Assembly: GCA_964617735.1 (NCBI GenBank)
Contig: CAZTXT010000001.1
Coordinates: forward strand, 532,776-596,775
From: an uncultured Candidatus Saccharibacteria bacterium
GTDB lineage: Bacteria; Patescibacteriota; Minisyncoccia; Phycocordibacterales; DSPV01
Reading direction: 5' to 3'
DNA length: 64,000 bases
Shown: positions 1 to 64,000 of the stretch, in pieces
Numbering within the stretch: position 1 is the first letter of the stretch
How the letters are laid out: the number at the start of each line of letters is the position of its first letter
Translations under genes and position numbers: made by a program
Notes under the pieces: generated by a model
What the model was told of the DNA's origin: nothing
The model's database searches: none
What the model saw: only the letters and a program-made list of their open reading frames with translations

Positions 1-2
1 GA

Positions 3-347
3 ATGCAGCTCCGCAAGGATAGGCAGGCGGAAATCGAAGCAGGAACGGTGCGAGCATTAGACGACAACGAATGGCAGATGATGTCTCTCGCAGTGACTGA
101 ATATGGGAGCGGGTATTTGAGTAGGCCTCGAACAGCGGTGCTCGCAGAGTTAAGAAAGAGAAGGAATGCCGCTACTTCGTCCCGTGAGCTGTTCCCGACG
201 AATCTAGAAACAGGACTCTGGCGGCAAAGCATCGTTGGTATGAATCGCTGTTGGGAGTTAAAAAGGCTGCCCTATCGCCTACGGTTTGTTCAGACTGTTG
301 GTAAGCAATCTCATGTGGGTGAAATGCAGATTGTGACAGTGAAGTAA
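3..347 (+). CDS. hypothetical protein (5' end cut by window edge)
   Basis: ORF open from the window start to TAA at 345-347, followed by a hairpin terminator. No motif recognised. Confidence 0.3.
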   Translation: MQLRKDRQAEIEAGTVRALDDNEWQMMSLAVTEYGSGYLSRPRTAVLAELRKRRNAATSSRELFPTNLETGLWRQSIVGMNRCWELKRLPYRLRFVQTVGKQSHVGEMQIVTVK

Positions 348-356
348 CACACTCGA

Positions 357-396
357 GACCGAACGGTTATATAACCGTTCGGTCTATTCTTTTTAA
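357..396 (+). terminator. rho-independent terminator
   Basis: GACCGAACGGTT-ATAT-AACCGTTCGGTC perfect 12-bp stem followed by TATTCTTTTT. Confidence 0.7.
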
Positions 397-873
397 ACCT
401 ATCAAACCTATCTGGGGTCATTACCTTGGAAAGGCGCCGCAGGTCGCGAAGGAGTCTATGCTGTGATAATTATTGAGCTAATATTCCTTCCAGGGTTTTT
501 ATGTCCGAAGGTATAAAAAAGCTATACTTAGGAAGTTCTGAAAGCCAACCCAAGAGCTCAACTGAGTCATAATAACCAACCTTGGGTCGGTAATTTGATT
601 TAGTCCAGGGGATTTGAAGCCTTATTGAGTTTTTCTTGAGCTTGAATAAGAGAAAAGAAAATCCAATAAGGGGACCGACCTTGTAAAGGTCGCATCCCCG
701 TGGGGTCAAAATTACCCGTAGGCGAATAGCCGAGACCGGGTCTAGATAGTTTGCTTTCGATGGAAAGCAAACTATTGTGGACCAGAGGCAGATCAAGCAC
801 GCGAAACGTCTCGGAAAAGGATCATGAGTCACATCGGGAACCATCCTTGAGTTATATATGCTATAATATCGAG

Positions 874-1167
874 ATGCGTTGGAATCCATTTCTCAATGCG
901 GCTGGAGCCACAGCGTATGTTTGGGGAATCGCACTCCTCATCCACCACATTGCTTCATTGCATCACGACACTCCCGATAACCTGGTAGGTTCAACCGCGG
1001 CCCTTTCAATCTTCGTATGTTCCGCCGCGGTTATGGGATTTTTCTTCTTTTATCGTCCTGCGGTATTGCTTCTGGAAAACAAAAGGAGTGAAGCCGTTTT
1101 GTTTTTCCTAAAAACCCTGGGCACCTTCGGCGCGATAACCCTGCTCGTCATACTCACAATACTCTAA
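874..1167 (+). CDS. small hydrophobic membrane protein (about 97 aa)
   Basis: Starts MRWNPFLNAAGATAYVWGIALL with two to three predicted TM segments. TATAAT at 863-868 sits only about 6 nt before the ATG, so the mRNA may be leaderless. Confidence 0.4.
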   Translation: MRWNPFLNAAGATAYVWGIALLIHHIASLHHDTPDNLVGSTAALSIFVCSAAVMGFFFFYRPAVLLLENKRSEAVLFFLKTLGTFGAITLLVILTIL

Positions 1168-2472
1168 CTATCGATTCGCCCATTCGCTTTCCTGCCGCAC
1201 CAAAAACCGACTTTTCTCTTCGGGATGCGCCATCAGCTCTTCCACTACCCTCTCACAGCGTATTCCCTGTGAACCTTTAACGAGGATCACGTCGCCCGGC
1301 TGGAGAAGTTTTGCCAGCGCTTTTCCTGCTGCGGCAGGCTCATCGAATTTCAGCACATTGAGGGCACTCATGCCCTTTTCAAGGGCTCCCGCAGCAGTAT
1401 CGCGAGACCGAACACCAACAGTCGCGAGGAGCGATACTTTTTCGGCCGCGTATTTTCCGATCTCTTTATGCTCGGTTACTGAGAATTTGCCGAGCTCGAG
1501 CATATCCCCGAGCACCGCGATCTTTCTACCTTTATTCGTAAGCCCCGCGAGCGCATCAAGACCCTCGCGCGCGGCGACGGGAGAAGAGTTATACGTATCA
1601 TCGATGACTAGCGAACCATTGATACCCTCTAAAAGATGCATGCGGCCGAGCGGTCCCTCTAAGCCAGAGAGAGTCTCGGCGATATCCAGGAGCTTCATAT
1701 TGAGCGCCCTGCCCACTGCAGTAGCGGCGAGAGAAGCATAGAGCATCTGTCGTCCGACGCTCTTGCGAACGGAGAGCATCACGCTCTCTTCGCCATAACT
1801 CACCCGCACCGCAGAGCCAACCGCACGACGTTTTTCGCCTCTGCCTTCATAAACGACCGAGTCTTTGGACGCCCAAATAGTGGAAGACCGAGAGAAACCG
1901 AAAGTTATCGACTCATTGGCGACCAGCGCCTTGAGCGCGTAAACGTCAGGATCATCCTGACAGAGCACCAGTACGCCGTCACTTTTGAGCGATTTGACCA
2001 GATATGATTTTTCTTCGATGACGCGCTCGCGTGTGCCGAAAAACTCGATGTGCACCGGAACCGGAGCAAAGCGGGTAACGACGACGATATCGGGATGGAG
2101 CCATTTGGCGATGGACCGTATGTCGCCCGGCCGATCCGCCCCGACTTCGAGCACCAGCCAACGCGGATAATCTTCACGGCGCAGAATGGTGAGCAGGCCA
2201 AAACCGATATTCTCCAACCACCCCAGCGGATCATTCCACGCATTCGGCCTACCCAATATGGTAAGCGGCACGCCGATCTCGCTGTTAAAACTCTTCTCAC
2301 TCTTCCTGACAAATTCACGCCGCGCGATGAGTTCATAAATCGCATCTTTCGTCGAGGTCTTACCGACGCTCCCGGTCACCGCGATGATGCGGGGGCGATA
2401 ACGCTTGAGCACGAGACGCGCCTCAAGCGTCAATATAAAAACGATGATTCTTTTGAAAAAAGTCTTAAGCAT
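1168..2472 (-). CDS. murF: UDP-N-acetylmuramoyl-tripeptide--D-alanyl-D-alanine ligase
   Basis: Mur ligase P-loop TGSVGKTST, a typical MurF central domain and C-terminal DDTYNSSP. Last gene of the dcw cluster. Confidence 0.8.
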   Translation of the reverse strand: MLKTFFKRIIVFILTLEARLVLKRYRPRIIAVTGSVGKTSTKDAIYELIARREFVRKSEKSFNSEIGVPLTILGRPNAWNDPLGWLENIGFGLLTILRREDYPRWLVLEVGADRPGDIRSIAKWLHPDIVVVTRFAPVPVHIEFFGTRERVIEEKSYLVKSLKSDGVLVLCQDDPDVYALKALVANESITFGFSRSSTIWASKDSVVYEGRGEKRRAVGSAVRVSYGEESVMLSVRKSVGRQMLYASLAATAVGRALNMKLLDIAETLSGLEGPLGRMHLLEGINGSLVIDDTYNSSPVAAREGLDALAGLTNKGRKIAVLGDMLELGKFSVTEHKEIGKYAAEKVSLLATVGVRSRDTAAGALEKGMSALNVLKFDEPAAAGKALAKLLQPGDVILVKGSQGIRCERVVEELMAHPEEKSRFLVRQESEWANR

Positions 2473-2536
2473 AAACGAGAAACGGAGGCTCCTCTAGGGA
2501 ATTCTCCGGGTACGAAGACCTTGCCGTGAAGGCATG

Positions 2537-4240
2537 CTACCTATCTGGCGGGACGTGATAGTAGTTGATCAAAAATTTGACCATATGGACGAAGGGATCG
2601 GTAAGCGTCCCCGAAGCATACAGCGCCCCCTTCGGATGCACCGCGAAGAAAAAGATCAGGAATTTGGGATCGTAGGCGGGGAAATAGCCGAAAAACGAAT
2701 GCAGGTAGCGGTCTTCATAATAGCCTCCTCCGTCGGGCTTGGCAATTTGAGCGGTGCCCGTCTTCGCTGCGATGCTGTAATTCTTTATCTTCACCGTGCC
2801 GTTCGCGAGGGCCTTGTCATACACCTCGACGAGCATTCGCGAGACTGCTTCGGTTGTTTCCGGCTTAAAGACCTCTATGCGGTCTTCCGCCGCGATCGAA
2901 TGGGTGAGCCCAACGTCATATTGAACCGATGAAACCGCATGCGGCGTCACGAGCCAGCCACCATTGGCGAGCGAACAGAGCGCGCGCACGATCTCGATCG
3001 GAGTGAGGGCGATGCCTTGGCCAAACGACGCCGTCGCATACTCGAGATCACGCGGGCTCTTGAGGTTACTGACCAGGCCATACGTTTCGTTCGGTAGATC
3101 GATGCCAGTTTCTTCGCCGAACCCGAGTTTCAATAGATAATCCGCAAAGCGTTTATTGCCAACCGAGTGCTCGACGAATGCCGCCCCGGTATTGAGGGAC
3201 TGATTCAATACTTCCTGCATCGAAACCGTACCGCGCGCGCGTCCGTCGAAATTGGAGAGGCGCGCGCCGTTGATGAATATTGTTCCTTCATCAAGATACG
3301 TAGTCTCGGGCGTAATGGATCCGGTATCGACACCGATCGCCATAGTGAGCGGTTTTACGATAGAACCCATTTCATAGACATTCTCCACCATCGGATTGGA
3401 GAAAACGTGCGGATCAGTTTCTTTAGAAAATGAATTCAGATTAAATGTCGGGGAGACCGCCATCGCGTAAATCTCGCCGTTCTGCGGATTGATGACGATA
3501 GCCCCGCTTTTGTCCGGATGCCACTTCTCCTCGATCGTCGCGAGTTCTTCTTGCAGAGCGCCTTGCACGGTCGGCTCTATGGTCGAGATGATGTCTCCCT
3601 GGAGGGTCTGGTGCGAGATCGCGTCTTTAGTATCGGAAAAGATCTGAACGAAGATATTGGCATAGGGGTTCTCATTATCGCGCGTAAGCACATCGTCATA
3701 ATAACGTTCAAGCCCATAGCGGCCGGAGAGGGTGTTCCCTGAATAGCCGACAAATCCAAGCACATGCGACGCGAGATCGCCGCCCGGATAAAAACGCCAC
3801 TTCTCGCGGCTCAACACGATCCACGGTTCGTTGAGCGCGCGTATCTTCGCGGCATCCGCGTCGCTTATATGATGCGCGATCTCCTCGTAGGTATCGGAAC
3901 GTTTGTTCGCCCGCGATAAGAACTCCTCGCGGTCAATCGGAAAAACAGCCGAGAGCTCCTTGTAAGCCTGCGCCACATCCGGTATCGTATCGGGCTTGAT
4001 GGCGAGAATGAGACCCGACTCAAGCGATGCAGCCGAAATGAGTTTGCCGTCGCGGCTTGAGAAAAAGATGCTGCCGCGGTCATAGACGCCTCCTGACCCG
4101 GCCGCGTATTGATGGTCAGCCTGTTGCGTGTAGACATCGGCCCGTACGACCTGCAACCACCAAAGTCGCGCCGTGTACACCAGCGCGACCAGAGCAATAG
4201 CTCCCCAGATTATGCGTATGCGGGAAAGCCCGTCCTTCAT
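2537..4240 (-). CDS. ftsI: class B penicillin-binding protein / peptidoglycan D,D-transpeptidase (FtsI-like)
   Basis: N-terminal TM, dimerisation domain, and transpeptidase motifs STxK-like SIVKP, SxN and KTGTA. Sits between ftsL and murF. Confidence 0.8.
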   Translation of the reverse strand: MKDGLSRIRIIWGAIALVALVYTARLWWLQVVRADVYTQQADHQYAAGSGGVYDRGSIFFSSRDGKLISAASLESGLILAIKPDTIPDVAQAYKELSAVFPIDREEFLSRANKRSDTYEEIAHHISDADAAKIRALNEPWIVLSREKWRFYPGGDLASHVLGFVGYSGNTLSGRYGLERYYDDVLTRDNENPYANIFVQIFSDTKDAISHQTLQGDIISTIEPTVQGALQEELATIEEKWHPDKSGAIVINPQNGEIYAMAVSPTFNLNSFSKETDPHVFSNPMVENVYEMGSIVKPLTMAIGVDTGSITPETTYLDEGTIFINGARLSNFDGRARGTVSMQEVLNQSLNTGAAFVEHSVGNKRFADYLLKLGFGEETGIDLPNETYGLVSNLKSPRDLEYATASFGQGIALTPIEIVRALCSLANGGWLVTPHAVSSVQYDVGLTHSIAAEDRIEVFKPETTEAVSRMLVEVYDKALANGTVKIKNYSIAAKTGTAQIAKPDGGGYYEDRYLHSFFGYFPAYDPKFLIFFFAVHPKGALYASGTLTDPFVHMVKFLINYYHVPPDR

Positions 4241-4569
4241 TAAATTTCATCACGTACCGACAGCGCCTTTCCTAAGGCCTTGCGCGAAACATATTTCTGC
4301 ACATCGGTCTGCGACAGTCCAAGCTCTTGAGCTTTGGACAGCGTGATCTTATTTTGCATCGAAAGATAGCGTTCTTGCAAGCCATTGAGAGCCGAGGAGA
4401 TATCATTGATATGCGTCTTGATCGTGCGCGTCTCTATCGCCTCGAAAAGGGTCGCGTTAAGCCAGTAGGCGTATAAAATCGCCGAGAGCATACAAACGCC
4501 CAAAAGCGACCATACCAGCGTGGTACGGAAATTGTCGTTTTCTATTGCATTTTCTACTACATTCCTCAT
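4240..4569 (-). CDS. ftsL: cell division protein FtsL-like (single TM + coiled coil)
   Basis: 109 aa with one TM helix followed by a coiled coil, located between rsmH and ftsI. Start/stop are adjacent to ftsI. Confidence 0.5.
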   Translation of the reverse strand: MRNVVENAIENDNFRTTLVWSLLGVCMLSAILYAYWLNATLFEAIETRTIKTHINDISSALNGLQERYLSMQNKITLSKAQELGLSQTDVQKYVSRKALGKALSVRDEI

Positions 4570-4591
4570 TGTTTTAAGAATTCTTGATCGT

Positions 4592-5503
4592 TCATCGTTT
4601 CTCTAAGATTCGCAACTTTGCGCTTCGCGAGCGCGGATTTTGATGCATCTCTGCATCGGACGGGACAATCGGCTTTCGAGTGAGCAGTGCTGCCTCCTGT
4701 GCTTTCGCACGGTCTCTCATAAAATTCTTCACCATCCTATCTTCAAGGCTATGGAATGAAATGACTCCCATCCGCCCGTGCGGCGCAAGCGCCGCAAATC
4801 CTTTTGAGAGACCTTCCGTAAGAGCGCCGAGTTCGTCGTTTACCTCCATGCGCAGCGCCTGGAACGTGCGGGTCGCGAAATGGATCGAGCGTGGATACTT
4901 CCCGCGGTATCCCTTCGCTATGACTTCGACCAGCTCGAAGGTCGTGCGAATGGGATACTTTCGGCGCGCTTCGACGATCGCGCGTGCGATGTGATTCGCT
5001 TCACGCTCTTCTCCCAGCTCGTGCAGGAGATGAGCGAGGGAGGCCTCGTCATAGCGCTCCAGAATCTGCTTCGCCGTCAGCGTTCCGTTCACCGGATCCC
5101 CGAAAGTCATCAACAGCGGTTCATCGCGTTTGAAGGAGAAGCCTCGTCCCGAACTCTCCAGCTGTTCGGAGTTGAGTCCGAGATCGAAGAGCAGTGCGTT
5201 GACTGTGCTCACCCCTGCCTCTTTAAGGACACGGTCGAGGTTTCTGAAGTTCTCATTGAACACCTGGGCTCGCGCGCCCGCTTTGGTAAGCACTTCCCGG
5301 GCGTAGAGAGTACGGGAAGGATCGGCATCAAGAGCGATGATACGGACGTTTCTGCCGAACCGGCGGAATACTTCGAGCGCATGCCCGGCATTCCCGACAG
5401 TCGCGTCTACATAGGTCGCATCCGGCGAGAGATTAAGTCCCTCTATTGATTGCTGTAAAAGAACCGCTACATGCCCCTCTTGCCTCGCACCGTGCGTTTC
5501 CAT
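4592..5503 (-). CDS. rsmH: 16S rRNA (cytosine1402-N4)-methyltransferase
   Basis: MraW family: SAM-binding GHA motif and conserved DLGxSS(xQ)-like DLGLNSEQL. Sits downstream of mraZ. A start at METHG (5503) is preferred over the upstream ORF start at 5584, which would overlap mraZ. Confidence 0.8.
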   Translation of the reverse strand: METHGARQEGHVAVLLQQSIEGLNLSPDATYVDATVGNAGHALEVFRRFGRNVRIIALDADPSRTLYAREVLTKAGARAQVFNENFRNLDRVLKEAGVSTVNALLFDLGLNSEQLESSGRGFSFKRDEPLLMTFGDPVNGTLTAKQILERYDEASLAHLLHELGEEREANHIARAIVEARRKYPIRTTFELVEVIAKGYRGKYPRSIHFATRTFQALRMEVNDELGALTEGLSKGFAALAPHGRMGVISFHSLEDRMVKNFMRDRAKAQEAALLTRKPIVPSDAEMHQNPRSRSAKLRILEKR

Positions 5504-5505
5504 GA

Positions 5506-5952
5506 TCAGATGATGCCTGCTGAATTGAGTTTCTCGGCCATCACGTCGGTCTTTTTCTCGAACGCCTTCCGATATCGCTCCCAACGCTCGGCGTTCCAGA
5601 TCTCGACGCGGTTGAGCACTCCAATGATCACTGCGCTACTCTTCAAGGACGCGTGCTCGCGCAGATGATCGGGTATGAGCACTCGTCCGATAGAATCGAT
5701 GCTAGTCTCCGTTGCGCGGCCGATGATGAGACGGTTGAAATTGCGGTTGTCTGCCTGCAGGACCGACGAGGAGTCGGGACGGGAGAGTCGGTCTGCGAAC
5801 TGCTGCCACTGCCGTGCGCTGAAAACGAAAAGACACCCATCGATACCGGGCGCGATCACTACGGTCGAGCCCATCTCCTTACGGAACTTTGCAGGAAGTG
5901 AGATGCGGCTCTTCTCATCGAATGTGTGTGCGTACTCGCCTATGAGCATCAA
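5506..5952 (-). CDS. mraZ: transcriptional regulator MraZ
   Basis: 148 aa, tandem MraZ/SpoVT-AbrB-like halves. First gene of the dcw cluster. Confidence 0.8.
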   Translation of the reverse strand: MMLIGEYAHTFDEKSRISLPAKFRKEMGSTVVIAPGIDGCLFVFSARQWQQFADRLSRPDSSSVLQADNRNFNRLIIGRATETSIDSIGRVLIPDHLREHASLKSSAVIIGVLNRVEIWNAERWERYRKAFEKKTDVMAEKLNSAGII

Positions 5953-6186
5953 AATGAACCGATTTCACCTCCGTGCAAACTTCCACCTTTTCCCACTTGT
6001 CTACCATTCTATACCACTCTATAGTCTCTGCAAACACAGTTATCCACATGGTCTACATCCGATAACACCAAAAAATCCGGACGGAAACGCATAGAAAAAA
6101 CCCGAGAAATGGGCGTATCTTTTCGATCGGTCCGTGGGTACAACAAAAAAGCCGACCATGCGGTCGGCTTTTCCTTTGACTCGTCG

Positions 6187-7650
6187 TTACTCGTGCATTC
6201 CTTTGGGTCTCAAGAGTGGGAAGAGCTGCGTTTCGCGAATCGGTTTTCCTTCAAATAAAGAAAAGACTCGCTCGCCGAAACCGAAGCCGCAGGTCGGCGG
6301 CATCCCGTGCTCGAGCATCTCGATGAATTCCCAATCAGGCATCATGGCTTCCTCATCCCCTTTCTCAATGAGTTTCTGCTGCGCTTCGAAACGCTTTCGC
6401 TGTTCCAGCGGATCATTGAGTTCAGAATATCCCTTGCCCGCTTCGCTTCCCGCAAGCAGCGGACTGAACATCTCGACTTTTCCGGGAACTTTTTCATCAA
6501 GCTTCGAAAGAGGTGCTACGATGACCGGGTGACCGACTAAAAACGCGGGGCCGGCGATCTGCTTGCGGCAGTATTTCCAGAGCGTATCGGTCAGTCGTTC
6601 GCGGTTCATGCCACTATATTCGACATTCAACGCCTTGAGCTTTTTCTCCATCTCTTTCTGCGATGCCTCGAGCACATCGATGCCGGTCATCTCTTTGATC
6701 GCCCCTACATAATCGATTCGCTTCCATTCGTCTAAGAGATCGAAGCTAAACCCGCGGGCAGAGAATTTCGTCGTTCCGTAGACCTCTTTCGCAAGGGTGC
6801 GATAGAGCTCTTCTACGAGCTTCATTCCATCTTCAGCATTGGCGTACGCCCAATAGAATTCCATATTGGTGAATTCCTGCAGATGTTCGGGGCTCGTACC
6901 TTCATTGCGATAGGCGCGTCCGATCTCGAACGTTTGGGGAAATCCCGCCGCCATCAAGCGCTTCTGCCAGAGCTCGCCGACCGAGATACGCAGATACACA
7001 TCGATATCAAAATCATTGTGGTGGGTCTTAAACGGCCGCGCCTCGGCACCGCCCGTGGTAACTTCGAGCGTCGGCGTCTCAACCTCAAGGAAACCGCGTT
7101 CTTTAAGAAAACTTCTCGTGACATCCCAAAATTTCGCTTTTCGAACAAACATCACACGCTCTTCTGTATTCATCAAGAGGTCCAGGTAACGCAAGCGATA
7201 GCGTTCTTCCGGATCGGTTATCCCATGCCATTTCTCCGGGAGTGGCAAGAGCGATTTGGATGCCATCATCCAGTGCTCAACGAGCAAAGTCTTTTCTCCG
7301 CGCTTGGTGATGAATAAACTGCCGGAAAGCGAGACAAAATCGCCGATGTCGACGGTTTCTGCAAAAAGTTCCCGAGCCTCCCGCGGAGTGTCCCCGTCTT
7401 TAAGAAGCGCCTGGAACGTACCCGTACCATCGCTGAAATTCAAAAAGGTGATTCCGCCCTGCGCGCGGATAGCGAGTATGCGCCCTGCAAAGGAAACGCT
7501 TTTCTTTTTCGAAAATTCATCAAAACGCTCTATCGCTTCGGCGATAGAACAGTCACGCGGCACTTTAGCAGGATAGGGGTTAACGCCGGCATCCTTTAGA
7601 CGCTTCAATTTCTCAAGACGCGTATTGCGCAATTCCTCAAGAGAGGACAT
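6187..7650 (-). CDS. lysS: lysine--tRNA ligase, class II
   Basis: N-terminal OB anticodon-binding domain and class II core motifs (FEIGRAYRNE, GGAEARPF). Confidence 0.85.
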   Translation of the reverse strand: MSSLEELRNTRLEKLKRLKDAGVNPYPAKVPRDCSIAEAIERFDEFSKKKSVSFAGRILAIRAQGGITFLNFSDGTGTFQALLKDGDTPREARELFAETVDIGDFVSLSGSLFITKRGEKTLLVEHWMMASKSLLPLPEKWHGITDPEERYRLRYLDLLMNTEERVMFVRKAKFWDVTRSFLKERGFLEVETPTLEVTTGGAEARPFKTHHNDFDIDVYLRISVGELWQKRLMAAGFPQTFEIGRAYRNEGTSPEHLQEFTNMEFYWAYANAEDGMKLVEELYRTLAKEVYGTTKFSARGFSFDLLDEWKRIDYVGAIKEMTGIDVLEASQKEMEKKLKALNVEYSGMNRERLTDTLWKYCRKQIAGPAFLVGHPVIVAPLSKLDEKVPGKVEMFSPLLAGSEAGKGYSELNDPLEQRKRFEAQQKLIEKGDEEAMMPDWEFIEMLEHGMPPTCGFGFGERVFSLFEGKPIRETQLFPLLRPKGMHE

Positions 7651-7654
7651 CTCT

Positions 7655-8122
7655 CTATTTTACTTCCGAGATCGTGTAGCTGACAACACCGGCCGGGGAT
7701 TTAAATTCAACTCGATCCCCTTTCCGCTTGCCGATCAAAGCGCTGCCCAAGGGAGAATGGATGGATATCTTTCCCTGCGAGACATCTACTTCTTCCGAGC
7801 CCACGAGCGTAAAGGTATGCTTGCCAGCGTCTTTCTCCTTCTGAACGACGACCGTAGAACCAACCGCCACCGAACCACCATGCTTGTCATGCATGATGAC
7901 CGCTGTCTTGAGTATCGCTTCGAGTTTGGCGATGCGATCCTCGACATTGGCTTGCATCTCGCGCGCCTCATGATACTCGGCGTTCTCGGAGAGGTCCCCG
8001 AGGCCTTTGGCATATTCGAGATTCTCTGCGACCTCTTTCCGCTTTTCAGTCTTTAAATACGTCAGCTCTCTCGTCAACTCATCGAATTTCTCTTTCGTCA
8101 AATATTCGCTCTCCTGGATCAT
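7655..8122 (-). CDS. greA: transcription elongation factor GreA
   Basis: N-terminal coiled-coil with conserved LSENAEY and a C-terminal FKBP-like domain. Start chosen at MIQESEYLT (8122). Confidence 0.75.
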   Translation of the reverse strand: MIQESEYLTKEKFDELTRELTYLKTEKRKEVAENLEYAKGLGDLSENAEYHEAREMQANVEDRIAKLEAILKTAVIMHDKHGGSVAVGSTVVVQKEKDAGKHTFTLVGSEEVDVSQGKISIHSPLGSALIGKRKGDRVEFKSPAGVVSYTISEVK

Positions 8123-8293
8123 AGCGTGTAGGCTAGGTAGTAAAAACAACGCGGCAATTCTAGCATACTTCTGGTGGAGCACCAAATGATGCCTCGACGC
8201 TGGATTGACTCCAAAGAAATGATTGGTAGCATGAACCGGAGAACAGAAACGCAGCCGAGCATACGCCACGCTGCATTATAGAGAAAGGTTCTT

Positions 8294-8593
8294 ATGGAAA
8301 TCGTGTTCGTGGAGAACTCACAAGAAAAAACCCTATGCCTGATCGGACCATCGGCATATAAAATCGCGGAATCCCTTCAAGAATCCGGGCGATACAAAAT
8401 ACTCAATACGATGGTCACGGCGGACTACCAGATTGAGCGAGGCGTCATCGACTGGGATGGAGCGAAGCTAGAGCATCAAAGCTCCCTCCATACACTTCTC
8501 TGCAAGGCCTTCGAAACTGGTCGGCAGACAGAAATGAAAACGTCCTTAGTCGAACTTCAGAGAATCCGCGAGATTGTCGAGAAATCGAAATGA
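8294..8593 (+). CDS. hypothetical protein
   Basis: 99-aa ORF with no recognised motif. Confidence 0.3.
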   Translation: MEIVFVENSQEKTLCLIGPSAYKIAESLQESGRYKILNTMVTADYQIERGVIDWDGAKLEHQSSLHTLLCKAFETGRQTEMKTSLVELQRIREIVEKSK

Positions 8594-8660
8594 GGGTCTC
8601 CCAGGGACAAAAGGGCTCCAAGCGAAGCTTGGGGCCCTTTTCCATCTCCGTGTACCAAAA

Positions 8661-10370
8661 TTATTGTAAATAGCCGGGAGCATTGAGCGAGAGCCATTCG
8701 AAGAACTGCCGCATGACATAGAGCGCGCCAACCGTATTGTCATGCGGCCCTTTCTCCATCACCGCTGCAAACGCATAACGAGGATGTTCGTACGGAAAAA
8801 ATCCTTCTACCCACGAATTCACGAATTGTTTCTTGCTGCCGAGTTCTGCCGTACCGGTCTTTGCAGCGATTGCTACCTCAGGGATATCGAGATTCTTCGC
8901 CGTGCCGTAGAGCACCGCATCGCGCATTCCCTCCTTAACCACCGTAAGATCCTTCTGCGAGAGCCCGAGGTCGGTCGAGAAAGACCGGCTCTGATTGCCG
9001 TTGAGAAGCACGGTGGGCTCGAGGAGTTTCCCGCCATTGGCGAGCGCCGCGACGGCCCGCACAACCTGTATGGGAGTCACTTGCATGCCATACTGACCGA
9101 TAGCAGTGTTGTAGGTGTCTCCGATCCGCCAGATTTCTCCGTTGAAATGAGCCTTCTTCCAGTCGGGATCGGGAAGCGTGCCGGCTGTGCCAAGGAGATA
9201 ATTGTCACTCTCCGCCTGCCCGAATCCGAACAACTGCATGTACTTCTTTATATTGGCGATACCCAGGCCTTGCTGATCCTCAAATCCCCCGCCCACCTCG
9301 TAAAAATAAACGTCCGAAGAAACTGCGATAGCTTCGCGCATATCAACCCAGCCATGCGCTTTCCAATCGTTGAATACCGATTTCTTCTCGGGTGCATAGG
9401 GGTTAGGAATGGAAATTGAACCGGTGCTTAAGATCGCTTTCTTCGGATCGATGATGCCTTCGTTCAATACTCCGGCGGCGAGGAACGGCTTGACGATAGA
9501 GCCAGGCGTGTAGAGACCGGTCACCACACGATCCAAAAATGGCTGCCGTTTATCCGCTAAGTAGCCGTTGATGGCAGAGGCTTCCGTCCCTTCGGACATG
9601 ACCGTCGAGTCGAACTCGGGAAAACTGGTCATTGCGACAATCTCTCCTGTTTCAACATCCATAACGACCGCCCCACCACTCGCGAAGCCGTTCGAATCAG
9701 CAAGACTTTTGATATAGCCGTACAGGGCGCTCTGGAGCTTCGAGTCTATAGAGAGCACTACATTCATCCCGTAATGCGCGGGTTTGATTACGCTCTCAGA
9801 TTCAACTGCACCTAGGGCATTGCGCTCGGTTATCTTGGTGCCATTCTCGCCGGTAAGAAGATCGTTGTAGTACGCTTCGACTCCATCCTTTCCCGAATAA
9901 TCAAGACGGTAGTATACGCCGGAGGAATCTTTCTTCGGATAATTAACATAGCCGAGGAGGTGCGCAAGCCCTGCATCACTGCGGTACTCGCGAGAAGGAT
10001 ACTCGGGATGCTCCGTTGAGATCTTGTTGGAGACAAGCGTTACCTGATTGCGGTCCTGGATAAGCCCGCGCGGAGCAAAGATAGTAGTGGTCAAGAGACT
10101 GTTGCGCTCGCTTAATATCGAGTAAGCCTCCCCCTTCTTGACCTGCAGCACCCACGTTCGAGACAGGAGGGTCACGCAAATAAGGAAAAACGCTAGTCCG
10201 GCAAAAAGCATCGTCCGGCGCGAGATCGGCTTTTCGATCCTTCCTTCGAACTGGTAGGTATCGAAATTCGGCAGATTGCTCGAATCGAGAAAGATCTCGT
10301 CTGGCGCGATCTCATGCACCGATTTTCCGCTCAACCGTCGGTCATTCCTCCGACTGAAAAATCGCTTCAT
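8661..10370 (-). CDS. mrdA: penicillin-binding protein 2 (elongasome transpeptidase)
   Basis: Class B PBP with SIVKP (STxK-like), SSD and KTGTA motifs. Immediately downstream of mreBCD. Confidence 0.8.
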   Translation of the reverse strand: MKRFFSRRNDRRLSGKSVHEIAPDEIFLDSSNLPNFDTYQFEGRIEKPISRRTMLFAGLAFFLICVTLLSRTWVLQVKKGEAYSILSERNSLLTTTIFAPRGLIQDRNQVTLVSNKISTEHPEYPSREYRSDAGLAHLLGYVNYPKKDSSGVYYRLDYSGKDGVEAYYNDLLTGENGTKITERNALGAVESESVIKPAHYGMNVVLSIDSKLQSALYGYIKSLADSNGFASGGAVVMDVETGEIVAMTSFPEFDSTVMSEGTEASAINGYLADKRQPFLDRVVTGLYTPGSIVKPFLAAGVLNEGIIDPKKAILSTGSISIPNPYAPEKKSVFNDWKAHGWVDMREAIAVSSDVYFYEVGGGFEDQQGLGIANIKKYMQLFGFGQAESDNYLLGTAGTLPDPDWKKAHFNGEIWRIGDTYNTAIGQYGMQVTPIQVVRAVAALANGGKLLEPTVLLNGNQSRSFSTDLGLSQKDLTVVKEGMRDAVLYGTAKNLDIPEVAIAAKTGTAELGSKKQFVNSWVEGFFPYEHPRYAFAAVMEKGPHDNTVGALYVMRQFFEWLSLNAPGYLQ

Positions 10371-10424
10371 ATCGGTATCATACTTCAGGGTAAGGAATTT
10401 TCAAAAATCATGAACGATATCAAT

Positions 10425-10709
10425 TCAGTAAAATATCAGGCGCTTCTTGAGAAACGGAATGAGCAGTAAAAAAAGCAACGAGAGCGCCGTGAATGGAAAC
10501 GGGAATCCGGGGGCAAATGGAGGCGGCCCGTAGAGCATATCTGCGGCGAAGCAAACGCCGACACCTTCGTAAAATCGACTGAACGCGAGAAAACCCCCGA
10601 CTGAGAAGACCAGAATCAACCACCACGGTGCCATAAAAAGAAGCACTATCATAAGGACGATAAAGAGAGAGCGGAAGATGATTTGCCTGCTGTTTTGGCG
10701 GGGGCTCAT
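10425..10709 (-). CDS. mreD: rod shape-determining protein MreD-like membrane protein
   Basis: 94-aa polytopic membrane protein between mreC and mrdA. Start overlaps the mreC stop. Confidence 0.45.
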   Translation of the reverse strand: MSPRQNSRQIIFRSLFIVLMIVLLFMAPWWLILVFSVGGFLAFSRFYEGVGVCFAADMLYGPPPFAPGFPFPFTALSLLFLLLIPFLKKRLIFY

Positions 10710-11515
10710 GGAGCGTGGGGTGCGCCGGTCTTGATAAGCACGGTTCGCTGTTCAAAGATATTGACCGGAATGCGAAAACGCACCAGTTGTAAGAAATCAA
10801 CGTCTCGATGCTCGAGCGACTCGACGGCACCGAGCGATATCCGCTCCCGACCCGGCAGTACCACAATATCTCCCTTTGCCACGGGCGCCTCCTGCGGAAG
10901 CAGTGCCTCAAACGCCCCTCCACCCACGCCGTGCGCGGAAGCTTGCAAACCCTTTGTACCGATCAGGACCGTAACGTCGTTTGCAGGAGCAGAAAGCAAA
11001 GTCGCGCGGGAGAAATCTCTGAACACTTCGGTTATCGAGCCCAGCGCAACGCCTCCCAGAGAAGTGACCGTATCACCAAGACTCACTCCTGCATCCGCTC
11101 CTGCCTCGAGCACCAGCGTGTCATACGGCGAGAGCGGCGGACGCAACAGAACGTCCGCTAAAAGGTCACGGCCAGGACTTTTTTCAACCGAAGAGGTCGC
11201 CAGCCGCTCATTCTCCGGAAAACCGGAAGCGAGGAGCTCTTGCCGCGCAAGCTCCAATTCAGTACTAAGCCGCCGATTCTCTGCGGTGAGCGTTTCTTTA
11301 GAGACCAGATAATCGAAAAACCCCGAAAAAAAACCGGCGATCTCATCGCGCGTTCGCCCTAAAGGCGCAGACACGTTATAGATGATGGTCGGGAAAAACG
11401 ATGGCGCCAAGAGTGCAACGACGACGCATATGAAAAGCAGGAAGAGTGCGACATAGAAAGAACGCCCGCCGCGCCAGCGATGCAGATTACTGCTCGAGGG
11501 GAAGGTCCGCCTCAT
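10706..11515 (-). CDS. mreC: rod shape-determining protein MreC
   Basis: N-terminal TM, coiled coil, then beta-rich domain. Sits between mreB and mreD. Confidence 0.7.
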   Translation of the reverse strand: MRRTFPSSSNLHRWRGGRSFYVALFLLFICVVVALLAPSFFPTIIYNVSAPLGRTRDEIAGFFSGFFDYLVSKETLTAENRRLSTELELARQELLASGFPENERLATSSVEKSPGRDLLADVLLRPPLSPYDTLVLEAGADAGVSLGDTVTSLGGVALGSITEVFRDFSRATLLSAPANDVTVLIGTKGLQASAHGVGGGAFEALLPQEAPVAKGDIVVLPGRERISLGAVESLEHRDVDFLQLVRFRIPVNIFEQRTVLIKTGAPHAP

Positions 11516-12566
11516 ATTCGATGAGTGTTTCTTTATATCGCTCCATATCCTCGACGATTATCCCTGCGCCGCGCGCAACTGCGGTTAAGGGATCGTCGGC
11601 GACATGGACGGGGATTTTTAGGCACTGCTGTAAATACGGCGCGAGACCGCGCAGGAGCGCACCGCCCCCCACCAGATAGATTCCCCGCTGCATGACATCG
11701 GAGACAAGCTCTGGGGGCGTGGACTCGAGCACTTCGCGCGCAGCCTCGACGATACTATCCACTGACTGACCGATCGCTTCACGGACATCGGCATCAGTGA
11801 TAATCACTTCGCGCGGCAGTCCCGTGATAAGGTCTCTTCCTTTCACGGTCGTCTCAAGCGAGCTTCCCAGAGGCATCGCGGAGCCGATCGATATCTTTAT
11901 GTGCTCGGCAGTCTTTTCGCCGATAAGTATTTTGAATTCACTGCGGATATAGGCAATGATGTCGTTATTGAAATGATCCCCCGCTATTTTAAGGTTCTTG
12001 GACTTCACGATACCACCTAAACTAATGATCGCGATGTCCGTCGTGCCTCCGCCGATATCGATGACCATATTCCCCGTAGGTTCTTTGATGGGCAGGCGGA
12101 TTCCGACAGCGGCCGCCATCGGCTGCTCGACGATATGCACCTCGCGAGCGCCGCTGTTGCGCGTCGCGTCCCGAACCGCCCGCGACTCGACGTTAGTGAC
12201 ACCCGAAGGAACACCAACCACCACGCGCGGTCCCAAGATCTTTCGTGAATCCTGCTGAACGCGGCTGATGAGATACGCGATCATCTCCTCGGTCACTTCG
12301 AAATCAGAGATGACTCCCTCGAAGAGCGGCCGGATCGCGGCGATATGCCCGGGAGTACGACCGAGCATCGCCTTTGCTTGATTGCCTATCGCAACGACCT
12401 GTCCGGTCTTTTGATTGATGGCGACGACTGAAGGCTCATTGATGACGATTCCCTGCCCGCGCACATACACCAGCGTATTCGCGGTTCCGAGATCAATACC
12501 GAGATCGTGGCTAAAAAGCCGGTACAATTCTTCCAGCTTCTGCCTCAAATACGATCCTTTAAACAT
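11487..12566 (-). CDS. mreB: rod shape-determining protein MreB
   Basis: Actin-fold motifs GIDLGTANT, DIGGGTTD and GGGALL. Start placed at MFKGSYLRQ (12566); the ORF extends further upstream, but that would overlap proS. Confidence 0.85.
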   Translation of the reverse strand: MFKGSYLRQKLEELYRLFSHDLGIDLGTANTLVYVRGQGIVINEPSVVAINQKTGQVVAIGNQAKAMLGRTPGHIAAIRPLFEGVISDFEVTEEMIAYLISRVQQDSRKILGPRVVVGVPSGVTNVESRAVRDATRNSGAREVHIVEQPMAAAVGIRLPIKEPTGNMVIDIGGGTTDIAIISLGGIVKSKNLKIAGDHFNNDIIAYIRSEFKILIGEKTAEHIKISIGSAMPLGSSLETTVKGRDLITGLPREVIITDADVREAIGQSVDSIVEAAREVLESTPPELVSDVMQRGIYLVGGGALLRGLAPYLQQCLKIPVHVADDPLTAVARGAGIIVEDMERYKETLIEYEADLPLEQ

Positions 12567-13815
12567 GGGATTTGATGCTCGGCAGCAGTTTTTTAGACGG
12601 TATGAGTTCTGTTTTTCCCGAGCGGCGATTGAGCAGCTCAAATGAGTCCTTGGAAGCGTTCCGCGCGCTTGCGATGATGCGTAGAGGGATGCCGATGAGG
12701 TCGGCGTCGGCGAATTTCTCTCCGGCCCGAGCATCGCGATCATCAAAAAGGACATCGATTCCCGCCGCTGAAAGTTCGTTGTATATCTTCTCCGCCTCGG
12801 TACGAACAGCTGCCTCTTTCTCATCGAGCAGTATTAGATGCACCGAGAACGGGGTCAGGGTGCGCGGCCACAGGAGACTTCTCTCGTCCGAGAAAAGTTC
12901 GACAGCGACCCCCATCAATCGTGCAGGGCCGATACCGTAGCTTCCCATGTGGACTGGCCGCGTTTCGTTCTTCTCATCCACAAACTTGAGTCCCAACGCT
13001 TCTGAAAAACGCGTACCCAGATCGAAAATGTTACCGACTTCGACGGCTTTGAGGGCGCGGAGGCTCTTATTACCGCAAACGGGACAAACTTTCTGCTCCG
13101 CGATTATCTCATCATTGACAGCAACCGAGCATTTCTCACACAGGTGGATGGTATCCTCGCCCGCGTCGCAAACGGTCTGAAATTCATGCGAATATTTGCT
13201 GAAACTGCCCCCCGCAGCATAGGTCAGATACGTTTGCGCGCCGATCCCCGCTCGGTCGAACACCGTTTTGTATGCGGCTTTCATCGCTTCGTAGAACTCG
13301 GCATGCTCCTCTGCGTCTTTCGAGAACGAATAGAGGTCCTTCATTAAAAACTCCCGGGTCCGCATGAGACCGGATTTTGCGCGGGCTTCATTGCGGAACT
13401 TCGTCTGTATCTGATACGGATAGACCGGAAGATCGCGGAATGAGCGGATATGGTCGCGCATCAAGAGCGTCAGAGGCTCTTCATGAGTGAAGCCGAGCCC
13501 CAGCTCGCCTCCGCTGTTGAGCTTCGTCTTGAACCAATTGTCGACATCCCTCTCGCTCCAGCGGCCGGTTTTCTCCCATGTCTCTTTGTTCTGCAGAGTC
13601 GCGAGAAAGATCTCCTGCCCTCCCACGGCGTTCATTTCCCCCCGAATGATCCCGATGATTTTGTTGAGAACGCGCAAACCCAGCGGCAAAAACGAATAGA
13701 CGCCGGCCATTTCCTTGTGGATGAATCCGCCTTGAATCAAAAGCTTAGCGTTCTTTGCAGCCTCATCTTTAGGGACCTCTTTGCGTGTTTTGGTGAATAG
13801 CTCAGACTGGCGCAT
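12559..13815 (-). CDS. proS: proline--tRNA ligase (class II, lacking INS editing domain; Cys4 insertion)
   Basis: Class II motifs, a C-terminal anticodon-binding domain, and a Cys4 cluster CEKC...CPVCG between motifs 2 and 3 where the INS domain normally sits. Confidence 0.8.
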   Translation of the reverse strand: MRQSELFTKTRKEVPKDEAAKNAKLLIQGGFIHKEMAGVYSFLPLGLRVLNKIIGIIRGEMNAVGGQEIFLATLQNKETWEKTGRWSERDVDNWFKTKLNSGGELGLGFTHEEPLTLLMRDHIRSFRDLPVYPYQIQTKFRNEARAKSGLMRTREFLMKDLYSFSKDAEEHAEFYEAMKAAYKTVFDRAGIGAQTYLTYAAGGSFSKYSHEFQTVCDAGEDTIHLCEKCSVAVNDEIIAEQKVCPVCGNKSLRALKAVEVGNIFDLGTRFSEALGLKFVDEKNETRPVHMGSYGIGPARLMGVAVELFSDERSLLWPRTLTPFSVHLILLDEKEAAVRTEAEKIYNELSAAGIDVLFDDRDARAGEKFADADLIGIPLRIIASARNASKDSFELLNRRSGKTELIPSKKLLPSIKSHV

Positions 13816-13935
13816 GACAGCGTTTACAAGTGACTAAGCTGCTTAATAATACAGGAATTATGGCTCAACGGCGAGAGTTGACAGTATGAATCGGTCGTTG
13901 CAACCTTCCTGACCGAAGCGTAAAACCCGATCCTC

Positions 13936-15030
13936 CTAGAGCAGATGGACGATATCCTTGTACGTGATAAGAACGAGAAGCAGCAGGAGTAATCCAAAAC
14001 CAACTGCATTAAGGGTTCTCGTCACCTTAGGCGGCAGCGGCCGGCGGATGAGTGCTTCGATGAGCACGAAGAAGAGTCGTCCCCCGTCGAGCGCGGGAAA
14101 TGGGATCACATTGATGACGGCAAGATTGAGCGAGATGATAGCGGTAAATGAGATGAGATAGAAAAATCCGAGCGAGGTCGCAGAGCCCACCATCACCGCG
14201 ATGCCAACCGGCCCCGATACCTGCGAGAAATCAGCATGCCCCGTCACTACCTGATAAAGGAAAACACCGATGGCCTGCGCGATCACTAAGAAAAGGTCGA
14301 TCGTTCGCTTCCCTCCTTCCCATAGAGCACTGAAAAACGGGAGCTTGAGCGTCCCTACCTGATCCATGCTGATGCCAATGCCTGCAACCGCGCTTACCAC
14401 GCCTTTTTTGGGCGTGACCTCAAGAGAAAGGTCTTGCCCGCTACGCTTCAGATTGATGGTGAGCGTTTTACTTTCGTGCGCCGCGATGAATTCCTGCACG
14501 TTTTTGATCGAAACACTGGAGAGACGATCGTCAGATGAAGCGCTCATGTTCAGTATCGCATCGCCCGCTTTGATGCCGGCGACATCGGCGGGAGAGAGCG
14601 GTAAGACATCCACGATCAGCAAACGCTCATTTTCCAGATGCGCTCCGACATACTGTTCGGTCGAGACGGGTGCGCCGGTCATAAAGACCAATGACAAAAG
14701 AACCCAGGCGAAAATGATGTTCATGAGTATCCCGCCCAAAAGCACAAGTGCCTGCACCGCACGGTTTTTCGCAATGAAACTCCGGGCACGATCGGGACTA
14801 TCCGGCAGAACGTCGATGGCTTCTTCGCCGAAGATCTTGACGTAACCGCCGAACGGCACGATGTTGAGAGCATACAGAGTCTCGCCGATCTTTTTCGAGA
14901 TTATCCGCGGCGGAAAACCGAGTGCAAATTCATCCACCCTGATGCCAAAAAGCTTGGCCAAACTGAAATGACCGAGTTCATGGACGAACACTAGAACCGC
15001 AAGAATAACGATAAAAAGTACGACAGTCAC
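13936..15030 (-). CDS. rseP: RIP metalloprotease RseP (site-2 protease) with PDZ domain
   Basis: HELGH zinc motif in TM1, a PDZ domain, and the C-terminal LDGG motif. Confidence 0.8.
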   Translation of the reverse strand: MTVVLFIVILAVLVFVHELGHFSLAKLFGIRVDEFALGFPPRIISKKIGETLYALNIVPFGGYVKIFGEEAIDVLPDSPDRARSFIAKNRAVQALVLLGGILMNIIFAWVLLSLVFMTGAPVSTEQYVGAHLENERLLIVDVLPLSPADVAGIKAGDAILNMSASSDDRLSSVSIKNVQEFIAAHESKTLTINLKRSGQDLSLEVTPKKGVVSAVAGIGISMDQVGTLKLPFFSALWEGGKRTIDLFLVIAQAIGVFLYQVVTGHADFSQVSGPVGIAVMVGSATSLGFFYLISFTAIISLNLAVINVIPFPALDGGRLFFVLIEALIRRPLPPKVTRTLNAVGFGLLLLLLVLITYKDIVHLL

Positions 15031-15036
15031 AGAAAA

Positions 15037-15588
15037 TTACGAGAGTATTTCTTTTTCCTTCTTCGAGAACAACTCATCGAAACCCTTGGAAGCCTGCTGA
15101 ACAGCCTTTTCCATTTCGTCTTTGAGACGGAATTTCTCGTCCTCGCCCATTTTCCCCTCTTTCTCTTTCGATTGAATATCCCTCCAGACTTCGTCGCGGA
15201 TAGCACGAAGCTTTTTGCGAGCTTCCTCGAGCTTCTCTTTGGCGACCTTGAAATATCCCTCGCGCCGCTCGGCGGTCAGCTCGGGAAAGATGACACGGAG
15301 GCCGCGATCATCGACAGCGACCGAAAGACCAAGACTCGACTGCACGATGGCTTTCTCGATATTTTTCGTCTGGGACGGATCGTAGGGACTGATGCGTAGC
15401 GAGCGGGCGTCTTCGATGGAAACCGAGGAAAGTTCGCGGATGCCCATTTTTGCGCCGTAGGATTCGACCGAAACCCCATCGAGTATTGCCGGCGCCGCAC
15501 GTCCGGTGCGTATAGCGGAGAATTCCTTTTGCAGCCACGAAAGGCTCGCCGCCGTCTTTTCCCTCAGTGGTTTGAAATCATAAGCCAT
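15037..15588 (-). CDS. frr: ribosome recycling factor
   Basis: 183 aa with the typical RRF sequence. Confidence 0.85.
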   Translation of the reverse strand: MAYDFKPLREKTAASLSWLQKEFSAIRTGRAAPAILDGVSVESYGAKMGIRELSSVSIEDARSLRISPYDPSQTKNIEKAIVQSSLGLSVAVDDRGLRVIFPELTAERREGYFKVAKEKLEEARKKLRAIRDEVWRDIQSKEKEGKMGEDEKFRLKDEMEKAVQQASKGFDELFSKKEKEILS

Positions 15589-15622
15589 AGTGGAAAAAGT
15601 ATAGCAGATTATCGTTTAAAAT

Positions 15623-16339
15623 TTAATGCTTAGAACTTATAGGCGGCAGTATGAGCGCAAGATGCTCGAGGAGCATTTTCACGGAAGACGAACGGTCACT
15701 AATGTACTTGCGACAGAGCGCCAAATCATCAAAAGCCTCCTGTGCGATATTAGATTTTCCTCGCGTCTCCCAAAGCATTTTTTCAAGTTGGCCGATCAAA
15801 TCAACAGTGAATTGCTTCTCGAGATCACCGTCAAAGATATCATCGGCTATCTTCTTTGCAAGCGTCAGACGCTCGGCGGGAGAGGCAGAGAGGAATTCCT
15901 GCGCCTGATTCTTGGCGGCGCTCCCTGCCGGTCGCGCCGTGTCGATGATATACAAACGCGAAGAGACCGTGGGAAGCAGAACTTGCGCGCGCGGAACGAT
16001 GAGAAAGAAATGGGTGCGTTCTCCAGGCTCTTCAAGGGTCTTTAAGAGCGAATTTTGCGCTTCAGTGGTCGCAGTGTTGAACGCGGCGATGATGACCTTG
16101 CGATTGCCGAATGCCTTGCGTTCGGCGATGTCTTTCACCCTGCGAGCATCGTCAATCGTAAGGACGTCAAAGCGCGAAACATGCAGGTCTGGGTTCCCGC
16201 GCAATTCAAAATTCTTAATCTTTTGTAAAAACGCCAAGATGTCGGAAATCGCTTCTTCTCTGTCCCCCGCAATGAGATAGGCATGATGGAGGGAAAGCGC
16301 TTCTTCTCCGGCCCAGCTTGAGATTTTCTCGGCTTGCAT
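15623..16339 (-). CDS. holB: DNA polymerase III delta'/delta-like clamp-loader subunit (no intact Walker A)
   Basis: AAA+-like clamp-loader fold signature (HHAYLIAGD, TLEEP, sensor SRL) but no GxxGxGKT. Confidence 0.5.
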   Translation of the reverse strand: MQAEKISSWAGEEALSLHHAYLIAGDREEAISDILAFLQKIKNFELRGNPDLHVSRFDVLTIDDARRVKDIAERKAFGNRKVIIAAFNTATTEAQNSLLKTLEEPGERTHFFLIVPRAQVLLPTVSSRLYIIDTARPAGSAAKNQAQEFLSASPAERLTLAKKIADDIFDGDLEKQFTVDLIGQLEKMLWETRGKSNIAQEAFDDLALCRKYISDRSSSVKMLLEHLALILPPISSKH

Positions 16340-16351
16340 ACGCTAAGTATA

Positions 16352-16402
16352 GCAAAAGCTCCACCCAGCCGTAGGTTTTAAAGAATCTACGACTGGGTGG
16401 AG
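16352..16402 (-). terminator. rho-independent terminator of second mreB
   Basis: On the minus strand, GGCTCCACCCAG...CTGGGTGGAGC forms an 11-bp stem with a structured loop, followed by TTTTG. A TATACT -10 for holB lies just beyond. Confidence 0.55.
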
Positions 16403-16429
16403 CCAGGGCTGGCGAATCAGTTTAACAAC

Positions 16430-17443
16430 TTATCGCTTCGCAATGATTGACTTCTTATACGCATCCAAGTGCTCGAGCGCGACCCCCGTCCCGCGGGCGA
16501 CGCAGAAGAGCGCATCCTTGGCAAGGGTTGCTTTCACGCCGGTGCGGCGAAAAACCAGTTCGGGAAAGTTGCGCAGCTGGGACGAACCGCCGGTCATGAT
16601 GATGCCGCGCTCAATGATATCCGCCGCAAGCTCGGGAGGAGTTTCCTGCAAAACATCCTTGATGGCCTTGATCATCTCACGCAATTCGCGGCTGATGGCC
16701 TTGACCACCTCGTTGGTCCGGAACTCGGCGCTCCGCGGAAGACCCGTGACGAAATCCCTGCCCTTCACCATCATCGCGATCTCTTCTTCCAGCGGTATCG
16801 CCGAGCCTATCGTTAGCTTTATCTCTTCCGCCATGCGATCCCCGATGGAGAGGTTGTATGTTTTCTTGAGATAATCGGCGATCGCCGAATCCATCCGGTT
16901 GCCAGCGCACTTGACCGAGTTGCAGGCGACAATGCCACCGAGAGAGATGACCGCGACATCCGTGGTCCCTCCGCCGATGTCCACCACCATATGCCCAACC
17001 GGTTCATGGATAGGGATGCCCGCGCCGATAGCGGCCAAGATCGGCTCTTTCACCACGAACGCGTTTTTCGCGCCAGCTCTGATGGCAGCCTCGATAACGG
17101 CGCGCCGTTCAGTGGAAGTCACCGAGGCGGGCACCGACACCATCACGTCAGGCTTCCAGATGTTCCAGCGGCCGAGCGCCTTGCCGATGAAATAACGTAA
17201 CATCGCCTCGGTCACCCGATAGTCGGCGATGACACCGTCTTTCATCGGCCGATAGGCAACAATGGAATCGGGGGTCTTCCCCACCATCTTCTTCGCCTCA
17301 ATGCCGACCGCAAGAATTTTGCGATCAACTTCAGAAACCGCCACTACGGATGGTTCGTTGAGTACGATACCCCTTCCCGGCGCGAAAACCAGGGTGTTCG
17401 CGGTTCCGAGGTCAATGCCCAACTTTGTAGAAAATAGAGCCAT
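16430..17443 (-). CDS. MreB/Mbl actin-like protein, second paralogue
   Basis: Motifs GIDLGTANT, DIGGGTTD and GGSS. Stand-alone, with its own terminator. Start placed at MALFSTKLGIDLGT. Confidence 0.8.
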   Translation of the reverse strand: MALFSTKLGIDLGTANTLVFAPGRGIVLNEPSVVAVSEVDRKILAVGIEAKKMVGKTPDSIVAYRPMKDGVIADYRVTEAMLRYFIGKALGRWNIWKPDVMVSVPASVTSTERRAVIEAAIRAGAKNAFVVKEPILAAIGAGIPIHEPVGHMVVDIGGGTTDVAVISLGGIVACNSVKCAGNRMDSAIADYLKKTYNLSIGDRMAEEIKLTIGSAIPLEEEIAMMVKGRDFVTGLPRSAEFRTNEVVKAISRELREMIKAIKDVLQETPPELAADIIERGIIMTGGSSQLRNFPELVFRRTGVKATLAKDALFCVARGTGVALEHLDAYKKSIIAKR

Positions 17444-17558
17444 AGAGGTAGCGTATAGGGTACAGCGGAAAGCCCAGAGCGTCCAGTCAGAAACGCCCAA
17501 AATCACCTTAGCACGTCACTTCCATATACATAGCACATATGCTATACTGGCTGATACC

Positions 17559-19082
17559 ATGACTGTGACAGAAAAAAAGAAGCTCTCGGTCCTCGGTCAG
17601 CTCATCAAGAGCCTGCGGGAGGAACGTGCGATCACCCAATCGACATTCGCGAAAAAACTCGGCACGACGCAGAGCGCCGTCGCACGCATCGAGAGCGGGG
17701 AGCAGAACGTGAGCGCCGGAATCTTAAGCCGCATCTCGGACATTCTCGAAAAAGACGTCATTCAAGTGAACGACGGCGCCATGAACATCCAGATCGAGGG
17801 AGGCCATGAACTCTCGGGAACAGTCGTCACCAAAACTTCCAAGAACGCGGCGATGGGACTGCTGTGCGCTTCCCTGCTGAACCGCTCGGAAACGATCCTC
17901 GAGCATGTCCCCAGGATCGAAGAGGTCCATCGGATGGTGGAAGTGCTCGTAAGCATCGGGGTACAGGTCCGCTGGGACAACGACAATCTCATCATCAAGC
18001 CGCCGGAGAAGATTGCTCCAGAATCAATGGATCGGACCGCCGCACAAAAAACCCGCAGTGTCATCATGCTCACCGGACCCCTGATGCATCTGTTGCCGAA
18101 ATTCTCGCTGCCGCAACCCGGCGGCTGCAAGCTCGGCAGCCGCTCTATCCGTCCACACCTCTACGCGCTTGAGCGCTTGGGCGTCAAAATAACCACCCGG
18201 CGCGGAAGCCATGACGTGATCATCGGCCCTCCGAAAGATCGCGAGATAATCCTCTACGAATCAGGCGACACCGTGACCGAGAACATCCTTATGGCCACGG
18301 CAAAGCTTCCGGGAAAAACCGTAATCAAGTACGCCTCGGCGAATTATCAAATCCAGGAACTCTGCTACTTTCTCGAGAAGCTCGGCGTCACGATCGAGGG
18401 CATCGGCACCACGACCCTCACCGTAAATGGCATACCGGTCATCGACACGCCAGTGCGCTACAGCCTCGCCGAAGACCCCATCGAATCCATGTTCATGCTC
18501 GCAGCCGCTATCGTCACGCGCTCGAATATCACGATCAAGCGCTGCCCCATCGACTTTTTGGAGCTCGAATTGCTCAAGCTCAAAAAGATGGGTTTTAGAT
18601 ATAAACAGAGCAAACGCTATAAAGCTCTCAATGGCCGAACGAATTTGGTCGACCTAGAAACCTTACCGTCAAACCTCAACGCCCTCGAGGAGAAGATAGA
18701 CGCACGACCCTATCCCGGGCTCAACATAGACAACCTTCCTTTCTTTGCGGTCATCGCGACGCAGGCGAAGGGACAGACATTCATCCATGATTGGGTTTAC
18801 GAGGGACGTGCGATACACTACAAAGAGCTCGATAAGCTCGGCGCAGAGGTGATAGTGGCCGATCCGCACCGGGCGTATATAAACGGGCCCACGGCTCTTG
18901 CTGCTGCCGAAGTCATTTGTCCGCCGGCGCTACGGCCTGCAGCAATCATTTTGATCGGCATGCTCGCGGCAAAAGGGACTTCCATACTGCGTAACATCTA
19001 TTCGATAAATCGGGGATACGAAGACTTGGTAAAGCGGCTCAACGCATTGGGCGCAAAAATAAAGATACTAAGGAACCTGTAG
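17559..19082 (+). CDS. murA: UDP-N-acetylglucosamine 1-carboxyvinyltransferase with N-terminal XRE-type HTH domain
   Basis: Residues 1-65 form an HTH (QSTFAKKLGTTQSAVARIESGE). The remainder is the MurA/EPSP-synthase-fold enolpyruvyl transferase. TATACT at 17544-49 lies close to the ATG. Confidence 0.75.
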   Translation: MTVTEKKKLSVLGQLIKSLREERAITQSTFAKKLGTTQSAVARIESGEQNVSAGILSRISDILEKDVIQVNDGAMNIQIEGGHELSGTVVTKTSKNAAMGLLCASLLNRSETILEHVPRIEEVHRMVEVLVSIGVQVRWDNDNLIIKPPEKIAPESMDRTAAQKTRSVIMLTGPLMHLLPKFSLPQPGGCKLGSRSIRPHLYALERLGVKITTRRGSHDVIIGPPKDREIILYESGDTVTENILMATAKLPGKTVIKYASANYQIQELCYFLEKLGVTIEGIGTTTLTVNGIPVIDTPVRYSLAEDPIESMFMLAAAIVTRSNITIKRCPIDFLELELLKLKKMGFRYKQSKRYKALNGRTNLVDLETLPSNLNALEEKIDARPYPGLNIDNLPFFAVIATQAKGQTFIHDWVYEGRAIHYKELDKLGAEVIVADPHRAYINGPTALAAAEVICPPALRPAAIILIGMLAAKGTSILRNIYSINRGYEDLVKRLNALGAKIKILRNL

Positions 19083-19085
19083 TCT

Positions 19086-19871
19086 ATGCAAACAAGAAAG
19101 AACACTGTGATCTGGATACTGACCTTCGCCGCGATAGTGGTCGCGATTTTGATCATCGCCGGAGTCATAAAAACTCCGCTTAGTCCTCACGGAAAGATAA
19201 CAATCGAAGGACTCGATGCGAATGAGAAAGTATTCGTGGATAACGTGCCCCAAAGCATCTCCTTCAATAAAAGGGACAATGCGACCATAAGCGCTGCCGC
19301 AGGCATCCGCGATGTCTTGGTATCGCGTGACGGATACTGGCCATACCTCAAACAGATCAGCGTCGAGGCGGGAAAAACTGCCTCGATACATCCCTTTCTT
19401 TTCCCCAAGCAGCCAGATTTTGAAGGGATTGATAGTCGGGATCCCGAATACTATGCGCTCATCGCATTGATCAAAAAACAAACTATCCCGAGCGAACCGC
19501 ACCTCTTGGGATCGTCGGAAGGTACGGTGACCATCTGGAAAGAGGGCTCGGCGCTCAAGGCTAAATGGATCGGGTCAGGTCCTATCGCCTCTTTTCTCTG
19601 TCCGGAAGGCGACGCGGGAACTTGTCAGAGCGGCATAACCTTCTTCAACGCGAACGAGCCGGTACAAGCGGTGGCATTCTGGAGAGATCGGCCGGATGTG
19701 GCCATCGTCGCTTCGGGAGAAAAGATATTCGCGCTCGAACTCGACCTCCGGCCCATACAAAACTTTCAACTGCTCTACCAGGGCGTAAGACCTGTCTTCG
19801 CGCTAACACCAACGGGAACGCTCATCGTGCTCGACGACGGACATCTTTACTCTCTTGCTCTTGCGGAATAA
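19086..19871 (+). CDS. membrane-anchored PEGA-domain protein
   Basis: N-terminal TM followed by PEGA-like beta-strands (KITIEGL...VFVDNVP...VLVSRDGYWPY). Confidence 0.45.
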   Translation: MQTRKNTVIWILTFAAIVVAILIIAGVIKTPLSPHGKITIEGLDANEKVFVDNVPQSISFNKRDNATISAAAGIRDVLVSRDGYWPYLKQISVEAGKTASIHPFLFPKQPDFEGIDSRDPEYYALIALIKKQTIPSEPHLLGSSEGTVTIWKEGSALKAKWIGSGPIASFLCPEGDAGTCQSGITFFNANEPVQAVAFWRDRPDVAIVASGEKIFALELDLRPIQNFQLLYQGVRPVFALTPTGTLIVLDDGHLYSLALAE

Positions 19872-19924
19872 TTTTAATACCTAACCGGCGCTCTGGTCCG
19901 CTGTCGATACCCTCGAGCCTCTTT

Positions 19925-21817
19925 GTAGCCTCCATGAAAATCGTTACCGTCACAACGATAGACCGGAATCATCAGAAAGGCCCGCTGACCTACTTTACCG
20001 CTAAGGATGTCTCGGTCGGCGACGTGGTCGCCGTGCCAGTACGGAAAAAGACCGTCTATGGGCTTGTGGAGGGCCTCGAAGAAGCATCGAAAGAAAAAGC
20101 GGCGATAAAATCTTCGGCATTCGGTCTCAAAAAGATCTCAAAGGTCGCCACTCCCCCTCCCTTCTCTATGTCATTCGTCGCGGCTGCGCGAATGACTGCA
20201 GAATATTACGCGACTTCGACCGGAGCAGTACTCTCTGCCGCGACGCCTGATCGCCTGATACATCGCCTGGGATTTCAAAAGGCCCCGATCGAAGAGAACA
20301 ACATCGCTCCGAATGTCGCGGTGCTCCAGGCGAATGACGCAGACCGCTATGCGCATTATCGGTCCTGCGTGCGTGAGACATTTAGTCACGTACGATCGGT
20401 ACTGATACTGGTACCAACGATACAAGATGCTGACACGATATCGAGCATTCTATCAAAAGGGATCGAACCCTACGTCCATATTCTGCACAGCATGCGATCG
20501 GTAAAAGAAATCAATACGTCGCTTGCTGCGCTCAACAACGAGCAACACCCGCTTCTCATCATCGCAACACCCGGCTTTATGGCGCTCGCTCCGAAAGGGA
20601 TCGAGGTCATCATCATCGAGCGCGAGAATTCTTCGGCATACAAACAAATGGTGAAGCCGCAGATCGACTTTCGTTTTCTGGCGCGCGCATTCGCGCAAAA
20701 AGCCGGATTACGCCTCATCATGGGAGATGCCGTACTCTCGCTCGAGACGCTGAATGCGGTTTCGGAGGGACTATACGCCGAGCTCATACCTCTACCGTGG
20801 AGAATACCGTCGAAAGCAAGCGGAGAACTGGTCGACATGAAAGCGTACAAACCGGACCTCCGCGGAGTCTCCGAAGCCCTAAGTCCGGAGCTCAAAGCCC
20901 TGATCAAACGAACTCGTGAGAGCGGCGATCGGACGTTCATTTTCGCGGGTCGCAAAGGCCTCTCTCCGGCAACGATATGCGGGGACTGCGGGGAGTTGGT
21001 GCTCTGCGAGCGATGCGGGACAACGCTCACCCTTCACAGCAGCAAGAACCAAAAACGCTTCTACATTTGCCGACGCTGCGGATTGAAAAAAGAACCGACA
21101 TTGCGATGCAAAAACTGTGCGAGCTGGAAACTCACGACGCTTGGCATTGGAAGCGAATTGGTCGAAGCCCAAGTGGCTAAAGCCTTCCCCGATCTCACGC
21201 TCATAAGGCTCGACAAAGAGTCGGCCAAAAACCGTACCGAGGTGCTGAAGCTCGTTGAGAAATTCTATGATTCTCCCCGAAGCGTCCTGATCGGCACCGA
21301 ACTCGCGCTCGGATATCTGCAAAAGCCCGTGGGCGCTGTTGCAGTGGCATCCCTCGATGAATTCTTCTCTATCCCCGACTTTCGAATACACGAGCGGATA
21401 TTCTATCTTCTGTTGAGATTACGCGGTCTTGCCGAAAAGAATTTTCTCGTGCAAACCCGTCATGGCGAGCTACCATTGATCACTGCCGCGCTTGAAGGAG
21501 ATCTCAGCGATTTCTATCACCGCGAATATGAGATCCGAAAAATACTCTCCTATCCCCCATTCTCCGTCATAATATCGATCTCGGCGCCTGCAGAACCGCA
21601 TGCGACGGAAAGATTCAGAGAGCTGGCGAGACAATTCCGACCTTTCATTTTCGATACATTTCCCCTGCTCATCGCAAAAGGAAAAGGAAAGCCAGTGATC
21701 TCCGGAGTCGCAAAGATCCCGCGGAGCGCTTGGCCGAACCCGCGAGTGTTAGCTATACTGCATACACTCCCGCCTTCCGATATGGTCATCGTCGACCCCG
21801 AAAACTTCATCTCATGA
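19925..21817 (+). CDS. priA: primosomal protein N' (PriA)-like, Walker A/B degenerate
   Basis: N-terminal 3'-DNA-binding domain, helicase-core similarity (ILVPTI, HSMRS), and a Cys-rich zinc region CGDCG...CERCG...CRRCG...CKNC. Has ANDADRY in place of GxGKT and IIIEREN in place of DEEH. Confidence 0.6.
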   Translation, partial: VASMKIVTVTTIDRNHQKGPLTYFTAKDVSVGDVVAVPVRKKTVYGLVEGLEEASKEKAAIKSSAFGLKKISKVATPPPFSMSFVAAARMTAEYYATSTGAVLSAATPDRLIHRLGFQKAPIEENNIAPNVAVLQANDADRYAHYRSCVRETFSHVRSVLILVPTIQDADTISSILSKGIEPYVHILHSMRSVKEINTSLAALNNEQHPLLIIATPGFMALAPKGIEVIIIERENSSAYKQMVKPQIDFRFLARAFAQKAGLRLIMGDAVLSLETLNAVSEGLYAELIPLPWRIPSKASGELVDMKAYKPDLRGVSEALSPELKALIKRTRESGDRTFIFAGRKGLSPATICGDCGELVLCERCGTTLTLHSSKNQKRFYICRRCGLKKEPTLRCKNCASWKLTTLGIGSELVEAQVAKAFPDLTLIRLDKESAKNRTEVLKLVEKFYDSPRSVLIGTELALGYLQKPVGAVAVASLDEFFSIPDFRIHERIFYLLLRLRGLAEKNFLVQTRHGELPLITAALEGDLSDFYHREYEIRKILSYPPFSVIISISAPAEPHATERFRELARQFRPFIFDTFPLLIAKGKGKPVISGVAKIPRSAWPNPRVLAILHTLPPSDMVIVDPENFIS

Positions 21818-22338
21818 CAACCATCGTACAAAAAGAAGATCCTGTCTTACGAGAAAAAGCGGTTGAGGTGCCGAAAGAGTCCCTGTCCTCGGCCCGCATC
21901 GTACGGATCATCAAAGCCATGCAGCAGGCGCTTGAATCGCAGGCTGACGGCGTCGCTATCGCGGCGCCGCAGATCGGAGAGAACCTCCGGATATTCATCG
22001 TCTCTAAACGGGCGTTCCAACTTCAGGGAGAGAAGTCGGAGGAATTGAACGAATCACCCGCGCATGATCTCGTCTTCATCAATCCGCGCCTGATGAAACT
22101 TTCCCGAAAGAAAGAATGGGTTGAGGAAGGATGTCTCTCGGTCCGATGGCTCTATGGGCACGTTCAGAGGTCTGTCAAAGCATCCGTCCGGGCATACGAC
22201 GAGCGGGGAAAGATATTCGAGAGGGGCGGCAGCGGCATTCTTGCACAGATCTTCCAGCACGAAATGGATCATCTCGACGGCATGCTTTTCATCGATAAAG
22301 CGAAGGATATCCGCGAAGTCCTTCCTGAAGAATCGTAA
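21814..22338 (+). CDS. def: peptide deformylase
   Basis: GxGxAAxQ-like, EGCLS and QHEMDHLDG motifs. Overlaps the priA stop (ATGA). Confidence 0.85.
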   Translation: MTTIVQKEDPVLREKAVEVPKESLSSARIVRIIKAMQQALESQADGVAIAAPQIGENLRIFIVSKRAFQLQGEKSEELNESPAHDLVFINPRLMKLSRKKEWVEEGCLSVRWLYGHVQRSVKASVRAYDERGKIFERGGSGILAQIFQHEMDHLDGMLFIDKAKDIREVLPEES

Positions 22339-22339
22339 T

Positions 22340-23188
22340 ATGCAAAAACCGCGCATTGTCTTTTTTGGGAACTCGAAATACTCGGTCATCGTCGAACGTG
22401 CTCTCCACGAAGCATTTGGATTGGCGTTGGTGGTTACTATCCCCGACCGTCTGAATTCGCGCAAAGAGAAGGTCGAAAGCCCCGTAAAGCAGTTCGCACA
22501 GACGCAGGGCATCGATGTCATCGAAGTAGATAAACTCTCCTCCGATACGATCGAGCAGATTAAAAAATATAGACCCGATTTTCTCGTCGTCGCCGACTAT
22601 GGACTCATCCTTCCTCGGTCTTTGCTAAGAGTTCCTGTTTTTGCGCCACTCAATGTCCATCACTCTCTGCTTCCAGAGCACCGCGGGCCTTCCCCTGCCC
22701 CTGCTGCGATCCTAAGCGGCCAAAAAGAAACGGGGGTGAGCATCATCGTCATGAATGAGCGCGTTGACGCAGGCGATGTGCTCGCCCAAATCCACTATAC
22801 CCTTCCCGAGGACGCGACTACCGATCATCTGCTCAATGAGCTCAATACCCTCGGTGCGAATGCGCTGATCGATACCATCAACGCGTATCGGGCGGGAACC
22901 GTGCACCCTATCCCTCAAGACGAAACTAAAGCTAGCCATACTTCATTGCTCTCAAGAGAGGATGGCGAGATAAATCTTCATGACAGTCCCGAGCTTAATT
23001 GGAGGAAAATACGCGCTTTCGGAACTTGGCCGGGAACGTATTTCATTGCAGTTCGCGGCACGAAGCGCGTGCGCGTAAAGATCGCGCACGCGCGCTTCCA
23101 CGACGGAATGCTTACTATCGAGCGCGTAATCCCCGAAAATAAAAAGGAGATGTCTTTCGAAGATTTCGAACGCGGCTATTTGCCTTGA
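22340..23188 (+). CDS. fmt: methionyl-tRNA formyltransferase
   Basis: Formyl-transferase N-domain with the HxSLLPxxRG motif (HHSLLPEHRG) and a C-terminal domain. Adjacent to def. Confidence 0.85.
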   Translation: MQKPRIVFFGNSKYSVIVERALHEAFGLALVVTIPDRLNSRKEKVESPVKQFAQTQGIDVIEVDKLSSDTIEQIKKYRPDFLVVADYGLILPRSLLRVPVFAPLNVHHSLLPEHRGPSPAPAAILSGQKETGVSIIVMNERVDAGDVLAQIHYTLPEDATTDHLLNELNTLGANALIDTINAYRAGTVHPIPQDETKASHTSLLSREDGEINLHDSPELNWRKIRAFGTWPGTYFIAVRGTKRVRVKIAHARFHDGMLTIERVIPENKKEMSFEDFERGYLP

Positions 23189-23378
23189 ACTACCGGCAGT
23201 TTCTTATGCATTTGAGCCGGCACTGAATTGGACGACTGGGTGCTCTCTTCAAACGCATACCAGCCTTCAGCAGTTTGATTGACCTCTGCGGCAAAATGGA
23301 ACATCCAGGCAGTTCCCAGGGTAAGAAGGAGGAGTATCAAAAGAGAGGTGGTATTCGAGAAACGATGGTTGAGATAAT

Positions 23379-23759
23379 TCATGACTGTCGTTTCCACCAC
23401 GGGATACCCTTGATGAAAGCCTTGACCTTCTGACCTCCATGACGGATCAGCGACATGCGCTTCCCTTTTTCAGACCGCAATTCATCCATCATTTGATCTT
23501 TGGCCGCATCGATGGAGGAATGAAGGTCCCCGGTCTCCTGCACTGCACGAAAATTCTTCTGGCCGATATGGATATTGATCTCGGCGCGATAGATATCGCC
23601 GGAGTGATGATGTTTGGTAGTTCTGCCGATCTCAACATCAAGGAACGCGTCTTCTGAATGGTGCGCGGTTAACTTTTCAAACGCCGCCAACCGCTTCTCT
23701 AGGTACTCCGCTATATCGGGAGTAAGGGTGATATTCGTCGTTTTTATCCTTGTTCTCAT
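23379..23759 (-). CDS. hpf: ribosome hibernation promoting factor / RaiA family
   Basis: 126 aa with a typical YfiA/HPF N-terminus (IKTTNITLTPDIAEYLEKRL). Confidence 0.75.
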   Translation of the reverse strand: MRTRIKTTNITLTPDIAEYLEKRLAAFEKLTAHHSEDAFLDVEIGRTTKHHHSGDIYRAEINIHIGQKNFRAVQETGDLHSSIDAAKDQMMDELRSEKGKRMSLIRHGGQKVKAFIKGIPWWKRQS

Positions 23760-23782
23760 AAAAAAAGTATAACAGAAAGGAC

Positions 23783-24028
23783 TTAGCGGCGCATCATCAC
23801 CGATACTATTTTAGCGGATGAGCGATGCCCCTTGACGATGCTAATTCCCACGCGGCCCCCAAAATATCGATGCAGCAACGCGAGTACCCGCCGGTTAGCC
23901 GCAGCATGTCGAGCGGGTTCGCGAACAGAGATCTCGAACGCATCAGGTGCGCACTCTGCGAAGGATTCTTTCTTCGCGCCCGCCGTGACCTTCACCTTCA
24001 ACAGCTTTCTATCGCGATCCTCGCGCAT
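23783..24028 (-). CDS. DUF167 (YggU) family protein
   Basis: 81 aa with LKVKVTAGAKK...ANRRVLALL, a pattern typical of YggU. Confidence 0.55.
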   Translation of the reverse strand: MREDRDRKLLKVKVTAGAKKESFAECAPDAFEISVREPARHAAANRRVLALLHRYFGGRVGISIVKGHRSSAKIVSVMMRR

Positions 24029-24584
24029 AGCGACCCATGAGAGATGCCTGGGCGATCACATGTCCTTGCATCGCCGCTTCGATCTGCCTTCTCGAAGCAC
24101 CGCTGTGCAGATCGAGAGCAACATCCAGCGCATAGAGCGTGAAGATGTAGCGGTGGCTTCCGCTCGACGGGCAAGGCCCTCCATAACCCTCCCTCGACCA
24201 CGAATTGAGGCCGCTCGTCCCCGGAATCGCCGCGCCAGCGGGCAATGAAGCGAGAGAATCGTCATGGGCGTTGATATTGAAAAGCAACCAATGATCCCAT
24301 CTGCCACTCGAAGCGTCCGGATCATCCATAATAAGCACGAGTGTAAGCGCCTCGTTCGGAACACCCGTGATAGAAAGCGGAGGAGAGGTGTCGTCCCCAT
24401 CGCAACTATAGCGTGACGGAATCGCGCCGCCGTCCGCAAAGTCCGTACTGCTCATGCGCATCGTAGTGGGGAGAATGTTGTTCGAATCAGTGCTCACGGT
24501 TCTAAAATTTCTGAAATAAATGAGAATTATCGATCCTAAAACGAGTATAACGAGCACTCCCCTATACCATCTCTTCATGCTCAT
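24009..24584 (-). CDS. YbhB/YbcL (PEBP/Raf-kinase-inhibitor-like) family protein, secreted
   Basis: N-terminal signal/TM and PEBP motifs (DPDA, GYGGPCPSSGSHRYIFTLYAL). Confidence 0.7.
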   Translation of the reverse strand: MSMKRWYRGVLVILVLGSIILIYFRNFRTVSTDSNNILPTTMRMSSTDFADGGAIPSRYSCDGDDTSPPLSITGVPNEALTLVLIMDDPDASSGRWDHWLLFNINAHDDSLASLPAGAAIPGTSGLNSWSREGYGGPCPSSGSHRYIFTLYALDVALDLHSGASRRQIEAAMQGHVIAQASLMGRYARGSR

Positions 24585-24605
24585 GCATCATGCTTAGTGG
24601 GTAAT

Positions 24606-25184
24606 TTACATTTCCGCCTGGGGATGTTCTACCAGCTGAACTCCGATCCGCCGTTCGAGCTCTTGCCGAATATTCTCCGCCACATCACGATCTATGGGAT
24701 CGAGCACGCCATCGCTTTCATCCCTCTCCCCTGGTGCTTCTTGGCCTGCAGTCGTGATGATCACTTTACTGACACCCAAGAGCCGATAAAAGAGACTGCG
24801 ATCAACGTTGACGTCCTGGATCTGGCGGTACGGGATCGAGATTTCTTTGATGTTGAAGATCCCCTTTCGGATCTTTATATCATACAGCTCAAGCATGAAG
24901 CGGTAATGGTGATAGATAAGCCAGCTGATCCCGATTTGGAGCGCGATAAGCAGCACCGAAATGAGAAGGAGTGCCCATAAAGAACCGCTGATCCACCCTG
25001 CGAGGGTCGAGGGATTGACCGCAGCAGAAAGAGCGATCCTTCCAAATTGAGCAGTGATCGAGCCGCTCAATCCCCACAACACCAAAGCTCCTAGGAAGAG
25101 GATGCCCGGCCCAGAAACCCGCTGTAAAAGCAGCAGGAGGAATGAACGGGGACCCAGGTAATTTTCTTCGCCGAGATTGATCAT
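24606..25184 (-). CDS. bacterial PH-domain (YdbS/YdbT-like) membrane protein
   Basis: Two TM helices followed by a bPH_2-like domain. Confidence 0.45.
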   Translation of the reverse strand: MINLGEENYLGPRSFLLLLLQRVSGPGILFLGALVLWGLSGSITAQFGRIALSAAVNPSTLAGWISGSLWALLLISVLLIALQIGISWLIYHHYRFMLELYDIKIRKGIFNIKEISIPYRQIQDVNVDRSLFYRLLGVSKVIITTAGQEAPGERDESDGVLDPIDRDVAENIRQELERRIGVQLVEHPQAEM

Positions 25185-25186
25185 CG

Positions 25187-25393
25187 TTAACGATCTCTAC
25201 CGCAACAGGTGCACTTGTAGGCAAACGCTTTATTGAGGCCGATGAGGATAATAATGGTCGGCCATGCGATCGAAACGGTTTGTGTAGAAAGAACGCCGAC
25301 GGCTTCGAGTAAGAAAGCAAGCCCTAAAAGCGTTATAAGCCCGGGGACGACCTTATGATGCGGACATCTGCATACCCCATTTTGTGTATCCAT
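25187..25393 (-). CDS. small Cys-containing membrane protein
   Basis: 68 aa with one TM helix. Confidence 0.3.
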   Translation of the reverse strand: MDTQNGVCRCPHHKVVPGLITLLGLAFLLEAVGVLSTQTVSIAWPTIIILIGLNKAFAYKCTCCGRDR

Positions 25394-25529
25394 GGTAAAA
25401 AATGTTACCGTATAAAGAGACCCATTTTAGCATAGGATTGCAGGGGGCAAAAACGCTTCATGAAGCATTCATCGAGCGCGGCGTAGACTACTGTGTAGAG
25501 CACCATAGGATTGCTTTAGCAATTATTAA

Positions 25530-26213
25530 ATGCTCATTATGAGAATACTTGTTGTCGAAGACGAAGAGAAACTTGCGGATGCGATCGCCCGGGGGCTCAA
25601 GCATGAAGGATACGCGGTAGATACGATCAACGACGGGAAAAAAGCACTGACGCGCATTTCCCTGTACCGGAAAGATTACGATCTTATCATTCTCGATCTG
25701 ATGCTACCCTCCCTCGACGGTCTTTCGATCTGTAAGCAAGTACGTGAGTGGGAGATCACGATACCGATACTCGTCCTAACCGCGCGCAATGAGACCGAGA
25801 CGAAAGTGGAACTCTTACTCTCGGGTGCGGATGATTATCTGGTGAAACCGTTCTCGTTCGAAGAACTGCGGGCGCGCTTACATGCCCTCTTGCGGCGACC
25901 GCACGAGACGATACCTGAACTTCTTAAGGTAAAGGATATCGAGCTCAATCCGGTTGAACGGAAAGTGCGCCGGAACGGCTCCGAGATATCACTGACGCTC
26001 AAAGAGTTCGGGTTACTGGAGTACTTCATGCGCAGACCCAACGAAGTCATCAATCGCGAAGATCTGCTCACCCATCTGTGGGACTTCAATTATATGTCAT
26101 TTAGCAATGTGATAGACGTGCATGTCAAAAACCTCCGGAGAAAACTCAACGATAAAGACAATCCGGGCATACTGGAAACGGTTCGTGGCATTGGTTACCG
26201 CCTCCGTCAATAG
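25530..26213 (+). CDS. two-component response regulator, OmpR/PhoB family
   Basis: Receiver domain (DD...D...K) plus a winged-helix trans_reg_C domain. Confidence 0.85.
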   Translation: MLIMRILVVEDEEKLADAIARGLKHEGYAVDTINDGKKALTRISLYRKDYDLIILDLMLPSLDGLSICKQVREWEITIPILVLTARNETETKVELLLSGADDYLVKPFSFEELRARLHALLRRPHETIPELLKVKDIELNPVERKVRRNGSEISLTLKEFGLLEYFMRRPNEVINREDLLTHLWDFNYMSFSNVIDVHVKNLRRKLNDKDNPGILETVRGIGYRLRQ

Positions 26214-27279
26214 ATACCGCACCGATCTTTTCTTCAGAACAGAATGTAACATCATTGCGCTTCAGATCGCCTTTTCCCTTTTGCTCATTGCTATTGTAGG
26301 AGTCATCTTCTCCTATCTCTATTATGATATCTCCAACACGATCGTCGCGGGGATACGAGAGAGCTTGCGGACGAACGCGGACCCTCTGGTAAGCGGCACC
26401 ATGATCCTGCAGCAACTCCAGGACCTTAAGATACATAATCTCCTGCTTATCGTGATCATCAGCACGCTCTTGACCATCGCCTTCGGCTACATCATCGCTC
26501 GGGTCACGCTGTTCCCTGCCCGCAACGCACTTACATCACAAAAACAATTCATCGGGAATGTAGCGCACGAGCTGCGTACGCCGCTTTCTATCATCAAAAC
26601 GAATACGGAGGTGGCGCTTATGGATATGAGCGTAGACAAGCGATTTAGGCTCATGACCAAAAGCAATATCGAAGAGCTCGATCGCATCTCTCACATCATC
26701 AATAACCTCCTCACCCTAAGCGCATTCACCCAACCCGAACGGATGGAGTTCGTCACGATCGATCTCTGCCTTATCGCCTCCGAGGTAGTGAAAAAACTCT
26801 CCGGCCTCGCCGATCGAAAGCACCTTGAGCTGACCATTCGCAAGTGCAAGAACGCAATGATCGTCGGGAATCCGGCGGCACTCGATCAGATCATCTCGAA
26901 CCTCCTCAAAAACGCGATCAACTTCACGCCGGAGAGAGGTCATGTCAGCGTCACCATTGAAGCGCGCTATAACACCATCGAACTGACCATCAAAGACTCG
27001 GGGGTCGGTATCGCTCGGAAAGACCTGTTCAGGATATTCGAGCCTTTCTACCGCGCTGATCTCTCGCGCAACCGCCAGCGCGGCGGCAGCGGCCTAGGCC
27101 TCGCTATCGTCAATGAGCTCGTCAAACTACATCATGGCAAGATCGTCATGCAGAGTGCCATGGGACAAGGCACCACGGCAACCGTGCTCTTCCCTAAAAT
27201 CAAGTACGCGCAGGAGAAAGAGGGGGCGGGCGAACGCAAACAGCTCAACGAGATCGAAGTCGATTTCACCCACTACTGA
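26122..27279 (+). CDS. sensor histidine kinase (membrane)
   Basis: TM region, H-box HELRTPL and an ATPase domain with N, G1 and G2 boxes. The start is uncertain; the ORF overlaps the 3' end of the response-regulator gene. Confidence 0.75.
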   Translation: MSKTSGENSTIKTIRAYWKRFVALVTASVNRYRTDLFFRTECNIIALQIAFSLLLIAIVGVIFSYLYYDISNTIVAGIRESLRTNADPLVSGTMILQQLQDLKIHNLLLIVIISTLLTIAFGYIIARVTLFPARNALTSQKQFIGNVAHELRTPLSIIKTNTEVALMDMSVDKRFRLMTKSNIEELDRISHIINNLLTLSAFTQPERMEFVTIDLCLIASEVVKKLSGLADRKHLELTIRKCKNAMIVGNPAALDQIISNLLKNAINFTPERGHVSVTIEARYNTIELTIKDSGVGIARKDLFRIFEPFYRADLSRNRQRGGSGLGLAIVNELVKLHHGKIVMQSAMGQGTTATVLFPKIKYAQEKEGAGERKQLNEIEVDFTHY

Positions 27280-27667
27280 CACCCCACAATCTTCATTCTT
27301 CTTTAACCGATCCATTAATATATTCTTCACGGTCCCTCTGCTATCGTGTGGTCACCTTCGTCGAGATCTCTCTGCACTGTCGATATAGAGAACACGACGG
27401 GAGTTTATGAAGTTTTTAAATGAATCCCATCCAATGTGAAAAATAACTCATAGCAACACACCTCTATGATCTAAAAAGAGTCGCAATCTCCAGGGACTTA
27501 AAGAATCATGCGATGATGAACGTTTTGACTGACCTGTACGAGCATCTCGTAGATAATACTCCTAGTATCACTGCCGAGCATGTCGCTACTATCATTTCGG
27601 GAATATGGAGCTCGGCAAAGGCATCGCCGCTAACCGCGGCGATGTTTTTGTATGCTAAAATGGCAGC

Positions 27668-27930
27668 ATGGATCAGGGGAGTGATAAAAAGACCCTCTTA
27701 CGGGGCGAGTTCAAGAAGCGTGTTGCGGGATATATTCTCGCCGGGCTCGGGCTCGTCGCCGGTCTTGCATGGAATGACGCGATAAAAGCGTTGATCGATT
27801 CCCTCTTTCCTTTCCGGTCAGCAAAAGTTCGCTACTTGCAAAATTCATTTATGCGCTCTTATTGACCGTAGTCATCACTGCCGTCGCGTTACTGTTGTTT
27901 AGAGAAGGATCGAGCGAAGGAAAATCCGAC
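27668..27930 (+). pseudogene. small membrane protein gene with apparent -1 frameshift near 27814
   Basis: Frame A gives MDQG...GLVAGLAWNDAIKALIDSLFPF, then a stop after 17 more residues. The -1 frame continues PVSKSSLLAKFIYALLLTVVITAVALLLFREG... with the hydrophobic helix expected for this protein type. The switch falls in a CTTTCCTTTCC run. Confidence 0.35.
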
Positions 27931-27951
27931 GAGCGCTAAGGTGAGATAAAG

Positions 27952-28893
27952 TCAGAAGAGATCGCGCGTAAGTTCAGGAAGAGAGAGGTTGACTTCAAAA
28001 GTCGAGGTATCTCCGACGTTTACATATAGCGAGAGCGTGTCGGTCTGCCCCTGTTTGACCACTCCGCCGCATGCATACACAACACGTCTAAGGCGTGGAT
28101 GCAATTGCGGCGCGAGCGAGCGCCCGCGTTTGTCGACAAAATCATCCGGAGTAAGAATCGGCTCCGGCGAGACCTTAAGCGTAAAAACGCCCTTGACCCG
28201 TTCAAGGCGCGCTTTCCCCAGGCTATAGATATAGCGACCACTCTGCCGCGCGATGCCGTGAAAGATCATCAGCGCCCGATTATCATCCAACCATATCGGG
28301 GGAAGCGCGGTTCCAATGCGCCAATGCGCCCAAGGAAGGTCGGTCGGGAATGAAAGATCTTGTATTTTTCGAGGAACCAGATTATAGAACGAGAATGTCA
28401 GGAGCGTATGCGAATACCCTTTCTGCTCGGGTCTACAGAAAAACGTGTGCGAATCGATAGGAGTGATGTTCTTACCCGGACCGAACCGTTCGACGACGGT
28501 AATGGCCGGAAGGACATCCTCACGCCAGGCGCGGCTGCTCAAACGCGTCAGGGCTGGATAGGGCTGATAGCCGCGTTTATCGCGCAAAAGCGCGGTAAGA
28601 CCGATAATGACCGAACCATCATCAAGAGCAAGAGCACGCGGATCCTCAAGCCAAAGACTATCTCCTGCAGGCTCCCAGACAACGTGCTCGCGCACTACCT
28701 TCCCCGCTTCATCGAACTCCGAGAGCACGAGACGCCCGAAGTCCGGGGTCTTTATATTGCGCGCCGCCTGTTCGACTTCGCGCATCAGCATGAAAAGTCC
28801 ACCGCTCGATGCATCCTGCCACGCCGCGACATTGTACCGCGCCGTTTTTATCCCTGAGAACAGATTCTTACTGTGTATGATATGGTGAGTCAT
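27952..28893 (-). CDS. GH130 / DUF377-like beta-propeller glycosidase-phosphorylase family protein
   Basis: C-terminal YACGGVV...LYVNVGDTSTF resembles the GH130/DUF377 terminal blade. Immediately downstream of the GT4 fusion gene. Confidence 0.45.
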   Translation of the reverse strand: MTHHIIHSKNLFSGIKTARYNVAAWQDASSGGLFMLMREVEQAARNIKTPDFGRLVLSEFDEAGKVVREHVVWEPAGDSLWLEDPRALALDDGSVIIGLTALLRDKRGYQPYPALTRLSSRAWREDVLPAITVVERFGPGKNITPIDSHTFFCRPEQKGYSHTLLTFSFYNLVPRKIQDLSFPTDLPWAHWRIGTALPPIWLDDNRALMIFHGIARQSGRYIYSLGKARLERVKGVFTLKVSPEPILTPDDFVDKRGRSLAPQLHPRLRRVVYACGGVVKQGQTDTLSLYVNVGDTSTFEVNLSLPELTRDLF

Positions 28894-31187
28894 GGCGCTG
28901 TCACGAAGATACGCGATGGAAACTCCTCTTTTATTTTCTTTGCGGAGAGCAACTCCTCGATGAGCTCTCGAGCAATGAGATACGAGAGCGTCGACTCCGC
29001 TCCTTGATTGTCGTTCACGCCATCTTCCATGAGTCCGTCGTGGCAAGCGCCGGTCGCTGGCTCGACGATTGGCAGACCCAAAAGATTATTTCCCAAAAAC
29101 CAATAGAACACCCGCCACGCTTTCTCTCTGAAACGATCGTCGAGCGTAACCCGATACGCCGATGCAAGCGCCTGGATCATTGCGAGCGGCTCTTCAGGCT
29201 GCTGATCGAAATCCGAGCGCTCTTTGTCGCGTATATGCCAACCTCTCTGCCCCACCGGCACATAGATACCGCCGCGGAAATTGTTCTGAAGCAGGAAATC
29301 AAGCGTCCGCAACCCGATCTCCCGATACTCCGAAACGTTCGTAGCGCGAAATGCCTCAAGGAGCGCCGCGGGAAGTGCGCCGTTGGCATAGGTGAGGTGC
29401 GGTTCGAACCATTGCCACCGATCGAGCGAATGTTCCTGGAAGCGGGCTACTAGAAAATCGGCTTGCTCGCGTATCCGCCGTGTCAGGTCATCGGCGTTTT
29501 TGCGGACCTGCTTGCGCGCAGGAGCCGCGACCCGAGTCAAACCTAAGAGCAAAAACGCCTTGGGTCGCGCATGTTTGAGAACCCTACCGCTGGTCAAAAA
29601 ACGCTTCCAGAGAAGACGCGCTTCATCGCGCAGCGGCAAAGGCAGCGAGGCCTGTCCGATAAGCGCTCCCAGCGCCCAGAGCGCGCGGCCATTGGCATCG
29701 TCGAGATCAACATGAGGACCTTCAGGAGGATCGACGATAGCGCGCTTCTCGCCGATGTAATTGTGGAATGATCCTCGCCCTGTTTGGCAAAAGGCGACCA
29801 CGTTGAGATATTTCCGCGCCAATGCCAGCAAACTCCGGTCGCCAGTTGAACGATATCGCTCTGTACAAACGAGCATCGCACGGGCGTTATCATCGAGCGT
29901 GTAGCCTGAAGAGGGCTCTGGCTCGCTACCGCGAGCGAACTGTATCATGCCGAATCGATCCGTCATCTTCTCCAGGTGATCCAATGAAAAAGACGGCAAG
30001 AGCCGCACCCTATCCTCTAAGGATGGTGCAATCCGCATGCACTCTTCCTGGTAGGAGAGCGCGCAATTGGGCCAGAGCATCCCTCTCGTCATCTCATATG
30101 CCCGCAACTGCATGCGTTTGCGAGCGCGGGGATTGTCAAGAAGCGTAAGTATCGCTCGACTGAATTCATCTGGCTTCCTAAAATCTACCAGTATACCCAT
30201 ATTCTTCCGTACGATAAGTTCTTTCGCTTGCGCGAACTTCGTTGAGACGATGCAGCGGCCGCTCCCGAGAGCGTAAGAAAAGGTGCCGCTCACCGTCTGA
30301 TCCGGATCAAGCGATGTAGCGACGTAGATATCCGTCATCGCAAGGAATTTTAGAAGCTCGGGGAGGCTTTGATAGCGGCTGTAGAACTTCACATGCTTCT
30401 CGAGCTTGAGACGCTTGACCAGACGGATCAGACTCTTGCGATACTGTTCGCCATGCTGTGCCTGCACCAAGGGATGGGTCCGACCGATGAGCCAATACTC
30501 TGTATCCGGATGTTCTTTGACTATGGCCGGAAGCGATTCGATGACATACTCGATACCCTTACCGGGGCTCAAAAATCCGAACGTTGCCAGCACCTTTTTC
30601 TTGGAGAGTCCAGCGCGCGCTTTGGCATCCTCGGGAAAATGAAAAGCACTGGGGTGAACCCCATGCGGTATCGCGACGATCTGCTTGTCCGGAACCTTAT
30701 AAAGACGCGTCAGCGTATCGCGGGAATGACGGGACATCACGACGATGGAGCGCGCTTTCGGGATAAGCCGCTTCGTAACTGCCATCATCTCGGGAGAGGG
30801 GCGGGAGAGCGCGGAGTGCAAGACCAGCATGACGGGCTTTTTGATGCGATCGAGGAACTCGAGCAGATAATCTCCACAGACTCCGCCGAAGATCCCGTAC
30901 TCATGCTGGATGATAATGCACGAGATATCACTCCGTTTGTTGAGATTCTCGGCAAGGGAGAGATAGTCAGCTTTGCGATCGCGCCGGACCATCCAGCGCA
31001 CTTCCTTGGGATACCGTGAGCGTTCGATCCCCGTGATATCAACGGCCGCGACCTGAAAACGGATGCCCGGCTCAAAAAGCATCCGCTGGGCTTTAACAAG
31101 GTCGGCAGTGAACGTCGAAATCCCGTCCTCGTACGGCGGATAAGTCCCCAGGGTAACGATGGTCTGGACAGTTCGTTCTGCGCTCAT
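28890..31187 (-). CDS. GT4-family glycosyltransferase fused to C-terminal (alpha/alpha)6-barrel glycoside-hydrolase-like domain
   Basis: N-terminal 370 aa match the GT-B/GT4 fold (EX7E-like region, HGV motif). The C-terminal 400 aa resemble six-hairpin glycosidase-like domains. Confidence 0.55.
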   Translation of the reverse strand: MSAERTVQTIVTLGTYPPYEDGISTFTADLVKAQRMLFEPGIRFQVAAVDITGIERSRYPKEVRWMVRRDRKADYLSLAENLNKRSDISCIIIQHEYGIFGGVCGDYLLEFLDRIKKPVMLVLHSALSRPSPEMMAVTKRLIPKARSIVVMSRHSRDTLTRLYKVPDKQIVAIPHGVHPSAFHFPEDAKARAGLSKKKVLATFGFLSPGKGIEYVIESLPAIVKEHPDTEYWLIGRTHPLVQAQHGEQYRKSLIRLVKRLKLEKHVKFYSRYQSLPELLKFLAMTDIYVATSLDPDQTVSGTFSYALGSGRCIVSTKFAQAKELIVRKNMGILVDFRKPDEFSRAILTLLDNPRARKRMQLRAYEMTRGMLWPNCALSYQEECMRIAPSLEDRVRLLPSFSLDHLEKMTDRFGMIQFARGSEPEPSSGYTLDDNARAMLVCTERYRSTGDRSLLALARKYLNVVAFCQTGRGSFHNYIGEKRAIVDPPEGPHVDLDDANGRALWALGALIGQASLPLPLRDEARLLWKRFLTSGRVLKHARPKAFLLLGLTRVAAPARKQVRKNADDLTRRIREQADFLVARFQEHSLDRWQWFEPHLTYANGALPAALLEAFRATNVSEYREIGLRTLDFLLQNNFRGGIYVPVGQRGWHIRDKERSDFDQQPEEPLAMIQALASAYRVTLDDRFREKAWRVFYWFLGNNLLGLPIVEPATGACHDGLMEDGVNDNQGAESTLSYLIARELIEELLSAKKIKEEFPSRIFVTAP

Positions 31188-31330
31188 AGGCGATTATGGT
31201 TATGAAGACTTAATGGATGCAACTTGATTACGATAGGCCTTAGCATACCACGCGCGAACACGATTTCCGTAGAGTATTCAGGATCATCGGTACATGCTAT
31301 CATTCCTCTATACTCTAAAATTATCCAACC

Positions 31331-31621
31331 ATGAGCGACGCACAGCAACTTGAATTCCTCAAGCGAGAACTCGAACGGGAAACGCAAACCATCGAGCACA
31401 AGAAGCGTGAACTGGAGCGAGCCGAGGAAGATTTGAATAGGAAAAAACAGAATCTCGAACAAGAGCTTAAGCACGAAGAGGGGCATGTGGCGACACTGCG
31501 CAGAGAGCTCGATCCCCTCTTGCATGCACGGGAGCACCGACACGATGAGATCCACCGTATCGAGCAGGAACTTGAGCATAAACGACAAGAGGAAACGCGA
31601 AAGAAACACGAAGATCAATAA
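31331..31621 (+). CDS. highly charged coiled-coil protein
   Basis: 96 aa with repeated KRELER/EQELEH heptad-like units. A TATACT -10 lies upstream. Confidence 0.4.
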   Translation: MSDAQQLEFLKRELERETQTIEHKKRELERAEEDLNRKKQNLEQELKHEEGHVATLRRELDPLLHAREHRHDEIHRIEQELEHKRQEETRKKHEDQ

Positions 31622-31657
31622 CGACGAGATTTTCTGTGGTACTTGGGATCGTATCGA

Positions 31658-32569
31658 TCAATCGAATATAGAAACGAGATAGAGATCCAGTTCACGCTGA
31701 TCCACATCGTAAAAATTGCGATCATCATCGTGAAGCGCGGTCGCGAGCGCGACACCGACGAATCGCCAATGCCATGGCTCGAACTGATAATACATATTAT
31801 GCTCCGGATACGAGAGGATGAATCCGTACCGATACGCATTATCGAGAAGCCACTGGTAGGCGGAGGAATTCTTGAAGGGATCGAGTGTCGATCCGATTGC
31901 GGGCGTCGTGAAATCGACGGCGGTACCGAGCTGATGCTCGGAATATCCTTGGTCGGCGGAGAACTGATTCGCGCCTGAACCAAAAACTACCTTATAGCTG
32001 TATTTGAGCGTCGCTTGCGTACCAAAAGAGCGGTAGGCAGAGAGGATCCGTATCGGCACGCTCGAAGAAGCGGCGGCCTGCAATAGGGCCTGTAGATGCG
32101 GCCAGACGAGCGTGTGAATGGAGAGGGGCTTTGTCTTGTCGAATGCGAATTCGGAAGTATGGATATCAGTGAGCGACGAGGGGACGTAATTTTCGTTCAA
32201 GAAATATACTTTTGAATACTTCTGCAGAAGCTCGCGGTCGATCTTGCTTAATTTCTCATACGTTCCCAGTATCGTCGTGACACTTTTGAGCTGGTTGTCG
32301 TAATAGTCATTCTTCCCCCTCGCTTCGTTCAAAGCCTCCGCGAGGGTGACATTGTCTTGTGTCGTACTCGAAAGCTGTGCGGCGATGAGCTGCAGCGCAT
32401 GATTTTGCGAGTCAGTAGTCGAAGCAAACTGGAGCTTAGCGCTCTCGAATTTTGCAGAGAGCGTACTATAGCGATAGTATCCATACCCAAAACCTGCCAG
32501 AACTGCGAGAAAGAACAGCAACTCAAGCGTGGTCCGTACCGACAGGGATTGATGCGATTTCGCGTTCAT
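31658..32569 (-). CDS. D-alanyl-D-alanine carboxypeptidase, VanY/peptidase M15B family
   Basis: N-terminal TM and the zinc-binding pattern SYPEHNMYYQFEPWHWRFVG characteristic of VanY. Confidence 0.7.
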   Translation of the reverse strand: MNAKSHQSLSVRTTLELLFFLAVLAGFGYGYYRYSTLSAKFESAKLQFASTTDSQNHALQLIAAQLSSTTQDNVTLAEALNEARGKNDYYDNQLKSVTTILGTYEKLSKIDRELLQKYSKVYFLNENYVPSSLTDIHTSEFAFDKTKPLSIHTLVWPHLQALLQAAASSSVPIRILSAYRSFGTQATLKYSYKVVFGSGANQFSADQGYSEHQLGTAVDFTTPAIGSTLDPFKNSSAYQWLLDNAYRYGFILSYPEHNMYYQFEPWHWRFVGVALATALHDDDRNFYDVDQRELDLYLVSIFD

Positions 32570-33080
32570 GAACTACATAATAGCATAAGGGCCGTCCCGA
32601 CGTACGTCGGGACGGCCCGTTCTCTGCTTGGATTATCGCCGAGCTCCATGTGCTCAAACTGACCCGGCACCGATTCATTCCCAGAACGCGCTTTGCATGG
32701 AAGGAAACGCGACACTATGATTGCTAAAGAGGTTCGGAGGACGGCGTTGCCGTTTCCGCTTGAAATTGTGCAGGTAAACCTCGTACGGAGAGAGGGATCC
32801 GAACTTGAGTTTCGAATCGAACACGCGCTGTTTCTTTATTCGGTCAAGTCTCGCGTCAATGAGGTCAAGCTCAGTGTAATGCTTTATAAGGAACGTGATC
32901 CTCGATGTGTCTGTATGCCTTTTCGGGGGCATGAATTTCCAGAATTCCTGGAGAACAAAAGCCGATAACGGCTCGAATGAGGGTATACTCATATCTCCCT
33001 CAAGTATACCGGACCGATCGGACTGTGCCAAAAATAACCGGCTTGCTATACTAACGGATGAATACGCTAACGCCAAAACG

Positions 33081-33983
33081 GTGAACCGAAAGAGTTTGTT
33101 CCTATTTATAGCGCTAGGTGTCATACTGATGATCACATACGCGGTGTTCATCGGAGGCGGACGCTTGGTAGTGCTCAATCCGCAGGGAACCATCAGTCTT
33201 GAAGAGCGCAATCTTATCGCAACGGCGGTGCTCTTGATGCTTACCATCGTCATACCCGCTCTGGTGATGACCTTCTATTTCGCGTGGAGATACCGTGCGG
33301 GCAATACGAAAGAGATATATGCGCCGGATTGGTCGGGGAATCCGCGCATCCAGCTTATCTGGTGGGTCGTGCCAGCTGCGGTCATTTCCATCCTCGCTCT
33401 GATCACCTGGCGTGGCACTCACGCCCTCGACCCATACAAACCCATCGCTTCCGATGAAAAGCCACTGACCATACAAGTCGTTGCCCTTCGTTGGAAATGG
33501 CTTTTTATTTACCCTGACCTCAATATCGCGACGGTAAACACTCTTGAGCTTCCCGTCGGCACGCCGCTTAATTTTGAGCTTACGGCTGATGCGCCCATGA
33601 GTTCTTTCTGGATACCAGCGTTGGGCGGCCAGATGTATGCGATGGCAGGTATGACAACGCAGCTTCATCTCTTAGCCAATGCACCGGGAACATTCAAAGG
33701 CTCCAATGCCGAGATCAGTGGCGCTGGATTTTCAAGTATGACGTTTCCGGTAAAGGCGCTGTCGCGCGATGATTTCAATGTTTGGGTCTTGACTGCACGC
33801 GCATCGGGACGAGTGCTCAACGCAGATGAATACGCAACCGTGGCGAAACCGAGCGAGAATGCGCCGATACAGTATTATTCTTCCGTCCAAGACGACCTGT
33901 ATACTATGATAATGATGAGCTATATGATGCCGATGCCGGAGATGACCGGAAGCACAGAACCAACAGCGGATAGCCATTATTGA
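33081..33983 (+). CDS. cyoA: cytochrome bo3 ubiquinol oxidase subunit II
   Basis: Close to the E. coli CyoA pattern (WKWLFIYPD, IPALGGQMYAMAGMTTQLHLLANAPGTF). CuA Cys ligands are absent, as expected for quinol oxidases. GTG start inferred. Confidence 0.8.
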   Translation: MNRKSLFLFIALGVILMITYAVFIGGGRLVVLNPQGTISLEERNLIATAVLLMLTIVIPALVMTFYFAWRYRAGNTKEIYAPDWSGNPRIQLIWWVVPAAVISILALITWRGTHALDPYKPIASDEKPLTIQVVALRWKWLFIYPDLNIATVNTLELPVGTPLNFELTADAPMSSFWIPALGGQMYAMAGMTTQLHLLANAPGTFKGSNAEISGAGFSSMTFPVKALSRDDFNVWVLTARASGRVLNADEYATVAKPSENAPIQYYSSVQDDLYTMIMMSYMMPMPEMTGSTEPTADSHY

Positions 33984-34002
33984 ATATGATGCGTGCACAC
34001 AC

Positions 34003-35979
34003 ATGAACATTCTCTTTGGAAAACTCACTCCCGCGGCGCTTCCCCACGAATGGTTCACGATCGGCGGAACCATCGCGATGGCCGCCACCGGTCTCTGCAT
34101 CGCCTTCCTTTTGACCTATTACAAGCGGTGGAAATGGCTTTGGAGCGAATGGTTGACCTCAACCGACCCTAAGAGGATCGGTATCATGTACATGGTGGTC
34201 GCCTCGGCGATGTTCGTGCGCGGCGCACTCGATGCCGTGATGATCTGGCTCCAACAATCTCTCGCCTCCGGCTCATCGCACGGCTACCTCTCGGCAGACC
34301 ATTTTCAGCAGATATTCACCGCGCACGGCAATATCATGGTCTTCTTCGTTACGATGGGATTCCTCTTCGGATTGATGAACCTGATACTGCCGCTTCAGAT
34401 CGGTGCTCGCGACCTCGCATTCCCCTTCCTTAATTCTTTGAGCTTCTGGCTCTACGTCGCTGGCGCGCTCCTCATCAATATGTTCTTCGTCGCGGGAGGC
34501 GAATTTGCCGCAACGGGGTGGCTCGCGGTTGCTCCGCTCTCGGGCATCCAATACAGCCCGGGGGTCGGGGTGGATTATTGGATATGGAGCCTGCAGGTCT
34601 CCGGACTCGGAACATTGTTAGGCGGCATCAATTTTTTGGTTACTATCATTAAAATGCGGGCGCCCGGCATGACGCTGATGAAAATGCCTCTCTTCACATG
34701 GACATCGCTGTGCAGCATGGTCCTTATCGTCTCGGTCTTCCCTATTCTCGCCGCCACGATCGCGCTCCTCTTCCTCGATCGGTTCTTTGGCTTGCATTTC
34801 TTCACCTCAAGCTTTGGCGGGAACCCCATGATGTACATCAATCTCATCTGGTCATGGGGACATCCGGAAGTCTATATTCTCATCCTTCCTGCGTTCGGAG
34901 TTTTCAGCGAGGTAGTCTCTACGTTCTCGCAGAAACGCCTCTTCGGCTACACCTCGATGGTCGCCGCCGCGATCGGCATCACGCTTCTCTCTCTCCTGGT
35001 CTGGCTGCACCACTTCTTTACGATGGGAGCTGGCGCTGACGTCAACGCGTTCTTCGGCATCATGACCATGTTCATTTCAGTACCTACCGGCCTCCAGGTC
35101 TTCAACTGGATCTGTACGATGTACAGAGGCAAGATCGTCTTTTCGACCCCGATGTACTGGTTCCTCGGTTTCGTCGGCACCTTCACGTTCGGCGGCATGG
35201 CGGGAGTCCTCATGGCAATCCCTCCGGCCGATTTCCAACTGCATAACAGTTTATTCCTCGTCGCCCACTTCCACACGATGATCATCGGAGGCGCGCTCTT
35301 CGGAATATTCGCCGGCTTTACCTATTGGTTCCCCAAAGTCATGGGGTTTCGGCTCAATGAACGCCTCGGTAAATATGCCTTTTGGTGTTGGCTCGTCGGC
35401 TTCTTCGTATCATTCGTCCCCCTCTATATTTTGGGGCTGATGGGCGCGACCCGCCGCCTCGACCACTACGATGCCTCGACAGGCTGGCAACCCCTTTTTA
35501 TGATCGCACTCCTCGGCTCTCTGATCATCACCGTTGGGGTTATCTTCCAGTTGGTCCAAATCATCGTGAGCATCAAACAGCGGAAACTGAATACCGATAC
35601 GACGGGCGATCCATGGAATGGGCGGACGCTTGAATGGTCAACCGCATCCCCCGCACCAGCTTACAATTTTGCATTGATACCACGCGTGGAGAGCCGCGAT
35701 GCATTTTGGGAAATGAAAAAAGGCAAGAAACCGCGACTCTCGGGCGCTGATTTTAAGGACATCCTGATGCCCAAAAACACTCCGATCGGCATTTATATCG
35801 CAGGATTCGTATTTCTCTTCGGCTTCGCGGCCGTCTGGCATATCATTTGGCTTATGATCGCAGGTATCATCGGGGCGATCGCCTGCGCCGTGATCCGCAT
35901 GTTCGACGAGGAAACCGAATACACTATCCCCGCGAGCGAGATCGCGAAAATAGAAGCCCAAAGAACTGTTCATGGATAA
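34003..35979 (+). CDS. cyoB: cytochrome bo3 ubiquinol oxidase subunit I
   Basis: 658 aa heme-copper oxidase subunit I with conserved His ligands (HPEVYILILPAFG, HHFFTMG). Confidence 0.9.
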   Translation: MNILFGKLTPAALPHEWFTIGGTIAMAATGLCIAFLLTYYKRWKWLWSEWLTSTDPKRIGIMYMVVASAMFVRGALDAVMIWLQQSLASGSSHGYLSADHFQQIFTAHGNIMVFFVTMGFLFGLMNLILPLQIGARDLAFPFLNSLSFWLYVAGALLINMFFVAGGEFAATGWLAVAPLSGIQYSPGVGVDYWIWSLQVSGLGTLLGGINFLVTIIKMRAPGMTLMKMPLFTWTSLCSMVLIVSVFPILAATIALLFLDRFFGLHFFTSSFGGNPMMYINLIWSWGHPEVYILILPAFGVFSEVVSTFSQKRLFGYTSMVAAAIGITLLSLLVWLHHFFTMGAGADVNAFFGIMTMFISVPTGLQVFNWICTMYRGKIVFSTPMYWFLGFVGTFTFGGMAGVLMAIPPADFQLHNSLFLVAHFHTMIIGGALFGIFAGFTYWFPKVMGFRLNERLGKYAFWCWLVGFFVSFVPLYILGLMGATRRLDHYDASTGWQPLFMIALLGSLIITVGVIFQLVQIIVSIKQRKLNTDTTGDPWNGRTLEWSTASPAPAYNFALIPRVESRDAFWEMKKGKKPRLSGADFKDILMPKNTPIGIYIAGFVFLFGFAAVWHIIWLMIAGIIGAIACAVIRMFDEETEYTIPASEIAKIEAQRTVHG

Positions 35980-36541
35980 GTACGACCAGGGCGAAAAAAA
36001 TATCTTCGGTTTCTGGGTCTATCTGATGACCGACCTCTTAATGTTCGGCGTGCTGTTCGCGGCGTACGCGGTTCTGCGCACGAATACCTTCGGCGGTCCG
36101 GGAGGTCGTGATCTCTTCAATCTTCCATTTGCGCTCACCGAAACGCTCATACTCCTGACGTCGAGCTTCACCTGCGGCCTCTCTATGCTTGCTGCGCGTG
36201 AGCATCGGATGAGCGGGGTGGTCACGTGGCTTGGCACTACGTTCATTTTGGGAATCACCTTCCTCGTCCTGGAACTGAAAGAATTCTCGCACCTCGTAAG
36301 CGACGGAAACGGACCGCAGCACAGCGCTTTTCTGTCCTCATTCTTCACGCTCGTGGGAACGCACGGCTTGCACATCACCTTCGGCCTCTTGTTCATCACA
36401 ATACTGCTTGTCCAAGCATCACGACAAGGTCTCACCGAAGCGATGGTGAATCGGCTCGCACGCATGAGCATGTTCTGGCATTTTCTCGATGTCGTATGGA
36501 TATTCATATTTACCATCGTTTACCTTTCAGCCTTCGTTTAG
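35972..36541 (+). CDS. cyoC: cytochrome bo3 ubiquinol oxidase subunit III
   Basis: IFGFWVYLMTDLLMFGVLFAAYAVL matches the CyoC N-terminus. Five TM helices. Confidence 0.85.
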   Translation: MDKYDQGEKNIFGFWVYLMTDLLMFGVLFAAYAVLRTNTFGGPGGRDLFNLPFALTETLILLTSSFTCGLSMLAAREHRMSGVVTWLGTTFILGITFLVLELKEFSHLVSDGNGPQHSAFLSSFFTLVGTHGLHITFGLLFITILLVQASRQGLTEAMVNRLARMSMFWHFLDVVWIFIFTIVYLSAFV

Positions 36542-36555
36542 TACCGATCAAGAAC

Positions 36556-36915
36556 ATGGAGACACCGAAAGAAAACCAGAAACTCACGCTATCCTATATC
36601 ATAGGGTTCATCGCTTCCCTTGTGCTGACACTGGTCGCGTATTTTCTGGTCGCTGGTCATCGGTTCGAGGGCGGCGTATTACTATCAGCGATCCTTGGCC
36701 TGGCGATAATCCAGCTTTTGGTGCAGCTGATCTGTTTCCTACATATCGGACACGAGACCGGACCTCGATGGAACCTCGCCGCGCTCATCTCCACCCTCTC
36801 CGTCATTGGTATCGTCGTGGTCGGGTCGCTGTGGATCATGGCGCATCTCAACTACAACATGACACCAACGGAGGTTGATTCGTACGTGATGCACCAGGAA
36901 GGAATGCAGAAATAA
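36556..36915 (+). CDS. cyoD: cytochrome bo3 ubiquinol oxidase subunit IV
   Basis: 119 aa with three TM helices. Sits between cyoC and cyoE. Confidence 0.75.
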   Translation: METPKENQKLTLSYIIGFIASLVLTLVAYFLVAGHRFEGGVLLSAILGLAIIQLLVQLICFLHIGHETGPRWNLAALISTLSVIGIVVVGSLWIMAHLNYNMTPTEVDSYVMHQEGMQK

Positions 36916-36988
36916 AAAAGCTCGCACCAGAGGTACGAGCAGTTAAACATGCATAGAGTGTCCTTTCTCCTAAAGTTGTTTAAGTCTT

Positions 36989-37396
36989 TTAGTCAGGAAT
37001 CTCGACAACGCTTCCGGCGCTTCGAAATGCTCGGCGCAAAAAGCGTTCTCTCTTCTCAGCTGCCACACGGGGCAAGAGGCCACGAACCTGATAGCATAAC
37101 CAAATGAGTTTGGCTCCACCCTCCCTTTTCTTGAAGTGATGAGCCAATTTGATTATATCCTCGATGAGATCCGGAGACTCGCACAGAACTTTCCGTGCCA
37201 AGTCTTTGAACTCACTGATGGATGTGTGTCCTTGAATCAGAAACATCCGTTCTGATTTGTTGCCCTTCCGAGCAAGTTGTCTTGCAACATCTTCGCGCTC
37301 CTTTAACATTCGCGCTTGATCTGCTAACACCTGGCTCTTTTCTTCGTCCGTGATTAACCCGACTTTGTTCAATGCATCAGCTAATGAGGTAGACAT
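36989..37396 (-). CDS. hypothetical protein
   Basis: 135-aa ORF with no recognised motif. Confidence 0.35.
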   Translation of the reverse strand: MSTSLADALNKVGLITDEEKSQVLADQARMLKEREDVARQLARKGNKSERMFLIQGHTSISEFKDLARKVLCESPDLIEDIIKLAHHFKKREGGAKLIWLCYQVRGLLPRVAAEKRERFLRRAFRSAGSVVEIPD

Positions 37397-37525
37397 AAAC
37401 AGTATTTTTGGTGTTCTTTATCATGGATCCGCTAGCAGAAACTAGCTTCTCCAAATCCAATAGCACATTAACACAACATACGATGTATTGTCAACATCTC
37501 TAAAACGGCCTATTTCCTATATAAT

Positions 37526-38389
37526 TTGAGTACCAACGTGTTTAAAAACTATTACGCGCTGACGAAACCCGGCATCATCTACGGCAACCTCATTACCACG
37601 GCGACGGGGTTTTTGCTGGCATCCAAATGGAATGTAAATCTAGCACTACTTATCGCAACACTATCGGGTATCGCTCTCGTGATGGCATCGGGGTGCGTGT
37701 TCAACAACATCATAGACAGAGCCATCGACGCACGAATGGAGCGGACGAAAAGTCGCGGCCTAGTTACGGGAAAGATTTCAAAACAAAATGCGGTTATCTT
37801 CGCTCTCCTCCTTGGAATCGGCGGCCTCTTCATGCTCGGGAAATATACTAATCCCCTCTCGCTTGGCATCACCCTGGTTGGCGTCTTTGTCTATCTTGTT
37901 CTCTACACCATCGGCAAGCGCCGCTCCATGTACGGGCCCCTGATCGGAAGCATCGCGGGTGCAGTCCCGCCCGTGGTCGGCTACACTGCCGTAACCGCTC
38001 ATCTCGAGCTTGCGGCGATGATTCTATTTCTGATGCTCATTCTCTGGCAGATGCCGCATTTCTACGCGATCGCCATCTTCCGTAAGGAAGAATATGCCAT
38101 GGCAGGAATCCCGATACTCCCCATACAAAGAGGCATTCGGAGCACGAAGATCTTGATCGTGCTCTACATAATCGCCTTCGCGATCGTCTCGCTTTCCCTC
38201 ACCCTTTTGGGATCAAGCGGCCGCATCTACTTTTCGGTTGTCCTGGCGCTCAATATCGCATGGCTTTCTCTCTCCCTGTGGGGTTTCCGTGCAGCAGATG
38301 AAAAGCTCTGGGCTCGGAAGATGTTTTTCTTTTCGCTCTTTACCCTCCTTATAACCTTCATAGCGCTCGCGCTCGATGTGACACAATGA
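37526..38389 (+). CDS. cyoE: protoheme IX farnesyltransferase (heme O synthase)
   Basis: UbiA-family motifs (NxxxDxxxD: NNIIDRAIDARMERTKSRG). Confidence 0.85.
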   Translation: MSTNVFKNYYALTKPGIIYGNLITTATGFLLASKWNVNLALLIATLSGIALVMASGCVFNNIIDRAIDARMERTKSRGLVTGKISKQNAVIFALLLGIGGLFMLGKYTNPLSLGITLVGVFVYLVLYTIGKRRSMYGPLIGSIAGAVPPVVGYTAVTAHLELAAMILFLMLILWQMPHFYAIAIFRKEEYAMAGIPILPIQRGIRSTKILIVLYIIAFAIVSLSLTLLGSSGRIYFSVVLALNIAWLSLSLWGFRAADEKLWARKMFFFSLFTLLITFIALALDVTQ

Positions 38390-38436
38390 TAAAGCGCTCG
38401 TTGCTGTGCAGCGAGCGCTTCAGAGAAGCTTATTCC

Positions 38437-38862
38437 CTAGTGCCGGAGAAGAAGAGCTGTCCCCGTGCTGGCCATCCCGATGAAAAGCGCGGTCGATGTG
38501 TATGCGATCGGAGCATGGAAACGGGCATTTTTCTCTCCGGTAAGCCAAAAATAGAGAACGAGGATACCGGAAAAGAATCCCAAAGCAAAGACCAGATGCG
38601 TCACGAAGAGTGGATCGAACCGCGCAATGCCACCAGACATCCGGACCGCGATCTCGATGAGCCCGATAAGACCTGCGGTGATAATGAGCAGAGCCCGCGC
38701 ATAGCGCTTATGGCGCCTGACTGAACCGGGCGTTCTCGCCCGTGCATTTTTGTTGCCGCTGATACCGAGGCAAACAATAAGGATCGAGATGCACCCGAGC
38801 CCAAAAAAAACGGCGATTTTGATCACGATGTTCACGACTTTCCTTTCTGTTGAAGTTCTCAA
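38437..38862 (-). CDS. polytopic membrane protein
   Basis: 141 aa with four predicted TM helices. Confidence 0.35.
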   Translation of the reverse strand: MRTSTERKVVNIVIKIAVFFGLGCISILIVCLGISGNKNARARTPGSVRRHKRYARALLIITAGLIGLIEIAVRMSGGIARFDPLFVTHLVFALGFFSGILVLYFWLTGEKNARFHAPIAYTSTALFIGMASTGTALLLRH

Positions 38863-38955
38863 GAAAGTATATCGTCTCGCGGGAAAGGACGCAAAAAAGC
38901 CTGCGGTAGAGCACCGCAGGCTTTTTGATTTTTTACTGGACGGAAGAATGTGGAT

Positions 38956-39693
38956 CTATTTTCCTCCGTGCACGTGGTTAGGCATCTTATGCCGAAAGCG
39001 CATTCTCGATTCTCGGACGAATTGACCGCGCAGGCGTGGCCAATCCTCTTTCATCACCGCCATACAGATAAGACCGTGGCGCTTACCTTCGATGAGGGCA
39101 TGATTCGGAAGGACCGTTTCTACGCGGAACCCGCACGCAAGATTACAGCTATAATTCGCTGTATTAGTCTCAACCATGAAGGAGGAGATCTTATCCAGGG
39201 CGAGCGTCTCGAACCCGAACCGCAGTATGAGCTGTTTCGCCTCTCGTCCATAGCCCCGACCGCGAAAGCCGGGAGCGATGATGGTACGGATCGTCCCTGT
39301 CAGATGAGAAAAACTCACCCGCAGAACGATGACTCCCACCAAAACCCCGTCTCTCCGCACAATCGAGAATACTATATCCTTGGGAGGACCCAGCTGATCC
39401 TGGGTATCCTTTACTAGAGGATCCATCAGCACAGATCTTGACCCTCCCATGACATTGAGCCATTCTCGATCAGGTTGCGGCAGCGTAGAAAAACGCCTTT
39501 GTAACGTCCGAAGCTCGATCGTCGGAACGATGGGGTCTTCGACGTTCATATTTTGGCGTGTTTCTGTATCGTCGAACCACGCGCCAATACGTTCGATCTC
39601 ATTCCCTTCAGGGGGGCGAATCGCCAGTCGTGGCCCTTTGAGGTGCAATAACGGCGTTTTCCGCAAGATCGAACGTTTGTGTATATCTTTCAA
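38956..39693 (-). CDS. GNAT family N-acetyltransferase (RimJ/RimL-like)
   Basis: Acetyl-CoA-binding motif IAPGFRGRGYGREA within a GNAT fold. Confidence 0.65.
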   Translation of the reverse strand: MKDIHKRSILRKTPLLHLKGPRLAIRPPEGNEIERIGAWFDDTETRQNMNVEDPIVPTIELRTLQRRFSTLPQPDREWLNVMGGSRSVLMDPLVKDTQDQLGPPKDIVFSIVRRDGVLVGVIVLRVSFSHLTGTIRTIIAPGFRGRGYGREAKQLILRFGFETLALDKISSFMVETNTANYSCNLACGFRVETVLPNHALIEGKRHGLICMAVMKEDWPRLRGQFVRESRMRFRHKMPNHVHGGK

Positions 39694-39920
39694 GTGATTT
39701 CACCACCTTTCTAAGTCCATTATAGCAATCGGGTGTATAATGCAAGCGATATACACGCATCTTCATGACTTTTTCATGGAGAAAGCTCTATCATTTTAAG
39801 TGCTCATAAAGATACAGAAGAAAAAGACAATCCCAGCAAGCCTAAAATCGGGGCGTGGGTTTTGTTTTGTGTCTTCCATTCAGCTGCCCGGGCACAGTGC
39901 CCCAGGTCTATGTAAACTCG

Positions 39921-40964
39921 ATGTCCGAGTCTGATTACAAAGAACTCCTTGACGAAGTGCTCGACGGGATCGTCGTCACTAACAGCGCGACTAAAGTGCT
40001 CTATGCCAATGCTGCGGCTGAACAGATATTGAAAGTGTCGCACGATAAACTCGCGCGTATAAACCTCGTCGACCTGGTGCACCCCAACGACCGTTCCAAA
40101 GTCAAAAAATACGCCGAAATCCTCAAAACGAAAAAGAGCATGGTCACGGTACGCAAGCTCATGCGCGGGGATGGCAAGTATATCTATATCGAACGCCGTA
40201 CCCGTCTTCTCCCCGACGGGTACCAACTCTCTGTATTCCGCGACATAACGGAACAAAAAGAATTCGAGCAACGGCGGGATATGTTCGTCTCGATCGCCAG
40301 TCACGAGCTACGCGACCCGCTTTCAAGCATCAAACTCTACACCAACCTTCTCTTGCAAATCTCACGGCACTGGCCCAATGCGACCGAGGCCGCAGATATA
40401 TTCGCAAAGATACAAAACCAGATCGACCGGCAGGCCATGCTCATCGAAGACCTGTTGAGCCTCTCGCGGATACAAACGGGTAAGCTCGCATTCCGCATGG
40501 ATTGGTTTAATCTCAAAAAACTCGTCGATGAAGCAGTCTTCCATATTCACTCGATAACCAAGCGGGTGTACAACGTCTCCGCCAAGGGGAACCCGCAGAC
40601 CCTGGTATTCGGCGATAAGAACCGTATCTATCAGGTGCTTATCAATCTGCTCTCGAATGCCGCGAAATATTCTTCCCCGCCGGATGAGATCCAGATTGCT
40701 GTGGAGGATCTTAAAGATTCACAGCGGGTGAGCGTGAAAGATAGCGGCGTGGGCATACGGAAAGAAGATATGGGTCGCATCTTCGAGCGGTATTATCGGG
40801 TCAACGAGGAGACGACTCCCGGCTTGGGCATTGGACTATTCCTTTCGCGCGAGATCATCGAACGACATGCCGGGACGCTCAACGTCAAAAGCACGCCGGG
40901 TGCCGGCTCGACATTCACCTTCACGGTCTCAAAGCAAGCTCAAGAGGAAATCTCCGAAAGCTAA
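39921..40964 (+). CDS. PAS-domain sensor histidine kinase (cytoplasmic, orphan)
   Basis: PAS domain, H-box HELRDPL and an HATPase domain. No adjacent response regulator. Confidence 0.8.
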   Translation: MSESDYKELLDEVLDGIVVTNSATKVLYANAAAEQILKVSHDKLARINLVDLVHPNDRSKVKKYAEILKTKKSMVTVRKLMRGDGKYIYIERRTRLLPDGYQLSVFRDITEQKEFEQRRDMFVSIASHELRDPLSSIKLYTNLLLQISRHWPNATEAADIFAKIQNQIDRQAMLIEDLLSLSRIQTGKLAFRMDWFNLKKLVDEAVFHIHSITKRVYNVSAKGNPQTLVFGDKNRIYQVLINLLSNAAKYSSPPDEIQIAVEDLKDSQRVSVKDSGVGIRKEDMGRIFERYYRVNEETTPGLGIGLFLSREIIERHAGTLNVKSTPGAGSTFTFTVSKQAQEEISES

Positions 40965-40977
40965 TTATGTAGCAGGG

Positions 40978-41433
40978 TTATTTCCCGTCGAACGCCTTTT
41001 TGAGCCCTGCGATATCGATCTTCTCCATAGCAAGCATCGCCTGCATGGCGCGATTCGCTTTTTCTCGATCGTCATCGCCGAGCATATCGCCGAGGGCGGC
41101 GGGAATTATCTGCCACGAGAGGCCATATTTATCCTTCAGCCATCCGCACTGCTGCGTCTTCCCTCCCACAGAGAGCTTTTCCCAGAAATAATCTACTTCT
41201 TTTTGGTCCTTGCAATCCACAAAGAGTGATATGGCTTCGGTGAACTTGAATTGAGGACCGCCATTGATGGCCTTGAATTCCTGCCCTTCCAATTCGAACG
41301 AAACGCCCATCGCATTGCCGTCCGGTCCGGGCATGACGGAGAGTATCTTGGAATTCTTAAAAATAGAGGTGTAGAACTTCGCCGCCGCTTCCGCCTCCGT
41401 ATTGAACCAAAGAAATGGAGTTACTTTTTGCAT
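40978..41433 (-). CDS. VOC-family (PhnB/3-demethylubiquinone-9 methyltransferase-like) protein
   Basis: MQKVTPFLWF...SWQIIP pattern of the PhnB-like glyoxalase fold. Confidence 0.6.
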   Translation of the reverse strand: MQKVTPFLWFNTEAEAAAKFYTSIFKNSKILSVMPGPDGNAMGVSFELEGQEFKAINGGPQFKFTEAISLFVDCKDQKEVDYFWEKLSVGGKTQQCGWLKDKYGLSWQIIPAALGDMLGDDDREKANRAMQAMLAMEKIDIAGLKKAFDGK

Positions 41434-41452
41434 AGGATTAGATTATGGTGGA

Positions 41453-41863
41453 TTACATCGCTTTGGGCTGAAGGATGCTCGCTACATTGCCTTCAGTGTC
41501 GATAAAAGTCGCGTACAAGCCTATGCCAGGGATCTCGTCCGGTTCTCCCGGCTTTTGCATGCCGCCGATCACCGTACCACCCGCTACTGCTATCTTTTTC
41601 ATGGCTTTTTGAATGTCACCAACGGCGATAGTGAGCCGCGTCGCCTGATCCGGTTTTGATTTCTCGTAAAAACCGCCATTGATCGCGCCGGGGTTCTTTA
41701 TCATCCTTTGCTCATCGGTCTCGGTTGTGGTCGCCAAAACGTAATTGCCCATTTCCGGTCCCAATTGTTTGGTTTCCCAGCCAAAAACATTTTGATAAAA
41801 ACTTACCATCCGATTTTTGTCCTCGTAGGGCATTTCAAAGTGAACTACTGAATTCATGCTCAT
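41453..41863 (-). CDS. VOC-family glyoxalase/bleomycin-resistance fold protein
   Basis: HFEMPYED...FGW glyoxalase-like N-terminus. Confidence 0.55.
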   Translation of the reverse strand: MSMNSVVHFEMPYEDKNRMVSFYQNVFGWETKQLGPEMGNYVLATTTETDEQRMIKNPGAINGGFYEKSKPDQATRLTIAVGDIQKAMKKIAVAGGTVIGGMQKPGEPDEIPGIGLYATFIDTEGNVASILQPKAM

Positions 41864-41987
41864 GATATTGATTATTTTATATAACTCGATCTTACTTAGA
41901 ATAGCTGAGTTGATCATGAAGAACAACTACGTTTTGCTGAAAGTAAGGAGCCAGTTTTATTTCAAGTGTCCAGAGTTTGCGAGATAT

Positions 41988-42323
41988 TTAAGCTAGTCCA
42001 GACTCAACTTCAGCGTGACAATTCTTACATAAAAGAATACATTTTCTCGCCTCATCTTCTAGACTTTTCCATGAATAGCTCAAGCCCTTAACGCTAAGAG
42101 AAAAGGTCTTTGAACTCCGTTTGGTGTGATGGAAATCAAGCGCTCCGGCATACTTACTATATCCGCAACGCGAACACTTACCCCCGAATAGACTTACCAA
42201 CTTCTCCTTTTTTCTCCTGCGATTCTCAATAACCCAAATTGATGCGCATTTATTGCATCGAATTCCACCATCCGTGCGTCTGAAATGTGGAGTGAGACCG
42301 TGGATTTTGCACACTCTCATCAT
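41988..42323 (-). CDS. small HNH endonuclease
   Basis: Cys4 zinc knuckle plus an HNH core (CSRCG...DFHH...NCHAE). Start could be the ATG at 42323/42320 or the GTG at 42338. Confidence 0.7.
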   Translation of the reverse strand: MMRVCKIHGLTPHFRRTDGGIRCNKCASIWVIENRRRKKEKLVSLFGGKCSRCGYSKYAGALDFHHTKRSSKTFSLSVKGLSYSWKSLEDEARKCILLCKNCHAEVESGLA

Positions 42324-42329
42324 GAATAA

Positions 42330-42350
42330 GTATAACACCTCGTGTTATAC
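42330..42350. promoter_or_regulatory. perfect 9-bp inverted repeat GTATAACAC-CTC-GTGTTATAC at HNH gene start
   Basis: Palindrome located 7 nt upstream of the HNH ATG. A candidate operator or RBS-sequestering hairpin. Confidence 0.4.
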
Positions 42351-42697
42351 CGGCCAACTCTTGTATGAATCAAATTCAGTTACATTAACTATATCAACTG
42401 AGCTCCCCGGATACACCTTACTTCGAACTTTCCATACCGGAAATGCAGATCGCAGCAACAGAAATCTACAACTTCTTTAAAAGCCTTCCCCGCCCCGACA
42501 CCGAGTATTTCTTTTTGCGTCGTAACTGAGCATACTCCCGGCTCAACCTGAGAAGAAGGAGGGTAACCTTGTCGTCGGAGGTAGAAGAAAACTTTCTGCG
42601 GTTAAAAATGCGAGACCTTGACCATATGCATTAGGCATGCTAATGTCCAGCGCGGCTCGGGGAATTCACCCCACCAGTTCAAAAGGAGAACATCCGC

Positions 42698-42982
42698 ATG
42701 AAATTCCAACTGATGGGTCTGGTTCAGTTCAATGAATCGGGCCCGCCCTCTGAACGAATGGAAGTTCGTACTATAAATGAAGTATTCCGGGTTCGTCCTT
42801 CCCCAAAGGCCCAACTCATGGGAGCCCGGAGGGCTCACAAAATCCTGCAGGAGTATCACCGGCGTTTTCATAAAAAACGCAATTACAGTCTCCACGCGCA
42901 GTTCTTCAGACTGAATCTGTACGCCACAGCCAGATCAGAAATGAGGAGCGGCAAGTCGTGCCTAGATTGGTTGAGCTCATAA
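42698..42982 (+). CDS. small basic protein (94 aa), unknown function
   Basis: AAAGGAGAA Shine-Dalgarno 7 nt before the ATG, and an intrinsic terminator right after the stop. Confidence 0.4.
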   Translation: MKFQLMGLVQFNESGPPSERMEVRTINEVFRVRPSPKAQLMGARRAHKILQEYHRRFHKKRNYSLHAQFFRLNLYATARSEMRSGKSCLDWLSS

Positions 42983-42994
42983 GCAACCAACCCA

Positions 42995-43030
42995 AGCTCC
43001 CGGCAATTGCATGCCGGGAGCTTTTTTATT
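42995..43030 (+). terminator. rho-independent terminator
   Basis: AGCTCCCGGCA-ATTGCA-TGCCGGGAGCT followed by TTTTTTATTT. Confidence 0.7.
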
Positions 43031-43167
43031 TCCGACATTGCTAACCCCAGACCAGGGTGTTACTGGCCGATAAACGCCTTTTGGCAAGCTTTGGCTCAAA
43101 CCCACAGCATGAAGCCGAAGAGTGTAAACGCGGTTGCAAAAACTTCTCAATTGCTTACTATCAAACA

Positions 43168-43788
43168 ATGTGGCGAAAATACCAGAAGCTCATTCTGTTT
43201 GGAATTGCTCTCGCGGTTTGCATTTTCTTAGTCATTCGCCTCACCATATTTTTTGCACCTCCAATTCCAGAACCACTCAAGGACACGACCGCGGCCAAAA
43301 TCGATACTGCTGACTGGCAGACCTGTCGTAACGAGAAGGCAGGCTACGAGTTCCGTTACCCGAAAGATTGGTTCGTATACGGAGAAGGAGCACAGTCAAC
43401 CGGAGACTTTAGTCTTATCGCCACGACAACATGTACTGGCTTCTACGTTTGGGTACTCGATCAACCTCCTCCCATATCTGAATTTCCGACTGTAGGCGTT
43501 AACATTGCAGATGAGAGCGAAGAATATGTCCATTCCCTTCACAACGTTCCCGGGGGTCCAGGAGTCACTAACGAGAGTATACTTAAAGCCTACGCTAGAA
43601 CTACCGCCGGAGCTAGAAGCGGCAGTTGGGTGACCATCGACCATAGCCGGTTTCTCGCGTATCCTGCTCGAGGATCAACCGAGTACTCTACGATTCTCGC
43701 CGGTAGGCTCTACTCGATTTTCCCGTTTCCCGAGTTGGACCCGCAGCTATTCAAGGCGATTCTTTCCACTTTCAAGTTCTTGCGATGA
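43168..43788 (+). CDS. membrane-anchored hypothetical protein
   Basis: N-terminal TM helix followed by a roughly 170-aa extracytoplasmic domain. Confidence 0.4.
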   Translation: MWRKYQKLILFGIALAVCIFLVIRLTIFFAPPIPEPLKDTTAAKIDTADWQTCRNEKAGYEFRYPKDWFVYGEGAQSTGDFSLIATTTCTGFYVWVLDQPPPISEFPTVGVNIADESEEYVHSLHNVPGGPGVTNESILKAYARTTAGARSGSWVTIDHSRFLAYPARGSTEYSTILAGRLYSIFPFPELDPQLFKAILSTFKFLR

Positions 43789-43798
43789 TCTCTAATTG

Positions 43799-44053
43799 CT
43801 ATCGGACGCTACGCCAGAGTGGCTGGTTATCTTGGCCGTCCACGGGTGATGGGTCCGCTCCCTGCGGGCCCAGCCACCCATACGGATCGACTCGTTGATT
43901 TCCCTTTTTCACCGTAAAGTGTAGATGATAGTTTACACCCTCAGGACTATTGTAGTAATTCCCACAGTAACCAAGGTGCTGACCTTGCGTAACTGTTGAG
44001 CCATTAGTCAGCCAAAGACGTCCGCAGACCGGATAGTTAGTGTTCTGCCCAGA
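43799..44053 (-). pseudogene. remnant of peptidase M23 C-terminal domain
   Basis: Minus-strand frame reads ...LTNGSTVTQGQHLGYCGNYYNSPEGVNYHLHFTVKKGNQRVDPYGWLG..., matching the M23 GxxVxxGQxIGxxGxTG...HLHFEV...VDP pattern. Has no start codon and begins right after a stop. Confidence 0.5.
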
Positions 44054-44246
44054 CTATCAGCCCAAGCATATCTCCACTTTTTAGTCAGGCTGTAATACTC
44101 TTGACATAGATTATAGGCGTGATATAATCAATAAAGATGGAGGGCATTGTACTAAGTAGAGAAACCTCGGTTGGCAGACAGAACGCCACGTGCATGGTGT
44201 ACGCGGAGTTCTGCACTGCCAATCAGCCAACGAAAGGAATTCAACT

Positions 44247-44687
44247 ATGCTTAGTTCCCAATCATTAGCGCTACTGACCCCGAACTCAAATGACAGTCAG
44301 GGAGAAGTTGCGTGGAAGCGCCTCTTCTTACTCACGCTCCCTCGTTTGTCGCTGGACGAACGGCGTCAATTTGGTGAGCTCGTCTCCTCTGTCTGCAGGG
44401 AAGAAGCCCGCCGTCAGTTGGAGAGTCATGTGAGTTTTTCGCATGTAAGTAAGATTTGCGAACTTCACCATCAGCAGCAACAGGCCTGTTGCCGATTCAT
44501 CAAGGATCTGCTGCGAAACGGTATGCGGCGCCACCCCGAGTTCTTCAGGTCTTACCAAGAAACCTTCCAACGGCTTTGCGCCGAGGTTTACGTTGAGCCG
44601 CCATCCGAACAGGAGATAGGTGACGAAGCTGTTAAGGAATTCGAACGGCTCTGCGGTGGGTCACCGTCGCACACAATGAGGTCATAA
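44247..44687 (+). CDS. hypothetical protein
   Basis: Roughly 146 aa with no motif recognised. Followed by a terminator. Confidence 0.35.
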   Translation: MLSSQSLALLTPNSNDSQGEVAWKRLFLLTLPRLSLDERRQFGELVSSVCREEARRQLESHVSFSHVSKICELHHQQQQACCRFIKDLLRNGMRRHPEFFRSYQETFQRLCAEVYVEPPSEQEIGDEAVKEFERLCGGSPSHTMRS

Positions 44688-44723
44688 GTGCGGGTCGAAG
44701 TTTTTGGGTCAGTCGCGCGACAA

Positions 44724-44750
44724 GGGGTGCCCACGGGCACCCCTTTTTTC
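44724..44750 (+). terminator. rho-independent terminator
   Basis: GGGGTGCC-CACG-GGCACCCC followed by TTTTTT. Confidence 0.7.
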
Positions 44751-44832
44751 TATGTTAGGCAAGTATCGGCCCGTCAAGGCGAGGAAGAGCTTGCAGTAAG
44801 TGGCTGGGTGAAGAATGAATTGGCTCGCCCAG

Positions 44833-45372
44833 CTATAATGTCTTACAGTTTTGCTGTTCACCTCCAAGCGTCGGGGATATCTCATCCAGAAAATTGTACG
44901 AATTGTCGTCAGAAAATCCTAGCGACCTGAGTCGAGCTCGATACCCCTGAATTTCTTTATTTTGATACGTGATACAAAGATAATACGCAAATTGAGCATC
45001 AAAAAGCCCATACGAAACCATGCCAGCCCTGCTCATTGTCCAAATATCAGAGAGGAGGTTGAGGTAGTCATCGATTACATAATCGTCGAACCTTCCTCCA
45101 TTGGCAATTAGTAACGTGCCCCTGTCGTATAGATACTGTTCCTCGATTGCCTTACTTACCTCCCGATACTTAGGATTATCGAAAAACGTGCGATCGTAGT
45201 CATAAATAAACTGACGTTGAGCAACACGTTGATCAATGAGCTTGCCCGCATAAAACGAGAACGCGGTGCTAATAACGCTCGATATCAGAATGGAAATTAA
45301 GATTTCTCGAGCAATAGATGCCCGCTCATGTGACCAATACCTCTCGAACTGCTTCAAAAACATAGTCTCCAA
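44833..45372 (-). CDS. hypothetical membrane protein in AT-rich patch
   Basis: N-terminal TM helix plus a soluble domain. Local base composition is visibly more AT-rich than surrounding genes. Confidence 0.4.
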   Translation of the reverse strand: METMFLKQFERYWSHERASIAREILISILISSVISTAFSFYAGKLIDQRVAQRQFIYDYDRTFFDNPKYREVSKAIEEQYLYDRGTLLIANGGRFDDYVIDDYLNLLSDIWTMSRAGMVSYGLFDAQFAYYLCITYQNKEIQGYRARLRSLGFSDDNSYNFLDEISPTLGGEQQNCKTL

Positions 45373-45506
45373 AAGAGTGCTTACTTTCCAACGCGCTGGA
45401 GAGTTTTCATCCTGCCATCATCACCTTAATGACATAATGTTGCCTATATCTAGCCCTAGTAATCCACAGGGCCTTGCTTTATGGAGGCAATTCGGCTAGA
45501 ATTTAC

Positions 45507-46112
45507 TTACGTTACCTCGCCGGGCTTTGCGCCCGGTTTTTCCGTTTTTGGATCGACCCTTTGTGGAGAGCGCTCGATTTCGGACCTAATCGAATCCAGA
45601 CTGACAAACCATGAAGCTGTCCGGATTTCCCAGGCACAATTGTTCTCGTAAGCCAGAAACTTTATATGCTTCTGCCTCTTTAGTACGTTGTCTTTAGTTC
45701 GAATGAAATCGCTGTCGCCACTCACAAGATAAACGATATCGATATCTTCAAGATCAGCCATTATCTCGTCATGCATCTCAACATCAAAGTTGCACTTATT
45801 TCGGAACCCTAACGGCGATGAGGGGTCCCGGAGCCTCTTTAAATCTTTAGCGGTAACTGTATATCCTATTCTTTTAAAGTACTTTTCCAGAGCTTCACTG
45901 ATGGTTTTGGCAGGTTCATATCGGGGTCTACCCTTGTATATTCGTGCATGGACAATGGTATTTAGCTGAGCGACCCATTTGTAGAGCTTTTTGTAATCGG
46001 TCATCCATCCCGTCGCCTTACCCCGCTTGTACAAATTAGCGTCATCAACATACAGGCCTACTTTAGGCTTTGCTGGAAGTTTTATGGGGAGTGGTTGCTC
46101 CGAAGCGGACAC
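45507..46112 (-). CDS. NYN-domain (LabA/PIN-like) protein
   Basis: VGLYVDDANLY...DIDIVYLVSGDSDF matches the NYN/LabA nuclease-fold signature. Confidence 0.6.
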   Translation of the reverse strand: MSASEQPLPIKLPAKPKVGLYVDDANLYKRGKATGWMTDYKKLYKWVAQLNTIVHARIYKGRPRYEPAKTISEALEKYFKRIGYTVTAKDLKRLRDPSSPLGFRNKCNFDVEMHDEIMADLEDIDIVYLVSGDSDFIRTKDNVLKRQKHIKFLAYENNCAWEIRTASWFVSLDSIRSEIERSPQRVDPKTEKPGAKPGEVT

Positions 46113-46243
46113 ACCTCAAGTTTAACATATAGCTAATAGAGAGCACCAAGGGACAGCTGGCAAGCCTTTGCCTCACCCGGCAAATTGTCCCGTCTTTTGC
46201 GCTTTTGCGCTCCGACTACACTAACCAATTAGGAAAGTGACTT

Positions 46244-46432
46244 ATGAGCCGCAGCGCTTTCCTGTCGGACTCGTCCTCCGGCCGCGGACATGCTACTCCC
46301 TTGTACCCCGAACCAAAGCACGTGCTGGCCGAGCGAATCAGTCAACGGTTACGACTGATTTCCGATCAGCTTACGTCTCTTGAAGAGATCCTCCTCGACA
46401 TCGAGGATATGTTGGATCCCTTCATGAGATAG
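46244..46432 (+). CDS. small acidic hypothetical protein (62 aa)
   Basis: AGGAAAG about 7 nt before the ATG. No motif recognised. Confidence 0.25.
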   Translation: MSRSAFLSDSSSGRGHATPLYPEPKHVLAERISQRLRLISDQLTSLEEILLDIEDMLDPFMR

Positions 46433-46498
46433 TTCTATGGTTCGATTATCCTGCTCCTGGTCAGCAGAACTCGTTGTTACTATGGTATATCCTCTGAA

Positions 46499-46786
46499 CT
46501 CCGGGAGCAGGATTCGAACCTGCGACCAATCGCTTACACGTTATCCATTGTTACCAATGGCGTGGACTATATCACCGCCTTAGCAAATAAGCTTTAGGCG
46601 CCCCGGTATCTAGTCTCTACGGCGCCCCCGATTCGAAAATCAGGGTTCCCACGGTATTGCCCGATCCTACATTGCTTTACAATTGGATTTTGGGTTCCAC
46701 CGTTATCCCGGAGTTTTTCAATCCACCTTTCAGTGGAAAGCTGCAATTCCTTACAGGCGACTGCTCTACCGCTGAGCTATCCCGGA
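46499..46786 (-). tRNA. tRNA-Asn(GUU) interrupted by a group I intron (exon 1 46753-46786, exon 2 46499-46536)
   Basis: Exons join to UCCGGGAUAGCUCAGCGGUAGAGCAGUCGCCUGUUAAGCGAUUGGUCGCAGGUUCGAAUCCUGCUCCCGGAG. Cloverleaf has a 7-bp acceptor stem (U1-A72, G73), a GCUC/GAGC D stem, anticodon loop CUGUUAA, and a T-loop UUCGAAU. CCA is not encoded. Confidence 0.75.
46537..46752 (-). ncRNA. group I self-splicing intron (IC3-like, no ORF) in tRNA anticodon loop
   Basis: Contains the R-like GUAGAGACUAGA and S-like GAUAUAGUCC core elements. GCAG near the 5' end can pair with exon CUGU (U.G at the splice site), and the intron ends in G. Confidence 0.75.
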
Positions 46787-46953
46787 GCTCAATTGATATA
46801 CCTATTTATTTCTCAAGAGCAAGGTTCTTAAGCTATCCCGGAATATCGGCATCAATAGTAGCAGAATCTCGATACCAAGAAAAGCTGACCGAAAACGCAT
46901 TGTAATCCGTTCATTTCATCGAACCATCATCACCCAGCCGGTACATTTTAATT

Positions 46954-47373
46954 ATGCTGCATGAATCTGAAGCAGCTAAAGAAACGATATATGTTATGAA
47001 TGCTCAATCCCCACCAAACCTTGGATCAAACCCTGGATCAGAGGACAATTCTAACGATGCTGATGAAAACATCGAGAGAGGACCAATCCAACTGATTCCC
47101 GCCCAAAAGAAAGTCTATTATGCCGGAAAAGAGATCGCTCTGACGGCACGGGAGGCCAAGATCTTGGGCTTCTTGATGCAGAATGCCAACAAGATCATCG
47201 AACGCAAGCAGATTCTTGATTACGTCTGGGGAAGCAGCTTCAACCCGTTCAGCAACGTCGTGGATGTGCATATAAAGAACCTCCGACACAAACTCAATGA
47301 TGAAAAAGAGCAACCCTTGATCGAAACTATCTGGGGTTCGGGATATCGGCTTAGGATCCCTGATAAACTATAG
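46954..47373 (+). CDS. OmpR/PhoB-type winged-helix DNA-binding protein without receiver domain
   Basis: C-terminal trans_reg_C pattern (LTAREAKILGFLMQNANKIIERKQILDYVW...VVDVHIKNLRHKL...GYRL). The N-terminus is low-complexity and has no receiver domain. Confidence 0.6.
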   Translation: MLHESEAAKETIYVMNAQSPPNLGSNPGSEDNSNDADENIERGPIQLIPAQKKVYYAGKEIALTAREAKILGFLMQNANKIIERKQILDYVWGSSFNPFSNVVDVHIKNLRHKLNDEKEQPLIETIWGSGYRLRIPDKL

Positions 47374-47449
47374 CGCGAATGCGGCTTTTATATCCCCCAC
47401 CCTACTCGCGTTCTTTGCATTGTTATGTTAGTATTGAGCAGTCACTGAA

Positions 47450-48637
47450 TTGGAAGATGCTGCACGTCTGATGGCAAAAATCAAAACAACGTTAGCATAT
47501 ATCGGTCTCGGTCTGTTCATCATCGCCTGCGCACTCTCTTTAGCGCAGTTTAATGCGCGTGCAAGCGACGGAGATGAGCGCATTCTGGTCAAATATAAAG
47601 CAGAGAGCTCTGAAGAACAGATCGCGAAATTCGACAAGAAGTTCGGCTCTGATCTAGAAGAAATAATTCCCAAGCTGGGCGTGCGTATCGTAAGCGTTCC
47701 CGCAAACCTCGAGCGCGAAATAATCGGCAAACTCAAAAAGTATGCGCTCGTCGAATATGCCGAACCGGACGCCTTGGCCCAGGCCCTCTTCGTGCCGAAC
47801 GACCCGTATCTCCCCAATGAATGGGGTCTGGTAAATATCCATGCAACCAATGCATGGGATGTCGCTACCGGCACGTCGACAGTTAAGATCGCTATCCTCG
47901 ATACGGGCATCGATTATGACCACGGTGATCTCAAAAGCAAGGTCGTCTCGAACACCAATTTCACTGCCAGCAAATCGGCTACGGACCGCAACGGGCACGG
48001 CACCCATGTCGCCGGCATCGCTGCAGCGACGACGAACAATGCGCGCGGCGTCGCGAGCATCGGCTACTCATCCTCACTGATGAACGTCAAAGTCCTCTCC
48101 GACAACGGGAGCGGCTACTACTCATGGATCGCCAACGGAATAATTTTCGCCGCCGATAACGGCGCAAAAGTCATCAACATGAGCCTGGGCGGGAGCAGTG
48201 CTTCGCAGACCCTACAAGATGCTATCGACTACGCATGGTCAAAAGGCGTCGTGATCGTCGCTGCAGCTGGCAATAACAACAATAGCACGCCGAGCTACCC
48301 CGCATACTACGCCCACGTCATCGCCGTAGGCGCCACCGACGAAAATGACAGTCGCGCCAGCTTCTCTAACTTCGGCGACTGGGTAGATGTCGCGGCTCCT
48401 GGAGTCAATATCCTCTCCACCTATCCGCATATAGGCCGCACGGACCGTTATGCATATCTAAGTGGCACTTCGATGGCTTCGCCCTTCGTCGCCGGCCTTG
48501 CGGCGCTGGTATGGAATACTGCGTCCGGAACCGACAACCAGACCGTCCGAGACCGAATAGAGAACACTGCCGATACGCTCCCGACTTCCTGGACTACACA
48601 CGGCCTCATCGACGCCGCTAAAGCCGTTACGTTTTAA
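47450..48637 (+). CDS. secreted subtilisin-like serine protease (peptidase S8) with propeptide
   Basis: Signal peptide, an I9-like propeptide, and the catalytic triad motifs DTGID, HGTHVAG and GTSMASP. Confidence 0.85.
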   Translation: MEDAARLMAKIKTTLAYIGLGLFIIACALSLAQFNARASDGDERILVKYKAESSEEQIAKFDKKFGSDLEEIIPKLGVRIVSVPANLEREIIGKLKKYALVEYAEPDALAQALFVPNDPYLPNEWGLVNIHATNAWDVATGTSTVKIAILDTGIDYDHGDLKSKVVSNTNFTASKSATDRNGHGTHVAGIAAATTNNARGVASIGYSSSLMNVKVLSDNGSGYYSWIANGIIFAADNGAKVINMSLGGSSASQTLQDAIDYAWSKGVVIVAAAGNNNNSTPSYPAYYAHVIAVGATDENDSRASFSNFGDWVDVAAPGVNILSTYPHIGRTDRYAYLSGTSMASPFVAGLAALVWNTASGTDNQTVRDRIENTADTLPTSWTTHGLIDAAKAVTF

Positions 48638-48759
48638 GTTCTATCTTCTCAACGCAACGCCATCGATGGGCGTTTTTTACTGGCAGAAATTGACAGAAGT
48701 GTAGCTGGTGTGGTACTATCTTTCTTGGAAAAGATCCACCATCAACGAAAGGATCAAGT

Positions 48760-49170
48760 ATGAAAATCTGTTCTTTGTTAGCTGTTTTGTTGAGCGCATT
48801 AGTAGTATGCAGCTGTAGCACAATCCCTCCCCTAGAATTGGGAAAACTCCCTCGAGATTCAGTAACGATACAAAACTCGACCCGATATCATCTTCATGTG
48901 TACCGAAACGGCGACCCTTGGGTGGTTCCCTACTACGAGGGTACACGCTATAAGCTACCGATCGTAGTCAATCCATGGCAAGTGGTCACGCTATCAAACT
49001 GCACCGCTGCGCGTTTCGGCTCGAGCGTACGCATGGGCCTGCAAGCATTCAGGGTTGGACATGTCGGGTGCGTGGTGTTTGACCAGAAGATCGGACAGAC
49101 CGAAAAGCTGCTGCAGCTGGGCACCAACGCCCCGGCGCATATAGTACGGGTTATGCGAAGGGATTTTTGA
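48760..49170 (+). CDS. small lipoprotein
   Basis: MKICSLLAVLLSALVVCSCS lipobox-like signal. 136 aa. Confidence 0.45.
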   Translation: MKICSLLAVLLSALVVCSCSTIPPLELGKLPRDSVTIQNSTRYHLHVYRNGDPWVVPYYEGTRYKLPIVVNPWQVVTLSNCTAARFGSSVRMGLQAFRVGHVGCVVFDQKIGQTEKLLQLGTNAPAHIVRVMRRDF

Positions 49171-49295
49171 GACTGGAGTACAAACAATTCAGACAACGAG
49201 AGGAGTGATCCTCTCGTTTTTGTATCTCCCATTATCCACAACCAAACGTACCTCAGCTAAAAAAATGCGATAATGAAGATGCAGTAACACTACCC

Positions 49296-52200
49296 ATGCA
49301 TATACGCCGCGCTTCAGTGTTAGTTTTTTTAGGCATTCTCTCGCTCTTGAGCCTGTCAGCGCTCTTCTTCCTTCTACCTTCCGCTCCCGCACAAGCCGCA
49401 TGCGGCCATACTACCGAGTTTATTCCCTACCCAGACCCAAATGGCCCGGCGTACCTACCCAAAATCGGCTGGTTCGAACCGATCGGAAAATACTACAGTC
49501 CCTTCACCTATACCAATAACCTGCAGACGCCGACGATCCTCCCCCCGCCGGCGAATGGTTCGATGTGGGTCTATTACGATGACTGCGAGAGCTCTCCAAG
49601 CACTTCAACGATCAGCATCGGGGGAACCGATATACGCTGGACTGAAGCCAATACCTCCGGCACGCAATCATACGAGCCTCTGGCAAGCGTGCCGGTCGGC
49701 GGGTTTGGACCTAATCAACCCTACAACAACACCTGCGACCCCAGCAGATATTACTGTTACTGCCATATCTTAGGGAGTATAGCGTGTGTCTTGCAAGAAG
49801 GGTATTCGACCATCGGCTACTCAAATTATAGCGCCGACGGAGACATTCCTGCGGGAGAGCGGCAGACAAATAAGGGCTGGATCACTTCGGTACAAGATAT
49901 AAACCATTCTCTCGCAAGCCTCGTGGGTACCTCGACCCTAGAAGAAGATCAGTGGCTTGATAAGATTTCCCAGGAGAATACCGTGGGAGTCAGGGTGGAT
50001 ACTCCCGGCATCGGCTCCCACGTTTTTGACGTTCCATATACGAATTGCCTCATTGATGACGGAGTGAGCTTTCGAGCTCCCTATCCCGCCGAAATCAACG
50101 ACAAAACAAAAAACAAAGTGGTGTTCGTGCGCGGCAAGAGCGATTCAAATATCAATTATTTTATCACCAATGTTAATAAGGCAATCCAGGACGGTTTCTA
50201 TTCCGTTGACCCATTCAAGACGTATAAAGACAATTTTTCTTTCTATGTTGACCTCGATAAAATAGATGACTCGAACGTGCCCCTTGAAACCGTTTTCTTA
50301 AATGGGACTACTACGAGCTTCTTTCAACCCATTTTTGACACTGTGGTGCGGCTCACTTCAAGCTGCAGCGGGCTGCACGGCGGCACAGGAGATTCCTTTT
50401 ATATCTTCTATGTCGACCAACGCACTAGACCCCAATTATACCCAGGGTACTCTCGCACGGTTGCATATATTGATGATTCTCTCACAGACCTTACTCTAAC
50501 GACGTTGCACGAGTTTGGACATCAATTCGCTTCTCTCAACGATGAATACGAGAAATCAGTATATGGTGTTTTACCCGGAAGTTTCTTCGGGACATCGATT
50601 TTTGCGGAAAACTGTACCTCATTCCCCCGAACTAAATACAGAAATTCTTCAAACAACAAAGTGTACGGTTCACTTCAAAATACAGGGTGTGCATACATCA
50701 GTAATCTACCGGCCCCTAAACCCGATCCGCAGTATTACTTTAGACCCTCCATTGACAGCATTATGCGTTCTACGAGTCCCGCAGGAAGAAAATTCAATAT
50801 CATTGATTGCGGCTACATTATGGCAGCGATGTTTGGAGAGCCACACACCAAAGCTAATGCGGAGAAGTACTGGCCAGCGGTGGCTAAATCGCCCATAGGA
50901 AACATCAAAGGATGCGCGGCAATGGATGTGGATAGCGATGGCGTTCCTCCCCCAAACCTGTCAACTCCTGCATTCACCACTCCTTCCTCTTCGTCTGCAG
51001 CTCCCGGCCAATCGCTTACGGTGACTGGCTCTAACTTCACCCCAACTGACAATGCCGCCCATTTCACGAACATCGACAGCGGGCAGACCCAAGGGATAAG
51101 CATTGCTGACCCGAACTGGAACCTGACCGGTCATTGGGGCTTGGCCTTTGGATATCTGTTCGGAAACGGTGCCGCGGACTCATACCCGGCAAATGATACT
51201 GCAACCGCCACGGCACCGACGCTTAACCTGCTCGCTCACAATGCGGCGCGGCAAGCTACCCTACACTTCACCTCAAGCTGTTCCACTGAAACTTCCGACC
51301 CTGCAACCGGAAATTCCGACTACCTCGCGCTCGAGTGGAGCGGCGACGGTCTGCACTGGGGTCAAACCGCGCGGTGGAACACGTTCACTGACGGCTCTGC
51401 GCCCTCGGTGCATAATCTGCCTATCCCCTCTGCGCTCATAACTTCGAGCTTCGCCTTCCGTTTCCGGTGGGTCACGAATGCAACAGACAATAATCACAAC
51501 GGCTGCGGGATCAAGGATATATCGGTCACTGCTCCCGAACTCTCTTATGAAGTACTCGGCATCCCATCGCCGGATGGCACACACCTCACCTTTAAAATCC
51601 CGACCACGACACCTGATGGCGCAACGACTACCCCCGACGGATTCTCTGCCGTGCCCGTAGCCGGGCAGTATAAGCTCAAGCTCGGCGCATTCAATTCCGA
51701 CTGGTCAAATTCTCTACCGTTCACGATTCTGGGAGGAACCCCGCCGCCCGTACTCAACGCTCTGACTCCTTCTACCAGCGCGGCAGGAAATGCAGTGGAA
51801 CTAGAGGGTCGAAACCTGAAGTCGGGAACGTACGTCACCCTCTCCCGAGCAGGCATTCCGGCACTCACACTAACCGGCGAAAGCCACGCAGGCGGCAAGT
51901 ATTTCGATATCACCCTACCCGCCACTCTTGTAAGCGGAATCTATCAGCTCACCGCGACCAACGGAGGAGTGGCGAGCAACGCCCTTACCCTCACCGTAGT
52001 CGGTCCCCCCACCATCACGCTCTCGGCTTCTCAACTCGCCATTGCTGTAGGACAATCCGTTACGGTTTCGTGGAGCACGACAGACGCCACTACCTGTCAG
52101 GCGACGGTCAATGGCTCCAGCAGCGCGATCGCCCTGTCGGGTACTGCTGTGCTGACGCCGACGACTACCCTCTCCATCTCGCTCACCTGCACCGGTATCG

Positions 52201-53129
52201 GCGGCAGCAACAACAGAAGCATCACCATTACCGTAGTACCACCGCCGACGATCACTCTCTCGGCTACCCCCATCCCGGTCCTTTTGGGTGGAACTGCGAC
52301 AATCTCATGGAGCAGCACTAATGCGACGGGCTGCGCGGCAGCGGGAGCCTGGAGCGGCGCGCTTCCTCCCTCCGGCGCCACCTCCACTGCACAAATCAAC
52401 ACTCCGACCACCCGCACCTACACGCTCACCTGCACCGGAGTGGGTGGTACTACTACCCAGAGCTTTGCCCTACCGGTCGTCTCGCTCACTGCAGTGAGTA
52501 CCGACCAGGGTAGCTACCACGTCGGCAATCCGATGGATATCAACTGGAGAAGCACGAACCTCGCCTCCCCCATCGCCCTCTACCTCTTCGATTACAAAGA
52601 CCTGCACCTGGTGCTTCCCATCGCCTCGAACCTCCCCAACAGCGGCTCGTACACCTGGACCATCTCTGACGCGGTTGATACTGCAAACGACACCATCTAT
52701 CGCATCCGCGTTACCAGCTCCGCCCCGCTCCTCTACACCCAGACTAGCCCGGTGGAGATCCTCCCCGCCCTCCCTTCGATCACCCTCTTAGCGTCGCTCA
52801 AAACCATCGACATCGGCAAGTCCACGACGCTTGACTGGACTACGACACACGCTCTTTCCTGCCAGGGCACCACCGACCGCGGCGACCTGCCCGGCTGGAG
52901 TACTCCAGGACTCTCGGGATCTTTTACCTACACCGCAACTGCCCAAACCGGCCCCAGCATCACCTTCACGCTCACCTGCACGGGAGATGGGGGAACGGCA
53001 AGCCAGTCGGTACAGATTACGGTCAATGCAAGCCCCGCCCGAAACCATTCACCATTGAGCTTCCTCGCCGCACTCGTAGCGGCAGTACAGCGGGTGCTTG
53101 AGGGACTGACGGGCTCACTGTCGCGGTAA
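49296..53129 (+). CDS. giant secreted HExxH zinc metallopeptidase-like protein (M64-like motif) with IPT/TIG domain and three tandem Ig-like repeats
   Basis: Signal peptide; HEFGHQFASLNDEY near residue 400; IPT-like VLNALTPSTSAAGNAVELEGRNL; three repeats of about 95 aa each carrying T(L/V)SWS...C...TYTLTCTGxGG. Confidence 0.6.
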   Translation: MHIRRASVLVFLGILSLLSLSALFFLLPSAPAQAACGHTTEFIPYPDPNGPAYLPKIGWFEPIGKYYSPFTYTNNLQTPTILPPPANGSMWVYYDDCESSPSTSTISIGGTDIRWTEANTSGTQSYEPLASVPVGGFGPNQPYNNTCDPSRYYCYCHILGSIACVLQEGYSTIGYSNYSADGDIPAGERQTNKGWITSVQDINHSLASLVGTSTLEEDQWLDKISQENTVGVRVDTPGIGSHVFDVPYTNCLIDDGVSFRAPYPAEINDKTKNKVVFVRGKSDSNINYFITNVNKAIQDGFYSVDPFKTYKDNFSFYVDLDKIDDSNVPLETVFLNGTTTSFFQPIFDTVVRLTSSCSGLHGGTGDSFYIFYVDQRTRPQLYPGYSRTVAYIDDSLTDLTLTTLHEFGHQFASLNDEYEKSVYGVLPGSFFGTSIFAENCTSFPRTKYRNSSNNKVYGSLQNTGCAYISNLPAPKPDPQYYFRPSIDSIMRSTSPAGRKFNIIDCGYIMAAMFGEPHTKANAEKYWPAVAKSPIGNIKGCAAMDVDSDGVPPPNLSTPAFTTPSSSSAAPGQSLTVTGSNFTPTDNAAHFTNIDSGQTQGISIADPNWNLTGHWGLAFGYLFGNGAADSYPANDTATATAPTLNLLAHNAARQATLHFTSSCSTETSDPATGNSDYLALEWSGDGLHWGQTARWNTFTDGSAPSVHNLPIPSALITSSFAFRFRWVTNATDNNHNGCGIKDISVTAPELSYEVLGIPSPDGTHLTFKIPTTTPDGATTTPDGFSAVPVAGQYKLKLGAFNSDWSNSLPFTILGGTPPPVLNALTPSTSAAGNAVELEGRNLKSGTYVTLSRAGIPALTLTGESHAGGKYFDITLPATLVSGIYQLTATNGGVASNALTLTVVGPPTITLSASQLAIAVGQSVTVSWSTTDATTCQATVNGSSSAIALSGTAVLTPTTTLSISLTCTGIGGSNNRSITITVVPPPTITLSATPIPVLLGGTATISWSSTNATGCAAAGAWSGALPPSGATSTAQINTPTTRTYTLTCTGVGGTTTQSFALPVVSLTAVSTDQGSYHVGNPMDINWRSTNLASPIALYLFDYKDLHLVLPIASNLPNSGSYTWTISDAVDTANDTIYRIRVTSSAPLLYTQTSPVEILPALPSITLLASLKTIDIGKSTTLDWTTTHALSCQGTTDRGDLPGWSTPGLSGSFTYTATAQTGPSITFTLTCTGDGGTASQSVQITVNASPARNHSPLSFLAALVAAVQRVLEGLTGSLSR

Positions 53130-53362
53130 CAGGGAAAACCCTTGAAAAAATCTTTGGGATGTGTTAAAAGGTAGCACCATGAACCCGAAGAAGATCCTTT
53201 TTCTCGTGCTTGCCCCTCTCTATATACCGATGGCGGTGTTTCTTTTTCTTACCTTCGAATGGTGGAGCAATCTATGGGTTAAGGAATAGAAAAGACCCGT
53301 TTATAGGGCTGATTGAGAAAATCCACTCCGTCTGCATGGGATGGATTTTCTCAACGTATTAT

Positions 53363-53698
53363 TTACTTGGAGAAACCGAATGAACGGCGGGCAAGCCGAA
53401 CTTTCCGCACCGCTTCATAGAAAAAATACAGCGACGCAAGGGTAGACGCCCCTAGGAGCACCTGTACCCTCCATTCTGTGTGCAATACCGCCGAGAGTAG
53501 ATATTGCAGAAAGGATCCTGTGGCGAGCATCCCTTCGGCATTGGTATAGATGTTGCCGAAAGAAACCAACATGCTCAAGAGGACGAATGCTCCTCCCACC
53601 ACTGCGGCCTCCACGAGAAACGGCCGCGACATCGAGCGCATGAAAAAGATCAGCCGTACCCGCTGCATGATCGCTTCTAGTAATCGCGATTCGTACAT
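53363..53698 (-). CDS. putative membrane anti-sigma factor
   Basis: 111 aa with two TM helices. Its start lies 1 nt after the ECF sigma stop. Confidence 0.4.
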   Translation of the reverse strand: MYESRLLEAIMQRVRLIFFMRSMSRPFLVEAAVVGGAFVLLSMLVSFGNIYTNAEGMLATGSFLQYLLSAVLHTEWRVQVLLGASTLASLYFFYEAVRKVRLARRSFGFSK

Positions 53699-53699
53699 A

Positions 53700-54287
53700 T
53701 TATTGTACCGTTATATAAACTTGGGTGAATACTTTGCGTGCGCGGTGAAGCCGCGTCCGTATCGCACCCACCGATACTCGCTCGCGCTCCGCAACATCTT
53801 TGAGACTCTTCCCCAATAACACCAGCTGGCGCAACACTGATGAGAGCTGCTCCGGCATGCGTGAGAGAACGGAAAGGAAGGTATCCCTCGAAAGTCGGTG
53901 TTCCATACCATCGAGGTGTGCCGTTTCAAGAAGCGTCTCATCGAAGGCTTCGGACACATAGATCCGCTCGCGCGCCTTTTTGCGATAAACCGTCAGACAC
54001 GTATTGATGAGAATACGGTACGCCCATGACTGAAAAGACGCACCCGGCACTTTTCTAAACCGCTTGCCGTTGATGTATATTTTCACGAACGCTTCCTGCA
54101 CCGCATCCTCCGCATCCGCGGAAGTTTTCAGGATCGAGCCGGCTTTCCTCAAGAAGGCTGCACGATACCGCGCAACCAGTTCCGCGAACCGCTCCGGATC
54201 GGACTCTATAGATATCTGCAGAAGCTCCTCGTCCCTAAGACGAGCTTTGGCTTCTACTACTGCGCTCTCATTGAGGAGATTGGTCAT
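53700..54287 (-). CDS. RNA polymerase sigma factor, ECF (sigma-70 group 4)
   Basis: Region 2 (AFVKIYI...FQSWAYRILINTCL) and region 4 HTH (LGKSLKDVAERERVSVGAIRTRLHRA). Confidence 0.8.
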   Translation of the reverse strand: MTNLLNESAVVEAKARLRDEELLQISIESDPERFAELVARYRAAFLRKAGSILKTSADAEDAVQEAFVKIYINGKRFRKVPGASFQSWAYRILINTCLTVYRKKARERIYVSEAFDETLLETAHLDGMEHRLSRDTFLSVLSRMPEQLSSVLRQLVLLGKSLKDVAERERVSVGAIRTRLHRARKVFTQVYITVQ

Positions 54288-54870
54288 GTACCGTACCGCC
54301 CGCCTTGAACCGGAAGGCCAAGGCGGGGCGAAGCGCTAGTAAATTCGACCATATACCCAGTATAACATCTCGTCGCGGCGAAACATTACATAAAAAAGGC
54401 CGCGCAGTCTTTGAGTTTGGCCTCATAGTTACTGCGCGGTTTGAACTTTGGGGAAAGAGTCTTGTTGATGGTAGACATAACCCACGACCGTCGATATCTT
54501 CCAACCCCCTCGCGGCTTCGACCTAAGGGGGATGTTGCAGTCGAGGAAATACCCCAGCCTGTCCAGAATAGGCCTGATCAGGTCAGACCCGATGGCCGTC
54601 TCGTCACTGAGATCAGCAATAGAGCGGTGTGGACCAAGCTCTACCACAATGGACTTTACCAATCCCCGCACCCGATTTCGACTAAGGTGCTCGCGGGTAT
54701 GCCCGTTTAAGTTTGGATTCATAAGAGGTACTACACTTTAAAACGCGTCACACAAACGCGTAATTACTGCGCTTATAATACTTAAAGTCTTCCCCCAGTC
54801 AAGTGCGGCCGATGACGAAAGCAAAAAACGCCCAACTTGGGCGTTTCTTGCTAATGTGACCAGCAGAGGC

Positions 54871-55143
54871 TTAGAAGCTTCTGCGAGGCGCCTGCTCGGT
54901 GCGCGGTCGGGCCTCATTGACCCGAAGAGCGCGGCCGTCAAGATCCTTTCCGTCCCACATTTCAATAGCTTTCTGGGCATCGGCATCCTCCATAGTGACG
55001 AAACCGAAACCGCGTGACTTTCCCGTCATGCGATCCGTCATCACCATGGCTTCTGAAACCGATCCAGCTTGGGAAAAAGCATCGCGCAGACCGTTATCAT
55101 CGGTCTTCCACGACAAATTCCCTACATACAACTTTTTAGCCAT
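54871..55143 (-). CDS. RRM-type RNA-binding protein
   Basis: RNP2 KLYVGNL and RNP1 RGFGFVTM motifs. 90 aa. Confidence 0.75.
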   Translation of the reverse strand: MAKKLYVGNLSWKTDDNGLRDAFSQAGSVSEAMVMTDRMTGKSRGFGFVTMEDADAQKAIEMWDGKDLDGRALRVNEARPRTEQAPRRSF

Positions 55144-55353
55144 GAATTGTCTGTCAGTTAACTTTCATAGCGCGACCTTCCCAAATTCGCGCCAATTCAG
55201 GGCCGATATTCGAGAACCACTACGATGCTGCCATTATACATTAAACTCATGAATTTGCAATAGCCTCATCATTGATGTTCAAAAACCCCTTTCCCTGCTT
55301 CACTGATCGCAACAGATCTGTAAGAGACAAAAAACCGTCATTGCGCTACAATC

Positions 55354-56604
55354 TTGGCTATGTCGAGGAAGAGCAAAATCTCAACGGAGAGCTACAAAGG
55401 CGTCCGCGATTTCTATCCCCATGATATGTTCATCGAGAACTATATCTTCACGGTCATGCGAAAAACAGTGGAGCGATTCGGCTATGTCGAGTACGGCGCT
55501 TCCATACTCGAACCCGCAGAATTGTACCGGTCAAAGACCAACCAAGAGATCGTCAATGAGCAGACCTACACCTTCACTGACCGCGGCAAGCGCGAAGTCA
55601 CCTTGCGTCCGGAAATGACGCCGACGCTCGCACGCATGATCGCCGGCAAGCACCGAGAGCTCGCTTTTCCCTTGCGCTGGTACTCCGTTCCCAACGTATT
55701 TCGCTACGAGCGTCCTCAGCGCGGCCGCCTGCGCGAACATTGGCAGCTCAATGCCGATATCTTTGGGGTCTCGAGCAGCGAAGCGGAAGTAGAGATCATT
55801 GCACTGGCGTATGCGATCATGCGGAAGTTCGGCGCCGGGGTGGATGATTTCCAAATACGCATCAATAGTCGGAAATTGCTCCAAGAGTACCTACAAGGAC
55901 GGCTCATCAACAAAGATCTCTACGAAGATGCGATCCGGCTCATCGATAGGAAGGATAAGATTCCGGCAAAAGAATTCGAAACGAGCTGGAAAAAACTCTC
56001 GAACGAATCGTTCGCCTTAAATCTCTCTGCGGATGAGATGGTAGCGGACATCATCGCAAAGCTCAATGCGCAAGGAATACACAACGTCGTCTTTTGGCCA
56101 ACCCTCACCCGCGGTTTTGATTACTATACCGGCGTCGTGTTTGAGGTTTTCGATACCAATGCAGAGAACGGACGATCCCTCTTTGGCGGCGGGCGATACG
56201 ATGATTTACTCGAGCTCTTCGGCGAAAAGCCGATACCCGCGGTAGGCTTCGGCATGGGAGACGTCACGCTGCGTGATTTCCTGGAACTTCACGCTCTCTT
56301 GCCTGCATACCGACCCACCACGGACGCGTATCTCATACCCGTCTCTCCGGTTGACCAGAGCGCTGCGCTCTCGGTCGCAGACGTGCTCCGAAAACTCGGA
56401 CTTAACATCGCCGTCGATCTCTCGGATAAAAAGGTCGGTGACCGGGTCAAGCTGGCAGACCGTAATGCGATACCATTCGTCATCTTCGTCGGTGAGGCAG
56501 AAGTCTCAAGTGGGCTCTACAAATGCAAAAATCTCAAAACCCGTGAGGAAAGGACTGGAAGCACCGAAGAGATCGCACGGATCATCAAAGACTCTCGTGC
56601 GTAA
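55354..56604 (+). CDS. hisS: histidine--tRNA ligase
   Basis: Class II motifs and GGGRYDDL. Confidence 0.85.
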   Translation: MAMSRKSKISTESYKGVRDFYPHDMFIENYIFTVMRKTVERFGYVEYGASILEPAELYRSKTNQEIVNEQTYTFTDRGKREVTLRPEMTPTLARMIAGKHRELAFPLRWYSVPNVFRYERPQRGRLREHWQLNADIFGVSSSEAEVEIIALAYAIMRKFGAGVDDFQIRINSRKLLQEYLQGRLINKDLYEDAIRLIDRKDKIPAKEFETSWKKLSNESFALNLSADEMVADIIAKLNAQGIHNVVFWPTLTRGFDYYTGVVFEVFDTNAENGRSLFGGGRYDDLLELFGEKPIPAVGFGMGDVTLRDFLELHALLPAYRPTTDAYLIPVSPVDQSAALSVADVLRKLGLNIAVDLSDKKVGDRVKLADRNAIPFVIFVGEAEVSSGLYKCKNLKTREERTGSTEEIARIIKDSRA

Positions 56605-57172
56605 GGTAGTTTTCGATATCGAAACACAGAACTTCTTCCACGAAACCGGTTCGACGGACCCGGCGTCGCTCTCGATAGCGTGCGTCTGCATCCATGATTC
56701 CGAGACAAACAAATATCTAAGCTTCAAAGAAGACGAACTCAAGAATCTCTGGCCTATACTCGAGAAAACCGATCTGCTCATCGGCTTCAACTCCGATCAC
56801 TTCGATATCCCGCTTCTTGATAAGTATTACACCGGAGATCTCACAAAGATAAAGAGTTTAGACCTTTTAAAAGAAGTGAAGAAAGTCCTTGGGCATCGCC
56901 TAAAACTCGACACACTCGCTGAAGCCACCTTGGGAAGACGCAAAACCGCGGATGGCCTTGCCGCAGGGCTTTGGTGGAAAAACGGAGAATATCAGAAAGT
57001 CATAGACTACTGCATCGAGGACGTCCGTATCACAAAAGACATCTATGACTACGCGATGGAGAACGGTAAACTAAAATACCGCGACGGCAAGATGCTTCGC
57101 GATATTCCACTCGATACATCGAAATGGGAGAAAAAAGAGGAGAGCGCGATGACACACACCCTCCCCTTCTAG
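56597..57172 (+). CDS. DEDD-family 3'-5' exonuclease (RNase H-like fold)
   Basis: VVFDIET Exo I motif, followed by FNSDHFDIP and CIEDVR-like Exo II/III motifs. GTG start overlaps the hisS stop. Confidence 0.55.
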   Translation: MRKVVFDIETQNFFHETGSTDPASLSIACVCIHDSETNKYLSFKEDELKNLWPILEKTDLLIGFNSDHFDIPLLDKYYTGDLTKIKSLDLLKEVKKVLGHRLKLDTLAEATLGRRKTADGLAAGLWWKNGEYQKVIDYCIEDVRITKDIYDYAMENGKLKYRDGKMLRDIPLDTSKWEKKEESAMTHTLPF

Positions 57173-57405
57173 ACATATTGTCGTTTATTACTTGCTAGTC
57201 AAAGACGACGCCATGGGCACCCGCGAGTGAGCGAGCGCGCACGCGGTCTTGGATCTCGGCTTTAACTCTGAGGCTCTGTTCTACACGCAGCCTGTATCGA
57301 GCATAGACGATCCGATGAAGCGCTCTGTTGACCGCCTGAACTTCTCTTGACAGTCGTATCTTTTTCATAGAGTCCTTTCTTCTATGAAAAAGACTAACAC
57401 GACGG

Positions 57406-58125
57406 CTAAGATCCTGCGAGCCGGATGACAAGATACATCAACCCCATGCCGAGTATGGTCATGTAGGTCGTCCAACGGCGCGGATGCGTATGCTGACTCT
57501 CGGGCAAAAGATCGCTCGCACCGATGTAGAGAAAGAAGCCCGAGAAAAGGGCTAAAAGGAGACCGAGCTTGCTTTTCTCGACGCTGAAGAAGAGCGTCGA
57601 GGCAACGCCAACGATGGGGGCCAGGGCGTCTGTTAAAAGCCAGCTCATCGCCATCGTTCTGCTTGCCCCGTTTTTGAGGACAAGGTTGACCGTATTGATG
57701 CCATCAGAGAAGTCATGGACTAATACCGCCGCTGCAACGATAACGCCGAGCGCGGGAGACACTTTGAAGGCAAGACCGATACCCACTCCATCGAGAAAGC
57801 TATGGACCGAAAGGCTCCCGGCCCCGAAAATCGCCCGTCGTTTATCCCCTTCCGGCATATCATCATGGCCATGTAGGAGGATCAAACGATCGAGGATAAG
57901 ATAGGTGAGAAACCCGACGGCGATGACTGTCGCGACAAAAGAGACTTCATAGTGGTTTACCGTTATCTCGAACGCCTCGGGCATGAGGTCGAAGAAGGCA
58001 ACCCCGATGACCGCGCCGGCGCTAAAGCCGAGCACCAGATGCAAACGGTCTTTAAGGTGCAGCGCAAAGAGACCGCCGAAGAGCGTGCAAAGAAACGCTG
58101 CAGTACTTATCAAGAACAGCATCAT
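57406..58125 (-). CDS. zupT: ZIP-family metal (zinc) transporter
   Basis: Eight TM helices and an HDFSDG motif typical of ZupT. Confidence 0.7.
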   Translation of the reverse strand: MMLFLISTAAFLCTLFGGLFALHLKDRLHLVLGFSAGAVIGVAFFDLMPEAFEITVNHYEVSFVATVIAVGFLTYLILDRLILLHGHDDMPEGDKRRAIFGAGSLSVHSFLDGVGIGLAFKVSPALGVIVAAAVLVHDFSDGINTVNLVLKNGASRTMAMSWLLTDALAPIVGVASTLFFSVEKSKLGLLLALFSGFFLYIGASDLLPESQHTHPRRWTTYMTILGMGLMYLVIRLAGS

Positions 58126-58224
58126 AAAGGTTGTATACGTTATTACTATAATATACGTGGTGATCGTTTGCCAAAAGGGAAAAAGTTGCTATAATCGCTG
58201 GATCATTAACATAAACCCAATCCC

Positions 58225-59043
58225 ATGGAAGACTTGTACCAGAAGCCGAAGAATAATTTATCCGTATCCATCGCGATCGTTGTCGCTGGAGGCTTGATCG
58301 CAGCCGCGCTCTATCTCTCGCGCGGGCCTGCGGCACCGGCCAGTGCGATACAAGCGGGAACCGCTGCTCCGACGACGCAAACAGGACAGGCGGAGATATC
58401 GATCCGTCCCATCAAAAGTGAAGATCATATGCTCGGTAATCCGGCTGCGCCGCTGGCACTCGTGGTATTCACCGATCTCGAATGCCCCTTCTGTAAAGAC
58501 TTCCATACAACTCTGGGAAAAGTCGCAGACACGTATGGCAAGAATGGCAGCGTACTATGGGTGTACCGGAATTTCCCACTGGCCCAATTGCATAGCCGCG
58601 CGCCCAAAGAAGCCGAAGCTGCAGAATGCGCCGATGAGCTGGGAGGAAGAGAGGCTTACTGGGCATTCGTCAACGATGTCTTCAAAACGACGACTTCTAA
58701 TGATACGCTCGACCCCGCCGAGCTTCCCCGGATCGCCCGCCGGGCAGGTCTGGACGTGACTAAATTCAACGCATGCCTCTCGAGCGGAAAATATACGGAG
58801 AAAGTACAGGCTGATTATGATGAGGCAGTCGCCGCAGGTGGACAAGGTACCCCATTCTCCGTCTTCGTCCTCAACAGACCGATCAGTGATAGCGCTGTGA
58901 ATTCTATAAACCAGATGATCACAACGTATCGGCTCTCCCCTGACACCTTTGTCTTCTCGAACGATAAGCAACATCTCTCGATGTCGGGTGCGCTTCCCTA
59001 TACGATGGTGCAGAAAGTCATTGACGCCCTCCTCTCAAAATAA
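58225..59043 (+). CDS. DsbA-like thiol:disulfide oxidoreductase (membrane-anchored)
   Basis: N-terminal TM and a CPFC active site in a thioredoxin fold. Confidence 0.7.
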   Translation: MEDLYQKPKNNLSVSIAIVVAGGLIAAALYLSRGPAAPASAIQAGTAAPTTQTGQAEISIRPIKSEDHMLGNPAAPLALVVFTDLECPFCKDFHTTLGKVADTYGKNGSVLWVYRNFPLAQLHSRAPKEAEAAECADELGGREAYWAFVNDVFKTTTSNDTLDPAELPRIARRAGLDVTKFNACLSSGKYTEKVQADYDEAVAAGGQGTPFSVFVLNRPISDSAVNSINQMITTYRLSPDTFVFSNDKQHLSMSGALPYTMVQKVIDALLSK

Positions 59044-59073
59044 ATCCCGTTCGCCAAAACCGCACGGTTCACT

Positions 59074-62016
59074 CTAAGCCAAGAGCGAGCCGGAAGCCTC
59101 TTTAAGCGTGCACCATTCGCAATCCCGCTTACCACATCCCTGGTCAGCAAATGAGAAATCAGCGATCTGTCGCGCAACGTCCGCAGTCAGCGCGCGCAGA
59201 GCTTTCACCTCCGTATCCTCGATTGTAAATACTTCGCGTCGGTACCTGCCTCGCTCGTCGGGTTTGATGAAATCCAGCGTGCCCGTTTTCATACGCCACT
59301 TCCCTTCTACGTCCACGAGCAGTTTGTAAAATATGAGCTGGCGCTTATAGTCCCCGTTGCTCGAATTCGTTGTTCCCTCGATCTGCGCGCGAGATTTCGG
59401 GCGTCCTGTTTTATAATCGACGACATTGATTTCATTACCAGAGAGCAATTCCACCTTATCCAGCGAACCATTAAGCGTCACGTGTTTCTTCTTTCCGAGC
59501 GCAAGCGGGATCCCACCGATGCGGAACTCGTTGTAAATCGCGCGGGGGAAGTTACCTTGTCCCAGGTACCGCTTGAGCTCTCTTTTCCCTTCGGCAGCGT
59601 GACTTTCAAAGTCGCGCTGCGAGAGATGGGTGCGGCGAATATACTGCTCGAACAGATGCAGGGTCTGCGCGATGGTGATGTCTTCCTCGCGCGCATAGGC
59701 ATCAAAATATGACTTTAGTGCTGCATGAATTGCAGAGCCATAGAGAAGCGCGGGCGATTGCGACTCCGGTACTCGGATGAGATCAACGAAAAAATAACGC
59801 CAGGGGCATTCAAGAAAGTTGTTGAGGTGGGTAACGGAGAGGCCACGCTTGAAAAAGAGCGCGCGCAAATAGGCAGAGTCGGAGAGCAAGGGTGATGATA
59901 GTGATGTTTGTTTATGAACAGATGTTGGTATTGACGGGGTGAGATGCAGACGGTGCGCCTCGGCGATCTCTGCGATGAACCGTGACGGCACGCGCTCTCG
60001 CCCATCATCATCCCTCTGAAAATAGGAAATGACAGCCTCCTTCCGCGCGCGGGTGATCGCAACGTAAAATAATCGTCGCTCGTCCTCGGTCTCATGATCT
60101 TCCTCGCCGCCAAGGATCGTCAGATCAAAGAGGGAGCGTGAGCGCCGCCCTCCCCAGACGCCATCTTCGGCATGCAGGATAAAAACAGAGTTGAATTCAA
60201 GGCCCTTAGAGCGATGGGCCGTCATTACCGATACTCCTTCTGGAGCGGAGACTTCCGCGTTTATTGAGATATCATGCTCACGCGCACGGGCAAGATAGGT
60301 CACAAAATTAGCAACGGTAGCTCTCTTTTCGCGCTCGGCGTAGCGCTCCACACTTCGGAGCAGTGCACCGTAGAGGGGTAGAAGTTCATGCCCACCCGGT
60401 TGAGCGATAAGATGGCCGCTATATCCGCTCTCTCGTGCAATGCGTCCGAATCCTTCTACGAGAGACTCATTTCTGGCGATCTTTGCCCATCGGGAGAGAT
60501 CAGTAGTGAATTTCTTGAAGGGTTTGCTCTCGCGCAGGAGACGCACCAACGATGCACGTTTATGATGCCGAGCTTCCAACAACATATACACGTCATGGGG
60601 ATCCAATCCCAAAAAATCGAGGAACAATATGGGTGCAAGGCGCTCGTCAGATGGTTCTACGGAGGCCTCTAGCAACTTCAGGAATGCGTCAATACGGACG
60701 TGCGAGAGCGCATCCGCATCGGCGAACCGCGCGACCCCGATGCCGTGATCGCGCAATACGCGCTCCATTGGTTCCGCATCCTTATTCTCCCGCACCAACA
60801 CCGCGATCTCGGAGAGACTCTCTCCTGCCTTGAGACGCTTTGAGATCTCTTCGGCTACGAACGCTCGTTCGGCGCTGCGATCGGCTAGAGTTGCAACAGA
60901 TATCTTTTCTGGTTTGTGTACAGCGCGTGATATCAGTGAGACACGCAAAGACTCATCCGAGATGGGGTTGTGTACTATCAAACTATGAGCAGCATCAAGG
61001 ATGGTCTGGTTGGAACGATAATTCTCCTCAAGGGTGACGAGACGCGCCGAAGGGAACAATCTCCGAAAATACAGGAAGTTCTCTAACGATGCCCCCTGGA
61101 AGCGGAAAATCGCTTGCTTCTCATCGCCGACGATAAAAAGGTTCGGGTCTTTATGGAAGGAACTTAGCAATTCTAAGAGCCGGTTTTGCGCATTGTTCGC
61201 ATCCTGATGTTCGTCTGCGAGAATATATTGAAAGTCTTCCTGCAATTTCAAGAGTAGATTCGCATCGGATTCAAGAACACGGACACATTCCATGATCATG
61301 TCCTCGTAATCATATAGTCGTGCTTTACCCAATTTCTCTTCGTAAAGGCGGTAGACCCCGACCAGCTCACGATTCTTCTTCAACTTCTCGGCTCTCAATC
61401 GGTACTTCCCTTTTACCTCACCCGTATAGCGGCCGCTTTTATATCGCATATCGGGGACACCCGCAAGCTCTGTTTCCTGTTTCTTCACGAGTTTCCCGAA
61501 TGCTTCGGGAGAAATATTCTCTCGCTTCAAATCTTTGATGGCGGAGAGACACGGAGAAACATAGTAGGTCGGGTCGTTCTTTGGCCGAAGCTTGGCAATG
61601 TCGGCAGTGTCTAGCACTTCTTGCATCAGACGTATCTGCTCGAGTTCCTCCATGTGCTCCGAGCCGATAAGGCGCGGAAATCGATCCGGATACGTCTTAA
61701 TGATGTCATTCGCGAAACTATGGAACGTATGGATGTGCACGCGATACGCGGAAGGGCCGATAACGGTCGAAAGTTTGTCGCGCATGGCAGAAACTCCCGA
61801 TTCGGTGAAGGTCAGCGCCAAGATAGCATCGGGTTGAGTGTCATTCTTTATGATGTTCGCAATGCGCAGCGTCAGCACCGTCGTCTTGCCGGTACCTGGC
61901 CCCGCGATGACCATCACCGGCCCCTCAATGGTATCCACCGCCTCCTTTTGTTTAGCGTTGAGGCGCTTATACTGCGCCTCAAATTCAGCGTTTTTCACGC
62001 GTACAGTATACCTCAA
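59074..62016 (-). CDS. UvrD/PcrA-like superfamily 1 helicase fused to C-terminal PD-(D/E)xK (Cas4/AddB-like) Fe-S nuclease
   Basis: Walker A GPGTGKT plus SF1 motifs, and a C-terminal DYKTG...CGKRDCEWC cysteine cluster. Confidence 0.8.
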   Translation of the reverse strand: MRYTVRVKNAEFEAQYKRLNAKQKEAVDTIEGPVMVIAGPGTGKTTVLTLRIANIIKNDTQPDAILALTFTESGVSAMRDKLSTVIGPSAYRVHIHTFHSFANDIIKTYPDRFPRLIGSEHMEELEQIRLMQEVLDTADIAKLRPKNDPTYYVSPCLSAIKDLKRENISPEAFGKLVKKQETELAGVPDMRYKSGRYTGEVKGKYRLRAEKLKKNRELVGVYRLYEEKLGKARLYDYEDMIMECVRVLESDANLLLKLQEDFQYILADEHQDANNAQNRLLELLSSFHKDPNLFIVGDEKQAIFRFQGASLENFLYFRRLFPSARLVTLEENYRSNQTILDAAHSLIVHNPISDESLRVSLISRAVHKPEKISVATLADRSAERAFVAEEISKRLKAGESLSEIAVLVRENKDAEPMERVLRDHGIGVARFADADALSHVRIDAFLKLLEASVEPSDERLAPILFLDFLGLDPHDVYMLLEARHHKRASLVRLLRESKPFKKFTTDLSRWAKIARNESLVEGFGRIARESGYSGHLIAQPGGHELLPLYGALLRSVERYAEREKRATVANFVTYLARAREHDISINAEVSAPEGVSVMTAHRSKGLEFNSVFILHAEDGVWGGRRSRSLFDLTILGGEEDHETEDERRLFYVAITRARKEAVISYFQRDDDGRERVPSRFIAEIAEAHRLHLTPSIPTSVHKQTSLSSPLLSDSAYLRALFFKRGLSVTHLNNFLECPWRYFFVDLIRVPESQSPALLYGSAIHAALKSYFDAYAREEDITIAQTLHLFEQYIRRTHLSQRDFESHAAEGKRELKRYLGQGNFPRAIYNEFRIGGIPLALGKKKHVTLNGSLDKVELLSGNEINVVDYKTGRPKSRAQIEGTTNSSNGDYKRQLIFYKLLVDVEGKWRMKTGTLDFIKPDERGRYRREVFTIEDTEVKALRALTADVARQIADFSFADQGCGKRDCEWCTLKEASGSLLA

Positions 62017-62333
62017 GCTGATTCACTTTGATGTACGGCTATGCTAGGCTAACCCCAGATGAAAACTAAAATCCACCGATTCAAGCATCTCGTCGATGTG
62101 AGAACAGGAAGACCTCTCGAGATTGCTGCCCCGGCCGCTTCGCCACGCGTGTTCCCCATCACGGGGCGCCGACTGGAAAAAGGCGAGACCATACGGCGCG
62201 CCGCTTTAAAAAGTGCACAGCGGCTCATCAGAAGCCTCGAGGCTCAGCAAAAAGGACTGCCGTCCAGCGTATAAGACAACGCAACCGCCGCATCTTCGTT
62301 GAAGATGCCGCGGTTTATCTTCTCTGGATTTTC

Positions 62334-63533
62334 CTAATAGCTCTTGAGTTTAGAGGCCTTCTCGTGCTGACGAATCTTTTCGTGCGCTTTTGCCTCTATC
62401 TGACGGATTCGTTCGCGCGTAACGCCGAATTTCTGCCCAACTTCCTCAAGGGTATGCGTCACCCCATCCATAAGCCCGTGGCGCATCTCAAGGATACGCC
62501 GCTCTTTTTCTGAGAGATCGCCCAAAATCTCTTTGACCTGGTCCGCCAAAATACGGCGTGAGGATTCCTGGTCCGGGGAAAGTATCTTGTCATCGGATAC
62601 GAAATCGCCGAGCGTTGACTTGCCATCATCGCCCTCATCCCCCACCGGACTCTCGAGCGAAACCGTATCCTGGTCGATCTTTTCGATCTGATAGACCTTT
62701 TCTACATCAAGCCCCATCTCGATAGCGATTTCTTCGGGCAAAGGATCCCTACTAAGGTCCTGCGAGAGACGTCGCACCACCTGCTTGTATTTTGCGATGG
62801 TCTCGACCATATGTACGGGGACGCGGATCGTGCGCGACTGGTCAGCAAGCGCACGGGTGATAGCCTGCCTGATCCACCACGTCGCATAAGTCGAGAATTT
62901 GTAGCCTTTCGTCCAATCGAACTTATCTACCGCCTTGAAAAGTCCGAGATTCCCTTCTTGTATAAGATCGAGGAGGGTAAGGTCAGGAGAGCGGCCGACG
63001 TAGCGTTTGGCGATCGAGACGACCAAACGAAGGTTAGCCCGAGCCAAGAGATTCTTCGCTTCCATGTCCCCTTTCTCGATGCGTTTGGCGAGTTCCTTCT
63101 CATCGGATGCACCAATGAGGGGATACTGGCCGATCTCTTTGAGATACATCTGTATCGAATCATAGCCGCTGTCGGTCCGCCCGTATCCGAGTTTCTTCCC
63201 ACTGCTCTCTTCGGTGTGCAGGTCAAGCATACCCCCGCTCTCAAGCACGTCGATGCCGGCTTCGCTCAACTTCACATAGAGGTCTTCAAGGAAGACGATA
63301 TCATCTTCGATGGTCGGGAATTCCTTCAAGATCTCATCATAGGTGATGAAACCACGCTCTTTTCCGCGGGCAAGAAGTCGTGTCACTTTGTCCTCCTGCG
63401 CTTTCGCCCGTTTGGAGATCTTATCCACCGGCACCTTTTTATGCGCTGAATTCTCCTTTCTGCGCTCCTTCAGGCGCCGCTGGGGACGCGCCCGATGCAC
63501 TTGTTTCTTCGCAGTTTTCTTATTTTTTTTCAT
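62334..63533 (-). CDS. rpoD: RNA polymerase primary sigma factor (sigma-70)
   Basis: Regions 1.2 through 4 are present, including [14 protein letters not shown] and a region 4 HTH. Confidence 0.9.
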
Positions 63534-63539
63534 AGGGGT

Positions 63540-64000
63540 TTACGTATCAAAAGAGTATCGCTTGTGTTTTAAATCGTTGAGCCGCTTCGTCAATTCCTGG
63601 CACTGGCTTAACAATTTCCTTTTCTTCTCCTCGTTCTTCTGCGCCTCGGCCTGCGCGAGTGCGCTCATCGCCTGCCCAAGCTCCTCGGTCAAACTATCCT
63701 CCTCAAACGTATCCAAAAGCTCCGCGACTGCCGCCTCGACATGCTGATTGCCTTCGTAGTAACTCTCCGCCTGATAGATAAGCTCTTCGGAAATGGATGT
63801 CCCTTCGGCAAACAGCTGGTGGGCCGATGCCGGCCCGCGGATCCGCTCGATATTCTCTCGCAACTGCTGGGTATCGATGAGCGGTTTGTCCGCTTTATCC
63901 TGCCAGAACACAAGCCCGATCAGGAGCCGCTCGGTCAGGTTTCGCCGCGGCGTAAATGACGATTGGACCGGAGAACCGCGATCGACGGGCTTTTCGACCG
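63540..64000 (-). CDS. dnaG: probable DNA primase C-terminal region (partial, continues past window end)
   Basis: The open frame continues upstream beyond 64000 with no stop. The helical, acidic C-terminal domain sits immediately upstream of rpoD, the classic dnaG-rpoD arrangement. Confidence 0.4.
   Translation of the reverse strand, partial: VEKPVDRGSPVQSSFTPRRNLTERLLIGLVFWQDKADKPLIDTQQLRENIERIRGPASAHQLFAEGTSISEELIYQAESYYEGNQHVEAAVAELLDTFEEDSLTEELGQAMSALAQAEAQKNEEKKRKLLSQCQELTKRLNDLKHKRYSFDT

Follow-up and report, generated by a model that had tools for sequence, protein, structure and literature searches.

The gene at positions 19934..21817 of the window (the whole stretch of 64,000 nucleotides that was analysed; all features described here lie on its forward strand) probably encodes a PriA orthologue of the Paceibacteria/Parcubacteria-type Patescibacteria (CPR) that is a natural, ATPase-dead pseudohelicase acting as a fork-binding adaptor. 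The product consists of 627 amino acids followed by a TGA stop codon, and its assignment to PriA is based on TIGR00595, a phmmer search of the PDB, an AF2 model and Foldseek. The role of adaptor and not of motor is probable because the ATP motifs have all been lost and yet hundreds of related species have kept the protein. A first-pass annotation of the sequence had already proposed a probably functional fork-binding scaffold that is not a helicase, and homology, predicted fold, conserved substitutions and operon context point in the same direction.

Loss of the ATPase motifs

Alignment to the PriA proteins of E. coli and K. pneumoniae bears out the claim that the ATPase motifs are missing. 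QANDADRY is placed on the GVTGSGKT of motif I (Walker A; 20327..20350), and EREN on the DEEH of motif II (Walker B; 20618..20629, as aligned by HMMER with PriA of K. pneumoniae). The P-loop is reduced in the AF2 model to a turn of two residues, and the helix begins early, at D135. The equivalent of the catalytic lysine K230 is R138. Former motif III, in alignments to PriA, reads GDA (20723..20731) in place of the GSA of the E. coli SAT motif. Motif VI is represented by a remnant, LRLRGLAEK (21413..21439), the QVAGRAGR of E. coli having been lost via a deletion of five amino acids, and the deleted part is the arginine-finger segment. The first-pass annotation had been right about motifs I and II, but had not noticed that motifs III and VI are lost as well and that the protein has no winged-helix (WH) domain. 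Two further motif regions are recognizable in the alignment. Motif IV is retained as FAGRKGLSP (20942..20968; FLNRRGFAP in E. coli), with R340, G342 and P345 invariant across the family, and motif V is partly retained as LIGTELALG (21287..21313; LIGTQMLAKG in E. coli), with G454, T455 and E456 conserved in the family.

A pattern search of the entire 627-aa protein returned zero occurrences of G..GK[ST] and of DE.[HD]. Intact GxGKT or DExH motifs hidden elsewhere, a possibility raised by the first-pass annotation itself, could be placed neither in the protein nor in its homologues. Chance G.GK[ST] or DExH/D tetrapeptides do occur in a few homologues; they lie at non-homologous positions and are not motifs. 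From the sequence and the model we infer that PriA of the window would be unable to bind or hydrolyse ATP.

Homology and domain organization

With the NCBIfam model TIGR00595 (priA) the protein scores 209.6 bits (7e-62), under the equivalog cutoff of 230.35, and every score with the PRK05580 sub-models is far under its cutoff. The Pfam models DEAD, ResIII and Helicase_C do not detect the protein, whereas canonical PriAs are detected by the same models. The phmmer search of the PDB found the PriA proteins of K. pneumoniae and E. coli at 2e-40, over aa 141-569. The AF2 model has a pLDDT of 90.7 and a pTM of 0.90; the best nine Foldseek matches of this model were all PriA (E 1e-40 to 1e-28, TM 0.68-0.78), and the first non-PriA family, Mfd, was reached at only 6e-10. 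As modelled, the SF2 core is composed of two RecA-like lobes with a PriA-type fold. The strings quoted by the first-pass annotation are all in place in the sequence (ANDADRY at aa 133-139, ILVPTI at 158-163, HSMRS at 185-189, LIIATPGF at 208-215 and IEREN at 228-232), and so are the N-terminal 3'-DNA-binding domain, also recognized by PF17764, and the four Cys pairs that it had described.

The 3'-DNA-binding domain (3'BD) occupies aa 1-105 (19934..20248; Pfam PF17764, 2.4e-09), with 37.4 bits on aa 15-105 against a cutoff of 22.7. For the comparison of its residues the N-terminal 110 residues were aligned by themselves; a global MAFFT alignment with E. coli PriA had put the 3'BD of the family on the E. 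coli WH region and was rejected as a misalignment. In the pocket of this domain Tyr18 is invariant, the D17 of E. coli is Ser or Thr in the family, G37 is an invariant Arg and K61 is Lys or Arg. The changes at D17 and G37 lie in the pocket, and recognition of the 3' end may therefore differ from that of E. coli.

In E. coli PriA the WH domain comprises residues 109-181 (PMC5778457). In the protein of the window, aa 106-126 (20249..20311) form a short linker which replaces this domain of about 75-90 amino acids. According to the AF2 model the helices of the 3'BD stop at residue 109 and beta1 of lobe 1 starts from 127, so that the WH domain is absent and about 20 residues, modelled with a pLDDT of 58-78, connect the 3'BD to lobe 1. 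The aromatic-rich loop has also been remodelled, from WRYHARD in E. coli to P-x-I/Y-D-x-R-x in the family. With this loop remodelled and the WH domain absent, fork specificity may therefore differ from that of E. coli.

RecA-like lobe 1 (aa 127-300; 20312..20833) contains the presumably dead nucleotide site. The Cys-rich region (CRR; 20978..21118) has two predicted Zn sites and a beta-hairpin, and is recognized from sequence and alignment. It reads CGDC...CERC...CRRC...CKNC, and its four CxxC pairs (C349/352, C358/361, C379/382 and C392/395) align with CHDC/CPRC/CHHC/CPSC of E. coli in the HMMER alignment; each of the eight Cys is invariant or at least 90% conserved in the family. The putative C-terminal domain (CTD; aa 511-627; 21464..21814) escapes detection by Pfam PriA_C, and its assignment is based on a confident AF2 model, on a HMMER alignment reaching K. 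pneumoniae residue 672 and on the full-length Foldseek match (TMq 0.77).

Conservation across the family

The family was collected as 119 homologues, 80 GTDB species loci, 149 proteins from a search of 50%-identity representatives and 110 more found via a divergent seed; residue counts were made on the 355 full-length members of these sets. The boundary of the family was also sought. Family members filled the first homologue search to saturation, and the divergent member P0163 was then used as seed, which revealed a clean score gap between the family and canonical PriAs. The canonical proteins beyond this gap score far lower and keep GVTGSGKT, DEEH, GSAT and GRAGR (P0380-P0382 retain QV[AS]GRAGR), and the nearest canonical match, P0380, is of Bacilli type and not CPR. 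The family is present in at least 495 species-level genomes. Lobe 1 alone, used as query, matched 847 proteins among 1.84e9 representatives.

The survey of orthologues that the first-pass annotation had suggested shows that the 355 full-length homologues share the same substitutions. None of the 355 has a Walker A sequence at motif I. The catalytic lysine K230 is replaced by Arg in 353 members and G229 by Asp or Glu in 339, and none of the three glycines of the P-loop is left, their places being taken by acidic or other residues. In former motif II, E321 is Arg, Lys or His in 303/355, E322 is kept in 348/355 and H323 has become Ser or Asn. S356 of motif III is Asp in 343 of the full-length members, and the deletion in motif VI is common to all family members. 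Conservation of lobe 1, with a mean of 0.67, is comparable to the 0.59-0.69 of the other domains, and 37 alignment columns are invariant in the family, among them those of the CRR Cys. As judged from these alignments, the family is under clear purifying selection.

A further, more speculative feature concerns the residues of the former nucleotide pocket. This pocket may be filled and stapled by a network of salt bridges among the conserved acidic pseudo-P-loop, the Arg at Lys230, the basic residue at Glu321 and the Asp at Ser356. The net acidity of the P-loop is 2.5 in members with a basic residue at position 321 and 0.9 in those where this position is acidic; the idea depends on 13 counter-examples, which are not phylogenetically independent.

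Gene context

The priA-like gene starts at ATG 19934, with an in-frame GTG also present upstream, at 19925. The ATG is almost certainly the true start, since it is here that every homologue begins, with M-[KNY]-[IL]. The mechanical open reading frame of the gene extends further upstream, to 19565.

Downstream lie def, coding for peptide deformylase (21814..22338; Pfam Pep_deformylase, 2.6e-41), and fmt, coding for methionyl-tRNA formyltransferase (22340..23188; Pfam Formyl_trans_N, 4e-30, and Formyl_trans_C). The ATG of def (21814-21816) overlaps the TGA of priA (21815-21817) as ATGA, and the ATG of fmt (22340) is found 1 nt past the TAA of def. Translation of priA is coupled to that of def, an essential gene, and the overlap and the 1-nt gap lend support to the co-transcription with def-fmt that had been proposed earlier. 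A promoter and terminator scan around the operon gave results no better than those with shuffles. The conserved upstream neighbour is an HTH(XRE)-MurA fusion (17568..19082; Pfam HTH_3 plus EPSP_synthase), which precedes priA in 73/80 family loci and also in locus L085. The conserved order in the family is mreB, HTH-murA, priA, def, fmt and hpf. That priA often accompanies def-fmt, as the first-pass annotation had it, is true of the family, where the linkage is found in 55 of the 80 loci, but not of E. coli or of two metagenomic canonical PriA loci. The order priA-def-fmt is presumably also that of B. subtilis.

Possible function and alternative explanations

As a fork-binding adaptor, the PriA pseudohelicase would bind abandoned forks and D-loops without nucleotide, by means of the 3'BD with its Tyr pocket kept, the two lobes, the CRR and the CTD. 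The bound protein would be a landing pad for the replicative helicase, which could be recruited directly (compare D. radiodurans PriA and DnaB) or via a partner. An equivalent role would be that of E. coli PriA K230R/K230A in the helicase-independent PriA-PriB pathway. The E. coli priA300 allele (K230R) is proficient in PriA-PriB restart (PMC5778457); in vitro DnaB loading has been carried out with PriA K230A, and the ATPase is dispensable in vivo (PMC10175261). Given these mutants and D. radiodurans PriA, the different restart mechanism or partner ATPase that had been thought to follow from the motif loss is not required. Forks with a duplex lagging arm would be opened by another enzyme, or would not be restarted via the pseudohelicase.

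Of the alternatives, it is unlikely that this PriA orthologue has been repurposed from replisome reloading to become a branched-DNA sensor, an anti-recombination factor or a protein with another structural role. CPR bacteria have reduced repair repertoires, a general circumstance that fits such a change. The missing WH domain, the remodelled aromatic-rich loop and the altered 3'BD pocket fit it as well, and the known primosome partners are not seen nearby: no genes for DnaB, a loader, PriB or DnaT were seen within the 64-kb window. However, the elements with which E. coli PriA touches the fork and builds the pore for the lagging strand (3'BD, HD1, HD2, CRR and CTD; PMC10175261) all appear to be retained and conserved, and the precedent of D. 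radiodurans PriA keeps both fork and DnaB binding (PMC4504706).

It is quite improbable that the gene is a neofunctionalised paralogue and that a canonical, ATPase-active PriA encoded elsewhere in the genome carries out restart. On the one hand, the window covers about 10% of the source genome, which is roughly 675 kb in size, with a contig of 674,686 bp, and the family is sharply separated from canonical PriAs. On the other hand, there is no second PriA-like open reading frame in the 64-kb window, each of the 80 loci, about 12 kb in length, gave one PriA match, and the genomes are very small (contigs of about 0.6-1 Mb). The full PriA domain order appears to be kept, and the place before def-fmt is deeply conserved in the family; it is also the place that we take priA to have in B. 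subtilis. In addition, the only canonical matches in the family-seeded searches were of Bacilli type and not from CPR.

A cryptic ATPase that uses non-canonical residues or a second site is very improbable. The near invariance of Arg at Lys230 and of Glu at Glu322 could be read in its favour, as could the second weak nucleotide site that has been proposed in E. coli PriA (PMC5778457). Against it, the glycines of the P-loop are gone and the loop is cut down to the N-terminus of a helix, the Ser of motif III has become Asp and the arginine-finger segment of motif VI is deleted; K230R alone abolishes the ATPase of E. coli PriA, and the Pfam helicase models that recognize canonical PriAs are blind to this protein. 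Finally, an artefact of sequencing or assembly, or a pseudogene in decay, can practically be dismissed, as nothing but the unusual motifs speaks for either: the open reading frame is intact and the predicted fold confident, many columns are invariant, the gene is translationally coupled to an essential one, and both sequencing error, which the first-pass annotation had considered, and gene decay are excluded because the same state recurs in more than 350 homologues. These are independent of one another and come from separate assemblies and 495 species-level genomes.

The natural pseudohelicase remains the preferred explanation of the gene. A more extended reading is offered tentatively and as a whole is rather doubtful. 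A large clade of Patescibacteria, with at least 495 Paceibacteria-type species-level genomes, would restart replication with a permanently nucleotide-free, WH-less PriA, in which a salt-bridge staple in the ATP pocket locks both lobes in one conformation. Fork recognition with direct helicase recruitment would then be the function that PriA had ancestrally, and a sufficient one, and the loss would be independent of that in Deinococcus-Thermus. This independence is suggested only by the difference in phylum and in residue states.

Comparison with known PriA proteins

No description of a PriA pseudohelicase in Patescibacteria was found in the literature. The CPR PriA is the second case after Deinococcus, and it is the larger and more eroded one, with four motifs and a whole domain gone. 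It supports the view that what is indispensable in PriA is not unwinding but the structure-specific recognition of forks and the recruitment of the helicase. Structural and biochemical studies could also use it as a naturally minimal PriA. Many family members are annotated as 'hypothetical protein' or just '3'BD domain-containing protein', and surveys could therefore misjudge CPR bacteria as having no restart helicase, or a normal one.

The protein shares with canonical PriA (E. coli, K. pneumoniae; PDB 4NL4, 6DGD, 8FAK) the 3'BD, the two RecA-like lobes, the CRR with four CxxC in lobe 2 and probably the CTD (TM 0.77 for the overall fold), as well as the partly kept motifs IV (GRxG) and V (GTE/Q). 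In contrast to canonical PriA it lacks Walker A, DEEH, SAT, GRAGR and the WH domain, and it is about 100 aa shorter. The WH-less domain set is the same as that of E. coli PriA delta-WH (PDB 6DCR), one of the closest matches to the model (TM 0.77/0.76); that protein, however, is an engineered deletion in which the ATPase motifs are retained.

The replacement of the catalytic lysine by Arg is the same as in E. coli priA300 (K230R). K230R and K230A/D mutants remain able to assemble primosomes and to sustain the PriA-PriB pathway (PMC5778457, PMC10175261), but these are laboratory single-site changes in an otherwise intact helicase with PriB, DnaT and DnaC as partners, whereas the CPR PriA has lost four motifs. 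The nearest natural counterpart is D. radiodurans PriA, which has no ATPase or helicase activity, yet binds ssDNA, fork DNA and DnaB (PMC4504706, Lopper et al. 2015); in Deinococcus-Thermus PriA motifs I and II have only poor matches (PMC4504706). Both proteins have Arg for the Walker A Lys and a degenerate Walker B, and the fork-binding, helicase-recruiting role that is presumed for PriA of the window has been biochemically assayed in Deinococcus. Unlike the Deinococcus protein, this PriA from Patescibacteria has an acidic replacement of the whole Gly loop, a changed motif III, a deleted motif VI and no WH domain.

Gene extent, homology and predicted fold

The priA-like gene lies in a reading frame at 19565-21817 (+) in the mechanical ORF call, and the homologue alignment places the start codon common to all homologues at ATG 19934 (MKIVTV...), which gives a product of 627 amino acids. 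The frame is open for 123 codons 5' of this start (19565-19933, +), a stretch into which the 3' end of the preceding gene runs in a different frame, so at 750 aa the mechanical ORF is longer than the true protein. The first-pass annotation gave 19925 as the start, which is a GTG in the same frame, three codons 5' of the ATG that homologues use.

The only Pfam match above threshold is the PriA 3'-DNA-binding domain (3'BD; PF17764, 2.4e-09); DEAD, ResIII, Helicase_C, Zn_ribbon_PriA and PriA_C do not pass threshold in this protein. TIGR00595 (priA) of NCBIfam gives 7e-62 and 209.6 bits, under its cutoff of 230.35, and all PRK05580 equivalogs (NCBIfam) score far under theirs. With phmmer against PDB sequences, aa 141-569 align to PriA of K. 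pneumoniae and E. coli (2e-40 to 6e-38). The AlphaFold2 model, for which 119 sequences formed the input alignment, has high confidence (pLDDT 90.7, pTM 0.90). Its best nine Foldseek matches in the PDB are all PriA, including E. coli PriA bound to a fork (8fak; E 1e-40, TM 0.77), K. pneumoniae PriA (4nl4) and a PriA engineered to lack the winged helix (6dcr; TM 0.77/0.76), and the first non-PriA family is Mfd, at only 6e-10. Sequence and predicted fold thus identify the protein as a PriA homologue.

Loss of ATPase motifs and of the winged-helix domain

The strings quoted in the first-pass annotation are all present in the protein: ILVPTI (aa 158-163), HSMRS (aa 185-189), LIIATPGF (aa 208-215), ANDADRY (aa 133-139), IEREN (aa 228-232) and the four CxxC pairs (C349/352, C358/361, C379/382 and C392/395). 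Relative to E. coli PriA (reference taken from NC_000913), QANDADRY replaces GVTGSGKT in motif I (Walker A), EREN replaces DEEH in motif II (Walker B) and GDAV replaces GSAT in motif III, while a five-residue deletion in motif VI (QVAGRAGR) leaves LRLRGLAEK. Motifs Ia ((M)VPEI, here (L)VPTI), IV (NRRGFAP, here GRKGLSP) and V (GTQ, here GTE) are partly kept, and motif Ic ((I)GTRSA, here (I)ATPGF) is weakly kept. For motifs II-VI, aligning K. pneumoniae PriA with HMMER gives the same placements. Structure-guided and sequence-guided placements agree. The patterns G..GK[ST] and DE.[HD] occur nowhere over the entire 627 residues, so the objection that intact motifs lie elsewhere fails.

In the model, beta1 covers aa 127-132 and the next helix begins as early as D135, which leaves a mere two-residue turn of the glycine-rich phosphate-binding loop. 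Only a poorly ordered spacer of ~20 residues is modelled between the 3'BD and lobe 1, where E. coli PriA carries its winged-helix (WH) domain (residues 109-181; PMC5778457), which indicates that the WH domain is missing, a point absent from the first-pass annotation.

Conservation across the family

An initial search for homologues gave 119 proteins at 37-50% identity, with PF17764 alone or nothing as Pfam content; named members are Taylorbacteria, Zambryskibacteria, Paceibacterota or Patescibacteria. The same degenerate motifs recur in the alignment of all 119, and a conserved family with the same states rules out sequencing error as the cause of the substitutions. The reading of the gene as an artefact or pseudogene is refuted. 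Two family-specific peptides, used to scan GTDB species representatives, found a relative in 495 genomes, and no orthologue among the best 80 (Taylor-, Zambryski- and Campbellbacteria, Parcubacteria, Paceibacterota and generically labelled MAGs) has a Walker A motif.

Lobe 1 alone (aa 120-300), searched against 1.84 billion 50%-identity representatives, matched only 847 proteins at E<=1e-3 (523 at E<=1e-10), so canonical PriAs fall short of significance with this query. In the sequences from this search the position of K230 is R in 147/149 and that of S356 is D in 142; two G.GK[ST] strings are chance occurrences at non-homologous positions. When the divergent homologue P0163 (30% identical to the query) served as seed, and the tail was listed whole, family members scored down to 210 bits; beneath a gap came three canonical PriAs (110-74 bits) with the full Pfam set and intact GVTGSGKT, DEEH, GSAT and GRAGR.

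Among 355 full-length members (E. coli numbering), G229 is replaced by D/E in 339, K230 by R in 353, E321 by R/K/H in 303, H323 by S/N in 311 and S356 by D in 343, and E322 is kept in 348. Thirty-seven alignment columns are invariant, every cysteine of the Cys-rich region (CRR) included, and mean conservation is 0.67 in lobe 1 against 0.59-0.69 in other domains, the linker alone being lax (0.36). Since both the replacement residues and lobe 1 are conserved across the family, these alignments argue that the former ATP site did not drift and was rebuilt as a new, selected constellation of residues. The net acidity of the P-loop equivalent is 2.5 with a basic position 321 and 0.9 with an acidic one (n=13), a coupling that hints faintly at a compensating salt-bridge network.

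Family members are annotated as "hypothetical protein", "PriA 3primeBD protein" or "3' DNA-binding domain-containing protein" (e.g. P0002, P0322, P0378), some without any Pfam match. Many GTDB records with the Paceibacteria-type gene bear the title "uncultured Candidatus Saccharibacteria", and one is labelled "Victivallales" (e.g. L004, L006, L032); as taxon labels these look generic or wrong.

Genomic neighbourhood

The TGA that ends priA (21815-21817) and the ATG that begins def (21814-21816) overlap, and one base separates the def TAA from the fmt ATG at 22340; both identities are backed by Pfam. The recurrent order in the family is mreB(-), HTH-murA, a variable small gene, priA, def, fmt and hpf(-). 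At the best 80 GTDB loci murA (73/80) and mreB (67/80) lie upstream and fmt (51/80) downstream, and the same order surrounds P0378, the most divergent member found, which has no Pfam match. That priA often stands with def-fmt holds for the family, with def next in 55/80 loci, but not for the three canonical loci inspected, which read cytR-priA-rpmE (E. coli), rpmE-priA (one MAG) and dnaJ-priA-DUF285 (a Bacilli-type lineage). The order in B. subtilis is presumably priA-def-fmt.

MurA, the UDP-GlcNAc enolpyruvyl transferase (17568-19082, +; EPSP_synthase), has an N-terminal XRE-type helix-turn-helix (HTH_3, aa 13-63); the fusion precedes priA in a highly divergent relative as well (L085, 4328-5830) and is therefore conserved in the clade. 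A 261-aa ORF between murA and priA (19086-19871, +) shows a hydrophobic helix at its N terminus and matches no Pfam family; with a detectable homologue at this position in only 15/80 loci, it is fast-evolving or variable.

DnaB, a loader, a PriB/DnaT-like gene and a second PriA are all absent from the rest of the 64-kb window, which does carry a holB-like gene and an AddA-like helicase-nuclease. The latter (59074-62019, -; 981 aa) combines the N- and C-terminal domains of UvrD helicase with a PD-(D/E)XK nuclease at its C terminus, and besides priA it is the sole helicase-type gene seen in the window.

Elsewhere in the window, a haem-copper quinol-oxidase-like cluster (32880-38389, +) comprises COX2 with COX_ARM (32880-33980), COX1 (33946-35976; 5e-142), COX4_pro (36202-36912) and a UbiA/CyoE-like prenyltransferase (37472-38386), all on the plus strand; a respiratory oxidase is unusual in a Patescibacteria-type genome. 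Two MreB paralogues (11487-12830 and 16430-17440), one with a ~100-aa N-terminal extension in its stop-to-stop ORF, MreC (10709-11557) and two PBP2-type transpeptidases (2537-4243 and 8661-10397), all on the minus strand, together provide a complete rod-shape/elongasome set within a small genome. A 1306-aa ORF (49209-53126, +) matches only Kre9/KNH Ig-like and, sub-threshold, Peptidase_M64; since it is nearly without recognisable domains, a large surface protein is the probable product.

Functional interpretation

The modules of fork recognition are kept: the stacking Tyr of the 3'-end pocket (invariant across the family in the N-terminal alignment), both lobes, the CRR, with a hairpin 3 residues longer, and the C-terminal domain. 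From this retention we infer an ATP-independent adaptor, which would have lost ATPase activity, would bind forks or D-loops without ATP and would then recruit the replicative helicase. The missing WH domain, the remodelled aromatic-rich loop (WRYHARD in E. coli, P-x-[IY]-D-x-R-x in the family) and altered 3'BD residues (S/T at D17 and an invariant R at G37, E. coli numbering) could change its specificity.

It is possible that the protein is an orthologue repurposed away from restart. A Paceibacteria-specific paralogue with the true PriA elsewhere in the genome is disfavoured: the genomes are small, the full PriA domain order is kept, the position in the priA-def-fmt unit is deeply conserved, and 80 loci, like the window, lack a second copy. 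A cryptic ATPase is very unlikely, given that all P-loop glycines are gone, the arginine-finger segment is deleted and K is changed to R.

The fork-binding scaffold proposed in the first-pass annotation is essentially right, and the motif loss it observed is confirmed; homology, predicted fold, conservation of the altered motifs and the operon context back this reading. The different mechanism or partner ATPase that it took to follow is not required. In E. coli, priA300 (K230R) loses ATPase and behaves nearly as wild type, and PriA helicase activity is needed in some routes only, e.g. PriA-PriC and phage Mu (PMC5778457). PriA of D. radiodurans, with Walker A K->R and a poor Walker B, is without ATPase or helicase activity, binds ssDNA (215 nM) and fork DNA (108 nM), and interacts with DnaB (PMC4504706).

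Comparison with known PriA proteins

A PriA without helicase activity is already a known concept from Deinococcus, and an NAR review describes the activity as conserved "except in Deinococcus". Full-text literature searches on PriA in Patescibacteria/Parcubacteria, or on PriA as a pseudohelicase, turned up no account of this family; one of the matches deals with another phylum. The closest known proteins are canonical PriA, the Deinococcus-Thermus pseudohelicase, the E. coli K230R/A mutants and the engineered delta-WH PriA. The Patescibacteria family is large and, compared with the Deinococcus-Thermus proteins as described, is more eroded, in motifs I, II, III and VI and in the WH domain.

Follow-up and report, generated by a model that had tools for sequence, protein, structure and literature searches.

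The 64-kb stretch of DNA analysed here (the window) carries a real and intact bo3-type quinol oxidase operon, which belongs to a CPR bacterium with a tiny genome. Five intact ORFs on the plus strand encode subunits II, I, III, and IV and a haem O synthase (Table 1), and all five products score above curated NCBIfam equivalog cut-offs. CyoA reaches 298.5 (TIGR01433, cut-off 266.2) and CyoB passes narrowly with 1025.5 (TIGR02843, cut-off 1020.35), while CyoC and CyoD score 247.2 and 95.7 against TIGR equivalog cut-offs of 223.75 and 81.45. CyoE scores 287.3 (TIGR cut-off 210.3) and 352.3 (NF003348, cut-off 285). The enterobacterial PRK models are not reached by the window proteins, and in the profile search of these proteins the Qox (aa3-600) and CtaD models stayed under their cut-offs. 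CyoA aligns with E. coli CyoA (1fft_B) with an E-value of 2.5e-80, and CyoB is 60% identical to its E. coli counterpart. The initial annotation described a subunit II that lacks the CuA ligands and carries the segment GGQMYAMAGM; indeed, CyoA contains no cysteine at all, the CuA site is thus absent, and the segment starts at residue 182.

Table 1. Genes, terminator-like hairpin, and replaced codons of the quinol oxidase locus (window coordinates)
Feature	Position	Strand	Description
cyoA, quinol oxidase subunit II	33081..33983	+	300 aa from GTG 33081; COX_ARM C-terminus
CyoA Gln91 codon CAG	33351..33353	+	aligns with E. coli CyoA Glu89, the K proton pathway entrance
cyoB, subunit I	34003..35979	+	658 aa
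CyoB Trp82 codon TGG	34246..34248	+	aligns with E. coli Arg80 and bovine Arg38
CyoB Gln365 codon CAG	35095..35097	+	aligns with E. coli Lys362 and bovine Lys319, the K-channel lysine
cyoC, subunit III	35972..36541	+	189 aa; start lies within the cyoB end
cyoD, subunit IV	36556..36915	+	119 aa
Intrinsic-terminator-like hairpin	36920..36940	-	9-bp stem with 6 G-C pairs, then TTTTTTATTT
orf135, antisense gene	36989..37396	-	135 aa; small, weakly DUF2058-like
cyoE, haem O synthase	37526..38389	+	287 aa from TTG 37526, or 283 aa from GTG 37538

The locus had also been described as a complete cyoABCDE operon in canonical order with overlapping stops and starts. The gene order is confirmed, but the only overlap is one of 8 nt between cyoB and cyoC, with gaps of 19 nt between cyoA and cyoB and 14 nt between cyoC and cyoD, and cyoE is not contiguous with cyoABCD. 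The 610 bp that separate cyoD from cyoE contain the antisense gene orf135 and, just downstream of it and 5 nt past the cyoD stop codon, the minus-strand terminator-like hairpin. The orf135 product is no oxidase component, yet its gene divides the operon. Among 80 related loci, cyoE comes almost directly after cyoD wherever it lies downstream of it; in the window, cyoE is probably transcribed as a unit of its own.

The host is a streamlined, Paceibacteria/Taylorbacteria-like CPR bacterium whose LysRS is nearest to proteins of Paceibacterota and Taylorbacteria. The signs of genome reduction first listed hold as well: the dcw cluster lacks murE (a MurF-like ligase directly follows ftsI), and the INS domain is absent from ProRS. 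Neither quinone and haem synthesis genes nor other respiratory-chain genes were found within the 64-kb window, in line with the earlier remark on the neighbourhood, and the two VOC proteins were rightly set apart from quinone biosynthesis (one is a PF06983 member, the other a glyoxalase). Based on the LysRS affiliation, CyoB trees, and synteny, the locus is a cyoABCDE set in a CPR genome. Its CyoB is nested among Proteobacteria and Chlamydiae, which points to the horizontal acquisition for which a phylogeny had been proposed as a check. The view of a lone bo3 oxidase as an O2 scavenger or minimal pump with an unexplained quinone source is already published for CPR (PMC6031116, PMC8407418, PMC9166423, and PMC7507113).

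A contaminant contig had been named as a possible origin of the operon, and a mis-binned segment was weighed here as well. The GC content, GC3, and codon usage of the operon, however, are like those of housekeeping genes in the same 64 kb, and since they match the rest of the window, the operon is not a contaminant. Moreover, CyoB and LysRS share one contig of 674,686 bp, and CyoB is identical in an independent Logan assembly.

CyoB has the features that define A1-type haem-copper oxidases in the Pereira/Sousa classification (PMC3084760), namely six histidine ligands, a cross-linked tyrosine in helix VI, and a D channel ending at the glutamate of the XGHPEV motif. The full set of histidines reported at first is present (6/6), consisting of the haem b ligands H108 and H424, the haem o3 ligand H422, and the CuB ligands H287, H336, and H337. 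The cross-link Tyr291 (E. coli Tyr288) and the complete D pathway (D137, N126, N144, and E289) are likewise retained. The same is true for the quinol-site residues R73, D77, H100, and Q103 (R71, D75, H98, and Q101 in E. coli subunit I) and for E16. Across the 120 closest representatives, the quinol site is almost invariant (R71 and H98 in 120/120, D75 in 119/120, and Q101 in 116/120).

The assumption of a canonical bo3 enzyme, on the other hand, fails at three positions. The K channel of A-type oxidases comprises Lys362, Thr359, Ser299, and Tyr288 in E. coli numbering (Lys354, Thr351, Ser291, and Tyr280 in P. denitrificans), and a glutamate of subunit II (E. coli E89, R. sphaeroides E101) forms its entrance. 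Lys362 and this glutamate are the channel's essential ionisable residues (PMC8239185, PMC6423279, and PMC3084760). The window CyoB contains the threonine, serine, and tyrosine, but Gln365 in place of the lysine, in a gapless alignment of helix VIII (IPTGVKIFNW in E. coli, VPTGLQVFNW in the window). In CyoA, Gln91 takes the place of Glu89, a register that is the same in HMMER and MAFFT alignments, and in CyoB the arginine beside the low-spin haem is exchanged for Trp82. Judged by alignment, both ionisable residues of the K pathway and the low-spin-haem arginine are therefore replaced. Among the columns specific to the clade of sequences that lack the lysine (K-less sequences, described below), none showed an ionisable residue that could compensate.

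These replacements are widespread. Of 81 sequences (the window and related loci), 27 have Gln or Leu at the Lys362 position, and these are exactly the ones nearest to the window; Gln or Leu also stands there in 117 of the 120 closest 90%-identity cluster representatives. Tryptophan is found at the Arg80 position in all 120 of these representatives, whereas K-type sequences have arginine (54/54). The K-less clade is monophyletic in a neighbour-joining tree of 85 sequences, with a bootstrap of 100/100 after removal of the signature columns, and its members belong to several CPR lineages and some environmental Chlamydiae. No earlier description of such a subfamily was found in the literature. By these comparisons, the window operon belongs to a large and overlooked subfamily of bo3-type oxidases.

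The enzyme could nevertheless be seen as an ordinary proton-pumping cytochrome bo3 from a known type of CPR cyo operon, in which the three replacements are silent and waters or polar neighbours carry the K-pathway protons. Five genes above the cyo equivalog cut-offs and the retention of the redox ligands, the D channel, S299, Y288, and the quinol-site residues are consistent with this explanation, as is the observation that B- and C-type oxidases run on lysine-free K-channel analogues (PMC3084760). In A-type enzymes, however, both residues are essential, and their mutation leads to a loss of activity (PMC8239185). Furthermore, K362, T359, and G360 are kept in 58/58 K-type sequences, and position 89 of CyoA is glutamate in 54/54 K-type but only 8/27 K-less operons (Fisher p = 1.5e-12 for the association of K362 with E89(II), a statistic that ignores shared ancestry). 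All four positions are relaxed in the K-less sequences, Thr359 and Gly360 in this clade alone, while S299, Y288, and E286 are invariant. Positions that are fixed in one group and relaxed in the other indicate an abandoned constraint rather than a conservative swap. Chlamydiae-like genomes also keep both forms in tandem, as K-less and canonical operons lie side by side at three loci (L025, L046, and L043). Their CyoB paralogues are just 53 to 56% identical, which argues for a maintained, differentiated isoform. Silent replacement is thus considered an unlikely explanation.

If K-pathway residues are lost, the locus might also be a decaying or non-functional relic, the lesions being early inactivating mutations. 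The replaced residues inactivate model enzymes when mutated (PMC8239185), the inserted gene splits cyoE from cyoABCD, and one clade member (L084) has a truncated locus with cyoAB only. Against this, the five ORFs in the window are all intact, and the K-less state is common to at least 117 90%-identity clusters in which the other catalytic residues are invariant or nearly so. The mean identity inside the K-less clade (66%) is as high as in the K-type set (64%), meaning that overall conservation is not relaxed. Conservation has already largely refuted the idea of a relic or contaminant, which is regarded as very improbable.

Most likely, the locus encodes a working quinol:O2 reductase whose reductive half-cycle has been reorganised. 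On balance, we lean towards a long-resident, intact, low-flux K-less haem-copper quinol oxidase locus in a Paceibacteria-type CPR genome. This locus would have been gained by horizontal transfer and would consist of cyoABCD and a separately transcribed haem O synthase gene. Membrane quinol would still be oxidised and O2 reduced at the haem o3-CuB centre, with the D pathway presumably delivering both chemical and pumped protons. The reductive half-cycle, normally fed by the K pathway, would have to be supplied in another way: protons might move along waters or polar groups past Gln, Thr, and Ser, or the D pathway might provide them. The loss of a positive charge at Arg80 may serve to adjust the haem b potential. 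Judging from other CPR bacteria, the cell probably scavenges both quinol and haem b; published work has described the cyo operons of CPR bacteria, their spread by horizontal transfer, and the missing quinone synthesis (PMC8407418, PMC6031116, PMC9166423, and PMC7507113). A conserved electron-donor gene (for example, NDH-2) was not found in the flanks of the K-less operons. [quoted passage not shown] Robust O2 turnover cannot be assumed because the engineered loss of Lys362 or the subunit II glutamate in A-type enzymes results in a loss of activity (PMC8239185).

A more far-reaching proposal, which we put forward tentatively as the less probable of the two, is that of a natural A-family oxidase without any K pathway. 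It would either rely on the D channel for all its protons, with haem b retuned, or act as a proton-translocating quinol peroxidase, and it would serve as second isoform beside the canonical bo3 enzyme in some Chlamydiae and as sole oxidase exported into several CPR lineages. The signature that goes with this proposal consists of Gln or Leu for Lys362, a variable Glu89 in subunit II, and Trp for Arg80.

A specialised quinol peroxidase that mainly reduces H2O2, possibly with pumping, on the D-pathway part of the cycle (O to P/F to O) is a further candidate. It might detoxify peroxide for a catalase-poor epibiont or form the second isoform in Chlamydiae. When the K channel of an oxidase is blocked, the oxidase reaction is lost, whereas the peroxidase partial reaction persists because it makes no use of that channel (PMC10095113). 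The strict conservation of the D pathway and the binuclear centre, but not of the K pathway, and the three loci with a K-less operon beside a canonical one would also fit. An active-site change favouring H2O2 binding was not seen, however, and peroxide-stress genes are absent from the flanks of the K-less operons. Oxidised haem-copper oxidases react slowly with H2O2, which makes the physiological relevance of such a role doubtful. The proposal is wholly inferential, and we consider it improbable.

As first described, the cyo operon is by now textbook for CPR bacteria and of little weight alone. How the K pathway takes part in loading the binuclear centre has so far been studied almost only with point mutants that cripple the enzyme. 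A K-less clade that is natural, diverse, and conserved offers a ready way to learn if an A-type oxidase works in the absence of this pathway, and what it loses in rate or H+/e- ratio by doing so, with the tandem canonical paralogue in Chlamydiae as a built-in control. Arguments about respiration versus O2 scavenging in CPR bacteria have presumed an E. coli-like enzyme. If the version carried by most CPR bacteria outside the Saccharibacteria is slow or peroxide-directed, the inference of "aerobic capacity" from genes needs revision.

Compared with E. coli bo3, the window shares the five genes, their order, and a subunit II without CuA. The haem b, haem o3, and CuB ligands and the His-Tyr cofactor are identical, as are the D channel (D135, N124, N142, and E286), R481, R482, and the quinol-site residues R71, D75, H98, Q101, and E14. 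The window differs from it by Gln for Lys362, Gln for Glu89 of subunit II, and Trp for Arg80, and by a remodelled hydrophobic quinone groove (P15W, A74L, M79I, S159F/L160F, and a one-residue insertion). Unlike in E. coli, CyoA has no lipobox cysteine, an antisense gene parts cyoE from cyoD, and neither quinone nor haem synthesis is known for the host, going by the CPR literature.

Published CPR cyo operons, found in Saccharibacteria RAAC3, T. rhizospherense, soil and lake Saccharibacteria, Doudnabacteria, and Parcubacteria, are lone cyoABCDE sets in reduced and otherwise fermentative genomes, as the window operon probably is as well, and they resemble it in that phylogeny indicates a transfer from Proteobacteria or Chlamydiae. 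The papers see in them a means of O2 scavenging or a limited form of respiration that relies on scavenged quinone and haem (PMC6031116, PMC8407418, and PMC9166423), and the searched text of these three papers does not mention proton channels. Most of the sampled Saccharibacteria operons (for example, L015, L016, L018, L019, and L021) are canonical K-type with K362, R80, and E89(II), whereas the window operon belongs to the sister K-less clade.

The B-type (ba3) and C-type (cbb3) oxidases reduce O2 via a lysine-free K-channel analogue (PMC3084760), so that protons can in principle reach the binuclear centre without a lysine. These enzymes, however, have no D channel and use their own conserved Thr/Ser/Tyr set, while the window enzyme is A1-type with a full D channel and XGHPEV. 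Engineered K-pathway mutants (K362M and E101(II) in R. sphaeroides aa3 and E89(II) in E. coli bo3) are neutralised at the same positions as the window enzyme. These are laboratory point mutants in which oxidase activity is lost and peroxidase partial activity kept (PMC8239185 and PMC10095113), whereas the state of the window enzyme is natural, ancient, and clade-wide and comes with further fixed changes, Arg80Trp among them.

In the family search, each of the five cyo genes of the window passes its curated NCBIfam TIGR equivalog cut-off, four as subunits of cytochrome o ubiquinol oxidase and cyoE as haem O synthase, and none of their products reached the cut-offs for aa3-600 Qox or cytochrome c oxidases. 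CyoB aligns with the E. coli CyoB structures 1FFT and 8F68 (E = 1.7e-265, 60% identity) and CyoA with its E. coli counterpart (E = 2.5e-80). The initial annotation had recognised subunit II by its missing CuA ligands and its GGQMYAMAGM segment, and both the family scores and the protein itself bear this out: the segment is present and CyoA contains no cysteine, so that CuA binding is impossible. The canonical gene order with overlapping stops and starts that had also been described applies less well, as the one overlap is that of cyoB with cyoC (8 nt), gaps of 19 nt and 14 nt separate cyoA from cyoB and cyoC from cyoD, and cyoE lies 610 bp from cyoD.

Coordinates of the cyo genes, replaced codons, and other features in the window and in related cyo loci (L numbers)
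Feature	Position	Strand	Description
cyoA	33081-33983	+	300 aa; ORF listing and family searches
CyoA Glu89 to Gln	33351-33353		codon; Gln91 in the window
cyoB	34003-35979	+	658 aa; ORF listing and family searches
CyoB Arg80 to Trp	34246-34248		codon; Trp82 in the window
CyoB Lys362 to Gln	35095-35097		codon; Gln365 in the window
cyoC	35972-36541	+	189 aa; ORF listing and family searches
cyoD	36556-36915	+	119 aa; ORF listing and family searches
Intrinsic-terminator hairpin	36940-36920	-	good/strong; 9-bp stem, then T-run
orf135	36989-37396	-	135-aa ORF
cyoE	37526-38389	+	287 aa; ORF listing and family searches
ftsI, MurF-like ligase	1168-4240	-	no murE
MreB paralogue	11487-12824	-
ProRS	12559-13815	-	bacterial type
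MreB paralogue	16430-17506	-
MurA ORF	17262-19082	+	XRE-type helix-turn-helix aa 111-165; MurA domain aa 175-602
PF06983 protein	40978-41433	-	VOC fold
Subtilase	47450-48637
1277-aa ORF	49296-53129	+	Kre9/KNH-like Ig domain
PF06983 protein, L002	~17377-17880		VOC fold
PF06983 protein, L006	~14409-15314		VOC fold
PF06983 protein, L007	~15207-16196		VOC fold
Tandem cyo operons, L025	9153-18768		complete chromosome OY969414.1
Tandem cyo operons, L046	5380-12838
Tandem cyo operons, L043	8927-16723
cyoA and cyoB, L084	5171-7962		Lys362, Gln89 (subunit II)

The cyoD-cyoE gap holds an antisense gene, orf135, with the terminator downstream of it on its own strand. This gene is missing from all 80 related cyo loci, where cyoE follows cyoD almost directly wherever it is located downstream of it. 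Because orf135 and the minus-strand terminator occupy the gap, cyoABCD and cyoE are probably separate transcription units in this genome. The codon usage of orf135 is the least host-like in the window, Pfam gave no match for orf135 itself, and a PDB profile search returned nothing meaningful. A spurious ORF is nevertheless ruled out by its own terminator and by full-length matches in 113 representative clusters (about 125-145 aa each); 3 of 41 aligned family members match DUF2058 weakly.

When window CyoB was mapped residue by residue onto the E. coli numbering (used throughout), the ligands of haem b (H106, H421), haem o3 (H419), and CuB (H284, H333, H334) were found to be kept together with Tyr288, the D channel (D135, N124, N142, T201, E286), R481/R482, and the quinol-site residues R71, D75, H98, and Q101. 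By sequence, the locus encodes the whole scaffold of a haem-copper quinol oxidase, in which the quinol site, the electron path, the binuclear centre, and the D pathway are all intact, along with a dedicated haem O synthase. The subunits had been taken as canonical throughout, which holds for these sites but not for three others, as Lys362 is replaced by Gln (E. coli IPTGVKIFNW vs window VPTGLQVFNW, without gaps), Glu89 of CyoA at the K-channel entrance by Gln (concordant in HMMER and MAFFT), and Arg80 beside the low-spin haem by Trp. Arg80 corresponds to bovine Arg38 in an alignment with bovine COX1 in which 11 control residues were placed correctly. In the bovine enzyme, Arg38 hydrogen-bonds the formyl group of haem a (PMC10194837). 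For the A-type K channel, two ionisable residues have been described as essential, Lys362 and the Glu of subunit II, and their mutation leads to loss of activity (PMC8239185, citing Ma et al. 1999 for E. coli Glu89). The K pathway has lost both of them here; a rival reading is that the replacements are silent, i.e., without functional effect. No discussion of R80, E89, or K362 was found in the structure literature examined on the oxidase.

The replacements extend well beyond the window. Among window CyoB and its 80 related loci, the 27 sequences in which Gln or Leu replaces Lys362 (hereafter K-less; those retaining Lys362 are called K-type) are those nearest window CyoB and are monophyletic in a neighbour-joining tree, and their bipartition still appears in every one of 100 bootstrap replicates after columns 362 and 80 are taken out. 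The residues at positions 362 and 89 are associated (Fisher p = 1.5e-12, uncorrected for phylogeny).

Residues at K-pathway and neighbouring positions in K-less and K-type sequences
Position	K-less	K-type
362, window and 80 loci	22 Gln, 5 Leu (27)	54 Lys
362, 120 closest 90%-cluster representatives	107 Gln, 10 Leu, 3 Lys	not in sample
80	Trp 120/120 representatives	Arg 54/54
89 (CyoA)	Glu 8/27, else Gln, Ala, Lys, His, Val, Ser, Asp	Glu 54/54
359	18 Thr, 4 Ala, 4 Ser, 1 Met	Thr 58/58
360	17 Gly, 8 Ala, 2 Ser	Gly 58/58
Mean pairwise identity	66%	64%

Ser299, Tyr288, and Glu286 are invariant in both groups, and the quinol site is essentially invariant across the 120 representatives (R71 and H98 in 120, D75 in 119, Q101 in 116). 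Further clade-specific CyoB changes (P15W, A74L, M79I, S159F/L160F, and a one-residue insertion) group in TM0, TM1, and the TM3-4 loop; according to a recent structural study, the helices that form the ubiquinone groove belong to TM0, TM1, and TM3 (PMC13022660). None of the clade-specific CyoB columns gained a Lys, Arg, Glu, Asp, or His that could replace Lys362, the only gains being L382Y and a Tyr at position 149. Three members of the Trp80 clade keep Lys362, two of them with Glu89 and the third (L084) with Gln89 in a truncated locus. In L084, only cyoA and cyoB are present, followed by a LysM/M23 peptidase gene and adjoining a Cu-type P-ATPase and a CsoR-like repressor; this operon is apparently truncated or decaying. 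Judged from the alignments, the K-pathway and Arg80 replacements are a property of the clade and not an accident.

Overall conservation within the K-less clade is not relaxed. That the K-less locus is a non-functional relic is strongly opposed by this clade-wide purifying selection. We rather propose that the enzyme would oxidise scavenged quinol and reduce O2, and that the protons of the reductive half-cycle would be taken up by another route, or more slowly. The Arg80Trp replacement may shift the potential of haem b and thereby help electrons into the binuclear centre without charge compensation through the K pathway, a step for which work on P. denitrificans R54M reportedly provides the basis. 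Peroxide reduction is a weaker but legitimate alternative, favoured by the survival of the peroxidase partial reaction in K-channel mutants (PMC10095113).

According to the deposited labels, the K-less clade comprises Microgenomates, Levyibacteriota, Doudnabacteria, Paceibacteria, Uhrbacteria, and a few Saccharibacteria MAGs, as well as a sub-clade of Chlamydiae MAGs and several MAGs labelled 'uncultured Gammaproteobacteria'; the sister K-type group in the tree holds most Saccharibacteria operons and other Chlamydiae. Among the closest K-less loci, including L001, L004, L006, L008, and L014, several carry the gammaproteobacterial label and others are labelled Methylomirabilota, Acutalibacteraceae, or Binatia. 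As their CyoB nests among CPR sequences, these labels may be automatic mis-assignments or the result of mis-binning. In three Chlamydiae-like loci (L025, L046, and L043), a K-less cyoABCD and a K-type cyoABCD(E) are arranged in tandem, with Gln or Leu at position 362 in the K-less copy and Lys362 and Arg80 in the K-type copy. In L025, the sole cyoE follows the K-type operon, and the K-less copy has none of its own. Since the CyoB paralogues of these loci are only 53-56% identical, each pair is judged to be old and maintained and not a fresh duplicate.

Clustering of the genes flanking the 27 K-less loci revealed neither a conserved electron donor nor a conserved chaperone. The recurrent products were limited to histidine kinases, response regulators, and a VOC-fold protein of PF06983, with 4 of 27 loci for each. 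PF06983, the '3-demethylubiquinone-9 3-methyltransferase' family, lies within 10 kb of the K-less operon in the window and in L002, L006, and L007. This weak association may be due to chance, and the VOC proteins were rejected as part of the oxidase system because such recurrence is unconvincing.

In the 64-kb window, no respiratory genes other than cyo were found, and Rfam and tRNA scans returned no RNA genes at all, tRNA and rRNA included. Its other genes are housekeeping ones, for cell wall and shape (mraW, ftsI, MurF-like ligase, PBP2, MreC, two MreB, and HTH-MurA), for translation and transcription (LysRS, ProRS, HisRS, RRF, Fmt, GreA, and RpoD), and for replication, repair, and other functions (PriA, AddA, and RseP). 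Two signs of reduction had been read from the sequence and stand: ftsI is directly followed by a MurF-like ligase whose score falls short of the MurF cut-off, murE being absent between them, and ProRS is without the INS editing domain. The rod-shape machinery is elaborate for a very small genome, with two MreB paralogues within 5 kb in addition to MreC and PBP2. The MurA ORF resembles a fusion of HTH and MurA domains; alternatively, a small HTH gene may be read through into murA. The 1277-aa ORF, whose sole Pfam match is the Ig domain, is probably a large surface protein and is adjoined by the subtilase.

The proposed check of the operon's base composition was run against the other 37 window genes, and the cyo genes fall within their spread for GC, GC3, and codon usage, which rules out a contaminant or recent transfer. 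CyoB and LysRS are both recorded on a single NCBI contig of 674,686 bp, and an identical CyoB occurs in an independent Logan assembly (5.7-kb contig). The operon is thus resident in a small CPR genome. The closest LysRS relatives carry the deposited names Candidatus Paceibacterota (77%) and Candidatus Taylorbacteria (73-74%), which makes the host Paceibacteria-like, and the nearest named relatives of its CyoB are Microgenomates, Levyibacteriota, and Doudnabacteria; this mismatch is consistent with exchange among CPR.

Lone cyoABCDE operons have been reported in Saccharibacteria (PMC6031116, with reference to RAAC3), in soil Saccharibacteria, Doudnabacteria, and Parcubacteria (PMC8407418), and in lake Paceibacteria and Saccharimonadia (PMC9166423), and phylogeny has placed CPR cyo operons inside Proteobacteria/Chlamydiae clades (PMC7507113, PMC8407418). 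The published view holds that the oxidase scavenges O2 or supports limited respiration and that its quinone and haem are themselves scavenged, as no biosynthesis genes were found. The lone bo3 oxidase and its O2-scavenging interpretation, as put forward in the initial annotation, are thus partly supported but already published for CPR: the operon is confirmed and is not new. The standard classification defines the A-type K channel by Lys, Thr, Ser, and Tyr (PMC3084760), and in E. coli bo3 the K pathway is named as K362 and Y288 (PMC6423279). In the literature searched, no earlier account of oxidases from CPR or Chlamydiae that have lost the K channel was found. Set beside these known systems, the apparently unremarked feature is an oxidase subfamily without the K pathway and with Arg80 replaced by Trp.

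Follow-up and report, generated by a model that had tools for sequence, protein, structure and literature searches.

The DNA abutting the 3' end of an intron-containing tRNA gene in a small Patescibacteria genome (~675 kb) raises the question of whether a ~4.5-kb block of unfamiliar genes arrived there as one element, works as one system, or was assembled from unrelated pieces. The original prediction, made from the sequence of the 64-kb stretch of DNA that contains the block (hereafter, the window), regarded it as accessory DNA. Nearly all of the features that it listed are present (Table 1), and the accessory reading survives to the extent that the block is atypical, is gene-poor, and harbors a pseudogene, a phage-type HNH gene, and two orphans; its further proposals of insertion at the tRNA and of a single module do not. 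The block is probably a hypervariable, gene-poor patch in which six or more transcription units, independent of one another and unlike in history, lie together, rather than one element or system. Its content fits accessory or variable DNA and suggests that the locus differs between strains.

Table 1. Features of the block and its right-hand boundary (positions counted from the first nucleotide of the window).
Feature	Position	Strand	Details
HNH endonuclease gene, free-standing, phage-type	41988..42338	-	116 aa, pI 9.75; PHROG match
Basic 94-aa ORF, orf94 (P0121)	42698..42982	+	pI 10.9; annotated in NCBI and Logan
Intrinsic terminator ending the orf94 transcription unit	42994..43023	+	12-bp stem with 8 GC pairs, then T-run
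Orphan membrane-anchored protein P0122	43168..43788 (best model)	+	206 aa; TM helix at residues 9-27
M23 peptidase pseudogene, C-terminal half	43799..44053	-	84 codons; Pfam PF01551, E = 3.2e-6
orf146 cassette (sigma70 promoter, leader, ORF, terminator)	44101..44745	+	Self-contained
Divergent membrane protein P0123, putatively of the DUF4760 family	44833..45363	-	176 aa, GC 0.43
NYN/LabA-type PIN-like nuclease (PF01936)	45507..46112	-	Pfam, 54.3 bits versus cutoff of 24.2
Terminator-like hairpin inside the NYN coding sequence	45519..45537	+	By-product of codons
Acidic 62-aa ORF	46244..46432	+	pI 5.1; absent from protein collection
Inverted, imperfect copy of the T-arm and acceptor strand (tRNA 3' end)	46439..46461	+	Repeat scan
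tRNA-Asn(GUU) with group I intron; right-hand block boundary	46500..46786	-	RF00028 and in-silico splicing

The compositional anomaly of the block is beyond chance, and windowed statistics over the 64 kb confirm the atypical and uneven composition that had been predicted. The ten lowest-GC 2-kb intervals all lie within 40.5 to 48 kb (the lowest at 0.46 to 0.49 versus 0.52; z to -2.6), and the tetranucleotide deviation in the block reaches z = 2.8. The anomaly is patchy, with a host-like middle between two AT-rich patches. ORFs of ≥90 aa cover 0.61 to 0.66 of the block versus 0.84 ± 0.10, and the six strand switches that we counted bear out the repeated flips in orientation. Another sparse stretch occurs outside the block, at 23.5 to 27 kb, as do hypothetical genes with equally poor codon scores (48760-49170, 0.00; 36989-37396, 0.03). 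Composition is, however, weaker evidence than it appears, because the low GC stems partly from low coding density and partly from a family-wide AT bias of the NYN gene. The shift extends across 41.5 to 47.5 kb, taking in a VOC gene, the tRNA, and a regulator gene, and could thus also reflect a single larger acquisition. Intrinsic-terminator-like sites are not raised in total (8 in the region versus 6.8 ± 2.8 in shuffles), and only two long-stem sites stand out (42994-43023 and 44722-44745). Two of the three strong terminators originally proposed hold, whereas the third is accounted for by NYN codons: the site at 45519-45537 lies in the segment encoding the conserved NYN C-terminal tail KTEKPGAKPGEVT, its hairpin being the reverse complement of the PGAKPG codons and its T-run the complement of the KTEK codons.

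The leftmost gene of the block, anticipated as a small HNH nuclease, matches two PHROG families (E = 3e-24 for PHROG 2255 and 4e-20), while its Pfam matches are all below threshold. The profile match, the H-N-H core, and the zinc-binding cysteines (motifs CxxC...CxxC, as CNKC and CSRC; DFHH; and CKNCH) together identify it as an HNH endonuclease, with 38 relatives on viral contigs at 32 to 54% identity. Its GC3 (0.41) is the lowest and its fit to host codon usage (-0.17 bits/codon) the worst in the region, pointing to a foreign origin. It shares the family match, the zinc-ribbon cysteines, and the H-N-H core with the free-standing phage HNH homing endonucleases of PHROG 2255 and 3106, but it spans only positions 52 to 171 of the 211 in the profile, sits in the chromosome without neighboring phage genes, and lies outside the nearby group I intron, which itself contains no ORF. 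The adjacent basic ORF, orf94, is present and followed by a strong terminator as described; its status as a gene is doubtful, given a coding score of ~0 (-0.02) bits/codon versus +0.09 for an overlapping antisense ORF (42602-42895, 97 aa), and it has no match in any library searched.

Next comes P0122, the predicted membrane-anchored ORF, whose N-terminal TM helix is probably followed by an extracytoplasmic domain. It retrieves itself alone among 5.8 billion proteins and matches no family (PsbP_2 at E = 0.26 only). The fragment called as a decayed M23 peptidase is just that: it aligns to profile positions 46 to 96 of 96 only, lacks a start codon, and is immediately preceded by two stops; in this it differs from a started ORF with a complete M23 domain and its N-terminal HxxxD zinc motif. 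Beyond it lies orf146 (44247-44687, + strand; 146 aa, all-helical), which has not only the terminator foreseen for it (44722-44745; 10-bp stem) but also a perfect TTGACA-16-TATAAT promoter (44101-44128) and a leader of ~110 nt. An AF2 single-sequence model of its product was unusable (pLDDT 42). Its sole relative among the 5.8 billion proteins is P0124 (~95% amino acid identity), putatively a second copy located elsewhere in the same genome, outside the window. The M23 fragment stops at stop codons ~50 bp from the -35 box of the cassette, and the cassette begins where the M23 gene breaks off, which suggests that duplication or insertion of the cassette truncated that gene.

The run of genes had been described as orphans, which is correct for the 206-aa protein and orf146 and incorrect for the HNH, NYN, and 176-aa proteins, all of which have homologs. 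The last of these, P0123, is indeed a TM-helix protein in an AT-rich stretch, and it has 39 representative homologs at E < 1e-3 among 1.84e9 proteins. P0123 itself matches nothing in Pfam over threshold, but 20 of its 33 phmmer homologs match PF15956 (best E = 1.5e-14); its assignment to DUF4760 is therefore transitive, by way of those homologs. Like DUF4760 proteins, it is predicted to combine an N-terminal TM helix with a compact helical domain of ~130 aa; unlike them, it falls under every Pfam threshold. Its AF2 model (pLDDT 94.8) resembles no solved structure in the PDB and shares its fold with one viral protein (TM 0.65). DUF4760-like genes occur in variable neighborhoods with no fixed partner: the adjoining gene differs from locus to locus (DUF4145, MvaI/BcnI, HNH, RNase H, methyltransferase, SET, or PurD), EVE, DUF4145, and AAA_21 (AbiEii-like) genes are found nearby, and neither the NYN gene nor this HNH gene is present in any of 12 such loci.

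NYN/LabA-like PIN-domain nucleases (PF01936) have been classified previously (PMC5499597), and the nuclease fold predicted for the next gene is upheld by a domain score over the gathering cutoff together with conserved acidic residues. The residues invariant across 13 diverse homologs (D23, D110, E112, H114, D115, and D133-S-D135) indicate that its acidic active site is intact. We recovered 146 homologs, most of them (>100, across CPR bacteria) at 55 to 85% identity and the closest anywhere at ≤85%. Compared with other NYN/LabA nucleases, this CPR subfamily is unusually conserved and solitary, carries the conserved tail KTEKPGxxPGEVT, and consistently exceeds its hosts in AT content. This last property holds in 19 of 21 genomes, and the low GC of the gene here is thus a family trait, not evidence of local acquisition. 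Neighbors of its orthologs are mostly housekeeping genes (MiaA, MreB, GatB, ClpP, Obg, RuvC, YebC, RNase HII, PNPase, etc.), none of them a partner common to the loci, and a paralog sits between rpsO and pnp. No DUF4760-like, HNH-like, or other window gene appears in the 21 CPR NYN loci analyzed (29 fetched), and none of 23 genome loci shares any neighbor with the block. Most likely, the NYN protein is a resident RNA-processing or turnover enzyme rather than cargo.

The intron-containing tRNA inferred in the original prediction is confirmed as a tRNA-Asn(GUU) gene interrupted at anticodon-loop position 35/36 by a 216-nt group I intron (46537-46752). The intron matches RF00028 at 36.3 bits (E = 1.2e-7), under the gathering score of 50, and the unspliced gene is missed both by ARAGORN and by Rfam at the gathering threshold. 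When spliced in silico in the register CUGU/...G/UAA, it yields a 72-nt product that ARAGORN recognizes as tRNA-Asn(GUU); a P1 helix, CUGU/GCAG, can be read off the sequence. By this predicted splicing, it joins the tRNA-Asn/Asp genes of Patescibacteria in which group I introns interrupt position 35/36 (Nakagawa et al. 2026, PMC13011429), and from these, as far as they are described in that abstract, it differs in nothing essential: it is likewise invisible to standard tools, with an ORF-less intron of ~216 nt, an exon ending at U35, an intron ending in G, and a 72-nt spliced tRNA-Asn(GUU). One extra, not described in the abstract, is the inverted copy of the tRNA 3' end 40 nt past the gene, which in a transcript would pair with the tRNA's own 3' half (fold of -38.6 kcal/mol, z = -5.4). 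Also present near this boundary is the acidic 62-aa ORF listed by the prediction; its coding status is putative, and it has no match in the libraries searched.

We considered whether the block could be a decayed integrative island, once inserted at the tRNA-Asn 3' end, that later lost its integrase and far att repeat, by deletion or by mutation beyond recognition, and now consists of cargo remnants. This would account for several of its properties: like tRNA-associated genomic islands and integrative elements, the block adjoins a tRNA 3' end, is atypical in composition (with the lowest GC in the window), and holds orphan and phage-like genes, including the phage-type HNH, as well as a pseudogene, and the scrambled inverted copy of the tRNA end could be a recombination relic. 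We nonetheless consider this unlikely. No directly repeated tRNA 3' end, which the prediction had proposed to seek at the far boundary, is present in the 64 kb, in which the terminal 22-mer occurs once when up to 3 mismatches are allowed; a repeat scan returned only a 12-nt match at chance level and the above-mentioned copy, which is inverted, not direct. As the prediction had said of an integrase, recombinase domains are missing in Pfam searches of the block ORFs, and the same is true of the flanking ORFs scanned (32.9 to 39.7 kb, 46.9 to 49.2 kb, and 53.4 to 53.7 kb, a set that passes over the 1277-aa ORF at 49296-53129). Of the three hallmarks of tRNA islands considered here (integrase, direct repeat, and atypical composition), only the last is found, and it is patchy rather than uniform, with AT-rich patches flanking a host-like middle. 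Finally, the place beside the tRNA usually taken by an integrase is occupied by a gene of a conserved resident type, the CPR-wide NYN, which elsewhere has mostly housekeeping neighbors.

An ordinary, vertically inherited CPR chromosome, in which small hypothetical genes are normal and the GC dip merely sums intergenic DNA and an AT-rich NYN gene, is still less probable. The poorly scoring hypothetical genes and the second sparse stretch elsewhere in the window are in keeping with it, as is the AT richness of NYN genes relative to their hosts. It does not explain why an HNH gene with phage relatives has clearly foreign codon usage, why the truncation of the M23 gene and the putative duplication of the cassette record recent rearrangement, why searches of 5.8e9 proteins turned up no relative of two of the block's genes in other organisms, or why the ten lowest-GC intervals all cluster here.

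Very improbable is a novel toxin or antiphage module that unites the NYN and/or HNH nuclease, the DUF4760-like membrane protein, and small ORFs. In its favor are the codirectional arrangement of the NYN and DUF4760-like genes 143 bp apart, the frequent position of DUF4760-like genes elsewhere after a nuclease gene (HNH, MvaI/BcnI, or RNase H) and near EVE, DUF4145, and AbiEii-like genes, the existence of a PADLOC NYN model that matches weakly, and the occurrence of the P0123 fold in a viral protein. Its proposed components do not co-occur, however, which goes most of the way to refuting it: none of 21 NYN loci contains window genes, and none of 12 DUF4760-like loci contains an NYN gene. The upstream partners of DUF4760-like genes all differ and include housekeeping genes (RNase H and PurD), and the HNH gene belongs to another transcription unit 2.5 kb off, beyond a terminator and a pseudogene. 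Defense genes usually diverge quickly; the 55 to 85% identity and invariant residues of NYN across CPR bacteria better fit a conserved resident gene. In agreement with the earlier statement that no defense system could be named, PADLOC-DB 2.0 returned none, giving a weak generic NYN match (E = 7e-6), subsignificant HNH matches, and nothing for the other five ORFs. The narrower grouping of HNH, NYN, and small ORFs originally put forward as a candidate module finds no support in the same two sets of loci.

We favor the hypervariable patch of separate units. Their independence follows from the six strand switches, the promoter and terminator private to orf146, and the terminator of orf94; their different histories follow from the phage relatives of the HNH gene, the orphan status of P0122 and orf146, the additional orf146 copy, the break in the M23 gene, and the variable neighbors of the DUF4760-like and NYN genes. 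Under this explanation, the HNH gene would be a recent acquisition from a lower-GC source; the doubtful orf94 and the 206-aa protein would be lineage-restricted orphans; the M23 gene would have lost its 5' half when the orf146 cassette was duplicated or inserted; the DUF4760-like gene would belong to a type that elsewhere floats among variable neighborhoods where restriction, HNH, and Abi-type genes abound; and NYN would be a solitary, CPR-conserved resident, not cargo. The adjacency to the tRNA would be positional, not mechanistic, with each gene expressed from its own signals, and the patch may represent a site in this chromosome that tolerates insertions, duplications, and decay.

The block between the VOC genes and tRNA-Asn (41.9 to 46.5 kb) stands apart from the window (GC, 0.52) in both base composition and coding content. 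All ten of the lowest-GC 2-kb windows of the 64 kb lie at 40.5 to 48 kb (GC, 0.46 to 0.49 versus a mean of 0.521 and an SD of 0.023), tetranucleotide deviation reaches z = 2.8, and ORF coverage in the block is 0.61 to 0.66 versus 0.84 ± 0.10. Codon scores, in bits per codon from a model trained on the long genes of the window, range from -0.17 to +0.10 for the block ORFs and from 0.23 to 0.35 for the flanking enzymes; some hypothetical genes outside the block score as low as its ORFs. The compositional and coding anomaly of the block exceeds chance. The original prediction had described uneven composition here, and this was borne out by windowed GC and codon usage; all of the features it listed exist in the window (see the table).

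Features of the block and of other loci in the window
Feature	Position	Strand	Properties
Cytochrome bo-type terminal oxidase operon	32895-38389		COX2, COX1 (E = 4.6e-142), COX4_pro, UbiA/CyoE heme O synthase
HNH gene	41988-42338	-	Phage HNH families, E = 3e-24; Pfam models below threshold
Antisense 97-aa ORF	42602-42895	-	Overlaps orf94
Basic 94-aa ORF (orf94), annotated	42698-42982	+	pI 10.9; followed by 12-bp-stem terminator (42994-43023)
Membrane-anchored ORF (P0122)	43168-43788		206 aa; best gene model
M23 peptidase remnant	43799-44053	-	84 codons; no start codon; stops directly upstream
orf146	44247-44687		Perfect promoter TTGACA-16-TATAAT with TG extension (44101-44128); AAAGGAA ribosome-binding site; 10-bp-stem terminator (44722-44745)
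DUF4760-like membrane protein (P0123)	44833-45363		176 aa; AT-rich (GC, 0.43)
NYN/LabA-like nuclease gene (NYN)	45507-46112	-	54.3 bits versus cut-off of 24.2
Acidic 62-aa ORF			pI 5.1
Imperfect inverted copy of tRNA-Asn 3' end	46439-46461 (versus 46499-46520)	+	40 nt beyond the tRNA
Secreted or surface protein	49296-53129		1277 aa; translation repetitive, Thr/Ser/Pro-rich

Elsewhere in the window, the highest tetranucleotide deviation (0.39 to 0.41 versus a mean of 0.23) is covered by the 1277-aa secreted or surface protein, and a search of the sparse stretch at 23.5 to 27 kb recovered no RNAs. Respiratory oxidases are uncommon in Patescibacteria, and the terminal oxidase operon may therefore be an acquired oxygen-scavenging module.

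Within the block, the HNH gene has phage relatives at 32 to 54% identity and the most foreign codon usage, on which grounds it appears to be the sole clearly imported gene; a PDB sequence search with it gave only chance-level matches (best E = 0.039). The ORF antisense to orf94 has a higher codon score than orf94 itself (+0.09 versus -0.02) and a host-like GC3 (0.60), and neither matches any family. The only hit of a permissive Rfam scan of the block was a trpB motif at chance level (E = 0.74), so there is no evidence for a known RNA hidden in orf94. A search of 5.8 billion proteins with P0122 retrieved only itself, and the M23 remnant covers only positions 46 to 96 of a 96-position profile (E = 3.2e-6). 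No protein of the P0122, orf146, NYN, or DUF4760-like type was found by our scan of viral contigs. Terminator-like sites (8 in the block) are not above the 6.8 found in shuffles, and the only remarkable ones are the two long-stem sites, at 42994-43023 and 44722-44745. Of the three strong terminators claimed originally, these two stand; the third, at 45519-45537(+), falls within the last ten codons of NYN and is a by-product of coding, being the reverse complement of the tail KTEKPGAKPGEVT, which is conserved in many homologs.

The unit comprising orf146 with its promoter, leader, and terminator (the cassette, 44101-44745) shows probable duplication within one genome. Searching 5.8e9 proteins with orf146 recovered one relative, P0124, at ~95% amino acid identity, and none in other organisms; P0124 is absent from the proteins encoded by the window but is recorded on a contig equal in length (674,686 bp) to the one on which NYN, orf94, P0122, and P0123 are each recorded once, which indicates that the ~675-kb genome probably carries a further copy at another locus. 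The similarity of the two continues 5' of the ATG and across the leader up to the -10 box, at which point a TAG in the window corresponds to Gln in P0124. Since transcription from the perfect promoter would begin 3' of the annotated start of P0124, we infer that orf146 truly begins with the ATG at position 44247 and that its copy in the window is intact. The cassette starts ~50 bp from the break of the M23 reading frame, and its arrival would have truncated the peptidase gene. Modeled with AlphaFold from its sequence alone, orf146 gave no usable structure (pLDDT, 42).

NYN does not fit the description of the block as a run of orphan genes. At E ≤ 1e-3, 146 homologs were recovered; among the 120 matches listed, most are 55 to 85% identical, with a best match of no more than 85%, and the acidic residues of the active site do not vary among homologs. 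A PDB sequence search gave no match. The relatives belong to Patescibacteria/CPR, including Paceibacteria, Jorgensenbacteria, Campbellbacteria, and Yanofskybacteria, and the family shares a C-terminal tail, KTEKPGxxPGEVT. A 74%-identical CPR-type copy (L026, 10001-10560) on a 1.58-Mb contig labelled Saprospiraceae, Bacteroidota (CAVVAS010000005.1), with a GC content close to its surroundings, could represent either inter-phylum transfer or a mis-assigned contig. We surveyed the two nearest genes on each side of NYN in 21 CPR genomes and found MiaA, MreB, GatB, ClpP, Obg, BipA, RuvC, YebC, RNase HII, NDK, and PNPase, along with a few IS1595, GIY-YIG, and recombinase genes. No partner recurs across these genomes, none of their NYN loci holds genes of the 32- to 53-kb part of the window, and a genome-collection scan with NYN recovered no syntenic relative. 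Exact-protein matching of window genes and of P0001, P0123, and P0124 gave a single hit, L068, which is 100% identical to the window and thus uninformative. Adjacency to a tRNA was rejected as a conserved trait: some orthologs lie near tRNAs, and these tRNAs are all different. In Jorgensenbacteria GW2011_GWA1_48_11 (locus L001/L018, 13708-14244), a second NYN paralog is flanked by rpsO (S15) and pnp (PNPase), an arrangement classic of RNA-turnover operons that hints at a role for NYN in RNA turnover.

The low GC of NYN in the window is uninformative on local acquisition, since in 19 of the 21 genomes (L007-L027) its GC is lower than that of the locus around it (e.g., 0.35 versus 0.51). Hosts span a GC range of 0.30 to 0.53 at 55 to 85% family identity, a pattern that would be expected if the gene either is very strongly constrained or circulates horizontally; high identity over varied host GC, the variable context, and the Saprospiraceae-labelled copy together make horizontal spread possible. 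NYN is not an orphan and, on these comparisons, does not appear to be cargo.

For the neighboring P0123, HMMER, run exhaustively against 1.84 billion representatives, recovered 39 relatives, and 20 of 33 match DUF4760. An AlphaFold model built with the alignment of these relatives predicts a long transmembrane helix and a helical domain (pLDDT, 94.8); a PDB fold search with it found no solved relative (best E ~2), and one viral protein resembles it (TM, 0.65). The neighbor differs at each of twelve metagenomic DUF4760-like loci, which include DUF4145, MvaI/BcnI restriction enzyme, HNH, RNase H, methyltransferase, SET, and PurD genes, with EVE, AAA_21, and S24/HTH genes also nearby; neither NYN nor the HNH of the window occurs in the twelve. 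P0123 behaves as an accessory gene that floats freely among variable regions. On low-GC metagenome contigs of one lineage, the DUF4760-like gene overlaps a downstream purD by 4 nt (L073, L076), and the gene upstream varies (MvaI/BcnI restriction enzyme in L073, HNH in L075); the arrangement has the appearance of a hotspot at which selfish nuclease genes gather.

The tRNA that anchors the block was recovered neither by ARAGORN nor by Rfam at the gathering threshold. A permissive scan found a group I intron (36.3 bits; E = 1.2e-7), and in silico removal of 216 nt yields a 72-nt tRNA accepted by ARAGORN. Two registers are compatible with an exon ending in U and an intron ending in G; of the two, CUGU|intron|UAA adds a CUGU/GCAG P1 helix with a U-G wobble, fits the G73 discriminator, and gives a predicted tRNA-Asn(GUU) interrupted at position 35/36. 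Such a class of intron-bearing tRNAs is reported as typical of Patescibacteria by Nakagawa et al. 2026 (PMC13011429), so that, by their description, the anchor is a feature of a kind already known. We rejected the HNH gene as the homing endonuclease of this intron because the two lie 4 kb apart with several units between them and most introns of the class are described there (PMC13011429) as being without homing endonuclease genes. The inverted copy of the tRNA 3' end (GGTTCGA-TT-ATCCTGCTCCTGG) is predicted to pair in the transcript with the T-arm and acceptor strand of the tRNA (-38.6 kcal/mol; z = -5.4), a stability reached by none of 200 shuffles. The copy may be a scar of recombination, or it may influence how the transcript folds, is processed, or is spliced.

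We next weigh readings of the block as a whole. Insertion at the tRNA 3' end is not demonstrable: the 22-nt end, allowing ≤3 mismatches, occurs once in the 64 kb. A 12-nt direct repeat spanning the tRNA end (42108-42119/46492-46503) was rejected as an att remnant because roughly 40 to 50 such 11-of-12 pairs are the estimated chance expectation in a 6.5-kb region. As the original prediction stated, no integrase or transposase domain occurs among the ORFs scanned, which comprise those of the block and some on its flanks. The proposed toxin/defense module of HNH, NYN, and small ORFs is not supported, in that PADLOC gave only a weak generic NYN match and the partners never co-occur in the loci examined. 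It is very unlikely that either the cassette is a new small self-duplicating unit or NYN and the DUF4760-like gene form a two-gene module. In the first reading, the cassette would be present in at least two copies ~95% identical in a 675-kb reduced genome, and its insertion would have truncated the M23 gene; in the second, the co-directional pair would be a nuclease/membrane-protein module with an exchangeable nuclease (HNH, REase, RNase H, or NYN). A small residual chance attaches to either. What holds of the acquired, accessory reading is variable DNA with a foreign nuclease gene, not a run of orphans or a coherent HNH-NYN module, and we rate the block as a variable patch that is itself ordinary, although the genome is unusual.

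The practical value of this result is mainly negative, in that the block should not be advanced as a candidate defense system or tRNA-targeting island. The DUF4760-like subfamily now has a high-confidence structural model with no solved relative. CPR organisms are without many standard RNases, and the solitary NYN family, exceptionally well conserved throughout CPR (55 to 85% identity), is a plausible unstudied RNA-processing enzyme. Even a reduced Patescibacteria genome of ~675 kb retains a spot at which nuclease genes of foreign origin and duplicated cassettes collect alongside genes in decay.

Follow-up and report, generated by a model that had tools for sequence, protein, structure and literature searches.

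Intron-split tRNA genes in bacteria have been mapped on a large scale, with 5,292 genes reported and the number of known cases rising from 4 to 21 (Williams 2020, bioRxiv 10.1101/2020.01.27.920355). According to that survey, the classical tRNA introns (those of Ile(CAU) in Azoarcus and of Leu, Ile2, Arg and fMet) are listed as IC3 in a group I intron database. In Patescibacteria, nearly all introns of tRNA-Asn genes have been classed as IA (PMC13011429); that Asn.4Ug genes are called as Thr.2Ug had, according to Nakagawa et al. (PMC13011429), already been reported in Williams 2020. The latter study (Nakagawa et al. 2026, mSystems) tabulated the miscalls made by ARAGORN and tFind, which consist of Thr(UGU) with a 33/34 site and, in one instance, Tyr(GUA) with a 36/37 site. 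Precise excision between positions 35 and 36 has been demonstrated in vitro, by sequencing and with an omega G-to-C control, a mutant that stalls as the intermediate of intron and 3' exon, for the tRNA-Asn of GCA_016700035.1 and the tRNA-Asp of GCA_001029755.1 (PMC13011429). The compact subtype to which the intron described below belongs already appears in the supplementary table of the same article. The intron class, the 35/36 site and the annotation ambiguity are thus published, with experimental proof on relatives, and the present case is an ordinary one.

The locus lies in a window of 64,000 nucleotides (the whole stretch of DNA that was analysed), in which the reverse complement of positions 46499-46786 forms a 288-nt split tRNA gene, with exactly the coordinates and exons assigned to it in an earlier sequence-only reading. 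The gene is very probably a tRNA-Asn(GUU) interrupted by a compact, ORF-less 216-nt group I intron at the 35/36 site. All of its parts lie on the minus strand, from U1 at 46786 to the discriminator G73 at 46499. The 34-nt 5' exon (46753..46786; tRNA positions 1-35; TCCGGGATAGCTCAGCGGTAGAGCAGTCGCCTGT, also given as UCCGGGAUAGCUCAGCGGUAGAGCAGUCGCCUGU) ends with C32, U33, G34 and U35 (46756-46753), which constitute the 5' strand of P1. The intron (46537..46752; AAGGAATTGCAG...GGATAACGTG), identified by the Rfam family RF00028, by the ARAGORN call i(36,216) and by family covariation, has omega G (46537) as its last base, directly before UAAGCG. The 38-nt 3' exon (46499..46536; tRNA positions 36-73) reads TAAGCGATTGGTCGCAGGTTCGAATCCTGCTCCCGGAG, also given as UAAGCGAUUGGUCGCAGGUUCGAAUCCUGCUCCCGGAG, and its first base, U36 (46536), decides between asparagine and aspartate or tyrosine. 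The tRNA body is characterized by a U1-A72 pair, G73 and a 5-nt variable loop, UGGUC, and no ORF was found inside the window intron. CCA is absent after G73 (46496-46498, minus strand), where the next letters are UUCAGAGG; among relatives, it is encoded in some and not in others.

The likeness to the published Patescibacteria tRNA-Asn(GUU) introns ('Asn.4Ug') encompasses the host tRNA, the 35/36 site, the CUGU/GCAG P1 with its U35.G wobble, the omega G before U36 and the GTG end, the last of which gives rise to the Thr(UGU) ambiguity. Over the aligned positions, the window intron shares 70% identity with the published tRNA-Asn intron of GCA_030583765.1 (Paceibacteria). On the other hand, in most of the published Asn introns of Patescibacteria, the assayed one of GCA_016700035.1 among them, P7 and P3' are separated by an extra P7.1/P7.2-like hairpin region, whereas the window intron and that of locus L015 lack such an insert and continue from GAGACUA straight into GAUACCGGGG; 16 other short Asn introns carry 30-60 nt at this position. 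Judged from the sequence layout, the P7.1/P7.2 elements that serve as a criterion for IA are absent from the window intron, which also differs from the published Asn introns in having its own P5 extension.

The compact passage from P7 to P3' is shared with the 196-nt tRNA-Asp(GUC) intron of GCA_001029755.1, which is self-splicing in vitro and also matches the window intron in its CUGU/GCAG P1, its 35/36 site and its similar size. This intron differs in its host, a tRNA-Asp whose 3' exon starts with C, and is 55% identical over the aligned positions; identity to the two assayed introns is only 51-55%. The 205-nt intron of the Azoarcus pre-tRNA-Ile(CAU) is likewise a small anticodon-loop intron without P7.1/P7.2. 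It has the core strings GUAGAGACUAGA, CACCUAAGG...UAUGGUGAAG and AUAGUCC in common with the window intron (sequence from PMC8890501), as well as GNRA loops on P2 and P9, but it follows position 36 of the CAU anticodon and uses the guide GUG. Membership of IC3 is not claimed for the window intron, as the Azoarcus alignment is convincing in the 3' core only, with 42% overall identity.

The predicted secondary structure of the intron is established through covariation in an alignment, A1, of 59 diverse relatives taken from the matches listed, with the window sequence included as one row. The structure evaluated consists of the anticodon stem, P1-P6, P8 and P9, with P7 entered as a pseudoknot. Paired cells make up 95.5% in this structure, compared with 38-46% when the partners are slid by 1-3 columns, and changes on both sides were observed in 29 of the 53 pairs. 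The covariation score of 0.458 compares with at most 0.124 for the slid structures and was reached in none of 500 shuffles. RNAalifold predicted P1 from A1 unprompted; it also predicted P2, P3, P4, P5, P6, P8 and P9, all of which are supported by covariation. P7 pairs in every sequence of A1 and, being invariant, provides no covariation information either way. The modelled intron contains the conserved P3-P9 core, including the P3/P7 pseudoknot.

Within P1, the C32-G, U33-A, G34-C and U35.G pairs are invariant in A1 (59/59). In the window, this helix (CUGU|AAGGAAUU GCAG) is formed with the internal guide sequence GCAG (46741..46744), which pairs with C32-U35 and whose first G (46744) wobbles with U35 at the 5' splice site; it is extended beyond the wobble by a pair between the first intron base, A+1 (46752), and U (46745). 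The corresponding pair in the family, between the first intron base and the base before the guide, is never broken among the 59 sequences and occurs as AU in 28, CG in 18, GC in 11 and GU in 2. Because the U35.G pair is invariant and its neighbour covaries, U35 can be identified as the group I 5' splice-site wobble.

The remaining helices can be placed in the window by reference to the family alignment. P2 (helix 3; 46722..46737) is the hairpin UCCACU-GAAA-GGUGGA with a GNRA loop, in which all six pairs show changes on both sides. P3 consists of CUCCGG (helix 4; 46708..46713), which shows a compensatory C-G to U-A change relative to L015, and CCGGGG (46601..46606). The presumed guanosine-binding helix, P7, consists of GACUA (46611..46615), located within the invariant stretch GUAGAGACUAGAUACC, and UAGUC (46565..46569), located within the invariant J8/7-P7 stretch GAUAUAGUCC. 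P8 (helix 9) is a hairpin at 46576..46600, and P9 (helix 10; 46545..46560) is the hairpin CCAUUG-GUAA-CAAUGG, whose six pairs all covary and which is followed by AUAACGUG, ending in omega G.

Guanosine-dependent catalysis by the window intron is inferred from the splicing of published relatives in vitro. In the precursor, C32-U33-G34-U35 would pair with the guide GCAG to form P1, with the U35.G wobble marking the 5' splice site. Exogenous guanosine bound at P7 would then cleave after U35, and the terminal G of ...AACGUG would take over the P7 site for exon ligation, with the anticodon stem presumably helping to hold the exons together. The ligated anticodon loop would read CUGUUAA, position 36 being supplied by the first base of the 3' exon. 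Pairing of the 3' exon with the guide (P10) appears by eye to be weak at best.

Relatives were collected in two scans. Contigs from one genome per species were searched with the last 18 nt of the 5' exon, which yielded at least 119 loci, nearly all in Patescibacteria MAGs, and metagenomes were searched with the P7-to-P3' junction of the window intron, GTAGAGACTAGATACCGRRGC, which yielded at least 120. Re-parsing at the conserved CTGT gave at least 133 introns; these counts are samples and not censuses. At least 77 loci of the 18-nt contig scan carry an uninterrupted tRNA-Asn (...CTGT-TAAGCGA), and at least 37 others contain an intron of 199-624 nt after CTGT, with G directly before TAAGCGA. 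The closest relative among the matches listed is L015, from a Saccharibacteria MAG, whose exons are identical, whose intron is 199 nt long and which shows 80% blastn identity across the gene.

The hosts among the matches listed are of three kinds. In 88, the first base of the 3' exon is U and the body has U1-A72, G73 and a 5-nt loop (Asn); in 39, it is C, with G1-C72, G73 (36 scored) and a 5-nt loop (Asp); in 6, it is A, with G1-C72, A73 and a 15-nt arm (Tyr). All three share CUGU, and within the intron family the anticodons are told apart only by the first base of the 3' exon. As the hosts are Asn, Asp and Tyr, the family may be described as residing after U35 of CUGU-loop tRNAs, and U1-A72, G73, the 5-nt loop and U36 assign the window gene to the Asn class. 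Two arguments of the sequence-only reading are borne out by this comparison. The U1-A72 pair with G73, which it had regarded as the tRNA-Asn identity set, occurs in all 88 relatives with U36 among the matches listed and in neither the Asp (G1-C72/G73) nor the Tyr (G1-C72/A73) hosts, and the 5-nt variable loop, which it had considered incompatible with a class II tRNA-Tyr, contrasts with the 15-nt arm found, together with G1-C72 and A73, in all six genuine Tyr hosts among the matches listed. Hosts of tRNA-His, whose anticodon is likewise GUN, number 0 among the 133 matches listed. Their absence could be a sampling effect of the motif-biased scans, or it might reflect a clash of omega G with G36 at the 3' splice site.

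It is conceivable that the intron has lost the ability to splice, so that the gene is dead or poorly expressed and another gene supplies tRNA-Asn. A scan of the flanks of the gene revealed neither a sigma-70-like promoter nor an intrinsic terminator, the lack of a promoter-like site being in line with such a reading, as are the sub-threshold Rfam score, the lineage-specific extension of P5 and the scope of the tRNA gene survey, which spans the window only. Nevertheless, every column that is invariant in the 59-row alignment (of which the window itself is one row) is preserved, and where P3 and P8 differ from those of L015, the changes compensate each other. The exons match functional-looking intronless genes exactly, and in published Patescibacteria genomes the intron-bearing gene is often the sole tRNA-Asn copy (PMC13011429). 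Loss of function is therefore considered improbable, and the reading of the locus as a functional tRNA-Asn(GUU) gene is preferred.

Comparison with relatives also establishes, at the level of sequence, the exon/intron boundaries and the assignment of the tRNA body to Asn. As had been noted from the sequence alone, the junctions share A and U residues, so that several exon readings are indeed possible: exon 1 may end in ...CUGU, CUGUA or CUGUAA, with exon 2 starting as UAAGCG, AAGCG or AGCG. All eight ways of removing 216 nt that leave a 7-nt anticodon loop were enumerated. The combination of U at -1 with G at omega arises in only two of these, namely 35/36 (CUGUUAA, Asn GUU) and 33/34 (CUUGUAA, Thr UGU). 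In the three GUA (Tyr) phases, position -1 is A or G and omega is U or A, so that both sites fail. The sequence-only reading had argued that only the GUU parse provides the U and G demanded by group I chemistry; this argument is valid against the GUA phases, but the parse is not unique, since the 33/34 phase qualifies too. The rival that needs to be excluded is therefore Thr and not Tyr, which that reading had taken as the main competitor, overlooking the 33/34 Thr(UGU) parse that is the usual software miscall (PMC13011429). Its preference for GUU over GUA is itself upheld by the splice chemistry, the variable loop, the identity set and the match of the 35/36 ligation product to the intronless tRNA-Asn of L044 (Patescibacteria), with which it is identical at 72 of 72 positions.

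Splicing two bases upstream at both junctions (CU|GUAAGG...AACG|UGUAAGCG) would produce a tRNA-Thr(UGU), with the required U at -1 and G at omega in place, and this 33/34 solution is a frequent choice of ARAGORN and tFind for relatives (also PMC13011429 Table 1). Its U33, however, is engaged in an invariant Watson-Crick pair with A in P1, the wobble being at U35. The 5' exon ends in CTGT in 133 of 133 homologous introns among the matches listed, and CTGT is invariant in the 59 aligned relatives (59/59) taken from them. The 35/36 parse gives a terminal G in all 133 (three mis-split genes having been corrected), whereas the base two upstream, which would have to act as omega G for Thr, is A in 38 of the 133, including 27 of the 88 Asn bodies among the matches listed. 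Furthermore, the body, with U1-A72 and G73, is identical to an intronless tRNA-Asn; among the tRNA-Thr genes of the fetched loci, identity to the window exons reaches 74% at most, the top one has G1-C72, and the best-matching ones all begin with G. Two relatives also gave 35/36 excision in vitro (PMC13011429). The P1 wobble register, the relatives without the alternative omega G and the identity of the tRNA body exclude tRNA-Thr(UGU), leaving it a very slight probability, and the 35/36 parse as tRNA-Asn(GUU) is retained.

A tRNA-Tyr(GUA) spliced at 36/37 or 37/38, which would resemble the canonical site of protein-spliced introns in archaea and eukaryotes, is permitted by the letters (CUGUAAA loop) and was once called by ARAGORN for a published relative (PMC13011429), but its probability is negligible and it is excluded for practical purposes. 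In these phases, position -1 is A and omega is U or A, and covariation supports the insert as a group I ribozyme and not a bulge-helix-bulge substrate. The window gene (5-nt loop) lacks the class II long arm and the G1-C72/A73 of the six real tRNA-Tyr hosts among the matches listed, those hosts are themselves split at 35/36 with A first in the 3' exon, and in relatives that share the tRNA body the intron begins with G, C or T.

The variability of this base also bears on the 36/37 site in general. Among the 88 Asn bodies in the matches listed, the first intron base is G in 35, A in 29, C in 23 and T in 1; a 36/37 parse would thus endow one tRNA body with four anticodons, whereas the 35/36 parse yields GUU throughout. 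The sequence-only reading had called for direct confirmation of the junction, as the choice alters the amino acid decoded; the matter is less open than was assumed, since 35/36 excision has been sequenced in vitro for relatives (PMC13011429).

The window as a whole represents an ordinary bacterial chromosome, with genes for MreB, MurA, HisRS, an RpoD-type sigma factor, a cytochrome oxidase operon and a subtilase. The MreB, MurA, HisRS and RpoD-type proteins show 40-79% amino acid identity to Patescibacteria loci, in a comparison set that is almost entirely Patescibacteria, and these identities together with that of the tRNA point to an assignment to this group. The cytochrome oxidase operon (32895-38389, plus strand) includes COX1 at 34003-35979, followed on the identical Logan contig L001 by COX3, COX4_pro and UbiA; such oxidases are uncommon in Patescibacteria, though not without example. 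The sole exact protein match obtained was to a Logan contig of 5.7 kb, and 4.1 kb of the window recur without differences in Logan run SRR12313480. Around the tRNA gene (40000-48000), the GC content falls to 0.48, compared with 0.52-0.54 elsewhere in the window, and this region contains several ORFs without a Pfam match and an ORF with an NYN domain (45507-46112). A genomic island or att repeat at the tRNA, prompted by the dip at 40-48 kb, was considered and rejected, as a search of the window that allowed 3 mismatches recovered no further copy of the tRNA 3' end. A phage origin is not indicated, the P7-P3' motif being absent from the viral contigs scanned.

The introns of two family members, L154 (173 nt) and L132 (177 nt), retain all core strings and are markedly shorter than the 205-nt Azoarcus intron; if active, they would rank with the smallest self-splicing group I ribozymes that occur in nature. 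At the other extreme, the tRNA-Asn introns of L016, L011, L146, L049 and L094 are 515-624 nt long and carry an ORF of 106-131 aa inside the P1 loop, which starts approximately 25-40 nt past the CTGT 5' splice site, downstream of a TGnTATAAT-like box. Its product, with a CxxC...HH...CANCH motif and weak Pfam HNH matches (E=1.5e-4 and 1.6e-3), is presumably a homing endonuclease. The window-type P7-P3' junction motif was also observed in a 639-nt intron of L136, which splits a tRNA-Leu(UAA) at the classical 34/35 site (CTT|...AAG|AAAATCC). In L234 (approximately 12.4-13.0 kb), a tRNA-Thr(GGU) split at 36/37 by 201 nt is followed, approximately 20 nt downstream, by a tRNA-Tyr(GUA) split at 35/36 by 198 nt. 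It may tentatively be proposed, with some doubt, that the compact lineage without P7.1/P7.2, marked by GUAGAGACUAGAUACCGRRGC, is a single and very abundant environmental family that uses the guide GCAG to occupy every C32-U33-G34-U35 tRNA; much of this idea is probably already implicit in the published surveys.

Detection of the window gene depends strongly on the tool and its settings. ARAGORN in its default mode reported zero tRNAs across the whole window; with introns allowed, it reported one gene, a tRNA-Asn(gtt) with an intron of 216 nt. No match was found in the window at the Rfam gathering thresholds. When the insert was searched (701-nt search), Intron_gpI (RF00028) scored 36.3 bits (E=1.4e-7), below its gathering score of 50; the Rfam seed contains no bacterial sequences, and matches of 18-20 bits have been regarded as usable (Williams 2020, bioRxiv 10.1101/2020.01.27.920355). 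The intron was not recovered by a whole-window Rfam search at E<=0.05, in which the sole match was Thr_leader (38890-38973, minus strand; 32 bits against a gathering score of 55, E=0.046), probably by chance. In the metagenome loci L121-L240, ARAGORN with introns allowed mislabelled many members of the window's intron family: tRNA-Asn bodies were called Thr(tgt) with a 33/34 site, class II tRNA-Tyr bodies were called Ser(tga), and His or Arg was called occasionally. Re-parsing at the invariant CTGT returned all mislabelled loci to Asn, Asp or Tyr.

Because both default ARAGORN and the Rfam gathering threshold miss the gene, automatic annotation of the source genome would seem to lack tRNA-Asn, and relatives may be mislabelled as Thr, Tyr, Ser or His by tools that do allow for introns. 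The significance of the finding is practical and not conceptual, in that such omissions and miscalls affect estimates of genome completeness and the inference of codon reassignment in Patescibacteria-like genomes.
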